A stretch of 64,000 nt of DNA from Marsupella aquatica (taxonomy: Eukaryota > Plantae > Marchantiophyta), in the NCBI GenBank assembly GCA_973895155.1, contig OZ316894.1, forward strand, positions 24,302,709 through 24,366,708, written 5' to 3'. A model generated the notes under the pieces. The model ran no database searches, was not told the DNA's origin, and saw nothing but the letters and a program-made list of their open reading frames with translations. Shown here piece by piece: positions 1 to 64,000 of this stretch. The first letter of the stretch is position 1. Each line of letters begins with the position of its first letter. A program made the position numbers and the translations under genes.

Positions 1-2183
1 CAACATATATAAATCAGGAAATTTCACTTAATTATTCTCAAAAGAGCATCAATGAGGAGGATCAGTCAGGAGACGTTCCCATCTTGATTGCATAACAATT
101 TAGCCTTAGTACAAAGCGCAGCAGCAATCTGGAAAACAAGAGCACTGAGAGAACAACAAGTGAACAACATTGAGGGAAAAGAGGTCTGATAGAGCATCTT
201 TAACAATGAGACCACTTCAGTTGATCCACCACAAAAGTGCCAAGCAATATTTAGGTGGGGAGGAGGAGCTAGCTTAGTAAGCAGCCCACAGATTTCTAAG
301 ATGACTGTCGGCAAACGAGGATGGAGAACCGGCTGAGACAGATAATCTATGGCAGTAGCTGGTGCAACTGGTTTAATTTATCAATCACATTTCTCAAAAT
401 GCTGTAAATAGTATCATGGGAGTGAAATTTGACTCAATCCCTCTGAAGTCTATCTGAGTTGTATAAGTCTGTGGGAGCATAATAAATATTCATGGTCATA
501 TATGATCTGTCCCCTTCCTTGCACCCCCAAACGCATATAAAAGCCTCATTCCCTCCCTCACTAGTCTCACCATTCCCTCCTCATTCTTGTCTCACCATAA
601 AGGGTGGAGCGGTGGAGCACTTGCCAATAAAAGGTTATGCACTCACCACCGTCCATTCTTGAACCTCCAAACTTTATATTGAGAGCTATGGGTAACCCTT
701 AGCTCTTTATAGCTAGGTGCACTGGTGGTTTAAGTGATGCCCCATAGTTACACCCTAGAGGCTTCATCTACACCTAGGCTTTCAATCCCAGATTACTCTA
801 AGATAAGGACTTTAAAAAAACTTTTTCCATTATTTTGCTTTTGAAGTGGGATTTTTTTCCATTGACTTAAATTTGTTTTTTGTTTAATATTATTTACGGA
901 CCCCATGAGAGGTCCCTTCCAAAATTCCTCACACCAGAGCGTGCCACATCAACAACGACCGCAACAAACAAGACTTGTCGGTTTTGTGAATTAAACTTAC
1001 AGTTTTCATTCGTGTTTACGTCAATTTGGGTGTAAATTTTGGGACACCATGCCATAAAAAGAAATGTAAAAATTTAGAAATGGAAAGAGCAAGAGGGTAA
1101 AACTGTCACTATGTAACCATTTTAGTTACGTATCTAATTTTAAAATTAAATTCAAAGTTTTGAAAAAAAAATCATATAATAAAGAATGACTAATAGTTAA
1201 CTTGATAACTTCCTTGTTAACGAGTAACTAGCACAATCATGGAGTAAGATTTCCAGCCTTTTGCAATTCAGGCAAACTGCCATGGTCGGAACTTATGGTC
1301 GGAACTTGAACTCAATGAATTGAACAATTCATTTGATCAGACCCCTGGGCCCTTAGTGTTACTAATACAGGGAGGACGTGCGAACAATGCAAGGGTATTT
1401 TTAATGTAATGCAAACTAATTTTTATAACAGTTTTTAAAGTAGGCAACATCCCTCTATATACATTCACCACAATATTAGTAATAAGGCAAGAATCAAATA
1501 CATGTCACATAAATCTTATGCAAGGGTACCCAAAATGCCAAGTACACGCGTCACTATATGGTTGACACACATGTCATCACTTCATTTGCACACATGTCCA
1601 TATAGTAAATCAGATATTTAATTATTATCGTCTTAAGGCAAGTTTGGTTTCGTTGGTCCCCTTATGGTGGAACAAATGGGTTAAGGTAGACATGTTTACC
1701 CGCATGTTTAGGAGTTAAGTGGGGAGTTGAGTAAATTTTGGGCCAGGATCTTTGGCCCAACTTGGTTGGGAAACTGGGATTGATGGGGATCCATGGATCA
1801 ATCCCACATGGACGGACAAGATTACTTTTGAATTCCCTTGAATCAAATAGCCATGTATGAGGCCAGATATGTTTGTGTATTGAGGGAGGGGTCTTGAGCG
1901 CTCAAACAATGTTTGTTATAGTTGGTTCAGACTTTGAAGTATTATTCCTGGATTATACATATATAGTACTAATGAAACTAGAAGTTCAGAGGCACTTTTG
2001 CAAACACTAAGACAAAACTGCAGGTCTATGTGTAAACTATAGGAAGAACTCTAATTTTCTCTCATCCTAATTTTGTTTATCTATATAAAATATGTACCTT
2101 GAACATCGAGCATAACATACAAGTCCCCTATGAAAGATAAAGTTTTAACTATTTCAGTATGATATTTGTAATTCTAAAAATTC

Positions 2184-2199
2184 AAGGGTGTTTTCAATT
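2184..2199 (+). repeat. Left terminal inverted repeat (16 bp)
   Basis: AAGGGTGTTTTCAATT is the exact reverse complement of 12677-12692. Confidence 0.65.
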
Positions 2200-2477
2200 C
2201 CTTGAAAAACTCTATTATAATTTACAAAAGGATAAAATTTAATAGGAAAAGTTAATATTTTTACATTAACAAGGGGATTTTTTTGTGAACAAAAATATTA
2301 AGAAGGGGTACACGGGGGGTATCTGTTCTCAGGGGGGTTCACTTGATATAGTAAGAGTGAGGGCCCAGGGGATCAGACATTGATTTGGTTTCAAATGGAA
2401 TTGCCACAAATTGACTATTATCACTATTAGTCTTTTTATCACAATGCATGTAGCAAAAAGGCCTGATTTTGACAACT

Positions 2478-2522
2478 GCTCGGCCGTTCATTTGACGATT
2501 TTACATGCTCGGCCGTTCATTT
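2478..2522 (+). repeat. Subterminal 17-bp direct repeat x2
   Basis: TGCTCGGCCGTTCATTT at ~2478 and ~2506. Confidence 0.7.
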
Positions 2523-3256
2523 CTCTTTCGGACAAATACAGACCGTTTGGTGCTCCCTGATCATTGTTTACCAAGCTGCGAAACTACCCATACAAACCTA
2601 CATTCGAGTATCAAATGCACGTTTGATACGATTTTGAACTTGAAATAGGAAAATTGATACCGGTATCGCCTTCTCTATTCCGGTTAGACTTCTTGAGAGG
2701 TGTTTTTCTTTTGCTAGGCCATTCGCGAATGCCCTCGACGATACGCATATCGCAAATTGGATTGCGGACCCAACTTTTGTGTTAGTGGGAAACTTCTCAC
2801 ACCGATAGCGCCAAAATAATTGAAGATTCACACAGGAAGCTTAGTCTTTTTGCGAGAAGGTACGGGTACCATACTAGGTTTTGATGTTATTTCCATTATA
2901 GTGGCCATTTGTTGACATTGATCGGTGGTTTCTTAAACAGCTTGTAGAGGCACGAGAAGCATCCATCACTTTGAAGGTATGGTTACCACACGATCAATGT
3001 CGAGCAAACTTATTGGCAAGCCGTATTCATAGGTTGTTTAAGTTCTGGAACATGTATATTTATGAAACCAAGTTATGTAGCCATATGATTTCCAGCTTCA
3101 ATATGTTTACATGTTTGTGGTAAATTCTAGGGTTTGGAGAGAGCGAGACAATACCAGTATCACGGTTGTCATTCGGAAGGCCTACTCCAAAGAGACTGGT
3201 ATCATAGATATCATTAAGTATATTAATCAATTGCACCTACCCTCTAATCCGTAACA

Positions 3257-6200
3257 ATGGTGCCCAGTCAGAGGAGTGGTTCTCAAGATGATGAGAGTTT
3301 GATGAGTAGCCTCTGCTCTTCAATCTGGCAGAACGAGGAGATTTGTGATGAGCAGAAATTCCTGAAGAAGAACTGGCATGTGCGCGACGCTATCGGAATG
3401 TTTCTTGATAAGGAAATTGACAACCTTTTTTGTGGGTTTGAATCAAGAAGTCTGAGAAGGTTACCCCTCGGGTTACCCTTTCATTCGGTCCGGTTGTAGC
3501 GTTTGCAGTTTGTGACTACATGAAGGGAAGAGGGAAAGATAAAGAAGCCAAGCAGACTTTAAATTTCTTGACTATGACGGGGATGAAGCCGTTCACTTCT
3601 ATTATTCTTGATGTGGATTATTTTGACTTGAAGGTGATGGAAGCACACCCAGAGGATGTAGTTTTCAAGGAGTTGACAGATATTTTCTCTTGCAATTTAA
3701 AATTGACCCCTGAATGGTTTGAGAAATATGTTGCAGATTGTGACAAAGTACTGCTGCCACAAGTTCAGGCAGAATAGTACAAGAAGATTTTTGGACAGGA
3801 TTTCAAAAAGACACTAAAATTGAAAGTCAAGAGAAAGATTGCAGAGGTAAGTGGGAGCTTGACAGCACAGGATCAGGTTGGCGAAGATCATGAGGGAGGA
3901 TCAACCGGTGGAACAAAAGTAGGAAGTAAAAGTAGAACGGGTGGTCAGCGAAAAGAGACTCGCCAAGGACCGAGTAAGAAAGTGGTGAGTGGAGGTGCAT
4001 CAGGGAGCCACCCGAGAAGGAAGCAATCCGGTTCTCGTTTGAGTAAAGATGATGACACCATTGGGGAAGTGGAAACCAAACATTTGAGTGACGTCCAAAA
4101 AGGGAGAGACACTGCCGCCGCATCCGAGGAGCTTTAGAAGTTGAAATGTTTCGACAAGACATTGTAAGTAATGTTTAATCGTTGAATAGTCCAAAGAAAG
4201 TGGTTTGATGATATTTTGGATTTCAGTACCAATTGCAACATCCCTGTGAGCTTGTGTTACCTCTTTTGAACAAGCGTTATGCGTGACTTTTGAGACAATC
4301 AGGTCACTTGTGTTTTGCTATGAAATTTCTGATACCGGTATCGGTTGAAACATCCCCATTATTGTTTATAAACCTTTTGTTCCTCTCATGCTTGGAAACC
4401 TCATCCTAAGATGTTTTCTGTGTAGGATGGAGACGATCTTACCGCACTTTGGTGGATTGTTTACATGTGGAGAATATCAAATCTCTTTTGATCCAAAATC
4501 CAACAAATTTTAGCGCACCGTTTGTTCTTCATGTGGACCCAAGTGATTGCCCAACAGTCAAGGATTGGGACCAATCTAAGTATATGAACTGGAAGTATAG
4601 AGTGACTGGCGGGACTCATGGTGCGCGGGCGAAGAATGAGTTGTTTGAACAATATGGGAAAAAGATCTTTGGAGAAGTTGAAGCATGGGTTTACGCTGGC
4701 CTCTCAAAACCTGAGTTTCGAAAATTGGGTTGGCAGCATAACATAGACCAGGAGTACAGGAAGACAATGACAAATACTGATAAACTCAGGGCCTGTCATA
4801 ATTTGTATTTGGAGTTCATGCAAATGAAGAAAAAAGATCTTCGATTTGCTTGTTGCGAGGAGTGTGGCCTTGTGTACAATCCGAAGGAGAGAGAGAGAGT
4901 GTTTCAAAATATGATCCAATGTTTCAAATTGCATTTCGGCACGGAGAAATATGGGATCTTACAGATACAATTTTGACAATGTGGTCAAAGTTTGAGGTTC
5001 TTGGACAGGTGAAGGCAAAGTCTCCTGTAAAGCCTGCTCCTCCCAAGGGCAAAGGGAAATCAAGAGCAAGAGCAAAACCTGTATCCTGAAAGTTGCACAA
5101 ACTAGCAGGGGATATCAACTTCTTTCCATTCAGAGCACTTCAAGGTCTTGCAAATGAGGAGCAGGAAAAGCGGTTATTGAGGAGGGTAATATCCAAAACT
5201 ATAAGTCTTGATCAGATGCACCGTGAAGGAGAGCTCTTGAAAAAGCTCTTCAAGATAAGAAATTTGTTTCTCCAAATATCCGGTCAGCCAGATTGGGCTA
5301 CATGTTGATTGTTATTTCCTGAAGAAACTCAGGTTTCAGTTCTGACGACGTGGACGGAGAAGTTGAGCGACCAGGTAAAGGAGTTTTTCATTACTTATAT
5401 TTTTTTATATAGCTTGAAAGAGAGGAGCGATACCTGTATCTGCTTCTCCATTGAATTATTTGTTATTTTCTTTCATTGTGGGTTCTAGAGTGGAAACCAA
5501 TACGGATGTCATTTGTTTTTTAGATTGAAAAAGGAGATACTGGTATCTACTTCTCCATTGTGGGGTCCTGATTGAATCCCACTACCGGTATCATTTTTTG
5601 GAGTTTGAAAGAGAGTAGTGATACTGGTATCTGCTTCTTCATTGACTTTTGTGAAGCCTTGCAGCTCAAAGCATACTCCAAAAGGAAAGTGATACCTGTG
5701 GAGGAGACCGAGGTTCAGCCGGCAAAGCAGATCGAACTCCCGGCTAAAGACATTCCACATTCTTTCCGGAATTTTGTACTTGGAGCGATTGAGAAATACA
5801 ACCGGCAACAGAACATCGCGTCTGTTGAGATTGTTTCAACAGATTACACCTGGAAGAACGCTGACGGGGATTCTTTCCCTTATTCATTGCATCTTGGAGA
5901 TGTTCATCGTTTGGAGGGGTTCTTGAAACCCCAAAATTATACTCTCGCTGTTGCTAGCTGATGTACCATATGGTTTTAATGCCCCCGGGTCTAAGTTTGA
6001 TGAAGTTCCTTTTTCAGAACAGGATGTCGTCAAGATGATCACCTCTTTTTTCAAGGTGACAACAACAAAGATTTGGAGATTCGCTGTGATGCATTCTCTT
6101 CAACAAGCTAACATGGTGATGCATGCACTTGAAAAAGTTTGCAACTGTGGAGTGGAAGCTGGAATATGGCAAAAGACAAATATTCATCAACATCCATCTG

Positions 6201-6772
6201 GCCCAAGATTAGCTTGGGCCTTTGAGAATTGGACCATTGGGTACTACTCGGAGGAAGGAATTCGAAAAAAAGATATGTACAATTTTGAGCCAACGGATTC
6301 AAGGGTTAACATCATCAGTATCCCTTGTGTCACAACAAAAGCCCTAACACCACTGGGGTTTATTGTTAACCCTTATCAGAAGCCAGTTGGAGTGTCTGAT
6401 TGGTTTGTGAATTATTTTAGCAACAAGGGAGATTGGGTGGCAGACTTGTGCTGCAGGACAGGGGCAACTTTGGTCGCGGCCCTTTTGAATTCTCGCAACG
6501 GATGCGCGGTGGATAAGAGCTCTACTCAAATTGAGTATGTCAAAAGTCGAATCATGACTTTGGACTCTGCTTGGAGTCTATTTGACAAAGCCTCAATTGT
6601 CGGAGATGGAGAAAGCTCTAAGGAGGTTCAACCTCCCATTGGCGGTGAGCTAGGTTCGATTGGAACAGATGCTTATGTAAATGAGTCGCCAAGGGAAGAT
6701 GAAACTGAAAATGAAGAGCAGCTTCCGCAGACGCCCAACGATGAGGATCTTAATGAAATGTTGTTAGATTAG
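3257..6772 (+). pseudogene. Disrupted multi-exon gene: ParB/Srx-like domain fused to a beta-class N6-adenine/N4-cytosine DNA methyltransferase
   Basis: ORF pieces 3257-4137, 4449-5374 and 5665-6772 join across premature stops and frameshifts and a phase-0 GT-AG intron at 5375-5664. ParB-like signature: YRVTGGTHGARAK..VYAGL..LGWQHN. MTase motifs in beta order: LHLGDV..AVADVPYG (motif IV, DPPY-like), NPYQKP, GDWVADLCC(R)TGATLVAA..R..AVD (motif I). A 4-bp duplication at ~5954 shifts the frame just before DVPY. The true start may lie upstream. Confidence 0.8.
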
Positions 6773-7307
6773 TTAAATAAAATATTATGTAATATGCCAC
6801 TCTTAGTTGTCATTATTAGAGCTACATGGGATTTGTACTTAGTAAATATTAAATCTGATACCAGTATCTGGAATATCATTTGTAGCTTTATATTAGTATG
6901 TACACTTTCTAGATGATAAATACTACTTGCGATACCAGTATTGGAAATCATATTCCAAACGGAGAAGGAATCAAATAGAACCCAAACTGCACTTTGGATG
7001 TCTATTCTAAACTGATGTGGGACTGTTTTCTGTCGAGTGAAATAGTGCGACACTTTCTATGCAACTCAAACTTCAGTAGTCCATCAAGAAAATTCAGGGT
7101 GATTACTAAATGTGAACTTGTGTAAATTGTCTAGACAACTTCTGTGCAATGGATCATTATATCCAAAGCACAGAGGTTGTCAAGACAGTCTACATGAGTT
7201 ATGTTTACATTTTTACAAGAGGGCAGTTGGTTTGTTAGTCAACAACCATCAAACTGATGTGTGCAAGGCACAAAACAACAAAAAAATACAATGGAAACTA
7301 TAAAATT

Positions 7308-7359
7308 GATGATGTTTGTACCTCAGATGTTTTTAAACGTCTGAGGTAACTTCATCATC
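7308..7359. other. Interrupted palindrome/hairpin between the convergent 3' ends of the two element genes
   Basis: TACCTCAGATGTTT-tt-AAACGTCTGAGGTA (14-bp stem, 1 mismatch), flanked by GATGATG/CATCATC. Confidence 0.6.
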
Positions 7360-7660
7360 GATGCTATTCAGAGTATCATTATGCGATGCAATACTATGAA
7401 TATGACCCCATTTTGGTTTGCTCTAAACAGCTCCGAAAGCATACCTTCTCGAGATTGCGAATGCAATATCCAGTCCATTAATTAATATTCGTGAAGGCAA
7501 GCTCTAATTTTGCTCGACGGAAATTTATTTTCACTATAAGGTATTGGTACACATTTGACACTAAAATACATTACCATTCAACAATATGTCCAAAAAAAGC
7601 CACTTCTTTATAATAAAATACTATTTACGATACCAATATCAAAAACCACATTTGTTACAA

Positions 7661-10600
7661 CTACAAAATTTCTTCAAGCTGTACATCTAGCATGGCTGCC
7701 TGAATAATTCTTTGTGTTTTTGCTGGCAAGGTGTTGTTTGCATTCAAAGAAAAATTGTAGGCATAAATTGCAGTTTCAGAAAGGCAGATCTCTCCATGCA
7801 GAGCTTTGTTTGATGATGCTTCCTTCTCAGGATAATATTTTCCTTCAATTGCTGACAGCTCCTCAGAATCCATTGTGTACCATATGATACCAATATTGTC
7901 AGGCACTTCATCAACCTTGGTCAGTATTTTGGTAACCTTTGCCATCCAAAAAGGCCTCCCATTTTGATCTGCATGGGCTGCAACACAAATCATTGAATAT
8001 TTGTTATTTACTTCAAGATCTTTAAAATCTCCTACCTCGGAAATCCTCTTCCGAGCTCCAGAGTACATGGCCTTCTCTGGACCTGCAATTTTCTCAATGA
8101 GATCAGGTTCAATTGTAGGCGCCCTCCCGTCCATCACTAGGGTCTCTCGATGCTCGTTTGATTTTGGCCAAACGCAATCAAACATCCACTATGCTGGCTT
8201 TAGGTGATTTTGGATGACATCTTTCTGTTTGTCAAAGAAATTTAGCCACCACAACTTATCCTTGTCGTCAAAATAATTGAATCCCTCCTCAATCGCTTTC
8301 CAATATTTCTCCAATGTTTCTCTTTCTACTTCACCAGTAGCATCTGCTCCGTCCCCTCCATTGGTGCTTTTCAACGCCATTTGAGGTGCAACCCAGAATG
8401 TGGTTGTTGGGATGTAATTCACAAACTCCACGGGATCACCCCAACTTGGGGTTGTTGAAATGTGTTTGGCATGAAACAAACCTTTTGGAATTCCATTTTC
8501 CCCAATCACACGTTGTATTCGGAATTGCTTTTGAAAACTGATCTGATGAAGTGGTTGCAAAACATGCCCGGTTGCCCCAGTCCTGTTGGGTTGATCTTTC
8601 TCGCTCACATACTTCAGAAAATCCGCTGTTTCTTCTACAAATATTGTCTCAGCTTTGGGATTGTACGAACCCTGTATAATGTCAACAAGAGTATCCACTC
8701 GGAAAGCTTTGCGTTTGTTCAGTTTTGAGAAAACTTTGCTGAACATTTGGTCTATCTGATCATGTGTGTGGCCAACCAGCAGAAATCCAACCTTGATCTT
8801 CTGGAAAACCCCCAACTCTACAAGCATATTTAAGTAAGCAAACAAGAATTTATTCTTGTTCTCCCGAGCAGTGTTATCCAACTGTAAATATAGCACCGGA
8901 GGTAGCACTCCCTCCCAAGTATTCAAAATATTCTGAATAACATGGATTGTAAGGTTAGAGTCATTGTGAATATTAGGGTAATTGAGATATACCTTAGCCT
9001 TCAACTGACCATTGAATATCAAACTGCCCACCACATGAACAAAAATAAAATATTTCTCATCCATGTTTTTTGGACATCTGGTGAAGTGCGGTAACTCCGT
9101 CTTCTTTTGGTCCATCCCATCAATACATATCCCCAAGTACTTTTTTGGGTGCTTGTAACATTTATTCCGATGCTTTGCTAATTTCTCCCGCCCGACTCCT
9201 TGCGCTGTATGATACTTTTTCAACAACATAGCATACTTACCTGAGCAATATCAAATTGGTAACAAAGTTATTATAAAAACATTATTGCAACACTAGACTG
9301 CTGGTCTATTGGCATTTTGAGGTGTGTGGCAAAAACCATTTTCCAATGCCAAGACCTATAAATTTATAGGTTTTGGTATTCTAAGCTCAATAACACATCC
9401 AATTCCAATTCATATGGATAAAACAAAAACTTACTTTTCTCTGATTCGAGCGTAGCTTTGTCACGAAGAGCTTTGAATTCTGTGCATGGACCGCAAGTCA
9501 AAAAATGACTTCTTTTTGGAATACGAACTCAAGCAAAATGTTGCTTCCATGTCCGACAGAACCAAGAATATGTAACCCCTTGTTCTTGGCGCAACAGAGT
9601 TTCAGTTCGGAAGGCATCAAAGACTTCAGCTTTCGTCCAATTGTCAGGCAAATGAAAATTTTCCTTATTGGGAAGTCTTTCAACGTTACTCCTAAAAAAA
9701 TCATTTAACCACTCTATTAAAGTAAGATGAGTGGAGGATTTTTCTCTACAAAATACATTGTTCTCGATACGAGAGAACATATTTTGGGTTATCCTTTGAA
9801 GGCGATTATTTCCAATTGAAAATAATTTCTTAAAACCTTCTCGACAAAAAGAGTTTCCAGACACACTGTACCTGCATGACCCACTCTGGTTATTCCTAAC
9901 GCATCCTCTTAGAAGTATATTCTTCTCCCATGGGTCAGGCCAAAATAATAGGTACGCTCTTTCGTTACTTCAAGTAAACCGAAAGTCCTCAAACACATAT
10001 TGTCACAACATGGATACTTGAACACTTCTTTCATTTTTCTCCTCTTTAAATTCTCACTTGTAACAGTGTCTTTCTTGGCTATCCTATCCCTATGTTTCTT
10101 ACTAGGGACTTTTAGTTTCACCCTATCCTGAAATTCCCTTGTTGAATCATCGCTTCCACGGTCTTCACAAACCTCTTCGATGACGTCCTCATTGACAGTG
10201 TTTGGCTCACTGAAAAGGTGGCTATGCTACTCTGTGGCTCATCGCCTCCATCATCAGCTTCTAAACATTATGACACAACTTGTGCAATTACTTTAATAGA
10301 CTCTCTATCGTGTACAGAGACATCTTCCAGACTTTCTTCATCACTGGAATCATCAGAAGATTCAGAACATACAATTGGAGTTCTGGGTTCTCTAAACTTG
10401 ACTCAAACTATTGCATTACGAGAAATACCTACCCTAGGTAACCCATACCTTCTAACTGGAATCTTGAAACAGTACCCGTCTGAACTGGCGTTGTCTGTGG
10501 ACTATTCTCTTTAGGACCATTATCCTCATTTGGACAAGATTCAAAAAGTCTCTGCATACACTTTCCTCGAAGCATTCGAGATAGAGCGGAGATAGGACTT

Positions 10601-11115
10601 TGGAGTCTCGTTTGGAGTCCCATGAAAGCCACCCTATCAGTGGATGTCCGCCCCAACACTGGCAATGCTTGAGGCGATACGCGTATCGCCTTTGGTATTC
10701 GCGACCCCGATGGCTCTAAAAAAATCCTCCTTTGCACCTGAGAGCTAGTGCTCACTGAATTTCTTGGATCCAATCCTGACGCTGATACCCGTATCGTTCT
10801 TCGGATTCCTTCTCCATATCCGGGAATGGATGGTTTATAACAGCATCGAGCTCCCAAACCTAGTATTGAAATTTTCTCTATTCCTGGTCGAGGAACACTC
10901 AGTAGACATCGTTTATCTGGCTTACTAGGGGAGACATAATAAGACCCTGTCTCTGGCGCAGAACCACCATCTGAGTCTGAACTGGAATCCAAGAGTTTGG
11001 GTATGACACGGTGGGACAGGGAAAGCTTCTTCAAGATATGAGAAGGTAGAAATCTTGTTCGAACATTAGGAGATGACTCCACAGAACTCTCTTGGGAATC
11101 AGATGTATGAGACAT
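7661..11115 (-). pseudogene. Disrupted Sola/DUF7869-like DDD transposase with Cys/His-rich N-terminal part and C-terminal accessory domain
   Basis: ORF pieces 11115-10429, 10121-9909, 9864-9529, 9229-8189 and 8185-7661, with an intron at 9434-9241. Motifs: CCDNMC, CREGFKKLFSIG, WFCRTWK..TCGPC, ICIDGMDQKKT, LYLQLDNTARENKN, FLLVGHTHDQIDQMFS (three candidate catalytic Asp). An in-frame TAG at 8189-8191 separates the core from the C-terminal domain. Confidence 0.8.
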
Positions 11116-11280
11116 GATGAATCAAAAACTCTATGGCAGTTCACATTCGTCTCTTGAACCTATTGTTGCAAAGCTTGTCTCATGAACTTAGGGAAGAGAG
11201 ATAGGGATCAGAGAGATCTAGACAGCGAAAATGACTCCCGACCTCTAATGGAATGAAGTCCGATAACTTGAGTGTCCGCG

Positions 11281-11375
11281 CTTTTATAGTCACGGCGGCG
11301 GAAGATTTACGTGGCAATTTTTGATTGGCTCCCGCTAAATGACAAAATAGTCCAAAGCCGGGCCTCCATAATTGG
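11281..11375 (-). promoter_or_regulatory. Putative core promoter of the transposase (TATA plus CCAAT boxes)
   Basis: TATAAAAG on the minus strand at 11288-11281 and CCAAT at 11328-11324 and 11375-11371, ~170-260 bp upstream of ATG 11115. Confidence 0.45.
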
Positions 11376-11424
11376 TCCCTATATCTGAGTTTGGAATTGA
11401 TGTTTGAATTTGAGCAACATTTAA

Positions 11425-12175
11425 ATTAAGGTGGTCAAGAAGGTGAATGGCAATACCAGTATCGCTGTTTGCATTGGAGTCATTTAAATGTGATCTTGGA
11501 GGATGACAAATACCGGTATTGTTATGTTTATTGGATTGGCATTAAAGGTTGTTGGGAGAAAAAGCTATACCGGTAGCGCGGTCTGTATTGGAGTGGTGTT
11601 TACAGGTGGTCAAGGAGGAAGAGAGATATCGGTATCGCGGTCTGTATTGGAGTGGTGTTTATAGGTGGTCAAAGAGGAAGAGAGATACCGGTATCGTGGT
11701 CTGTATTGGAGTGGTGTTTACAGGTGGTCAAGGAGGAAGAGAGATACCCGTATCGCGGTCTGTATTGGAGTGGTATTTATAGGTGGTCAAGGAGGAAGAG
11801 AGATACCCGTATCGTGGTCTGTATTGGAGTGGTGTTTACAGGTGGTCAAGGAGGAAGAGAGATACCGGTATCGCGGTCTGTATTGGAGTGGTGTTTACAG
11901 GTGGTCAAGGAGGAAGAGAGATACCGGTATCGCGGTCTGTATTGGAGTGGTGTTTACAGGTGGTCAAGGAGGAAGAGAGATACCGATATCGCGATCTGTA
12001 TTGGAGTGGTGTTTACAGGTGGTCAAGGAGGAGGAGCGATACCAGTATCGCGGTCTGTATTGGAGTGGTGTTTATAGGTGGTCAAGGAGGTAGAGCGATA
12101 CCAGTATCGCAGACTGTATTTGAGTGAGGATTACAAGTGAACCGGGAGGAAGAGCGACACCGGTTCGCTAGAGGA
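11425..12175. repeat. 59-bp tandem array (~9-10 near-identical plus ~3 degenerate units), each with the GATACCGGTATC palindrome
   Basis: Unit GTATTGGAGTGGTGTTTACAGGTGGTCAAGGAGGAAGAGAGATACCGGTATCGCGGTCT; CTGTATTGG recurs at 11583, 11642, 11701, 11760, 11819, 11878, 11937, 11996 and 12055. Confidence 0.95.
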
Positions 12176-12676
12176 AGGACTAAGAAATGAGTCCGGAACA
12201 ATTACAAATGGACATTGCCATTTGTATTCTTGTTTCAACGTTGACAATGGAATTTTGCAAACTACGTGGTGAACTGTGAGGTAACTTCAGTTGACTGTGT
12301 GGTGAACTTTGATGTAAAAAAATATTAGAATGTGGTAAATATTTCAAAACCTTCATTTTATGATAGAAACAGCAAACAAATTTCAATGGAATTCGAGGAG
12401 CGATACCGGTATCGGAATAGTTTTGTTTTCTTGATCTGTTTTCCTTGTAACCAAAAGTTCTATTTTCAAAATCTAACAAAAATGGAAATATTTCTGGGTT
12501 CTATTGTCGCAATGAAAATGTTTGAAGTTAGTGAGGATATTGAAATTCACAATTTGGGATGAAGCCATCATTCCTCGCGAAGTTGGGAACGATATGAATT
12601 AGTCGGTTTTGCAAAAATCATTGATTTTGCGAGAAATGTGTCGCGCACATTGTGAAAATCGGCAAAAATCGATCGA

Positions 12677-12692
12677 AATTGAAAACACCCTT
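12677..12692 (-). repeat. Right terminal inverted repeat (16 bp)
   Basis: AATTGAAAACACCCTT is the exact reverse complement of 2184-2199. Confidence 0.65.
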
Positions 12693-14050
12693 CTCCATTA
12701 GGCGTCACACTTCTCGTTTGGTCCGTCACCATGTTCCTACTTGTTCAACACAACATGACTACCAGCTTCCCTTCCTAATCAGACTTCTCTCTTCTCAAAG
12801 CTAGCTTAATTTGCCCTTCTCCATTTGGTGAATAGCTCGGGGAATAGTTGCGTCAAGGTCATAAGGCTATTAACCTCTAATTCAAAACTAGCCAAAGTCA
12901 GATTTCAGTGAAATCTCTAGAATTTCCAATTATTTGAAAGTACATTGATAAATCTTCTACAAATTAACAGGGCTCAACTACTAGAAAGGTTAGGGTTCGT
13001 TGTTGAGAAAAGCAATCTTCTCAATTGAACTTGAGAAACTAAGGAGTTTTCTCAACTCAAAGTGCCCATGGCACTTTAGTGGTCGAATATAGTGCCATCC
13101 AATGCCCAAAATCAACTAACTAAAAAAAAACTGAGCCTTGGGTTTATTAATGTTCTAAAATTAGCTAAAATATCTCATATATCTTCAGTGTTTAATGCCT
13201 GCTAGCAGAGCATTATGAACCATATTAGCCTCTCAAAACTCAAGCTAAAAGCACTCATTTTTTTTGGTCATTATGAAGACTATTGCAAAATCACATTTGG
13301 ATGAGGTAATTTATCTTATATTTTCATTAAAATTTGTAAAACTATCTCAGCATAATAAAGTGTGTTACTAGATCATTTTGGACCATAATAGACTCCCATA
13401 ACTTGAGCTAAAGCTAATATCACATATATTATGTTTACTCAAACAAGGCCTAAAAAATGTAACTAGGGGGTCCACTAACTAATTCTCCTTTTTTAAAAAT
13501 CCTGTTGGAGGGGAAAAAGGGTGGGGAGAGGGAGATATTGAGGGATGGAAGGAGAGACTGAGAGAAAAAGGAGCTTCAGGACTGTGCGGGGAGAGGAAAA
13601 AGGAAAGAAGAAGAAGGAAAAAGGATAAAGGTCCACCATCCATATTATAAGGATGGAGTATGCTTGGGCTGGGCCATTTCTTTGCCTTGCTTACATTCCC
13701 TCCCCTCACTTGGATTCCTTTACCTTGTCAATTTTTCCTTTTATGTGGGGTTTCACAACTTTATTCTATAAATTAAAAAAGAAAAAACATGCACAAAAAT
13801 ATAGTCTTGTAAATAGTATATATTAGGAAGTTACTCTGCCAGCCACAATTTGTAAACCCGAGCTCTATGTATATACACATATATAGCCATTAGAACACGG
13901 GAAACATGTCTCACACCAATCAGAAATTGCTCGTTGATTGAATCAATTGCCAACGTCCACAATTCACTAAACTAGGTACTGGGAGTCTCACATCAGAAAT
14001 TGGGCTTCGGAAAAGTGGCGCAGTAATTTCCTGGCCATTGACGCATCTAC

Positions 14051-15058
14051 TCACAAATCTATCAGAAATATCTGAGTAGACCCATTTTCGAATCTCCCTA
14101 AAGAACATTGTACAGTCTCCAACACAATATCTTTCTCTTCAGTACCGAACTTGAGTGTTTGGAGAAGACAAGCTCCCTCGGACGTCCCGTGGGTCTCTCC
14201 ATTGCGTTTGAAATGGCTCACAGTCAAGAGCTCATTGCCAACCAGTATAGTGTGACCGCCGGATCCGATATCCAGATCATCGGGTATATCAGAAAACGAA
14301 CTTCCATCCCATAAACCCACGAATGACTGCAAAGTAGTCCATGAATTTTCAGCAACATTATATCGATCAATGCCATCACGTGTCAGTCGATGGAAGCATT
14401 CGTTTACCACAAACAAGTCGTCGTTAATCAGATTCCCTTTCCCGCCGTCAGCCTCATCCCAAGTGAACCATTTTCCGCCCTCCTTTAGATCATATACCAA
14501 TATTGTAGATTTACAAACATCGACGTTTTTGTCGACATGATCCAAGTCTTCCGAAGCTCGACCACCGTAGATATAGAATTGTTCTCCCAGTGCTGCAACC
14601 TTATGATTCACTCGAGGTTGAGGCATGGCCGGTAAAGTGGACCAGCTATTGACCTTGGGATCATACACCTCACATTCCAAAACAGGTTTGCCACAATTAT
14701 AGCCCCCGAACACATAAAGTTTTCCATGCAGAGCACCAACGCCAAAATGTAGTCTCGGGAATCTCATGTTGCTACACTTTCGCCAGTTGCCCGCTTCGCT
14801 CGCCAGATCGAACGAATAAACTTCTTGGGTGGCAAGGCCCCTGTCATGGTGCTCCAGTCCTCCCAAGATATAAATTGCACGATTGACTGATATCATTTGG
14901 CAATGTGAACGGATTCCTCTGGCAACAGGGAGCGGAGGCAGGCTGCAAAACTGTTTTTCTTTGTAGAGACCAAGCGCATGGGCAGCTCCGTAACGAATAT
15001 TTCCAGGAATTATGGAATGCACTCCAACAACAATAGCTGGTGAGTGAGAGGTCGACAT
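14051..15058 (-). CDS. Kelch-repeat beta-propeller protein (F-box/kelch-like, no obvious F-box), intronless, 335 aa
   Basis: Repeated Kelch motifs IYILGG..VYSFD..W, LYVFGG..EVYDP..W, FYIYGG..VYD..W. Confidence 0.85.
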   Translation of the reverse strand: MSTSHSPAIVVGVHSIIPGNIRYGAAHALGLYKEKQFCSLPPLPVARGIRSHCQMISVNRAIYILGGLEHHDRGLATQEVYSFDLASEAGNWRKCSNMRFPRLHFGVGALHGKLYVFGGYNCGKPVLECEVYDPKVNSWSTLPAMPQPRVNHKVAALGEQFYIYGGRASEDLDHVDKNVDVCKSTILVYDLKEGGKWFTWDEADGGKGNLINDDLFVVNECFHRLTRDGIDRYNVAENSWTTLQSFVGLWDGSSFSDIPDDLDIGSGGHTILVGNELLTVSHFKRNGETHGTSEGACLLQTLKFGTEEKDIVLETVQCSLGRFENGSTQIFLIDL

Positions 15059-15125
15059 CTTCTACACAAATTATAACGAGCTGAAGTTAAAAAAACAATG
15101 ATGGAGTATATTCGTCAATATTTGT

Positions 15126-15370
15126 ATACCTCCAATGTATGCACAGTCTTGAACCAAACATGTAGCGACCATCAAGTAGACGATATAATAAGCGTTCAGT
15201 TTGGATCTCCTACTCAGTCTATCTTCCTAGCTAGACATAGCTATCTCCTGATACCTCCAATATAAGCACATTCTTGAACCAAACATGTAGCGACCATCAA
15301 GTAGAAGATATAAGCCTTACGTTCCTTAAAGTTTATATCTCCTACCCAGCCTATATATCTTCCTAGGTAT
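15126..15370. repeat. ~125-bp tandem duplication upstream of the Kelch gene
   Basis: ATACCTCCAAT..TCTTGAACCAAACATGTAGCGACCATCAAGTAGA at 15126 and 15251. Confidence 0.8.
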
Positions 15371-16599
15371 GCTTTGCTTTCCAGGAACAATGCAGCTGAC
15401 GGTTCAGTAAGCTCAGTCTGCCGAACAACAGAAATTGGAAAGGTATTTTGGAGATATCATTCATCCGATCGATGGGATAAGAATAAAATGAAACCTAAAC
15501 GGAGGCACTGATGAACAATGTAAAGCCTCTAAAGGGCCAATGAAGTGAGTCCCATCCGAGAAAATAAGGGGGACGACAATTGTGCAAGAAGCTCAACTCT
15601 GTCAACACAGTCTCACAAACATACTCGTAAATTAGATTAGTGACGCTTAAAATTCAGACTTGCGCCGCGCGGACCTGACAGACTAGAATGATATAATGCA
15701 CTCACTGTGAATTTGGAACCAGAAACAAATGCGGTGTAGAACGGAACAAGACCGAATGTCGACTCACATTCCGTCGAGGATGGAGCAACTGGCATGCGCA
15801 CGAAGAGCGAGACCCCAGCGCAGCTAGAAGAGTGCAGGAAAACATGAGCAACACAGTGGGGCCGGGCCCTTAAATATCGTAAACTAGGTAAGGTGTTTGG
15901 TTAGTCAGTCAATCTTCGCAGTACCTAACTAAGGGTGGCGTTACAAGAACTTGGGGGCATTACTTCCTGTTTTTCTCTGTGTGAGATGCCAACCTAGCCA
16001 TTCATATGTGAGAAAAGACCACACTTCACTTTACATGAATTTGGGAACCTAGTCATCTGTTAGTGGAACCTCTTTTGTGATGTGTGAATCTAGTCATCTG
16101 TCAGTGGGTCCCTTTTTTTGTTGATGTGTAAATGTTGTTTTCAAAAACTTAGATCTCCTCTTGAGGTGATCTATATAAAAACATGGAGCAGATGGCAGCT
16201 TTTTTCAGGGAATTACATTTATTATTTCCAAACTTGACACATCCATTTCTCATTTCCAGACTTGGCACAATTAGGCTCATTTTAACTTTAGTGCATGGAA
16301 ATGACCATTTGGATAGAGAGACACCTAACTGCCCCCACTTTCTTGTAAACCCCCTTAAGAACACAAACTAGGGAGAAATGAAGGCATGCATGCTGGAAAC
16401 TGGACTAGGTGGACATGATGATCTAGTACAGTATGCTACCCTTAGGCTGATTATTTTGGTGGTACAGAATAGGTCCACCAATCGGCCAAATTTAGCTTCA
16501 AGCGTTGCCTAGCGAGCGTGTTCACGATTCCTATTTTTCATACGACTTAGGGCCACTTTACAAGATGGGCACGACAATTTGAGTGCTTTCTACCAGGGC

Positions 16600-18010
16600 T
16601 GTAACAGAGCCCAACTTTTAGTGGTACGGTAGGACTCTAGTCCAATCCAAGGCAGGAATCCTAGGAGGAAGCGGGCTGCCCATTTTCACACCTCCGGAGG
16701 TCCGATAGTCTAGCGCCCGGATGAGAGTCCCAAGCCGGCTGGCCCGAGCTGATCCATACCAGAATGCAGGTTCGGTTATTCCCGCAGCTCAACTTGCCGT
16801 GCTAGTATTCTAAAGCAAGGAGCGCCCGGGCAGGCTGAAACAACGGTTGCGATTGATTTGATCATGAAAAAAAAGGGACTACATTGCCATGCCCGTCTTG
16901 TAAAGTGGCCCTTATGTACTTCGTCAGACCTTCCCTAAAAAGTAATGCGAACTTAAGCCTTCACAGGGGATATATGTGGCCATCTGCTTATATTCTCATA
17001 TATCAGCCAACCTTTTTTTGCTTGGTAGTCTTCCAGAGCAGTTTATGGAGTAAGATTTTAATTTGGCAACAAGTAGCCTCACGAGTTCTAGTCAGTCAAG
17101 CTAATATACTTGGTTGCTAGCCTAAATACTACGTACTTGGCAATGAAAATTGCTTTGTAGAACATGGCGCCATGTAGAACACTCCGAGGATTCTGATCAT
17201 TGATGGTTCCCATCAAATTAACAATCACCATCCGGCTACGATTTTCATTCTAGCTAGGTACAACCATTTGGTCATAGATCACATGGGAACCGTTTAATTT
17301 CGATCCAGATATTTTCTTTCAGCTGTGTGGGAGGTTTAGGGTTTAAGCCAGAAGCAATTCTGCTAGGGGGCCTCAGATTGGACTCCAGTCTTTCCTCACT
17401 CCATGAAAGTGCTTCGCTGGTATGGAAAAGTTCTAGTGGAGGGTTTCTTGGATTGAAAAGTAAAATGTTGTAACGTCTGGGCACAGACAATATTCTTATC
17501 CGATTTCTGCTAGGAGACGAATATAAAATGTCTACGCGGATGTTTGAAGTCTTAGGCACCGGTAGTCAAAACATCCGTGATAATTATGCTCGTTTACGAC
17601 TTCGAAGAGAGCCGCGAAAGAAAGAGCCTTACCCCGGCCTGGCGAAACATTTTTTTTCATTGATCACTTTTCCATCGAATCCTCCGGCAATGAACATTAT
17701 GTGAAGATCTAAGTCCCCGACTCTTGATTTATTATCTAGGGGTACCCCAAATGAGAGCTTTTACAAAGCACAATCAGGGCCGAAGCCAACTGACAGAAAG
17801 GGGACCAATCAGATACGGACTATAGCGCCCAAGCCGAAGAGCCAAGTGGGGAACACTTGGAACAAAACGAGAGGTTATCAAAATATAGAAAGCAGATGTA
17901 TATGGTGGACACATGAAAATCTAGCAGAATCAATCGACCGGGTGCAGCTGAACTGGGAGGAAGGCCAAAATCATCGATCCTGTGTCTACTAGCTAACCTT
18001 CTTTGTTACA
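16600..18010. mobile_element. Possible solo LTR or non-autonomous element
   Basis: Begins TGTAACAGAG and ends CTTTGTTACA (9/10 inverted match, TG..CA termini); non-coding; no matching TSD. Confidence 0.25.
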
Positions 18011-18059
18011 ACATAATCAGCTGATAGATGCTCTTTGGCCACACTTCCGGAATGTACCT

Positions 18060-19451
18060 TCATTCGATCTTCAAATCCTTGTTGTATGACATATCTACGG
18101 TGTGATAGTAATGCGACTTGATCGCTGCGACATAGCCTGCAACAGCCTTATAATCAACAGCGTACTGTTCACACAAGCGCGCCACAATCGGTTGCAGCTT
18201 CGGGAGATGACAATGGTTCACAGTGGGAAACAAATGATGCACACTCTGATAGTTCAACCCGCCGCTAAAGATAAAGCAGAACCTGCTCCTCACCCCAAAG
18301 TCCTGAGCGGTGACCACCTGGTGTTTAAACCAATCCTTGTCTTCCGCGTGCGCAGCAGTCGGAGTAAGGTGGTTCATCTGCGTGTTCATCATGAACAAGA
18401 ACGAGGTAGTAGGATTCGGTAAAATAGAGAAAGCGAGGCACCGTGTCCAGGAGTCAAAAACAAAAAATGGCCAAGTGTGAAGGACTAACAAAGTGGCAAC
18501 GCGCCCGAAGGCATGCAGAGCAAGCCTCTTTCTGCTGACCGGCTGCATTGGGACACACTCATTGTACAAATTAGAGATAATCATCCAGGGGTCTTCAGTC
18601 ATAGCCCAGTACTCGGCCGCGATAGACCACCAGAAGACTATGAATCCAATGTGCCTTTGCTTCTCGTGGGACGGTGTCCACTTTACGCTCTTGTGCTCTC
18701 TTTTCAACCAGTAGTGGTGTACCAAATCAGGATCCCGGCCAGCAATATTTGGGTAGCTGTGATGTCCAATATTGTGCTGATGGTACCAAGTGAAGGGGCT
18801 AGCGAAATTAGGCAATAAGTAAGGTACGAGAGCATTCACTGTCCAGTTAGGGTGCAGAGAAAAGTGCGTGGCGTCATGGAATGTGTTCACTCCCGTGACC
18901 CAGAGGCATAGCGGGAACAGCAGCAGAGAAACCCATTCACCACGAACAAAACTAATGACTGAATAGGAAAAAATAACGGCCAGGACGGCTATTTCCAACC
19001 ACCGTGACGGTGTTGCTTTCGTTGCTTCAAGAATTGAAATACCTCTCCGTTTGGCTTCACCCTCGAAGTACTCCTTCACTTGGGACCGCAGAGCTTCCCC
19101 GAACTCACTAGTCCAGATGAACTGATGTTCGGGAATTCCATGCTGCTCTTCAAGAGTAAAGTAAGCTTTCGATTGACACTCGCTCAGCTCATACTTTTGC
19201 AGAAGAGCGTCAAGAGTCGTGCGAGCAGTGAATGGATGATGACTCTCGAACAGCACCGTCCCATCTCTACTTGCTGCTAATCCCAAAGCCACCGGTCCCC
19301 CAGGATGCAGCTTCTTGAAATCTGTGAGGTCATACCATTTACTATGGATCTTTGTGACAAGCCTGTCTTTCGGCAACGTATTCTCTAGGCTCCCCGTTTG
19401 CCCAACTGTACTCACATGCCTGTCTTTCGGGACCGCTGCAGCTGTATCCAT
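18060..19451 (-). CDS. Intronless cytochrome b5-fused front-end fatty acid desaturase (~463 aa)
   Basis: HPGG heme motif; His boxes HDATH, HNIGHH and QSVHHLFP; hydrophobic segments; first ATG at 19451 (the ORF track start at 19466 is GTG). Confidence 0.9.
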   Translation of the reverse strand: MDTAAAVPKDRHVSTVGQTGSLENTLPKDRLVTKIHSKWYDLTDFKKLHPGGPVALGLAASRDGTVLFESHHPFTARTTLDALLQKYELSECQSKAYFTLEEQHGIPEHQFIWTSEFGEALRSQVKEYFEGEAKRRGISILEATKATPSRWLEIAVLAVIFSYSVISFVRGEWVSLLLFPLCLWVTGVNTFHDATHFSLHPNWTVNALVPYLLPNFASPFTWYHQHNIGHHSYPNIAGRDPDLVHHYWLKREHKSVKWTPSHEKQRHIGFIVFWWSIAAEYWAMTEDPWMIISNLYNECVPMQPVSRKRLALHAFGRVATLLVLHTWPFFVFDSWTRCLAFSILPNPTTSFLFMMNTQMNHLTPTAAHAEDKDWFKHQVVTAQDFGVRSRFCFIFSGGLNYQSVHHLFPTVNHCHLPKLQPIVARLCEQYAVDYKAVAGYVAAIKSHYYHTVDMSYNKDLKIE

Positions 19452-22400
19452 TGAGGAAAGAATCACGATTGACCTTAGAAGCTGACTGTCACTAACCCAC
19501 AGATGATTCAGACTAGCGCAGACCTTGTAATGCTTGAGGGTTCAAAGTTACGTTCCGTCCTCTAGTATATTCGATCTCGCCGCCGGTCCGCTGCGACACA
19601 CTAGCAGATGGAAGATCCAAGGTATACTAACACGGCGTCATGTCGTGAGACCCAGGCATCCGAATTGGGAGTATTCCAATGCTGTCCTCCGGCTTCCAAT
19701 TGACAGACCACGCTACTCTAAAACAACACAGCAGCATAGTTGAGGCAAAACTGCAGACTCTCCTCTAGAGTGAGTCTTCATCGTGCACCTCATTCACTCT
19801 TATACCAAACACTGAAGGCAACCAGGATGATGATGATCGATGACGTTACATGAGAGTCGATCTCACAGTTTTGCTGTCGAGGTTGAGGGCAGCCGGATCA
19901 CATGCCACCCGCCTCAATTACTGTTAGTCACTGACGCTATTTTCAAAATGTTGAGCCACACGCGAAATATTGTGAGTCACTGTAATTATGTATAGGTTAA
20001 GGCACACTATCAATCACACTAAAATGAGTGGGGATCATAATACAAAGACAACAGGAGGAATGATGTCCGATTTTAAAATATACTAACACGTCGTGACTAT
20101 GGATCATGGCCAGCGCCAAAATGATAGACCACTGTGATGGATGAAAAATTTAAACGAAGCCCAAAATTGACACGCAATTATCCTCCGAAAATCTTGGGCG
20201 AGAATGATTATTTAACATACAGAAACGACTTGATATACGCAATTAGTATATTCCTGATTAAAAAAAGTGTTCGGGACAGAAAATAGCCGGATGATAATTG
20301 CACATCAAAAAGTAGTTATAAAGTAGCTATACTGTACTAAGTTCATGGCAAGCGCCGACAGATTCGATGAATTTTCTTTATATAAACCCGATTGGTCTTT
20401 GATATTAATAGTGTTGTTGCTTTTAAGATCCGGCTACTCCCTTGTTGATGTGCAGTCACCACAACCCATGTCCCATACAATAGTCGTCACACTAATCACG
20501 GTGGAGTGTAGCTTCCTGACCATCATATTAATCGATCTACTGTTTGTTGCAACTGCTCGATCTACCAGTCCCTTTCGGCATGCTCGATCAGTCCATGCCA
20601 ACGTACTGCTTCCTTTACTAGAAGTGAGATACTTCGTACACAATGTTTTTAAGATTAGAGCAATTAAAGTATTTCCCTTGATTTCCATGCTCCGTCTGCT
20701 GATTATTAAATGAAATCTGAAATGTGGATGTCTCATTAATCAATTAATCTGAGATATATTCAATGATTGAGATGAACGGTCGGATCCTCTGGTAGGTCGA
20801 TGCAGGACGAATGTCACTTCCGGGTCTTAAATTTCCTGCCCGTCTCGATCCTAGTTTTGAGAGCATCGGCGTCCCAATGTCCAACTCTCTCCCCACAACG
20901 ACCTTCGGCGGTCACTAATTAACGCCTCGATTGAGTCTGCAAAGACTTGTTTTAGTTTATGGCTTTCAACACCTGTCCAACTATCTGCACATATAAACGG
21001 ACACCACCCTATGGGCCCGCCTATGGGTAGGGTATCTGGGGAAGGGGTTCAAGGCAAACCCATCCGAAAGGACCGAAACAAATCCAAGGGCAGGCACGCT
21101 TGAAAAACAGGAAGAGAATTGAAGGCAACACCAAACGCAGCGAAGCAGGTGAGCAAGTTGGCACTGTAGGACTTGAGGTAAATGTTGTAAAATAAGTGGA
21201 TAGCTGGGCCATACCAACCCGACAGTGAGCAGAGGACAGATGCGAAGAGCCCGAAACAAGGCCTCACCAAGTCGTATCATATCTCTTCGTGTTCGCAAAA
21301 CTGATTTTCAAGGCTTCAGGACTAGAACGAGCAAGAATTAACTAAGGGTATCTTTTACAGGAAGCCCGGGCCTATTGCTTCCCCGATTGCTCCCTTTAAT
21401 TCCCTCTAAGATTATGATCTGAAGGTTGGTTTTGCAAGAAGTTGGGGCCCCATTCAGTTTTGTTTTTTAGAGTACTGATTGTACATGGCAGGTAGTGGGC
21501 CTAAGGAAATGCTATGTGAAGTGCTTAATTTGTCTAGAATTTTATATCAACCCCAGAAGTGGTGCAAACATTTCCAAACTCCAGTTCCTTGCATTAGACG
21601 CCAAGCATTTTCAGACATTGGTTCATTCATTCACAAGATTTGAATTTGTGTAACTTTGTTACAAAAGATTTCTGGGCTTGAATCTATCTTCAGAACACTC
21701 AAGAAGCTAGTCTCGGATTGAAGGTGGCACTCTCACCGTTGATAGTCGTAACTGGTCTGGGTAGCACTATTTGTGTAGCTCAACATTCTACTTGGTATGC
21801 TTCATTTAAAGTTACATTTTAGCTGTCAGTTACATTTTCTTGTTTAGCATGATTTGGAGCATAACATTGGCCCGCAGCAAAATCAACTGAAACAATAAAG
21901 GGTGACACATTTCAAAGACAACCAGAGACATTGCGGGCATTTGCATCATGAGCCAGATTTGGACAAGTGACAACACGAGCAGAGATTGCAAATAGCACAG
22001 CAGTGGCAGGGCATGACAATTGGGAATTACTCTGCATCATGTAATTGTAACCCAAAATTGTTTACAACAAAACCCATCCTAATGAGTGACTGTTATTCTC
22101 TGCTGGGCTAATTCGCAGATAAGACAGCTGTAAATGGCAATTAGAATCACGGGTGAAGTACTCATTGATAGTGCGGACATCTACAATACCATGGGAGCTG
22201 GCACCAAAACAAGGCACTTGGGCACGTAAAATAATAGGACTGCCTTTCCCGAAATCTAGCCGAAGACAATGCTAATCATAAAATCTGGTAAGTACAGTTG
22301 AGTACAGTAGTTGAGAAGCTATGAACAATATGCAAATTACGGCCAATAAATTAATGGGAAAGAAACAGCTCGTCCTGCTCTGCCCCCCAGGTGCGTGTGC

Positions 22401-25400
22401 CTGTAACGGTCTACCCTAGAGAACTTCAATACACCATCTTCTTTAGGCCATCTGGTCGGGTGGATCGAGCATCAGAGTCTCGAAAGCTATTTCTTTACAA
22501 AACGTAACGAACGGCACAATTCTTGCTCTTTTTGGGTTTCGGACAGTTTCCTTGCTTCCAGGCTTCCAGGCTTCCAGCTGAGAGCTCGGTACTTCGTCAT
22601 TATGCCCTGTGAGTGAATCCTCGGCTTCTGCCTACCTCCATTGTCTCGTTGTACCACGTATGGCCACCTCCACCCCTTGATAGAGAATGTCTGCAGGGCA
22701 TTAACATGGACATGGTAGTACGTGGGTACATTATTCCTGAGCCCCAAACTCCCAGGGCTACTTGCCCACCTTCACCAGTCTCCCAACTTGACATAATTCC
22801 TGAGTGCCAATCAGCTGGAGCTACTTGCCCACCATCACCAATGTCCCAACAGGCTCCTTTTTTTTTATGAGCCCAGGTCATGCTGCTCACAAGACTCTTC
22901 AAGGTAGGAGAAAACTCTTCACCCCTACGTGCTTCCTACCAGGGCCATCAATCTACACTATGGGGTCTCAACCAGCTGTTCTATGGAGGTTTTATGCAAC
23001 CTGATTGAATGCTGCAGACCTTGGTTGTGGGTGAAATATGTGCGGTCCTAAAAAAACACTAGCATGCATCACTAATTTGGGTGGTCAGTTCACCGGCGTC
23101 CACACAGGAGATTTGTCCATAGGAACGTGTCAGTTGGACCTTCAGAAAAAGACCAAAGTCAGAAATCTAGGGGGTCTCACTCTCCCCACAACTTTGTGGG
23201 TGAATATCCAAAACAATCGCAGAAAGTTTTGTTATCATTTTCTACCCCTATCTTTGTGTAATATTCTAACAATAGCTCAAAATACACATATACCAAATTG
23301 TGACATATTTGTAAATATTTTTTTAATTAGAACATCTTTACTTAGTGTCAAAGTAGTTAAAAGTTGTAAAACTATTATAATGCATAAAATTGGATAGACT
23401 CTATTAATGTTCTTTCATAAAAATTTATATTCCACTATTAAACCCAACAACAAAAAATTATATTTATTTGAGTGTGATGGGTACGTTGAAAGAAAATCAG
23501 GGAATTTGATGATGTTCTGACCAACCTCAACCAAAACCCCTTAGGTAAGTTTTCCCAACAGTTGGGTTTGGTGAGGTTGTGGACAGAAATTCCTCGTAAT
23601 AGCTGACAGGAAATAAATGTGAAACTGAAGGTTTGAGATGCCATAGTACATTGTTGTCCACCCCCCCTCCCAAAAAGGTCTATATCCTTAAATTCTAAAT
23701 CACAGTTTATCAAGGAGATATTTGTGGATCCCTCTGTTACTTTGCTTTATTGGGGAGGACCAGCCTGGTTGAATAGAAGGCACCTTTGGGGACACCCTAG
23801 TTTCTTCAACCCGAGGATTCCCATGCCCGCAACCCTTCTCCGGTTTCTGCTGGCCTCCAGCTTTAGGGTTTATGCCATACAGCTTCTTATGGGTTTTGAC
23901 ATTTCTATGCATGTCATGCTCAAGGTCATGCCTAGGTACATGGTCACTCATGGGTGTTGCCCTCCATATCTCTACCATGATTGCCAGTCTTTGGCTTCAG
24001 CATACGTTTTCCAGCACTTGATTCATTGCTTATTTTAGCAAGTTAGGGCCATATTGAGTCCATGGTCTAAGTAGTGCAAATTTGGATATTCAGAAGCAAC
24101 TTAGCCCATTTGTTAAGGGCAACTTTGGCTTGGCCCCTCCTTAGTTTGTTTCAACTCATCATTAACTCAGTTTTTCTGAATCATTGCTGAAGAAGAGCCA
24201 TTGTGACTTGCTACCAACAGAGCTGATTTAAGATCTACTTGGCATGCTAAGGTATAAGACCTAGCCCACAGACTGGCTCTATTGCAAGGGCTCAAAACCG
24301 TACAATAATTTATTTAGCATAATTGGATAAACAGTATTGTGAGATACTAACACTCACAAGGAAACCTTTAATTATGACTTGCTTATATTAATGTAATGGC
24401 AAGTAATATGCTTACTAGCCAATAGTACGTGATGCATAGTTTTGTTGCGGCGATATTTATATATTGACGTTGTTACTAGGTTGCTGCATGCAAAAGTGTT
24501 GGCATCCCGGGGTTGACATAAAAAGAAAGAGTATGTTTACAAATGCAGAGGGTTTGCCTTCGTGAAAAGTGTCAGCCCTTGTGAAAATGTTGTCGTAAGT
24601 TGGAAAAAACCCATGTTGTTAAATGGTGCAGATGGCTCCAAGGTGAAAGCAAAGGTTGTCAAATGATTTGCATGCATGACTGAAAGTCAATGAAAGCAGG
24701 CTGGGGATAATTTGGTAAGGAGAGTTGGGGCAAGAGCTATTAACAGCAAGAGTTCCAAAGAGCAAAATAACAAGCTAGTGAGGGTAATTTAGATGCGTTC
24801 AAGGCTAAGACTGTGTGCCTGGGCAGAAAAAATTGATCAGTTACCCCCTTTAATCCCCCTCCCATTCACTTGTTCTTTGTTTTTCTGTCCCTCTGCATGC
24901 CCCCTTCCTTACCTTTTCCCTCCATACCATGTATCCATGTATGTATGATATTGGGGGCAACCTGATACTAACTAAATTAGTTTTTGTAACAAATTAATAA
25001 CTTTAACCAGGTTGGGGGATAGGATAGTAAATAATGACAATACTAAAACAAGAGAACAATACTATGGCCTTGATTTACTTCTTGCAATGAAAAATAATTC
25101 ATGTTTCACACTGGTCTGGACTTACCTAAGATGAGCAGGGATGTCACTAAGCTACTTACCTTTCACGTTCAGCCAGATTTCTCCTTGTCCAGGCTACCCT
25201 TGGGATTTGTCCCCCAGTGCGATACACTCAGGTACATTTGGCTTTTTTAGTGGGACTCATTTGGCTCGTCCAAGTCTTCTTGATGCCATTAATTATTTTT
25301 CTCTTTGTCATTTTCAGGGCATTCTTGGAAAAGAATGCATAATCAAGATTTGAATCAGTTCATCATGAAAATTGTCGTCTATGTTGACTCAAAATATGTA

Positions 25401-28400
25401 TATCTTAGGCCTTGAAGTGCATCAATGTCCTGCTATGTTATCAGACCATTATGGGCAATAATAACCCGGTAATCTGAACTTCACAGTGTCGAAAAGAAAT
25501 GAAAAGTTACTGAAAAACATGCGCATGGTCCATTATCCCTTACAAGCACATTACTATATACAACAAAAAACAATTAAAAAAACCAGCGCATATGCAGGAA
25601 GCCTATTCTGAGAGGAGACAATTCCACTAGACTATGTGGACCTCTTGCTCCTAGAAATCGGAAGAAAGTGCTTTGCATAGAAGGGAAGACTTGACGAGCT
25701 GAATCGCCAGAAGAAGTTGATAATAAGTTGGGGTGGTGAGATGCAGGTAGGATTTTCAACGGGCAATGGCTAAGCTGGAGATTTCCCTGACATTGGACCA
25801 AAGGCAGCTCGACTGGCTGCAAAACATGGCTGACAAGTACAGCCTTCCAACTGCAGGTCCAGCCAGACCTCGACAACCTCAATCAAATCCGTCCATATGA
25901 TTTTCAGCTGCCTACTTAGGTTTTCATTCAGCTCTGCTATGTTTTTGGTGAACTGAAATAACGTGAAATTGAGATTTGAATGTGTTTCGTGGGAACTCGT
26001 TACTGAATATTCACATTCAGCAATGGCCTTCGCTGTTAGGGTTTGGTCTATTGGATCCATTACTCGGACTCTACTCAGATTATTTCTATGTTCCTCTCGG
26101 ATTTATTGGTTTGCAAATTCTCTCCGGCCTTAGCTAACCTCAAATTCGTTGGAGATCGGATTCTCACCTCGCATGAACTCGCATAAACATGACCATCCTG
26201 TCCTAGCTCTGTTTCTTGAGCAATTTATAGAGGTGTCCGTGGTCCACGTCATGAACTTTTGTGAAATTCTGATGAACGGATTTTCTGTGATACTGTGGTG
26301 ATTTGTTTTTATAGTTGGTCGTTTTGCCAACATAAGTTTGTCAGGCACTAAAGGATTTGCGTTTCTCTCATGCGGGTCTGTTCAGACAAGGCTCTCAGAA
26401 TTGTGATTCTGTTCACGAAGCGAGGAAAAGAGTTTAACCAGACTATCTTTAAGGAGGTGGGTGATGATTGAACTGCTGCACAAGTTCACGCTGAGATTTG
26501 ATTTATTGTCATATGGGACTCAGTTTCTGAATTCTTGGATGACATTGGTAAGAGTTCCGTTTCAGCCATTATTGTGAGCAAAAATGCTTGATCTAACAGA
26601 GACAAATATTATACAATATACGAGCTGTTTAATTCGCTGGAAATTTTATATACGAGCTGTTTAATTGGCTGGAAATGTGGACGGGCTTGTCACTAATTGT
26701 TCAAGCAGAATATGTTGCAGTTGCTTTCTCGTCCAGAAAGCCAAATTGTTGCGACTTGAGCCTCGTTCTGTCTGGCGTGGTTCAATTCGGTCAACATAGC
26801 CCTTAAAAAACAGTCAGACCAAACATGAAGCTATATTTTATATCACGATTTAAGAACGGCGAAGGATGGACCAACCCCTTATTGAAGCAGAGCCTCAGAA
26901 GGTGTCTCGAATAACCTGCAACAGCTAGATGCCGACAGCAAACTTTCCAGGGAAACAGTTCTTGACCTCCAACTCAAATCTAACAGTGCCCTGGCGTCAA
27001 ATAATTACGAAATTTGGCTCTAGAATTTTTAGCAGTGCAATGGTGTGTGGCTGCAGATTGACGTCCAAGAAGTGAAAAATGGAGTTACTGGACAACATGC
27101 TGTTGACAAAGTTGTAAGTTGTTCGGTCTAAAGTGTCCTTTCGGCCAAGACTATCGGCCACGATGCTCGTTATCTTTGGTAAATTCAGAAAACAGTATGA
27201 ACAAAAAACTCGCTATCAAACTACTTAATGTCACGAAAGTCCAAAGCAAAATTCTGTCGAAGAAATTTAATGGACTGTAACTTGTAGTGTTGCTGCTTAT
27301 TGACTCCGGGTACATGATGTTTGAATTTCAGCATGTCGACTATCTGGAAGAAGTTGTCAGAAACTACAAACTTTCCAGTAATGATCAGGTGTGCGTCAGG
27401 GATTGATTTTGGTGAAGCAGGAGGATCTGGCCGACTCAATCTGACTGCCAACTCGTTATTGTTTCAGCATTTGTAGAATTGATATGTTTATGTGAGTTGT
27501 ATGCATGCAGTTTTATGTTCCAGCTGCACACGTAAGACAGAGTTCTCACTAATCGTGTCATGATGGATGCAGGCGGTGCAGATAATGGTGGAAAATGCTA
27601 TCTCTCGTATTGATGAAAAGACTCTGTTTGGAGTGAAACTATGCAAACATGGGGACAGCTGTAAACATTGCTAGCTCAGAAATGTGTATCGAACATAACT
27701 CGAAATGAAGCTAAATATCTTTCATGCTTAACTAATACGAGAGAAGCGTGCAGGAATGCTATTTTCTTAGTCTAACCCCTACCGAACTCCAATTCTAGTA
27801 TATCATCTTGAAGGTCGTTATTGTAAAACACTCACCCCCTGCATGATCTCGAAAGTACCTAGAGTTGAGAGATGATGGGCTTTAGAGGGATTAATCCGTA
27901 GGGTCAATGGTTGCAGGGGCTTGGTGTCATAAGGAACAATCCTAATAGAAAATTCCACACTTCACGGGAGAAGACAGAGTTCACAACGAGGTCCGGAGAT
28001 CGCTTGATATGGATTCCAATTAAATCATTAGTCCTACTAATTGTCAATGATGTTGTGGAACTTATGCTTCCTATTTACTCGAGTGTTACGGATGAATTCC
28101 TGCTGTATCTGTTGATAGTATTACCGTGATATTAAGCTCACGTCTACGAAGATTTCAACTTATCTAAATTAAAGCGCGCGATTCTCTGATTTTAGGTGTT
28201 GTTCCAGCTTCATGGGCGCTTTAATTCTTGCAATTGCTGAGATTGACGCTTCACTTCTCTTTGTCAACCACAACCAGATGGCTCACGAATCAATTGAGGA
28301 AGTCGCTTAGCCCCCAGTGCTAGGATTTTATTTTCCTCTGAGAATTCATTTTTCTTTGGTTTTTAACAAGGGGAAGGAAACCCCACGCTACCGTAGGCAT

Positions 28401-31400
28401 TTTGCCACAGAGGGCAAAAGTTAGGGTCCTGGGTTTCGCTCCCTCTTGGTGAGCTGCTGCCCCCTCTCCCTCCTTCTGGAAGGACACACAAGATCCTCTT
28501 GGTGACTGCATGTCTCCTTAGCCTCGTTGGTTGTCCTCACAAGAAATATCCATTCAGAAGGAGGGACAGGTGAGTGTAAAAGTAATCCTGGTTGTGGTGG
28601 GCTTGGCTTGGCTTGGCTTGGCTTTTGGGGGTAAGTTGGTTTCTCTCTGCTTACCTCCAAGAAAATAAATCAGCTACAAGTTAAGGCATGATGAAAATTT
28701 AATGGGGCTGTTTTTGCCCTTGCCCTGTAATCCGCCACCATCAGCAATCCCGGTGGTGCTGTGGAGATTATCTTATGTGCCCTTGATTCTGAGTCCAAGA
28801 AATGCCAGGGAGACTTTCTAAAGAGAATTAGAAAACTGTGCTTGCAATTTGGACTCTAATTCTGAACAGTACAGGTATTGCTGCACCCCCAGCTGCACTT
28901 AATTCAAATCATTGGAATTCTTGAATGTGGATCTTGCACCATTTTTCCAATGCTCAACAACGCGGGTATTCCCGCACCTGATTAAAATCACTTCCTTCTT
29001 TAATGTGGGCTTTGCACGGTTAATTGTACCATGTCAGGAGACTGTAATTAAGGCAATGGTTAGAAAGTACTGAACTCCTTTGCAACATCAAACCACCTGC
29101 AACAAGGAAAACCAAAGTGGGAGAATGTATTCGAAATACAGTAGTGAATTATTTTTGCATTTATACAGTCCGATTGAGCCCTTGATATTTGAACCAGCAG
29201 GTTTAATCTGGACTGCTGTTAGTCACTTTCTGGGCCTCTTTCTTTCCCTCTATAACTTCCTTAAAACCCATCCTCTAGTAACTTGAATAACCAATTTGTG
29301 TTTCACAAGGTCAGTGGAGTATTTATTTCATCTACAATCTGAGGTTGACCAGGAGATGTAGACTCTCTAAATCATGGACATTTCCCATACTTCCTGGACA
29401 CAACGGCATTGTGCTCCAAATCCAAATTAATCAACAACTGCAATATAGGGTCTAATGTTTAGATCCAGTTCCCAAATGAAACAGCAACTCATTTTCTTCT
29501 GCCTAGGTGGTGTGACTCAATGTGTGCCCACCAAAAGCATAAAATAACCAAATATTATCCACACCCAGAGACTACTTTAATAAAGGGAAGTTCTTTTGTC
29601 CTCACAATTAAAGTTTAATGTGGCGCATAGGTGCTTTAACGTTGGGTCTTGCTCTTCAACTTTGAGAATATGTGCACCATAGACAAGAAACGATTATGGG
29701 CAGAAATTAGTGGGGATCATGGATGAATGCATGCATGCATGTCAGTCCGTCCAGCTGTAAGGAGAACACTTGGCAGCTCTGAAATTATCAATGGACACAA
29801 CTTTAGAGGCTAATCCACAATTTCTATGACAGCTGCCTGATGGTGATTGAATCTACAGAAGTTTCGCAACTATTGAGCATATCTTGGTAATTTAGCTTAT
29901 CACCCTTACCCCTGTTCATGGTTGTCCTATTTTCCCAAGAAGGAAAAAACTAAAAAATAACAATCACCCGGGCCTCTAAGAATGATGGATGACCAAGATT
30001 TGTCCATACAAGATCGAACCATCTGGATTGTACATTTGTGATGAAAAATAAACGGGAAAATAAATGGTACATCTGCCACGTACCTAGCATTTGCCATTCT
30101 AAAGAGCCTACTATCTTGAGTGAAACCTCTCAGACTTGAGTCTGGAGCACGATTGGTGGTGGAATTATTGGAAACGGCTACAATGGTATGTACCATCGAT
30201 TTACAAACCAAGCTCAGGCAAGGTGAGTGTTTACTAAACAATAAACTCATTCGAAGTGGTTGGTAGAGTACATATAAACCTTTGACCGTAAAGTGACTAA
30301 AGTCTCACGGAGTATCCAATCACCAAGGTGGGTCAGGTAAAAAAGGCTTGCAAAACACTTGTGAATGACATATTAATTCATTTCCTCCCAAAAAGGTGAA
30401 ACTAGTAGCTCATTTTAGGTAGCACGCATTGGAGTAAAACAACTTGCCTGGGTTTCCCTAAATTATTCCTTTGAATGTCTTTTCTACAGTCTAACTGTAC
30501 AAAATTGGAGTACTTGACACTCATTGAACACACCCGCTGGGATCCCCATGTAGTCATCCAAAAATTCTGGCACAACCTCTGGATTGGAGGATTGGGCCCC
30601 TAACAGATATAGACTATGGCTTGGGACAGCTACTGCCACTGGTATCTTTGCGGACATGTTGTTGGACTATGGGTCTTATGCCAGCCTTTGGAAGGTTCAT
30701 GAGGAGCCTCTCCAGGTTCCCCCCTGCCACCTAGACCTCCATGAATTTTCAATAGCTTTTAGGGTAGGAGTTTGTTCTGTGAATATATAGATTGACAGGG
30801 TAATTCTTGTCAAGGACCCACTTGATGGCCAGGGGCCGGGGCTTCTTCACTGGCCAGTCTTAGGGAGTGTGCTACTCCCTCTATATACAATACAATAGTT
30901 GAACTTATTGTTTAGCTATCTCTCATGAAGTTTTTTTTCGGCTGTGGTCCCCAGCCTTTAGCACTTCTACCTCGTCTCCCCCTAGGTGTTGTCCCCCCTA
31001 GTGGGTCACCTGTTCTACTCTGTCTCTTTGAATCCAATTCAATTGGATGTTTCAAGGCCAAGAAAATAAAATATGGAGGATTTCCTCCTGTAAATTGCTG
31101 TCATCCAGCTCGATGGGTCTGTAAATTGCTGAAATTATTTTCTCTTTAAACTCCCTAGTTGAATGGGCGCCTAGGAATTACAGAGATTAAACATATTGGT
31201 TTGGTTATTCTACGAGAAGAATTTTGTCTCCTGTCACCTTCTCCTTCTCCGTCATCCTCGACTTTTAGCACCGGATCTCCATGGAGTGCGCGCAGTCCTT
31301 ACTACTCCAGGAATCCACTCGGTCCAGCTTTGAGTTCCTCCTCGGGCGGGAGGAATCTCGTCCTCCTCCGCCGCCTCGCAAGGAGCGTGTTAAAGCGTTC

Positions 31401-32773
31401 CTCCCGTTGTTCTCAGTTTTCAAGTGGCCTGAACCACCTTCAATCGATCACTGGTGAGTCCTGTTACATGCGTGCATGAATTGTTTGCTCTACCAGAAAC
31501 TACTGACTAACACGTAATTGAGTAATCCAGTCTCTCCCCATGTACATCCTCGTTGTAATCACGGCTTCGTCAACAACAATCTCGTCAAGCACGCCCCATT
31601 GGGCTCCCTCTTCAATTCAGATCAGTTTTGCTGGCTGGTCTGGCTGGACATCATTCTCGGAGTCACGCGGTAAAGTAGAGCTTCCGTGATCCTGGAATGG
31701 TGTGGTGAATGAATTGATTGACGTAGAGATGTATCGTGCGGCTAGGATGTATCTGGAGCTCAATTTAGGGGGTCTTCTCGTTGGATTTAATGGTGCCGCA
31801 GGAGCCTGGTCGGGACGATGTGCTCGATTGTCATGTCCGCAAGATTTCTTAGAATGTAGCTAGTTTTTGGTGAAGGATCTCTGGCGATCTGTGCCAGGTG
31901 ATCAATATTGGAGACCTTGACGTCGTACAATTGGTTTAAAGAGCTCCGAGGCGGTACCTTGCAACGAAATTTTTTGTGGAGTTATTGTGGATGAATGATG
32001 CAGTTCAGTGAATGATTTCGGTCCGAGTCTCGATTTAGATTTCGATTTCAATTTCGACTTTGGAGGTTTAATTTGTCATGGATCTCAAGTAGCTTGGTCA
32101 CGTACGGTTGGTGAAACGACATATTCATCCGGTGTTGGCCCACGTCGATCTTGAGCTCAATTTGGGACCTTAGATCGTATTTCAGTCCCATTAGACTGGT
32201 TGAAACAAACAAGTTTTTACTTCGCAGGTTCCGAAGTGGATCTCAAGAACCCCGCCAGCCCGGACGAAATCTGTGTTTCTCGTATCAGTTCCAGAGAATT
32301 GTGGAGTTCTGGCGGTTTAGTTGAAGTGGCTAGGTTCTGTAGGACTGCTGGTTATGGTGGCGGGGTTCTGTTTCGAATTTTTGACGTCTGACGGCTTGTG
32401 GATTTCAGGATGTCCGGTTCGAACTACTTGACTGTCTGAAAGTATTGAGCGACTGATTTGCTGGAATATTTTCGCTAATGTCAGGTTCGGCCCGAACGCA
32501 ATTCGTCCACTCTTCGATGTCATTGGGGATGTCATTGTTATCAGAGATTTGACTTTCACAGTCTACGGTGGAATATTGAAGCCTGAAAGTATTGGTTAAT
32601 GTGGTGTGCTCATCGAATAGCTCCATAGTGTCAGTTATGGCCTCAGAGGTCGTTGCTGTGTCGGGCTACGCACCGATATAACGTGGAGATTTAATTAGCG
32701 TTGGAAACTACAGTAGTTGGGTGGGAAACGTACAGTGGCGGTGCTTGACTAAGTCCCAATCGTTGGGGTCGAG

Positions 32774-35700
32774 ATGGCGAGGGGGTCGGACGATGGTGGC
32801 CAGGGAAGCTCGAAGGACAGAAATACGAAGCAGCAGCTAAGTGGCAGACAATTATCCGTGGTAGGAGGCGGCCTTGTGGTGGGCATTGCCACTGTTGTCG
32901 TGGTTGGGGTGGCCGGAAAATTGCTTTCAAAATTGAGGAAGCCGAAGGATTTAGCCAACAACAACTCCCCTTATAACATTCCTACCGATGCCCTCGACAC
33001 GGTCATCCATGAGGAGAATTCCGACATGCAGATTAATGTGGACGGTGTGATGCTACCTACGAATGAAATTCTTAGAAATGGAAAGAGTTGCAGCGCTTTA
33101 GATCTCGAGAACGCAGGCTCGGATCACAATGACCCGACCAGCGCATCTGTTGCAGTGGATCCTCTGGACGTCTCAGCCCACAGCGACCTTCACACGGAAT
33201 GTTCCCCTCGAATCATTACTGGCCGGAAATTATCTCCTGACCAACTGCATTCGGATCATTTTGGACTTTTCATACATGAGCACAGCAAAGAAGGGAAGGG
33301 CTCCTCTGCTGCGAGCGAAACAGCTTTATCCGAATTATTGAACCACGCTCTGCTAGACGCGAAGCATGAGAGCCCCTCCAAGCACGAGCTCCTAAGCAAC
33401 ACCAAAGCACTACAAGACGGAATCGCAGGGGTCATTTCTCGTGCTTTCGAGGACTTCAGCCACGGAGACATGTCTAGTGACGAGCTGACTTCCACAAAGG
33501 TGAAGCTGACGATATCATGGGAGACGAATAGCTCCTCAGGCTCCCAGGAAGAACATGTTCAAGTTAACAAGGAAGCTTCACTTGCAGGTACTCTTCTGCT
33601 CCTGCTGACAATTAACTTGAGATCTATATGCTGAACAGAGCAATTGGTCAGCTACCGGATTGAGGTGTTTTCGTCACGTTGTTCCGTCAATTCTTCGATC
33701 TTGTTTCCTTTCTTATTTATTGATAAATGTGGATCGTCACAGAGAATGCACTATTACTGCCCGGCTCCACCAAAACAGAAGCGGAGGAACAGGTAATCGA
33801 AAGGTATGTTCAATTCTGCAATCCCATGCCGGGTGACTCGTTAGCGCAAGCTTCGACTTTTGCGGTGTGTTTTGTGACCTTAGTTGAGAAGATGCTCCTG
33901 CTAGATCACACAATTTTAGATGATTGTAGAGATCTAAGGTGAAAATTTAGGCTTTCCGTTTGACAAAAAAAAGTAGACAGTGAACCCCAAACTTGCACTC
34001 AAGTTATTTTGGGTCAAACGAGAAGCAGCAGATTGCTCAGCACAGGAATGAGTATAGTGGCACTAAAGGCCTCACGGAAAAGAATGGATAGAACAGACCT
34101 TGTGGAGGCTACACGTAAGGTGGAATTTCTCAAAGCTCGGACACTGTGGGTCGTTCAATGGCAATGTCAACAGAACAACAATCTGAATAGGACATATACC
34201 CTTGGATACAAACCTTTATCGGTACGGGAGGTTGTTCGCATTGGAAGCAAACATCTCTGCCTTGCATGCAAACAGAATTACAATTGAATATTGTAAGTAG
34301 AAGGTGTTCCATTTTATTGTTTTCATTTGTCGAGTGTGCACTTCTAAACTCTCACATCATGAAGAGTGCATAGACCCACACTTCATCATGTCAGAGTATT
34401 AGAAGTGACCTTCTGCTCCCACTTCTCAAACCCATTTCAAAGGAGTTTTGGATGCATTGAGGTTCAGCATTCTCTGACCCACAGTGGGTATGCGGCACAT
34501 TTTAAACTGTTTAGGATGATTTTGAAGCGTTGACGTTTGGTTTGTTTTGGACTCTGTTACCAATAAGCTCACAATGCCGCCCCGCCCCCTTCCCAGTCCC
34601 AAGTATTGTCCTTTTCTCGTTCATGTCCGAATCCCCCTCCCCCTCTTCCCCTGCTTCCCCCTTTTTCAAGGTTCCCCCAACATGATATACAGTAGAGGAA
34701 GAACTTAACTCTACAGAGGAAGAATTAAAATCTCGAGTGAGAAGGGTGAGAGTCTTTCTGTAGTTACAGATTTTCTACTGATGTTGGACTTCATACTCAC
34801 TGAACTGATCCCAGTCGACACTTGTGTGTTTCGTGTAAACGCTGTTCATTTTGATCAGATCCCTTGAGAAACGTAGCAAATTTTGTGAACCTCCAGCCGT
34901 GATATATCACAGTGCTCAATTATAGGGGTAGAGGTTTCCCAGGTTTATTGAATGTCCAGCGTGACATATTATCCTCCTTGCACAACGTGGCCATTTCTGT
35001 GAAACTCTGCTTTGCCATCATCCTGGCTTTTCGTGTGATCAATGTGCTTAATTGTCATAGAAGTTTCCCCAGTACTGTACCGGATATGTAATTTGACATA
35101 TTGCCTTGATCATGTGACAATGTTCCAGGATAAATCATGATCCACAAGTCAGTCAGGACGAAGAAGTGGCACCTGGACCTGTTCATGATTCTTCAGCACC
35201 AATTGAGGAACAGGTGAGCAGCTCATTCTATCAGTGTTGTGATCACTGGAGAAAAAAATCTTTCGTAGTCCTCCCAGCTAGCACCCTTCAATTTCATCTA
35301 GGAAAGGAAATTTTGTTGCTACTTATTTGGATGATAGTAGGGGAATACCATTCAATTACTAACACAACAGAAAGAATAGAAGAAAGAAGGATTTATTCAG
35401 GTTGTGTCGTGAATGGAATCAGGTGTAAATTTACTTTGGCAAAGATGGGCTTGCTATTATAGAATAGGATCAACTCTTCCAGTCAGAGCTTACTTTCTTT
35501 TCAAGCAAGCTCCTACAGCGCACAAGTGCCGTTACTCCTGTGAAGCACTAATTCTTTTCGAGAAACCTTGAATCAAGAGAAACCAATTGGCAGAACGCGT
35601 CATGTCTCCACTTTATGATGGTGTCTCTTCAACATATCTTGTAAAGCAATTAGTGTCGCATTTAATAGTACATATGCAATCACTGCAAAATATCATATTT

Positions 35701-38700
35701 CCATTAAGCATTTCTTCGTTTCAAATAGTCTTGAAGAGCATACAATCTAGTATCAATTTCCCCGACTTCACTGACCGCCTCGTCCATCGCCACTCTGCTC
35801 CTGTTACTGCTTCTGTGTTTGATTAGCTCATGCGATCGACCTTTCCAATCCCAATCCCAATGCGGTGTTGTTGTCATTGTTGTCTTGGTACTCGGTGGTG
35901 GTGTGCATTGCTTTGGCTTGCTCGCTTGCTGCAGCCACTTATCTATGTCCACACCATTCCGGGGCACAACCAATCGGCTAGTAGTAGGGCAAGAAGAAGA
36001 CCTTCTTGCCAATGTCGTCGATCGAGGAGGTGTGGTCGAGTGCATTGAGTACAAAGGCGATGAGGTGCGAGACCTGGACGTATGAGATTGCCGTCCATGT
36101 GGTGGCAGATTTCGACCTGCCGTTGGAGAAGCAGTAGAGGGCCGCTGCAATTGATTTTGATTGATGTACCGACTTCGTGTTGTGGCTGGAGGAGTGGAAG
36201 AAGACCTTAATCGTCCCTGATACGGGTACCGGCGCAAAATCGGAGGCGGTGTGGGGGTCCGTTTTGGTGGCCTTGTTCGAAATGGAGACACATTATTATT
36301 TCTAGCACCACTTCCACCACTGCTTCCATTGAGTGATCTGAGCCTACCCCTCAGAAGACTAATTTGAAATTCGCTGTCCCGTAGCTTTTCAGACATTCTT
36401 CTCTCCGCTACTCTCGTCTTTCTTGCTTCGTCCTCAAGCAGCGTGTTCTTCCTGATGAGAGCTGTAATGGATTTCTTGTGAGCGGCAGCGTCTGTCCTCA
36501 ATTTGTCCTCCAGTGCTCTCACCTTCACTTGTAATGCTCGAGTGCTCTCTAGAGTCTCAAGCTGAGGAGCTCGCATGCGGGTCGTCTCGGACAGTCTAGT
36601 ATTATCTCTATCGCTATAACATCTTTCAATTTCCGAATTGCTGCCATTCTTATCCTCGCTGCTCTGTGAAGTGATGGAACCTATAGCACTGGCATTTGTA
36701 GAAGGTCTTTGGTGGAAATTCGTGTGTCGTGGAGATTCATATGTTTTCATACGAGCTTTCTTGGACTCCAACTCATTCTGGAGCCGTTGGTTGCATCTTC
36801 TAGTCACAAATGTTTCTGTTGTAATCGCATTTCTCTCGTCGTGGAGCAATGGGAGCGGATAGTGCACTCGGTCAAACTCTGTGATGTAGGTTAAGATGAG
36901 ATAGCGTTTATCAAGGGAAACATTCGACAAAGTAGAGTGCGAAGAGTGTTTCCTATCATTGGGGCCATTGTTTCTTCCATCTGTTTTCAACATCTCGAGA
37001 TCTTGGTAAGTGAGCACGTCCACATATAATGATTTTGTGGAACTCGAGGAGGAATTCGTGGTTGTAGCGCAGCGCAGCATTTTCACAAAATTGGAAAAGC
37101 TTTTAACACTACCGGCTCGCTGGGTGATGTCTGTAATGTAGCGTGCAGTAAAGTCCCCTCTCCATCTTGCACCGTCAATCTTGCGCTCCACTTCGATGGA
37201 AAGAGTCGCTCCTGGGGGTGACACAAACACGCTTAGCAAGTAGTTTCCGTCTCGAAGCTCCATCTCGGCCGCCCTGTTTTCTTCCTCGTCCGATTGTATA
37301 CCTGCCATCATCATCTGTTACCCTACGATCCATGTCAATGTGCTGCGAAGGAAAGCAATCCGCTGCATTTCTAATAATTGAGCACAATCTCATGAAATTT
37401 CATGTTGAATGAATTCTTCCTAGAAGAATTCATTCATTTCCTTACTTACCATATCGTAAGCGTAAGCTTTTCACGAAACATTAATATCTTATGATGACTG
37501 TATTCTTGAACGGGGGCCAGGGCAAGGGATTCAAAATTGGACGTAACCAGATCTAAATAAATAGGTTATCACCCATTACCAGTGGAGAATGATTGCCTTT
37601 CTTTAATTTTCTTAACTGCTTATTAACTAATTTCTTCAACCTATGATGCTATTCTTGATTCTTGATATTAATCTGACCACAGCGGCATTCCAGATGGTCA
37701 TATTTTTGTTCTTGAGATTGTACTTAACATTTAGTTTTCAGTATTTATCACTGACATCCCCCTCACTGCTCGTGCTTTTGTTCCAATTTGCCAATTTGCC
37801 TTGAATTCTGAATATGATATCCAAATGTAGAGATCATCATAATTCACTGCTCGAGAATTATTGTAGTTTTACAGTACTAGAATTAGGGATTTCTATATTT
37901 TAGAAATACGGTAATGGATTTCCCAACCTTTGATACTCTTCTGGATAATGGTCTAACAGTAGATAGAGTCTCCAATTGCATTGCAGATATACTTATTTAG
38001 GGACGAGAGAAATTGCCATACCAGTTTTTGCAGGACCGAAAACTCTGTTTTCTGACTAGATACACCAGCCAGCCAGCCTCCACTTCTCTTCTGATGCTTT
38101 TGATTTCTCGTTTTGGACTGAAAACCCGGCTTTCTAATTTGACACAGCAAGCCTCCACTTCTCTTTTGACGCTTTTGATTACTCTGATGCTACTGAAAAC
38201 TCTGTTCTCTGATTGATACACCAGCCAGCCTCCACTTCTCTTCTGATGCTTTTGATTGCTCGTTGCTGTCCATGAATTTACACCAAAGGCTGTCCATATT
38301 TGTTGCACTTGTCCTTGCTCTCCTTCACCCGTTTTAAGCTGCACCACACCTTAATAATGCGATGCTTACTCATGGTGGTGCAGGTCTCTACGTCCGGCGA
38401 TGACCTTCCTCCGGAGGAAGAACTGCGGGGTACAACAAATTCGGAAGGGAAAGATACCGAAAGAGGAGAACCTCTTCAGACAGCAGGAAATTATGTTGAA
38501 AACAATGAACGCACCAAGCCCGAAGGAGTGCCAGTTTTCCAGCAAGACAAGATGGAGCGTCAAAGCTCGACCGGAGTGCTGCATTTGAAAGAGATCCAAG
38601 AGGTAGTCTCTCTTGTGGATGAAGTCAAGAAAGTGCTGCGATTGAAGGAAGAGATCCAAGCGGTAGTCCCTCTTGTGGATGAAGTCAAGAAAGAGAAGAG

Positions 38701-39379
38701 CTTTCAGGAGAGCGATCATTCCCAAAAGCACGCGGATCATAAGCACGAAGCTAAAATCTCTGTTGAGCTGACCTCCACTCTGCTCAGAAGCTCTCCAAAC
38801 GAAATCACGCCGGCTGAGCGTGAAAATTCTGCTCAAATTCCCACACAAATAGCTGAGAAGGAAGGAACGACAATGGCAGTGACCAAGAAAGAGACTACTT
38901 CTCACGAGTGCGATGGTGTCCAAAGGCACTCCGATTATAACGAAGAAGCTCAAATCTCCGTTAATGTGACCTCGAACCTGCTCAGAATCACGGAAAGCTC
39001 TCCCATCGAAATCACATCGGGCAAGGATGAAGATTTCATTCAAATTTCCACACAAATTGCTGAGAACGACGCAATGACAGTAGCAGTGACGTCTCTTATG
39101 CTCCCCGCTTCTTCTCGTGAAGTTACTAACATCACCACGATCGTGGCAGCTAAAGAACACACAATTACCGCTGGAACTCAAAAGGCCGATGTCGTCACAA
39201 AAGTGGAGTTCACCAGTACAGCAAAAGGCCTGAAGCAGGAGATCGAGGAGAGTTGGCGTGGAAGTTGGTTGTCGTTCGAGGTGTTGGGGTTGGGGTTGGC
39301 GCTTATCGTTGCTCTGATTGCTGTCCTTGTTTGGTCAATTGGTGCACGCGGCACTTCGTCGGTACCCCGTTTGTATTGA
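32774..39379 (+). CDS. Multi-exon low-complexity acidic/Ser-rich protein with N- and C-terminal hydrophobic helices (function unknown)
   Basis: Large exon 32774-~33587 (N-terminal VVGGGLVVGIATVVVVGV). Small exons at ~33743-33792 and ~35129-35213 end GAGGAACAG|GT. Phase-0 terminal exon 38384-39379 ends in a TM helix (VLGLGLALIVALIAVLVW). The phase of the middle exons is not fully resolved. Confidence 0.55.
35704..37314 (-). CDS. CCDC61: CCDC61/VFL3-like centriole/basal-body coiled-coil protein, intronless, 536 aa
   Basis: N-terminal head motifs WRGDFTARYITDITQRAG..F..FVKML, DVLTYQDLEMLK and KRYLILTYITEFDRVHYPLPL, then coiled coil, Ser/Arg/Pro-rich tail and C-terminal EIDTRLYALQDYLK. Confidence 0.9.
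   Translation of the reverse strand: MMMAGIQSDEEENRAAEMELRDGNYLLSVFVSPPGATLSIEVERKIDGARWRGDFTARYITDITQRAGSVKSFSNFVKMLRCATTTNSSSSSTKSLYVDVLTYQDLEMLKTDGRNNGPNDRKHSSHSTLSNVSLDKRYLILTYITEFDRVHYPLPLLHDERNAITTETFVTRRCNQRLQNELESKKARMKTYESPRHTNFHQRPSTNASAIGSITSQSSEDKNGSNSEIERCYSDRDNTRLSETTRMRAPQLETLESTRALQVKVRALEDKLRTDAAAHKKSITALIRKNTLLEDEARKTRVAERRMSEKLRDSEFQISLLRGRLRSLNGSSGGSGARNNNVSPFRTRPPKRTPTPPPILRRYPYQGRLRSSSTPPATTRSRYINQNQLQRPSTASPTAGRNLPPHGRQSHTSRSRTSSPLYSMHSTTPPRSTTLARRSSSCPTTSRLVVPRNGVDIDKWLQQASKPKQCTPPPSTKTTMTTTPHWDWDWKGRSHELIKHRSSNRSRVAMDEAVSEVGEIDTRLYALQDYLKRRNA
38040..38260. repeat. Short imperfect tandem repeats (~3 copies) in intron
   Basis: CCAGCCTCCACTTCTCTTCTGATGCTTTTGATT-like unit at ~38073, ~38148 and ~38225. 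Confidence 0.75.
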
Positions 39380-42300
39380 CATTCAGAACAGCACTGCTGG
39401 AAAGAAAGGAGTGTTTACGGTATGTGGTTTGCTCTTCAAAACCTTTGCACTCTGGTTTGCATACTACACAAGAATTACATAACTGGCAGCACAAGTATTG
39501 CAGCGCGCACTGATGATCGCGTGGTGCTTGGGGAACTTCAAATGTTTCTATGGTATCGCTCAGTAATAACATGAATATTCTTCAACTGCTGCATCGGAAA
39601 TGTTGGGCAGACGATGCCAAAGCGGTAGTTAAACAATGTCCTGTGAGAATGACAAGAACTGGCCTCACCACTTCGGCAGCGCCCATCCTCTGCTCTTAAT
39701 GTGAACGAGTCCTTCACTTATAACTGGTCAAGAAACACTAGTAAATGTTTCCTTCTGCATTGTTGTAGCAAAGGCTTTCAAAACTGCGGAACTGTATATA
39801 GCGCGCGAGTAAATGTGATTGACGTAGCAGTTCCTTCACATTGGATTGTATAAAACGCATTTTCTTGATGCACAAACACATATTCTCCAGAGTGCGTATT
39901 TGTTAACCTCCCGGAGTATTGACCTTGACAGTGGTGTTCAAATTTGTCACAAATAACAGAGCTGATATGAATTTGATATGGACTACTCATTTCTCACCAT
40001 GCAGACTGAAGGTTCTGAACTACTGGAAACCTGATCTAATGTGAATCCATGATCGGAGATTAAGTCTTTCGATGTTAGACTTTGATCGGAGACTGAGGTG
40101 GCTTCAATTTACCTGAGGTCATGAGCAGGTTCATTTGAGCGTGAAATTAGACAAGCTGACGGACCACCTTTGGAGGTGGCGCATAATGTTCTCGACCGTG
40201 ACAATGCCCAGTGTGTCACCAGCGGCTGACCATGAACGCGGACCCTGACATTTTCTGTGGGGGGATATGCATGCCATTGCGTGATTTCTACCTGATTAGG
40301 GCTACATTTCGAATGCTGGTTCAAGGTAAAAATGTCCAGTGGTAGTCAAATCTGATATGAATCGCAATGATTTCATGTAATGGTTAGTGTCGAAAGTTGA
40401 CATTGATCAGTTTATCAAAATCACAACAGATCATCCGATCATCTAGTCGGTAGTCAGATGAGATTTGATAGAAATTTCTGAGCTCTACTATAGTCGTACT
40501 GTGGAAAACTGACATTAATGTATAATAATTACCACAGCATATCCGATCATCGGGAATGAATCAGCCCGTTGAGATGATCTTGCGGAAGCAAAGCAGTGAC
40601 ATCCTGACAGAAAATATTGTAGTCCGTGATGATGATGTATATTCGACGTAGCGAAAGTTGAGACGGAGCTGGAAGAATTGCGTGGAAATCTGTTAAGGAT
40701 TTATCGACCCTTCGAGGACTAGAGGTGCTTCGAGAGAGCTTTGAACCGCTCCCAGAAGCGACGAAGAGAATAGCGGCCCCATGAGTTTTGAAAGTTGCAA
40801 GCTGGCTTTACAATATTATCAATAAGCTGGAATTCTCGACATCAAACGGCCACACCGAAACTTATGGGACCGGAAAGGCTGTTGACAGAGAAAAACCAGA
40901 GAGAAAACCTAGACGCCATGCGTTGCTGCTTGAGAAAATAATTTTGGTGTCTTCAAAAGTCCTCGTGATACGATACAGGATATTGGGTAGCATATTCTCA
41001 GGAAGCATTATCGCGTAGCATGTGTTCTTGATTACCCCTGTTGTCCGTTTCTTATAGTGGAAAAGTCGGAACTATATCTTAAATGTGGTACATTTCTATC
41101 GATTTCATCTATTAGTTCTGAGAAATCTGCTACGTCGATTGCCATTCCATTCGACGCTCTCAGCTGACAGCGAAGATGAGATCTCCAATCTCTCCCCTGG
41201 CTGCCTCAATTTCAAAGCGGTGTTAGGACCCTACGAAAGCTTCGATTCTTTCTAGCGGCCAACTTTGAGACGACGGAAATCAACTGTACGACACGTACAT
41301 CGGTAAACCCAACTATTCAACCCTGACAATGTTCCTCTTCGCTAATTGCCCTTCCCAGTACGCAGTCACGCTTACAAGTCTCCTTGAGAATCAACAAGCT
41401 AGAATCATCATTAATTTGATCCAGCAAGATCTTTCACAAAGGTTTTGATACTGTGATTTGATCATCAACACAGTACTCAATCACGTACTTCAGCCACGCT
41501 TCCGAACGTTAGGCAAGATCACTTCACGAATTGCGCCACAGAATCGGACATTTTTGCATCGAGCTTTTCTTTCCCCTCAGTTACTACTTCTGACAGCCCA
41601 ATCCTGCCCTGAAGCAGAATTCTTTGAACAAAATCAACCATTATGTTAAGTGATTTTCTACCTCAATCTCGAGCGATTGACAAGATGAAGCCATTGCAAA
41701 TTTGACACGGTTAAAGAGACGGATGCTTATAAGGTGTCAAGACGTGTAACATTTCAATGAATTTCTCAATCATGACAGCATTCAACTCGAAGGTCAACAA
41801 TAGAAGTCAACAGTGGAACTTCGCTGAAGATACATTATTAATGTCTTAAACCTTCAGTTGGTGTCGATCAGCGCATACTTATTGCTATTAAGAAATAGTG
41901 GATCTTACTTGAGGATCTCCATGAAGGAGCAGCTAGAAGCTTGAAGTGACAGCTAACATGACAGTTTATTTGCAGGCTACCTAAAGTACTACATACGCTG
42001 AGCTCAGACTCTTTAGCTTCCAGAGCTACCTAGAGCTACCCATTGTGAGGCATCTCCAACTATAGGGCCCACTTTGTCAACTTCGTTTATTTCAAACATA
42101 TTTATTACTCTCCGCTGGACTGTATCGTATCACGAGGACTTTTGGACTTTCCCCAAGGCCCAAGAAGTACTACTGCTGCCTGATGCAGTGTAGATGTCTG
42201 GACGTCAGTTGTCTCCACGCGGAGATGCATCTTAAGCTGGCATCTCCCAGGACCCTGAGCATCCATACAGTGCAATTGTGAGAACAATAATGACAAATGG

Positions 42301-42461
42301 ATTGAATGCGTTGCTAATCAAGCTAACGAACATTTTGAGCAAAGTCCAAGGATTGACAACCAGAGGCACGATTGGCGTAGGCAGTCCAGAAGACGCGATG
42401 TCTCAACTCTCAACCATTTCACTGACAATATCTATCTGGGAATGTGAGTTGTGGGATGTGA

Positions 42462-42917
42462 CTAACCTGGGGGGTTGGTGTCACTGGTAACCGTTGTCGG
42501 ACCATTTGTGTTCCACGCTTTAAAAAAATTATATGTCTGGTGCTCATTGTCCCAGATGTACATGCCTCCACTCTCTGCCCTCCAGACACAGTTGCCACAC
42601 GGCAGAGGCATGTCCCACCAATGCTCCCGATCCCAGACGGTGAAAGACTGCCAATACTTATAATTTGGGCCCCATTGGAACCTGCACCAGAACACAGTGT
42701 TCATGATGATATTCTCGTGAAACTCAAAACGGTAGTCCTGGTTGATTTGTAGCTGCTGCCAATGCAGGTCGTCATCACCAGACTTGCAATGCACCCACAA
42801 TGGCTCCGTAAGCGAATTTATGATGTCCACTGAAGATTTGCCCGCTTCTGCAGAGGGCACCAGAGTGAATGTGATTGCGAGGACTGCAGCTGCAAACAGG
42901 ACTCCAACCATCTTCAT
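42462..42917 (-). CDS. Secreted S-protein homologue (plant self-incompatibility S1/SPH family), ~151 aa
   Basis: Signal peptide, then VDIINSL..LWVHCKSGDDDL..YRFEF..TVFWCRFQW..C..CVWRA..GMY pattern; single exon; TATA-like CTATAAATAT at 43120-43111. Confidence 0.9.
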   Translation of the reverse strand: MKMVGVLFAAAVLAITFTLVPSAEAGKSSVDIINSLTEPLWVHCKSGDDDLHWQQLQINQDYRFEFHENIIMNTVFWCRFQWGPNYKYWQSFTVWDREHWWDMPLPCGNCVWRAESGGMYIWDNEHQTYNFFKAWNTNGPTTVTSDTNPPG

Positions 42918-44265
42918 CACTGCGAGTGATCTTCACAAAGTAATTAAGGTTTCCACACGGGGGAGCGAAAAAAAGTAGGCAAAGAGTAAGCAAAACTGAA
43001 TGATACAAAGTGAGGCTTCAGGCTAAGAAACAGAATGCAGATATTGGTTTGGAAACCATGTAGAAAACAGACAAAGGATGGATTGAATGAAGAATACAAC
43101 GGGAGATTACATATTTATAGAAAAGTGCAGAAGTCCTGAGACCGCCACCCCGAGCCCCTACCATTGCTCTCTAACGTAAGCATGGACGGTACTCATTTTG
43201 TCGAACTCTTCCGGTACTGGTGCGGTATTATTTTGAAATTTCACATCCATGACAGATGCGATGGGAAATTGACCTCAAGCAGCCCATTGATTGAAGAACT
43301 TAACTATTCTCCTTGACTTTCTTCCCTTTCTTTTGACGTTTCTATGGAATCAACACCGGCATATGGAATATGCTTGCAAAGAAACGCTACGCCACTAGTA
43401 GATTAGATTGATTTCTCAACTGTCAATTCAGCAGCCAGGACTATCACACCTTCTACACAATCACGCCCTCTGATATGGCTTTGTAATACTGGAGGACAGC
43501 ATTGTTCACCGTACCGCTTACGAGTGTTATCCCGGAGGTCTTGAGATATCCTTGGCATCAAACGAGAGAATGGAATGTGCTCAGGCATCTTCCACCATAA
43601 TATTCTTAGAACGTCTAAATCAAACAATTTCTATGGCATGTCAGTTTCATCTTGAGTAGACAACGAGCACCACAATCAAATTATGACACACAGCTGGAAT
43701 AGACCACCGAAGGTAATCTATGTCGTGAGTGACAAACATGAGTGTTTTGGGGGTCGTGGTAGTTCTTCGTCATGGTGATGTCCTCATTTTTCTCATGTAT
43801 ATGCAGATCGTATTTTCTGACCAGACCGTTTTGGGGGATTCTTGATCAGATTGAGCAGAGTCATTTGGGAACCTGGACACTATTGGTATTAAGATTGATT
43901 ATTGTTAGCTGGAGCTGGAGCGATGAAGCTGAATGATGATATACGAGCTGGGACGAGCTGCCGCAGGCAATCATTCCGAAAGCTGGGTTTAGGATTCCTG
44001 AGTTGAGCTTGGCAATGCGGAACCATGATTGTAGTATGATCGATCGTATATCAGCTTAGGTCGTGGTGAGATCCAGCGATGCTCATGGCAATACTTATGT
44101 GTGAGGATAAATTGCAGTTAGTAGTGCTCCGTTCTCAATTGATCAGGTGGAGGCAAAGGGCCATCAACGATCAAAGCGCTTGTTCTTACTAGCCTTTCTT
44201 AGTACAGTAGCCCTCCTTGAGCTGGTTCTTAATTTACCTATGATTTAAGCAATTCAGCTTTATCC

Positions 44266-44339
44266 ATATCAGGTGTAATATTGTCTCCCCAAATTGAAAT
44301 CAATATCAGGTGTAATATTGTCTCCCCAAATTGAAATCA
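44266..44339. repeat. 37-bp exact tandem duplication
   Basis: ATATCAGGTGTAATATTGTCTCCCCAAATTGAAATCA x2. Confidence 0.9.
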
Positions 44340-46287
44340 ATGAAGAAATTTCATCTTTATTATGAAGTAAATGACCTCTAAACTTACCTAACTTCGAAAG
44401 TTAGTAAATATATACGAAACATATTGAAAGTGGTTAATCTGGTTGTAGAGAAAGCTAACGCGCATAGAAATGAGGATGAGAAAATGTTGACCCTGGATGA
44501 CACAAGATCACCAAATCCATTAACTCTCTTCACATGCAGCCCCTCTTCCACCTACTATGTTTACAGGCAGCCCTATTTTCAAATGCATCACACTGCACCC
44601 TCATCCCTGTTTTTCACCCCCACCCCTAATTCCATTATGGTCCCCTAAGTCCTTGAAAGTAAGTAGAGATGAAGACAATAAAGAATCATGGATTATATGC
44701 TATTTCTCATTCATTCTTACCTTATCCCTGCTTTTTGTCCACCCTGTTTTGTTGTTGTTTTGTCCTTATCAAGAGTTATGGTAGCTTTAAAAGTAGCTTT
44801 GTATGGCGCTTTATTAATAAGATTGCTGTGAAAGTTTGGTCGAGACTCCTACAGTTGTTCTCATTCATTGAAAACCATTGCTTGGAACCTTTGCCTTTGC
44901 ATGGACTACTGTCTTTTGGATAGCTTGGGGTTCAATTTCCCAGTTTTAGGGATGTGAGAGGTGATCCAATTGGTATACTAAGGTCGTGTTTCATATGCCA
45001 AGTTCTATGAAGTCTACCTTGTTGTGACCAGGCAGGCCACAAATATAAACATGCAATGTCACTTAAGGGGGTAATTCAGAAATGCAAATACCATTTTCCT
45101 TTGGCATGTGAAGGGGATTGGTACCCTCCTCTGTTATGGAAGAAAACCTTACCATAAGATGTATTAAATCATTTAAAAATTAAAAATAATTAAAAATAAA
45201 AAGATGTGTTAGATGATTAATTTCTCCTTTAAAAAAATGCTTTTAAATCACTAAACTTTCTTTCACTGTAATAAGGGGATGTAAAAAAATTCCTAATAAA
45301 TCATGGTGTGACAAATATCTATCTTCGTCCTAGCATGGCTGGGTGAAAAGGGGGCCTTTCCTGTCAGAAGTTGTGGTTTACTCTCGTCTCAGACAGCTTC
45401 AATTTGTGCCACCAGGTCCCAAATGCAAAACCTTGTACAGACAGGAGGCCACATTTTGACCACACCCAAAATTGCACATCTCCCAGAGATCTCTGGCGTG
45501 TGAGGCTGTTCAGCCATGTCTGGCCTCAGGTGTGGAAGATAAATGAGGGAGGACTTTGCAAAAATGACCAGACAACAAACTAAGGTCACTTCCAAGATTT
45601 TGATTACATTTCATCACAACAGTGTGTGTGACCTGTCCATTTTGGCTTTACATGAAACTGAGCATACAAAAAATCTGCCAATCATACAGGGACTGGAGTA
45701 GGTCCCAAAAAATGCTTATTGTGGTATCTACCTCTTCAGGTGGTATTTTGAAGGGACCCTTTATCTCTTGTCATTCCGTCAATACAATATTAAATGCTCT
45801 ACCTAAATACCTTTACTGGTCAGGATCCTTTTCTGGTCAGGATCCTTTACTGTTTTCTGTATCTAAATGCACCTTTGGATTCACGAATGGTAAAACACAA
45901 GTGATCAGTTTTACTGTGCCTAGAGCCTCGTTTTGCACAGGAAAAAAGGTCTGGTTACAAAAACTTACCACACTATAATCCTGAAAGATTTTTCACTCTA
46001 CTATATTTGGTTATCTTTTCCCTTTCCTCACACTTGATGACTACCCTAAATTTCCTGCAAGTGAAGGTTTTGATTTTTCTACCAATACAAGTAAAAACAA
46101 ATCTCTTATGCCCTTGCACTGCTAATCAAATTCAACAACTCACTCTGGCAGATTTGCCAAAAGTGGGGAAGGTCTCTGGATGAGGTAAACTCTGACGAGA
46201 GTTCCCCACTAAAACCGATGTTGGCCTGTAGTGGGAATTCTCTTCCATTTGTTCTTCCTGCTTCTTTTTGTAGGCAAGAGAGAGTGG

Positions 46288-48420
46288 CAAAAACCAGCAC
46301 CCATAAGGAGCATACAAGCTGAATGGATACAGGGGACACCAAGCAAGCGCCATGGTGGGCAAGTGTATGTTATATTTTGTGGAGATGAAGATGATAGGGA
46401 CATTATCTATTTGAACTTTGAATAGGTTTGATTAATTGTGAAGGTGAGATTTCTATTCCTGTACCTTCAATGCATGTTTCCTGTCCAGCTTCAAGAGTAA
46501 TTAAAAAAAATCTTTATCCAGAATCCACTAAGTCAATGAATCACAAGAAGGGGCATCTAGAGGTGTATGGAAAGCTGTCAATGTTCAAAGTAATAGTCTA
46601 GAGTCATTAAACCTAAGTATCCATAAAGAACCTTAACTAGAGATGACTCATGTATCGTTGTGTCAAAATAAACAAGAGAAAATGATCGAGCACTCATAAT
46701 TGTCATTGATTAAAGTTGCACAAAAGTTTTGCAAAAAAATCACATACCAAATTGGTCACGATTGCTTTCTAAAATTTGACCTTGGTTAAGTAACCAAAAT
46801 CCAATCATGAGTTACAATTCACAGCTGAGAATTATTACTGTAACAGAAAGGGGGGCATTGGGTTTGAACACATATTCAGAGAGGTTGCTGGATAGTTTTG
46901 GTTCAAAGCTACACCAAACTACATTGCAATAAAAAATCAATATACAAGTAGGTTTATTTCCCTCTCAAATTTGACTGAACAACTTCAATGCCCTTTTGTA
47001 ACATATGACCCAAAGCTTGCCTTCCGAAGGAAATTTTCACTGTCGATATCCAAATTGTCAATCCCAAATTAATATTGTACCAAGCGGAATCTGTTAATAT
47101 AATAGATTCAATGTATATTTGACTTCCAGCTTGACTATGTTTGTGGTTGGATAGAGCACCCATGGGCCCGCCCATGGGATTGGACATTCTGTTGTAGCTG
47201 CAAGAGTGTGGGTTTGTGGTGTTCACTATGTCTTGATCATGTTGTCTAAGGTGTATTGCAATGAGATTTGCTAAAAATTGTTCATGCTTGGTATTTAAAA
47301 TTAACTCTGGGTAATTTCATGGTCATCCTTCATACTTGCCTCAATAATTAATGGGGGCACTTGTGACATTCAAGTGCTAGCAGAATTGTCTTAAATATGA
47401 TGTAATTTTTGCAGAGTTTAGGGCTATGACTGCCACTGTCCATGTTCAAAACCTGGTGAATCCAAGTCGTCATAATTAGTCAGGAATGTTCTCAACAGAA
47501 GAACAAAGTGGGAGATCCAACAACTTTATGGACATGGGGGTTGCCAATTTTGTACCAATTTCCTGATCTTGTTAAAACACAAATTTTCCACCCACAGATG
47601 GCCACCGTTGCCATGTTGCTGATGGTACGCTCCAGTTGCCCACCTAGCTCACCAGGCACCATTTCTGGCCATAGCACTTCCCATCTTGACCCTCAAACAG
47701 GACCCATGCCATCCTTTGCAACAATCCTGTCCACTTGCTGACACATAGCTTACTGTGATGCAAGTGCTTAATATCAACTATTGGAGACAGTAGTATGGTT
47801 TGTGTTGTCAGCTGCAAAAAGTTATTATTACTTGCTTCCAGGCTTCCCTAATGGCTATCTTAAACTTTCCAAACCAACAAGTTTTCCCAGTAAGCTTTTG
47901 GGGGTATTTCAGTGACACTTAGCAGCCAAAAACGAGCAAGGTTTCTGGACAAGGTGGAATTCAATGAAAGATTACCACTAATGCCAGTACGTGGCTCTAT
48001 TCTATTTTTTTACTTTCTTTCTTTGTAAGGGTTTTGTGCACTTCATATCCAAGAAAGGGAGAACTAAAACCAGCACCCACATAGGAGCTAACTGGACACA
48101 GGGGACACAAAGCTAGCCCCATAGCAGACAAATGTTATCTTGTGTGATGGAGGAGATGCTATGAACAGACTCTGACAATTATTTTGACAGTTTAGATCTT
48201 CCTAGATTAAGCAAAGCCATTAGATTATGCAAAATTTGTGTAACATGGTTGGAGACTGGTTATTAAAACCCAACATCTCTGCCAAAGTTCTCTGGAAAGT
48301 TTTCTGGCAGAAAGACCAGCACCCACAAGGAACATGCAAGCTGACTCTTTCGCACAAGGTACACAAAGCAAGAGCCATTGTGGAAAAATGTTATCTTTCT
48401 TGTGAAGGATGAGATGCTAA
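46288..48420 (+). repeat. Three diverged copies of a ~110-bp dispersed repeat (~46288-46400, ~48066-48165, ~48311-48420)
   Basis: Shared ACCAGCACCCA..GGA..GCT..ACAGGGGACAC(A/C)AAGC..TGTTAT..GAGATG. Confidence 0.65.
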
Positions 48421-48571
48421 GAATAATCTTTATTCCAATATACTACATTTAATTTGACCTTACATATCCCTTGATTTAAGGAGAGTTGTCACATTGTGAC
48501 TAGTATGCCCTGTAAATTGGGAGGAGACCGCTAATGAAATAAAAAATCATGGCAAGTTTTGGATCAAATGT

Positions 48572-48732
48572 GGGTGGTATATGCTTGATGGACCCCAAAA
48601 TGAAACGTGTTACTTGATGGGACCCATGAGTGATCCAAACCATTCAAAGACCTTAAATCAAAGTACATAAAATCTCAGGGCTCTCATCAAGTAACACTTT
48701 TCATTTTAGGGTACATTAAACAAATACCACCC
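48572..48732. mobile_element. MITE-like element (~160 bp) with ~55-bp imperfect terminal inverted repeats
   Basis: GGGTGGTATATGCTTGATGGACCCCAAAATGAAACGTGTTACTTGATGGGACCC versus the reverse complement of the right arm GGGTGGTATTTGTTTAATGTACCCTAAAATGAAAAGTGTTACTTGATGAGAGCCC. Confidence 0.7.
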
Positions 48733-49799
48733 CCAAAAGGCCAGAGTATATGGACTGGGAGAAATTTGCACAAAATTTGCCACTAAACAACCCCAATAAG
48801 TAGTACTTTCCTGCTCAAAAGGATTCCCATGTGGAGAATAATTAGACATTCCTTTTTAGAGTTTGGGTAAATTTTGTAGCAACCACTCAAAAGCAAGAAT
48901 AAATTATTATATATATCACAGTGCCAAGGGCAAAAAAAGTCAAACGGGGAACAGGATCCCAATGGCATTAAGTAGCCAATGAAGGGGAGGAAACAAGGGG
49001 AACGGCCCAAAGAAAAAGAAGCCAAGGGGTCCCCAACCAAAAGCCAATTAAGGAGCAAAAACAAAATTGTACCTAATGTACAAAGGAGCAATGAATAAAT
49101 TGGTTTTGGGTGACTTGGTACTTTGTGCTTCAATAGGGCTTATTCTTTTGCAAAGTGTCTTCTTCTCACTGCTTTTTCCTTTACAATGTTGGCCCCACTT
49201 CTATCCCTTGATGTCAGAATTCTAGTAGACAAGTGTTTAGTTTCTAAACTGTTGTGAATCATTCTTAGAAACTTATTGGCCTTCCATGTTTTTCTCACAA
49301 TACCATAAATTTAGGAAACAGAACTGATGTTTGTTTCTCACACCCCCTTGAATTTCATCAGACTCTTGGGAAGAGATAGTGCAGGGTCTAGGTATCCATA
49401 ATGTAACTTGAATGTAAGGATAAAAACAAACTATTCTAACAAAGGATGGGCAAGATTAACAAATAAATATAGACCTAAAGAGGGGGTCTCAAAAAAGAAA
49501 ATTGAAAACATTAAGAGGGGGCTATAAATAATTTAAAGTCCAAAATACAAAGTATCCACCTTGTCTAAAATAAAATGAAATAAAATACGTGTCAAAAATA
49601 AGACAAAATAAATTGAGTACAGTAGGCTCCTAAACACAAGGTAAGACCAGATAATAAGATGCTTTCCTAGTCATTCCTATTTCATAAAGTACATTAAAAT
49701 ACACAGACAAAGATCTCAAAGGGGGTTAATTATGAAAAGGTAATAATTCAAAATCTTGACCGGGTTCAATTACAAAAAAAGGAGATTTTATTCCTGTAC

Positions 49800-50715
49800 C
49801 TTTGACGCCCGATTCCCGTCCAAACGTAGCTTGGACGGTTGAGATCGTGGCCTCAGATTTATAGATGTGATTGGCAGTAGAATTGTCGAAAACGTGGGGC
49901 CATCCTCTGATCCCCAATTCCTGCCCAAACGTAGCTTGGACGGTTGAGATCATCGGACAGATTTATTATAGACGTGATTGGCAGCAGAATTGTCGAAGCG
50001 TGAGGTCATTCGTTGATCCGCAATTCCCGTCCAAATGTAGCTTGGACGGTCGAGATCATCGAAGCTGATTTATAGACGTGATTGGCAACATAATTGTCGA
50101 AGTGTGGGGCGATCCTTTGATCCCCAATTTCCCGTCCAAATGCAGCTTGGACGGTTAAGATCATCGAAAAGATTTATCGACGTGATTAGCAGCTCGAAAT
50201 GTGGGGCCATCCTTTGATGCCCGATTCCCGTCGAAATGTGGCTTGGACGGTCGAGATCATCCCAGCTAATTTATAGACGTGATTGGCAACAGAATTGTCG
50301 AAGCGTGGGGCCATCCTTTGATCCCCAATTCCCGTCGAAATGCAGCTTGGACAGTTGAGATCATCGAAACAGATTAATCGACGTGATTGGCAGCTCGAAA
50401 TGTGGGGGTATCCTTTGATCCCCGATTCCCGTCGAAATGTGGCTTGGACGGTCGAGATCATCGCAGCTGATTTATAGACGTGATTGGCAGCAGAATTGTC
50501 GAAGCGTGGGACCATCCTTTGATCCCCAATTCCCGTCGAAATGCAGCTTGGACGGTTGAGATCATCGAAACAGATTAATCGACGTGATTGGCAGCTCGAA
50601 ATGTGGGGCCATCCTTTGATGCCCGATTCCCGTCGAAATGTGGCTTGGACGGTCGAGATCATCGCAGCTGATTTATAGACGTGATTGACAGCAGAATTGT
50701 GGAAACGTGGGGCCT
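49800..50715. repeat. Tandem array of ~9 units of 96-106 bp, with a ~201-bp dimeric higher-order structure in the right half
   Basis: CTTGGAC(G/A)G at 49830, 49935, 50041, 50146, 50242, 50346, 50443, 50547 and 50644; most units carry GACGTGATTGG and GAGATCATCG. Confidence 0.95.
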
Positions 50716-51586
50716 TCGTCTCTTCCCTTCCCATGCTTACTTCGCTTGGGCTCCATTCTGCGCCTCGCAATCCTCGACGCGACAAATCTCGCAAGATTGG
50801 TCGATGAAAATAATATGGAGCTTTAGGAAGAATTCCGCAATCATGGGCCCCGCCTCTGCACACAGTCTGCCATGTACTCGCGAGCTTCATGACAGCCGAT
50901 CTGCTTCACTCTGTACCGCTCGCTTAGACGCCTGCAGAGATTCGGACTCCGATTTCGTGTCCGTTAGGTCATCATCTTACCCATCTCGTGCATTGGGATT
51001 CGAGCGTCGAATTGTGTTCAGTGGTGTGTTGGAGCCTTGACATCCCGTGTCTCGTGATTCCATCATGGAGATTATGTGTCGTCATGTTTCACAGCCTTGC
51101 ATTTGAGAGAGTTTCTGATGTTATCCATGTTATCGGAAGCTTGAAAGTGTCGGTGGAGTGGCTTCGCCTTTGATTTCGAGTAGTGTGCTGTGGTAGGTCG
51201 TTATGTCACTTCTCACGGGTCGGCATTCAAGCTTGTAGGAGGCAATGTGCGTGTTAGACTAGACACAATGCTGTGCCCAGTGTTCTGTTGCAATGACTAC
51301 TAGATTGCTAGAAATCTTCTTCGTTTTGTTACGCTGCAGAGAGCATTGTTACTGTAGGTCACCATTTTATGTTTCAATTACTGGCATTTGAGTGTTTGAT
51401 GGAATGTGTCTTGTGAGACGATAACTGTCGCTGCGCAGTGGGCTAGTGAGCTTCAGTACAGTGGCAGTTTGAACATGTTGGACGAAATTTGTTCGGGAAA
51501 GGAATGAATGACAGATCTGTGTTTCTGACCTCGTGTGTGTACAGAGGATCAATCGTGGAGTGGGAAAATTAAGTGAGTGAGCAGAG

Positions 51587-54500
51587 ATGCCTCCCCACGC
51601 GCCTGACGCTGTGGCCCTTTCCCACGACAGCCAGCAGGGATCACCAGTGAAGCGTTACACTCTCCAGGAAGTGAGCAAGCATAACACTCCCGAAGACTGC
51701 TGGCTAGTGATATGGGGAAAGGTTTACGATGTCACATCTTGGTACGCACCATCCATCCACCTATCCCATCATTCCATAACGTAATGTTGATGTTCCTCTG
51801 AGCCCTGCATTCCATTCTGTGATCGATATTGGACTATATAAAAAGTTGAGGAGATGGTTTGGACAAGGCGAACACAAAGAGGAAGAAAGAGAGGGGAAGA
51901 AGTTGATTGACGTCGCTCGGGTTGGCTGGCTTCACAGGGTTCCGAAGCATCCTGGTGGGAGTCTTATCTTTGTGAAGGCAGGACAGGATTCGACCCAGCT
52001 GTTCGATTCCTACCACCCGCTTTACGTTAGGTATGCTCTTATGTTTACGACGAAATCTGGCTGAATTTCAGAGGTCAATTGTTTCCAAAAGCAGTTCAGA
52101 CGAAGTTGTCCACCTCCATTTTACCGAGAGGTGTGTCGTATGACTATTCAATGCCTTTGGAAGTCTGAAATCCCAGGATTTGCACATCATTTTGTCAGTT
52201 CACGCGGTCGCCTCTTGTCCTCCATCACAATGTAGCTGTCTATCACTTGCAAGGCCCGTCATATAATCGGAACAATGGTGTCGACTTATGGCAGAAAACT
52301 GCTCGGGAATTACCTCGTTGGCGACCTCCAGAGGAACGCTGAAGATTTGAAGGAGCACTACGCCTCCATTGAGTATTCGGACGGAGACCAAGAAGCTTTT
52401 TATTTGACACTCAAGCAGCGGGTCGAGACATATTTCCGCAAAAATAAGGTCTCTTTCAAATCCAGTTGAAAATTCAATTAGAGCTGAGATGCGGTGACGA
52501 TTTAGCAAGTGCCCTCGTGTGAGCTGTTTTAAATTGATTCCATGGGGTCTTGCATCACCTCAACAATACATGTCTTGAAGTCTTACACTACGTGTTTGGC
52601 CTACAGATTAATCCCAGATTTCATCCACACATGTTTTTGAAGACGGCCGTAATCATTGGGGCTTATGTCCTGTCTTATTACTACGCCTTCTTCGGGTCCC
52701 ACAACATCTTCCTGTCCATCCTTCTTGCGTGTATCATGGGCTTTGCAGCCGCTGAGGTTGGCGTGTCTGTCATGCACGATGGCAATCATGGTGAGCTCAC
52801 AATTTGTTGTTGACCCCTGTTTGTTGTTCTGCACTTCGTTGCACTGCCAAGGATTAAGGTTTTCTGGATCTGCTCCTCTCTGATGCGCGTAGGACCCATT
52901 AGTGAAACGAAGGAGAGGGCAAAGATGACGGAGTTTCGCGTTTGAAATTGATAATCAAAGTTTGCGGAAGGCAGAAATGAATATTTGAGGTCTGCTACGC
53001 GCAATCCCCAATGTTAGTCTAATTGAGATCTTCTCTGCAGGAGCCTACTCCCAGTCTTGCACTTTTGGTTACCTCATGGGAGCCACACTCGATCTTGTCG
53101 GTGCTAGCAGGTCAGTAAAATTTTCCCACCTGAAGGAAATCGAGTTGGTCCTCGAAAAGCTTCACTTTCGTAGGTTGGGGTTAGTCAATTTGTTAAAGCT
53201 TTTGTCTTTGAGTTCCTTGTAGGTCCGTACATTGCAGGTCATTGAGACTAAAGTTAGTTTTATGTTCTAATTGAAACTTTCGATTACTACTGTAGCTTTA
53301 TGTGGCGGCAGCAGCATGTAGTTGGACACCATTCATTCACCAACGTGGATAATTACGATCCTGACATTCGTACGACCACTGGAACCTTGCCCGCATCATT
53401 TCTTTGTGATTTGGAAAATTCTTAATAACTTTTTCCGTTTAGGTCGAAGTCTTTTCTCTCAGGTTCAGAGCTTTGATGCATGGGGTAAGATGCCGGAAGC
53501 AGGCAGAAACTCTTGTTCGCTAATTGTCCTGGTTTGCAACAGGAGTTAAGGACCCTGATGTTCGCCGGGTAACTTCGGATCAACCTCGACAATGGTATCA
53601 TGAATATCAGGTATCACTTTCATTTAATAGCACGTTGGTAATGTCTTCAAATCTGTGAAGTCTGTAGAATTACCATTCGTTGGTATATGGTCATGTGTAT
53701 CACAGCAACGTTAGAGCAGTCTCATTGATAGCTTTGTTCAATTTTGGTTTCTTGGACCAATTGCGTTTTCGTGGAGCGCAAATTACATTAATTGCTATCC
53801 TTTGAACGAATTTAAGCATTGACAATTCTTTAGATATGATGTACTAGCAGTCAAAATCCATTCGTTATCATTCCAAGCATGATGAGGACCTCCGCGTTGC
53901 TCACAATATCAATGTGGCCTTTCAGCATATTTACTTGGGAGCATTATATGGTGTCCTCGCCTTGAAGAGTGTGCTTGCCGATGATTTCACTGCCTACTTC
54001 AGTGGTTCTATTGGCTCGTAAGTCTCGTCTATATAAGACCTTCGGGAAAATGCTACTTTTGTCTTACTGTTCAACGACGGAAAGGAAGGTTGCCGATTGT
54101 GCTCAAATAGTTCGAGGAATTAAGGAATGGTAACGTTGGTAGTATTGTGGATTTCAGTGATTCTCTAAACGTTATGGCACATTGAAGTGCTGGGCGTGTA
54201 TTCACAGACTTTATTGGTTGCAATGTAGAGTAAAAGTTGCCCCAATGACTCCACTGGAGTCCAGGATTTTCTGGGGTTCGAAAGCGTTATATGCGTTTTA
54301 CATGTTTCTTCTGCCCCTGAGGTACGGTCATTACAACGCTCTCGCGTTTATTGGCCTGTACGTTGTATCGCAGGTGTGTTGCCCCTCTCACAATGACATG
54401 TGGACCTGATATTGTCATTATATACCTTTACGTTTATGCTTGCCAATTCGCATTGCAGAAAGTCAAAATCTTTACTGAACGTCCGATGACTTGAACTGGC

Positions 54501-55407
54501 AGTTAGTGACGGGCTGGACACTTGCTCTCATGTTTCAAGTAGCACATGTAGTGGGAGATGCAGCATTTTTCACTGTAGAGACCGATGAGAACAAAGCGAA
54601 GGTTCCTTCTGGTTGGGCGGAAACGCAGGTATGCGGTCTGTTTGTTTGAATGTATATCCGTCAGATTACAAAGTCATGACCTGTCTAGTTCAGCTGGATA
54701 TCATGGTTCCCGAAACCGGATATCGTACAATCGCTCTCAGATTCTGAATCAGTAGCAGTTATTTGATGGTTAGGCATGGCGGGGTTCGAAAATTGAATGA
54801 CAGTTCAAAGAACGCCTTTGGTGTTGCTTTGCCAGGTTATGACAACAACCAATTTCAGTGTAAAATCATCCTTCTGGACCCATATCAGTGGGGGACTCAA
54901 TCACCAGGTGAGACATTCTGAACCAAGTTTGTGTCTTAGACTATTTTTAACGGATTTTTCAACTCTTGTAATTGCGTCCTTTCGGTTTTAGCACACAAAT
55001 TTCTTAACACTGGCCCGCGTTGGATGATCATCAAAGTCCATTGGAGTGAACATCCTGAAGAACTACTAAGCTCATTGTTGTGTTTTGTGGTAAATTGCAG
55101 ATTGAGCATCATCTATTCCCAGGTGTTTGTCACGTTTACTACCCATTAATCCAACCTATTGTGAAGTCTACATGTGAAGAGTTCAATGTCCGCTATACAG
55201 CTTACCCAACTGTAAGTCGCTGCACTCTGTAGAATTGTCGCGTGAATGTTCCAGCCTGGTTCTTCTCTTGCAAGTGCGGCCAGTGGACTTTTTGGGACAC
55301 TCCCTTACTAATAACCCTTGTGCCTGCAGTTTTTGGCAGCCGTGAAGGCCCACTTTAGTCATTTAAAAGAAGTAGGACTTCAAGATGGACTGAGACTGGA
55401 TGGGTAA
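51587..55407 (+). CDS. DES5: Cytochrome b5-fused Delta5 fatty acid desaturase (arachidonic acid/EPA biosynthesis), 13 exons
   Basis: Exons 51587-51741, 51938-52030, 52295-52448, 52607-52790, 53041-53110, 53296-53369, 53543-53610, 53926-54017, 54229-54373, 54503-54628, 54836-54907, 55101-55211, 55330-55407, all GT-AG and in frame. Motifs HPGG, HDGNH, QHVVGHH and QIEHHLFP. The MPPHAPD start and the overall sequence resemble the Marchantia Delta5 desaturase as I recall it. Confidence 0.93.
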
Positions 55408-57956
55408 GCTGAGCTGAAAATGGGAGTTGAAGTCGAAAGGTATGTCTCGTTCTAAACGAATGAGTGCAATTTTCCATTTGCTGCGGAAGTTGACGCCCTC
55501 GGAAGATACTAGTGTGGGCTTGCAGCTGAACCAATCTGCATGATGCTGTAGTGTTTAGAATCCTCGTGCGTTGGTTTTCGGTTGACTGCCTCTGCCGGCT
55601 TTTTCTTTTTCTTCGGCATCAGGAATTAATTGATATTGGAAATTCTCCAGGAATGAAGATCTAGAAGGGCGGAGCACATGCAGTAAGAGAACATTCAGGA
55701 CTGCGTGAGTGTTTGTACAAGACCTCCCCTCTGCGCTTTTGATTGAGTACTTGTACAGACTTGGGTAAAGGTTCTTGGCCATCCTCACATGTCTCCTGGC
55801 CTCGGTATTAACTTGTTCGAGGCATTCTTCGTGGACCAATTCTCACTGGAACTGCTAAGGTCTGAAAATTAGGAGATAATCTGTCAGAATGACATACTTT
55901 AAGTGATCTGTAGGCGCTAAGCGGCGTAACGCTCGTCCCCTTACCTGTAATGCAGCAGCAAATCCGGAGTCGGAAGCAGGCTGGATTGAAAGAGCTGATG
56001 TATCAGTTAGGATTTCAAGAGTACTACCATGTTTTTCGAACTAGAACTGATTTAATAAGTAATTTCTTCGATATTGAGAAGAGTATCGTTGTTTCTCGCT
56101 GTCTGGATTTATTTATTGAGGCACCCAGGGCTATGTTTTTGGTGAGTTGAAGCAGAGAAAAGATGAAACAGTGGTTAGCAATGACTACCTGGCCAGAAAA
56201 AGCACAAAGCTATCTCCCATTGGAATCGACGATCTAGAGTCAAGACGAATAGCTAGGGGGCCGTGTTTGCATCGAGAGATAATGAGACATCGAAATGCCC
56301 AATGCAGCGCAATGGATTTTGACAACCGATTTCAATAGGATTGTGCCTATCTGGAACAAGAGTGCCACTGAGTAGCGATGTCAAGGTCTGTCATTCGAAC
56401 CTTGCGTTGCTGGACCGGGATGAACAGTCGATCCGATCTTTCACAGGTTCCAGGCAAAAGTAGATTCCCGTGCAAATGAACAGAAAAACATAAAGGAAAA
56501 CGCAAGACGATTCGCACTTATTGAAAGCGTTTCGTTGTTAGTCCGACATCTTACTCCTCATTTGTCACCCTCCAAAAGTTCGAGAAGCAAAGGGGAAGGG
56601 TTTGTGGCTGTCACGGGGCCTTGTGTACTAAGGTTCGTGGAAGAGATTTCATCACATGTTACCAATTTGTTTTTGGACACAATTAGTACTTTGCTGCCGT
56701 TCCAATCTGGCCTCCGAAATTTTTGGACTTTGGAGCATTGAACACTTAGTTGCACTTTTAGATCACTCACGACACTTGAGCAAAACATTGTTATTCTGGA
56801 AAAGAATGCTTTGTGATTACCAGTAACCATAGAGCACACTAGCTCTTCTTCTAAGGGAAGGAAATAGAGGTGAGTGCAGAAAAGTATTTGCAAAAAAGGT
56901 TTTCTAAGATTCACTACTTGACTCACACTCCTAAGTGCGGAAAAGAAGCTGCAAAATGAAGATTCCTCAATATTCATCGTTGTCAGTCACTAGCCCCATA
57001 AATCCCTGTTTTCTGCCTGCACCCCCACTTTGAGTTTGCCCTGAGTTGTAAGCTGGAAATTAGATTTGCTTGACTTGAAAAAGTGAGTTCTGGCTTCACT
57101 TATCGATCACCAATGTTTAGACATGTCGGTTGAAAAAGGCCAACATTTGCAACCTGGGTGAGACTGTCTCTGAATGAGACGATCCTGGTAAACGTGATTG
57201 AGAAATAAAAAGGGCTTTGCAGAAATATAACCTATTCTGATCTGATTCGTGTAATGACTAGTATATTCATTCGGAACAGATGATAGCAATTAATGATCAT
57301 CCGTGAGCTGCAGAGAGAATTCAGCGCGATTCCAAATATCAATGCACATTAATGAGGCGAGAGGGAGGGTTTACAGGGTATTACAGTGTCGAGTGTTACG
57401 GTTACATCCGCTCACGGTTTTGGGCAGTCCGTACACCATTCGGGCAGCTTGTCCATTTTTGGCCATGGCACTCCCGCACCTGTCCCCAAAATATGCCCAG
57501 GACTGTCCCTATTGAGATCCAAACCCGTCCCAGGCCCGCACCCCGATTGCACCGGCGCTGAAAACCCCCTCTCGGGTTGCCTGCACTTTCACTCCGTCGC
57601 GATGTATGCAGAAGGGATTGGTATTCCAGGGGTACGAGTTGAAGGGATGCGATACCTAAGAAAGCAATTGGAGTCCAGAACATTCCTTCCCGCGCACACG
57701 ACCCTTTGTTAGCATAGTGCAAGCCCTATTGCATACTCTTCCAGTGGACGTTTTGGCAGCCAACATTTGAGGTCAATGCGCATCTGGTTAGTGTTTGCAT
57801 TACAAACCATTCCCTCACAATGCGCTTCCAATGTTCACGTATTTTGCAGGGTGAATTCATTATTATGTACTTAAATGTTGTTTGAATTGCGCAGAGAACT
57901 AGGTATTCTCAAGTCTCATCTGATTCATAGCGTGAACCGGCCGTAAGAGAAACTCA

Positions 57957-58523
57957 ATGTCGATGCCAACTTTGTTTGATGTGCAAGCAGCTGTGATGAG
58001 GGAGGAGACAGGGTACATAGGTCCATGTAGTGTTGTTGTTTTTAATTTCATTGCCACAAATCCCTTTCCAAAAAAGTTCCTATATCGAGGTTGTATAGAG
58101 GTCATTCCAAGAGGGTTGTGTAAAATTTCAATAGAAGGTCCAAGGTAGAAGCATTGCGAACATGATGCGTTGCAGAATGGGACATATAGCGAGTCCTTCC
58201 GGTTTGAGTTGTTGTTAACGGATGGTTCACTGGAGCCGAATTACGGGAAACCAGCTTTGCGGGCCGCTATTTGGGATGCAGCACAAAATTTGTTGGGCCT
58301 GTCTGCAGCTGCATTAGCCTGTATGGATCCATTGGATCAGTTCCAGTTAATCCATGACGTTGTGAAGGGTGCGCCCCTTTGCAATGTTGTTTTCCGAATG
58401 AATCTCGGTATACTGTCCATCAATGAGTTGGACGTTGTAGCATCAACCAGTACCCTGCCGCAGTCCCGTCTTTGGACCCAAACACGAACCCCTACACAGC
58501 CTGTCACACCGCTCAGCTCCTGA
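57957..58523 (+). pseudogene. RPA1 (replication protein A70) C-terminal OB-fold-like fragment, probably Helitron/TE-derived
   Basis: ORFs 57957-58148 and 58170-58523 are in one frame across a single TAG. Pattern YRGC..LCK..HC-H..FRFELLLTDGS..AAIWDAAQNLLGLSA resembles the RPA1 DBD-C zinc ribbon/OB fold. Confidence 0.55.
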
Positions 58524-59696
58524 GCTCCACGCAGGGCATACCCTCCACATTTACCATGTTCCAATGGCCCCAACTTTGGAACACTTGCGTCGGGAGTCGT
58601 AGAATCCTCCCCTGCAGCAAATTGCAGCAGTACCCCATCCATGGCAACCGCACAGTCACCTATAAGCGAAACCCAGGCAGTGTCGCGCACCACACCGACA
58701 TCGACCACGGGAGACTCCTCACAGGTGATACAGGAGGAAGGCGGTCACGATGATGACTTTTCAGAAACCCAAGGCACAATGTCATCCATTGTCCGACGCC
58801 TAGCAGAAGTTTTCAGCTCATCATTGGATGTGTACTCTGGGCGCAACCGGTAGTTGTAGAATGACTTTAGTGTTGGATTAACTTAGCATTCCATTTTGGA
58901 AGGAACTTTGTTACTCGCAGGCGCCTGAATGAACATTCATTGTTCGAGTGGCAGGACTATTGTATACCTATTTGTAGCAAAGTTTATTTATCTCAAAGAC
59001 GGTGTCGTGCATACTGTTCACCATTCCTTTCATCTGCTTTTGCTGCATGCCTTACATTTTATTGTATCCCCAGAACTCATTTAGTTTGCCATGAATGAAT
59101 TGTCTCCCACATATCCATCTGCATTTCATTGTATACCAATCAGTGTTTGACTCCATGCAAAATTGAATAATCAAAACGTACATTGTTATTCATTTCCTGA
59201 AATTTTACTAAGCATGTACTGCGGTTGCACGAAATTACTTGCAGGTGTCAGGGTTTATGGCGCGAACAAAGCATCAAGTACTTTCCTTGCCATAGTTGAC
59301 ATGCCTTAGAATCCTTAGAGTAGTGTTTCATTAAAATGTGCATGATTATGGCTGGAATTAGGAATTATAGTGCTCATCCGGATTAGGGATTTCCGAGGGG
59401 ATTTCTCTAATTAAGTACAAAAGTTATGTGACTTTACAATGTCAATCATTTTCTGTTACTATAATTCACTCTGTCAGCGTCAATTCTTTTCAGGCTTCCA
59501 AGAAAAGATTGGCCATGTGGAAGTCTTCCACTCCATCCCCCCACCCAACTGACATGCACAGTCCCCACTTAGATGTGAGCCCCATGCCTCCACCAACCTA
59601 CCGGTTCTTGCTCTGCCACCACCACCCGGCCGTTTAAACAAGGATGCGCCAAGTCATCCGCCCCCTCTTCCTAGCGCACCCGGTCTGCTCACTCCC

Positions 59697-61320
59697 GTGT
59701 TGGCTCTACCCTCTCCACGACCGTATGTGCCCAAGCCGCCTTCGCCAAGTCCAAGTGGCCCCGTCCATAACACAAAATGTGCGGTGCCCCAGGCCACTGA
59801 AGTTGACAATGTGGTCACGACGAAAGTAGTGTTGGGTCCCTCCGGTGGCATGGTCCTCGCGTCATGTGGCACAAAAAGAAAATCTAACGGTGGAGAACCA
59901 AAGTTAGCGCGTCCCACCAGGTCTACTCCACAAAAAGCAAAGGTGGGGGTTCAGTATAGAGAGGAGTCGACAAGCTCTCGGCAAAAAGAAAATGTACTTA
60001 AAGCCATTTCAGATTCAGGCAGTCCAGCGGAATCTGAACATGATGCCCGAAAGACACACAGTCGCAAAGACAGTAAAAGTCAAGTGGACTCTTTCCATTT
60101 GAAATGTGCGCCCAAGCCTCTCGAGTTTTGCAAATGCGCAGCTTTACCCGAGCCATGCAAGAACTGCAAAATTGTAAGAATGGACCTGCCCCCTCATCTT
60201 CCTATTCTTCTTCTTGTATGTTATTGTACAGTTATACAGGGGGCTTCCCTCACAGTTGTTCTCTGATGTTCCATACAGAAGTCACACGTCAGAACCCATG
60301 CGAAGGAGGGAGTCCATTATTCTGTGTATGGGGCCGGAGCAGTCTGTAAGATGTTGCCATGTAAGAATGTGGTTTTCAAGACCCATCGCACATATGGTTG
60401 CCATGTTTTCAAGAAGCATGGCCTCATCATCCAGGGTACCCCTCCAGCACTGTATACAAATGATCCTGTTGCACAACAACAACGTGAAGCTAGGAATGCT
60501 ACTAGAAGGAAGCAGCCAGGAGCTGTTTGCTCACCGCAATACTACAACGTAAGGGCAACCCTGCGACAACGATGGAGCATGGCAAAGAGACGAGTCAAGT
60601 GAGTTTACAGCTGATCATACCTGTGCAAACTGGATGGGTGGACTGTGATTTGTACATGGCAAAGAGTGGTTTCCCAATGCATAAACTAACAAAATTCTTG
60701 CAATTCTATGTAGGTCAAGTACTCAATGCAACTTTGTCACACGCTTTGAGCAAAACCGGGCACAAACTCCCCAACCAGTCGTTGAATCTGAACCAATTTT
60801 CATTATTTTCTTCAAGTACATCATGCCTACACTTGGCTTCAGCGCATGGGATAGTCTGATAAATGATTGCGATTGGGCTTGCTTGTAGGCATTGCTCTCC
60901 CAATGCCCGCACACGTCATATGTTTGTTCATGGGTGCAGCGCGCCCTTTCTGAAATTGTTGATGGTAGATACGCTCATTTAGACAATTTTGACATTGAGC
61001 GCCTCACCAGAACAGCTTCGCTATTGTCAACTTTCTTTGAGCCACTGGTGGCTCATTCAAAGCCATTGAAGTCCATGATGCCATGGCAGTCCAACGCCAA
61101 CTGCTTTGTGACCAAGCACTGAAGTGGATGTGTACAAAACGAGACAACCTTCTTTGGGATGAGGAACACGGATGGCCACGGTATCAGACATTGGGTGATC
61201 ATGAGTACAAATAGTGGAAGGCCGACCGCAAACAAAAGGCCATTGACACTTACAAGCCGAACATTGTGGCAATGTACAAGACAGTTAACTCATGCACAGA
61301 CGAGGAAGCACTGAAGCAGG
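59697..61320 (+). pseudogene. Degraded intron-containing ORF fragments with a C2H2-like zinc finger, probably TE-derived
   Basis: CKMLPCKNVVFKTHRTYGCHVFKKH at ~60345-60420; CKC..CKNC at ~60130-60170; multiple stops. Confidence 0.35.
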
Positions 61321-62648
61321 TACATTACCATGAAGCTCAACTGAAATTGTGTTGCATGCACTTTGGTTTCAGTATTCAATCTGCCTTGAATGATGGTTGC
61401 TTTTCCTTTCTTTTCACCTGGATTTTCTCAGGTGCATTGAGTCCTTACACTAAATTGTGCAAGTCACCATGTGGATATGGGGCCTGGTTCTCCTTGTTGG
61501 TTGCATGATTGGTCTTCCCGTTCTGTTTTTGTGTCCTTTTAGCGCCCATCAGTTTGTCAACCCAGCCTCGTTTCCTGATTGTAGTTCTATCAGTGCCTTC
61601 GGCCGAGCTGAGTTTGTCATGACCCGCTTCTTGCTCTAGCTTTCCCACGTTCTGTTGTGCCTCTCTCTTCAGGCAAGATTCCACTTCAACTCAACCAGAG
61701 CTTGCTTAGCAAGGGTTGGGTGGTACGAGATGGAGTTGTAACATCTCTCAATGAGTAGTTGAAATTCCTTCAACTGCGGTGAAACCTCAATTTTGTCCGT
61801 CACATCCTGGTGGCCTGCCTCCCAAATATCCTCATTCTCATATGTCAAGCACATACTACCTACCTCCATCGCCGGTGGCGGAAGCTCTCCTTGTTGTACC
61901 TGAAAATGGTGGTCTAGGCCACCTGAAAATGAACCCATCTTTGTTCCCAGCTGATGGAGAATTTCCAATTCTGACATCTTCTGTGTAAGCAGCAGAACTT
62001 TCATCTGCACAAGAAGAGGTCCTGTCGTGCATGAGATGGTGCATGGAAAATAGAATCCATCATTGTGTAACTGATGTCATTGGTAAGGTTCATATTTCAC
62101 CTGATGTTTGCAGGCATTGCCCTGAAGCGAGTATCCACATGTACACGAGCAACTATCCTTGTCCCAATCTGTGACTACGTGTTCCTTGGGACCCACACCC
62201 AAATACATCACGAAACTGAGGTGTATATGTATTTGACATAAGGTGGATTAGTACATGGTTTCTTCGTCAATTCTATGAGTGTACTGGACAATCATTTTGT
62301 ATCAAACTGCTTAATATGCTAAGTTGATATTGGTTGTATGTGATTATGATGTAAATTGGATTGCATATCCCATTGACATATATGAGTAACTTTTACATAA
62401 AAACATGTCATGGCTTAATTGTAATGTTCATGTACTTGAACCAACGTCAGTTAGATATCCGGTAGACATTAAAAATTAACAATAGATTGCTACGATATGT
62501 CCATGTATTAAACAAAAAAAGATCGCATATAGATGATGTAGTAATATTGACTTAATAATGGGTAAGAAGTAGTTATTGGGTTGTGCATGCAGCTCATTCT
62601 ACCACACATCTCTTGCTCTTACTTTACTATGATTGCAGCACGTCGACC

Positions 62649-62821
62649 CTCTTTTAATGTTGTCATACTCGAACACATGTTATCAAGGCGGGAGGGCATT
62701 GTGAGCAAGGTAGAGCAGGCACAGTGACTGGAGTTCCTCTTTTAATGTTGTCATACTCGAACACATGTTATCAAGGCGGGAGGGCATTGTGAGCAAGGTA
62801 GAGCAGGCACAGTGACTGGAG
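62649..62821. repeat. ~89-bp tandem duplication
   Basis: TTTTAATGTTGTCATACTCGAACACATGTTATCAAGGCGGGAGGGCATTGTGAGCAAGGTAGAGCAGGCACAGTGACTGGAG x2. Confidence 0.9.
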
Positions 62822-63019
62822 CTCCGGCATGTCGAAGAGGAAGTCCAGATTTTGTAGCACAAGCAAATCTGAATCGATGTAGATGACTTTATCATACTGG
62901 GTAAGCTGCCATAAGCAGAACATCACATTCCATTGAAGGAGGAATGTTGTTATGTGATTGCATCTTAGAGGATTCAAAGGGGATTTCACAACTGCGTGCC
63001 ATATGCTTACACTCTTCAT
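62771..63019 (-). pseudogene. Glycosyltransferase family 8 (glycogenin/PGSIP-like) fragment
   Basis: LWQLTQYDKVIYIDSDLLVLQNLDFLFDMPEL is the GT8 DxD region; it is truncated by the adjacent duplication. Confidence 0.7.
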
Positions 63020-64000
63020 TTGTAGCTAATGAACCAATCCTTTGTGAAACAAAGCATTGGCACCCACGTTCATACAATACCAATTCTCACACAGCATCTG
63101 CCAAACCGAGATAATTGACACGAGATCAACTCAGAAATATGTTCCAGCTCACTTCATGGAAGCCACGAGTTACTGCACAATGTAGAACTAACCTAGTTAC
63201 AGACTAGTATGTGCTTCAATAATCCCGAATAACTGGTGCTTCAATGTTCATTAGGGCAGGAAAGGCTCACTCGCACCATCCTGACCACCTGAGACGGCAG
63301 GCCATGCCTGTGTGTTTTGGGGGGGGGGGAGGGTGGGTTTGGAAAGGGACGCTGCGACGAGGGAATGGACTCGAGAAGAGCAACTCGATCAGGCCAGCGA
63401 TAGTCCTAGGGAACTCTCGTCCCCAGGGAGGAAATCTCCCTACAAGGTAGAGCCAAAGGAATCCAAGCCCGCACCGATCCCTCTGTGGACGGCTGGCGGG
63501 CAGTTGACAGAAGGGAGAAATTTCGATCCTATCTGCAACATAGACTTTCCTGGAATTCAGTGATGGAAGGGACTTACCTGGTCTAGATGAGAGATCCAAC
63601 TGAACTCGCTACGGACGTTGCCAGATGAGAGGTACTCAAACCTACAGCGAGAACACTAATCGCGGGCTGCCCCACTAGAAGACACTAGGGTGATGTAGAG
63701 GAGAACAAAAGAGATGGCGGAGACCATAATAGACGCAGACAGAAAGAGAGGACCATACACGTTCCAATGAAGACAACCTGGCAACAGAAGGAGAAACAAC
63801 TAAACTGACAGCGACAGAAGAGATAAATTAGTCTTCAACGTATTCGTTGCACACAAAGGTCCAGCCACCCACCGCATTAGAGTGGAATAGAACGGCTCCA
63901 AGAGAAGAATTTGGCTTCATTAGAGAGGCAAAGAGAGGCCTTTCTCACGCTTGCCAAGCTAGATGAGTCCTTTAATATTCATCCCGAAATGTTCATAATA

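Follow-up and report, generated by a model that had tools for sequence, protein, structure and literature searches.

The window, a 64,000-nucleotide stretch of contig OZ316894.1 of the liverwort Marsupella aquatica, contains a decayed Sola-like cut-and-paste DNA transposon of about 12.6 kb, whose best-fit ends lie at 892 and 13480. Both ends were placed from sequencing contigs: in each run 22-30 contigs break off before 890/894 into loose ends whose flanks agree poorly, 26-35 contigs do so behind 13484 into varied flanks, and one contig joins 1321 directly to 12911. The exact base of either end is our inference. The tetranucleotides flanking these read-defined ends, TATT (888-891) and AATT (13481-13484), agree at three of four positions with a 4-bp duplication; the target duplication of Sola1 is described as 4 bp, AWWT, in the accessible parts of two sources (PMC3845634, PMC10741241). 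The termini share a short imperfect match around GGACCCC that does not rise above background, the Sola1 criterion being a terminal inverted repeat (TIR) of at least 11 bp. A search of Rfam gave no match. Contig depth, which is no copy number, is about 65-75 inside the element and 23-26 on the unique flanks (X1), and hints at a few near-identical copies.

The sequence-only reading had drawn a smaller, TIR-bounded unit at 2184-12692. Its left repeat lies inside an unrelated nested non-autonomous insertion (1343-2370; 1,028 bp, with a TIR of about 23 bp and an 8-bp duplication). Contig joints that match the empty site of this insertion are seen at 1319>2375, 1321>2371 and 1280>2371. Contigs run straight through position 2184, and the proposed unit has no target duplication. 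The 16-bp inverted match between 2184-2199 and 12677-12692 is present, and none of 1000 shuffles reached 16, while its gapped score of 32 falls within the null (median 31). Inner TIRs were sought near 2480 and 12735 and none were found.

The element carries two genes arranged tail to tail. The transposase gene (7661-10226, minus strand, with a predicted intron at 9241-9434) may extend at its 5' end to about 11120. The identification of its product as a DUF7869-like transposase is upheld by a DUF7869 profile match on the minus strand (E 5.7e-47); we take DUF7869 to be the Sola transposase. The candidate triad reads IDGMD / QLDNT / GHTHDQID, with D44 present in at least 90% of 13 aligned rows and D125 and D167 in all 13; these we presume to be the catalytic residues. 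Comparison with PDB sequences returned no match for the transposase.

The accessory gene lies on the plus strand and comprises three predicted exons. Exon 1 (3257-4163), located by tblastn with the first exons of the related contigs L004 and L007 (E 1e-25 and 2e-23), encodes a conserved N-terminal domain of unknown fold and a low-complexity linker, has a splice donor, and contains a frameshift and stops. A weak PWWP-like lead was returned for this exon by Atlas (score 0.82). Exon 2 (4426-5374) encodes a ParB/Srx-type domain followed by a ParB/Noc-like helical DNA-binding domain; its start is apparently deleted, and it has one frameshift and two stops. Exon 3 (5665-6772) encodes a beta-class amino-methyltransferase with the motifs DVPY, NPYQKP and DLCCRTG, where the R of the last, the SAM motif, replaces a G found in the family, and a frameshift falls just before the catalytic motif. 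The N6_N4_Mtase profile matches it on the plus strand at E 3.8e-5, under the curated cut-off and opposite the minus-strand DUF7869, in agreement with the convergent methyltransferase gene proposed earlier. The transposase gene likewise has in-frame stops and frameshifts. Both genes are thus broken, a point on which the sequence-only reading was silent; neither protein can be made from the window copy, whose one possible role would be that of a target in trans.

Assignment of the ParB-like domain comes from a relative rather than from the window, where Pfam did not match it in the gene fragments. The window exon 2 is 45% identical to the intact exon of L007, whose model folds like Noc/ParB with both domains matched (Foldseek E 9e-6), and resembles VIA PadC with Z 10.6 and rmsd 2.9 over 99 aligned positions. 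The Pfam HTH_ParB profile matches L007 at E 8e-4, under its cut-off. The order of a ParB/Srx N-terminal domain and a helix-turn-helix (HTH) domain recurs in the models of L007 and of another relative, P0014. Atlas placed exon 2 near fungal DUF3723 clusters (0.96, with recognition below threshold), which is a lead only. In ParB and Noc proteins the arginine patch for CTP is GxxRxxA. The corresponding segment here reads GNHGARA, and GG(N/T/G)H(G/S/T)(A/R)(R/E)A across rows in a register set by eye; this alteration makes CTP-driven spreading doubtful. No partner ParA ATPase was matched among the 14 ORFs scanned, and the accessory protein would work at most like ParB.

The methylase belongs to the beta class by its permuted Rossmann fold, in which motif IV precedes SAM motif I. 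Its profile matches are DpnA, RsrI and MboIIA (E 1e-15 to 1e-13), and the modelled methylase fold of P0014 aligns with CcrM over 218 positions (Z 23.2, rmsd 2.8). The plant motifs are non-canonical (DVPY/DIPY/DFPY; DLCCGTG): all six aligned rows have DVPY or DIPY where the canonical form is (D/N/S)PP(Y/F). Motif IV begins with D in 69 of 73 motif matches. The catalytic motif, with D and not S, lends no support to a link with Marchantia DN4MT1 or bdelloid N4CMT, and judging from its sequence the DxPY methylase likely writes 6mA. The methylase is under purifying selection, with a dN/dS of 0.05 between L005 and L006; synonymous sites are saturated in 13 of 15 pairs. Multi-copy relatives occur in Chara, Riccia, a fern and Ginkgo, and the Chara and land-plant rows group together (96/88) in a tree of 43 rows that has no bacterial outgroup and from which the donor cannot be named. 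A weak search for methylase homologues among longer proteins found none.

The palindrome GATAC-NN-GTATC occurs in 16 exact copies, all within 2656-12413, against 0.01 expected. With one mismatch allowed there are 24 copies inside the element and one in the rest of the window, and with two mismatches 31 and 13; the 51 kb of the window outside the element served as the frequency control, and control tiles never held more than two copies of any such palindrome. The palindrome had earlier been put at about 25-28 copies and not noticed elsewhere in the window: its density and confinement to the element stand, with no exact copy outside, and the count becomes 16 exact or 24 with one mismatch. Ten of these 24 sites lie in or beside a single 59-bp tandem array of 10.2 units upstream of the transposase (11426-12168), with one palindrome per unit and degenerate units upstream. 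The other 14 are dispersed in unrelated contexts: four upstream of the accessory gene (2656, 2740, 3150 and 3192, spanning 2656-3203), one in its intron 1 (4331-4342), three in its intron 2 (5429, 5536 and 5620, spanning 5429-5631), three between the stop codons of the two genes (6857, 6931 and 7629, spanning 6857-7640), two in the 5' region of the transposase gene, in intron or unaligned coding DNA (10676-10795), and a last one at 12402-12413. The sites thus occupy promoters, both accessory-gene introns and the spacer, and homology-defined coding DNA (38% covered) holds none of the 24, the array copies not being independent. The terminal arms (451, 110 and 746 bp), which are common to many other insertions, also hold none, and licensing of the transpososome, one of the roles first suggested for the sites, is therefore disfavoured.

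Six related plant-type contigs (L004-L009) show the same accessory gene; all stem from a single metagenome data set and do not count as separate hosts. The transposase lies tail to tail with it in four of them, and the other two contigs end 300-360 bases past the methylase stop. All six carry palindromes in the same introns and spacers, each family with its own variant: AGCGA[G/T]AC-NN-GT[C/A]TCGCT in L004, L005, L006, L008 and L009, and CCGAT-CCAAAC-ATCGG, at 20 sites, in L007. Two of the four sites of L009 overlap the coding mask; the ORF coordinates put one of them beyond the stop and the other in intron-equivalent sequence. The putative recognition helix differs by His/Pro in step with the GAG/GAT sites, a correspondence confounded by kinship. 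Two distant loci found by their transposase alone (L055 and L056) also carry a ParB gene and palindromes of their own; motif IV of their methylase is not recognisable, so that some lineages can dispense with marking. Neither the transposase nor the palindromic motif is seen in five plant-like contigs that are shorter and more distant (L010, L011, L018, L019 and L026), 36 of 47 metagenome loci are distant methylases with no transposase match, and viral contigs contain distant methylases only (three loci each), with no transposase and no paired-palindrome match. In Riccia, where 47 DUF7869 genes are listed, three of six methylase genes have one of them within five locus tags, which are not distances (probability about 1e-4 under a uniform null), and the other three have no listed transposase nearby. 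The sequence-only reading had named in advance what would count against it, and with both genes and the palindromes co-located in related copies it comes through two of those challenges; its TIR claim fails.

These observations suggest a mechanism to which we give about an even chance: an intact accessory protein would bind the palindromes of its own family, methylate nearby adenines and keep the genes of the element expressed. It is backed by the two-gene layout, the domain folds, the placement of the sites, the family-specific variants and purifying selection. The 14-18-bp palindromes of the family would likely be bound by the intact ParB-methylase protein, and reading of the palindrome by an HTH dimer is the step we hold with good confidence. 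Adenines near bound palindromes would probably be methylated; we lean slightly towards an active methylase and, given activity, fairly strongly towards 6mA rather than 4mC. The element may thereby escape silencing, much as VANDAL elements do through VANC, and not repress itself; tandem-repeat turnover could let the site arrays co-evolve with the protein. Such self-marking is plausible, and the hypothesis is already in print (PMC12477816; bioRxiv 2025.02.11.637652). A bolder version, in which a programmable epigenetic writer of Streptophyte Sola transposons, older than land plants, loads a ParB clamp on the family palindrome, spreads along the element and deposits 6mA against silencing, while the site and its HTH change in step from one family to the next, we regard as rather unlikely. 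If true, non-flowering plants would own transposon-borne, sequence-addressed adenine methylation.

The ParB-HTH part might instead work alone, by insulating, looping or repressing, with the methylase a weak or dead scaffold or a reader. We consider this unlikely, though a serious possibility: L055 and L056 keep the ParB domain and arrays beside a degenerate methylase, the plant motifs are non-canonical, and the red-algal PAG3, as far as its preprint was accessible, combines this ParB-and-array arrangement with another kind of enzyme (bioRxiv 2025.02.11.637652). Against it, the plant families keep DxPY, NPYQKP and GxG under strong purifying selection, the last being intact in five of six and four of six rows with the window counted. 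It is improbable that the palindromes are transposase sites for self-activation or synapsis, with the accessory protein acting elsewhere or without specificity. Transposases can activate their own copies sequence-specifically, according to the accessible part of a preprint (bioRxiv 10.64898/2026.08.24.746577), and the densest array sits upstream of the transposase, but the shared terminal arms lack sites, the accessory-gene introns are filled with them, and a 14-18-bp palindrome is most naturally read by a ParB-type HTH, as established for ParB/parS. Marginally less probable still is a methylase whose mark is 4mC, or whose main effect is self-repression that limits copy number: both activities exist in the beta class, the P0014 model also matches the folds of N4CMT and PvuII (Z 19.4 and 19.8), and the Ectocarpus paper, in its accessible parts, leaves 4mC or 6mA open (PMC12477816), but motifs with S first, the mark of N4C enzymes, occur in only two of 73 matches. 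That the palindromes arose neutrally through tandem duplication and conversion in non-coding DNA, with the methylase as passive cargo, is very improbable and largely refuted, since, for all that one array accounts for 10 of 24 sites and the window copy is dead, 14 sites are dispersed, control tiles never exceed two copies of such a palindrome, the motif is replaced wholesale in L007, the cargo is under purifying selection and the design recurs in distant elements.

The plant families L006 and L007 have naturally open exons and different cognate sites (AGCGAGAC-NN-GTCTCGCT against CCGAT-CCAAAC-ATCGG), which makes the hypothesis of binding and marking directly testable. In non-flowering plants the ParB-methylase families are candidates for producing 6mA, and a site-addressed methylase is a possible yield.

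The Sola1 and ParB-methylase design and the self-marking idea were already published in 2025 for Ectocarpus, and red algae have been described with ParB genes beside inverted-repeat arrays; so far the design has been a remark in algal genome papers. Sola1-1_Ec32 of this brown alga, according to the accessible parts of PMC12477816, is a giant Sola-type transposon (21.5 kb, 282-bp TIR, 4-bp duplication) whose transposase gene faces, on the other strand, a gene for a ParB-like domain plus an N4/N6 methylase; its authors proposed self-binding and self-marking, and its best match is a Physcomitrella Sola1 transposase. The likeness to our element is by description. The present element differs in its land-plant lineage, its 12.6 kb, its very short terminal match and its family-specific sites; palindrome arrays are unmentioned in the parts of PMC12477816 covered. 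The accessory genes PAG2/PAG3 of Plavaka elements in Bostrychia, as the accessible part of their preprint describes them (bioRxiv 10.1101/2025.02.11.637652), offer a ParB-like accessory protein proposed to bind and modify its own element, tandem inverted-repeat arrays beside the gene and, within one cassette, an N6-adenine methylase. They differ in their EnSpm/Plavaka transposase, in the fusion of ParB to a 2OG oxygenase and in a methylase fused to SET in a separate gene.

Bacterial systems offer the parts: ParB/Noc with parS/NBS share the domain fold and palindromic 14-18-bp sites, and CcrM, M.BceJIV, MboIIA and M1.HpyAVI share the beta-class methylase fold. Unlike these, the present protein has no ParA and an altered arginine patch, and is a eukaryotic fusion whose gene contains introns and lies on a transposon. 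Marchantia DN4MT1 and bdelloid N4CMT are likewise eukaryotic beta-class amino-methylases, but they are host genes, and DN4MT1 has a TSPPY motif and writes 4mC, whereas the window enzyme is DxPY, ParB-fused and transposon-borne. No report of a ParB-methylase transposon in land plants was found in the openly accessible literature. What is new here is the land-plant breadth and the family-specific sites resembling VANDAL/VANC anti-silencing. Proof that an element finds and modifies its own copies exists for VANDAL/VANC only. In the accessible parts of PMC5735166, each family of these Arabidopsis elements has short motifs of its own, placed in introns, spacers and tandem repeats, the VANC protein and its motifs co-evolve, and anti-silencing is experimentally proven. 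VANDAL differs in being a Mutator-type element, with 8-9-nt non-palindromic motifs and removal of 5mC (PMC5735166); in our element a Mutator-type transposase is absent and DUF7869 alone was matched. As in VANDAL/VANC, the motifs of the families described here are particular to each family and lie in non-coding DNA and in tandem repeats.

The palindrome GATAC-NN-GTATC is concentrated in the Sola-like element. The window has 16 exact copies where 0.01 would be expected, all of them within 2656-12413, and at one mismatch 24 sites lie inside the element and one in the rest of the window; in four control tiles of 12.6 kb no palindrome with 5-bp arms exceeds two copies. Ten sites are in or beside a 59-bp array and the remaining 14 are dispersed. 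The sites flank and interrupt the genes, and none of the 24 overlaps homology-defined coding DNA. The two genes and the palindrome recognised in the sequence-only reading are real, with Pfam matches to DUF7869 (8192-9250, minus strand, E 5.7e-47) and N6_N4_Mtase (5927-6769, plus strand, E 3.8e-5). A 33-nt inverted repeat, forming a hairpin, is found at 7300-7367 between the convergent stop codons.

Queries with the open exons of relatives resolve the accessory gene into three exons and place at least one intron in the transposase gene; both genes of the window copy carry stops and frameshifts. The model of a relative protein, P0014 (pLDDT 80), resembles beta-class methylases (CcrM, Z 23.2), and its N-terminal part resembles PadC, KorB and pNOB8 ParB (Z 8.6-9.4). 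In the exon 2 model of the close relative L007 (pLDDT 80), both domains match Noc and ParB with E of 9e-6 to 4e-4. A scan of 167 proteins gives 73 matches to motif IV, and in 69 of these the first residue is D; S in this position is described as the mark of N4C enzymes, and the methylase product is therefore more likely to be 6mA. The conserved N-terminal 200-aa domain of the accessory protein (3257-3860) has no match in a Pfam search and offers a weak PWWP/Tudor-like lead; it could be a chromatin reader.

The element ends are best placed at 892-13480. The ends formerly assigned, 2184 and 12692, are wrong: the left arm falls inside a separate insertion, 1343-2370, and the 16-bp match between them is rare under an exact-match null (0/1000) and ordinary when the null is gapped. 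The insertion has its own TIR of about 23 bp and a perfect 8-bp duplication, and is non-autonomous and multi-copy; public-run contigs display its empty site and also traverse 2184. Internal-deletion forms of it are present in contigs as well. In the public runs, many contigs with varied flanks end ahead of 890/894 and past 13484, and a single contig fuses 1321 to 12911, which assigns both element arms to one family. The flanks, TATT and AATT, are close to the AWWT duplication reported for Sola1 (PMC3845634). The terminal repeat is short and alone not significant. In other full copies, we infer, the arms would move as a unit with the coding interior. A 36-bp segment (2445-2480) is common to 16-21 contigs per run, whose flanks on both sides differ from the window and are mutually similar, a pattern suggesting sister families. 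Immediately left of the transposon lies a further repeated element (547-735), with loose ends at 650. Elsewhere the window holds a Kelch-repeat gene (14051-15061), a cytochrome b5 fatty-acid desaturase (18060-19541), an S1-family gene (42462-42932) and a tandem array of 104/201-bp units (49799-50714). The S1-family gene, together with the relatives described below, points to a non-flowering land plant as the probable host.

A phmmer search returned 313 matches; among the 30 proteins looked up, those with a named source come from Chara braunii, Riccia sorocarpa, Adiantum nelumboides and Ginkgo. At least 13 relatives are encoded in Chara, where the annotated protein P0005 (Chara braunii CBR_g41648) contains two ParB-methylase units in tandem. 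Six of 47 metagenome loci, all from a single data set, are close (63-66%). Co-location of the two genes holds in the four loci that reach a tail-to-tail transposase; the other two contigs end too early. In all six, palindromes occupy the introns and spacers that hold them in the window. Five have a variant of the window motif; the core differs in L007, whose frame, CGAT-N6-ATCG, is also shared by the window motif. Sites avoid homology-defined coding DNA in five loci, and two of four fall in the mask in L009. The methylase pair L005/L006 has a dN/dS of 0.05 and the transposase pair L008/L009 one of 0.08, other pairs being mostly saturated. In Riccia, three of six methylase genes lie within five locus tags of a DUF7869 gene, judged against a lenient uniform null.

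A transposase-only scan yielded four loci, and the two with long flanks, L055 (2182-14767) and L056 (3447-13443), also carry a ParB gene, head-to-head with the transposase, with a degenerate methylase and with palindrome arrays of their own located 3' to both genes. Because their DUF7869 and ParB genes are intron-split, these contigs, filed under bacterial MAGs, are probably eukaryotic contamination. Long ORFs at 14966-20591 of L056 look by eye like a Helitron replicase/helicase. In five short distant contigs neither transposase nor motif was found.

In the simplest reading, the accessory protein would grip the palindromes through its ParB-type HTH. CTP-driven spreading appears doubtful, since the arginine patch we assume to be typical of ParB is altered. 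None of the sites lies in the terminal arms common to many insertions, and this favours a function in expression over one in cutting. Mark writing by the methylase is a candidate activity, the domain being conserved under selection in plants and degenerate in L055 and L056.

The same two-gene design is described in Ectocarpus, where the authors propose self-marking (PMC12477816), ParB accessory genes with inverted-repeat arrays in Bostrychia (bioRxiv 10.1101/2025.02.11.637652), and ParB-HTH methylase fusions are listed for chlorophytes and chytrids, with few such enzymes listed for land plants (Iyer et al. 2015, PMC4738411). The window element therefore adds to a recently described kind. Its value lies in its range among land plants, in a catalytic motif that is kept, and in natural site variants, which make the self-binding and marking hypothesis testable. 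Arrays or plant homologues may already be in the supplements of the Ectocarpus paper and the Bostrychia preprint. In their placement, tandem turnover and family specificity, the sites are like the VANC motifs on VANDAL elements (PMC5735166).
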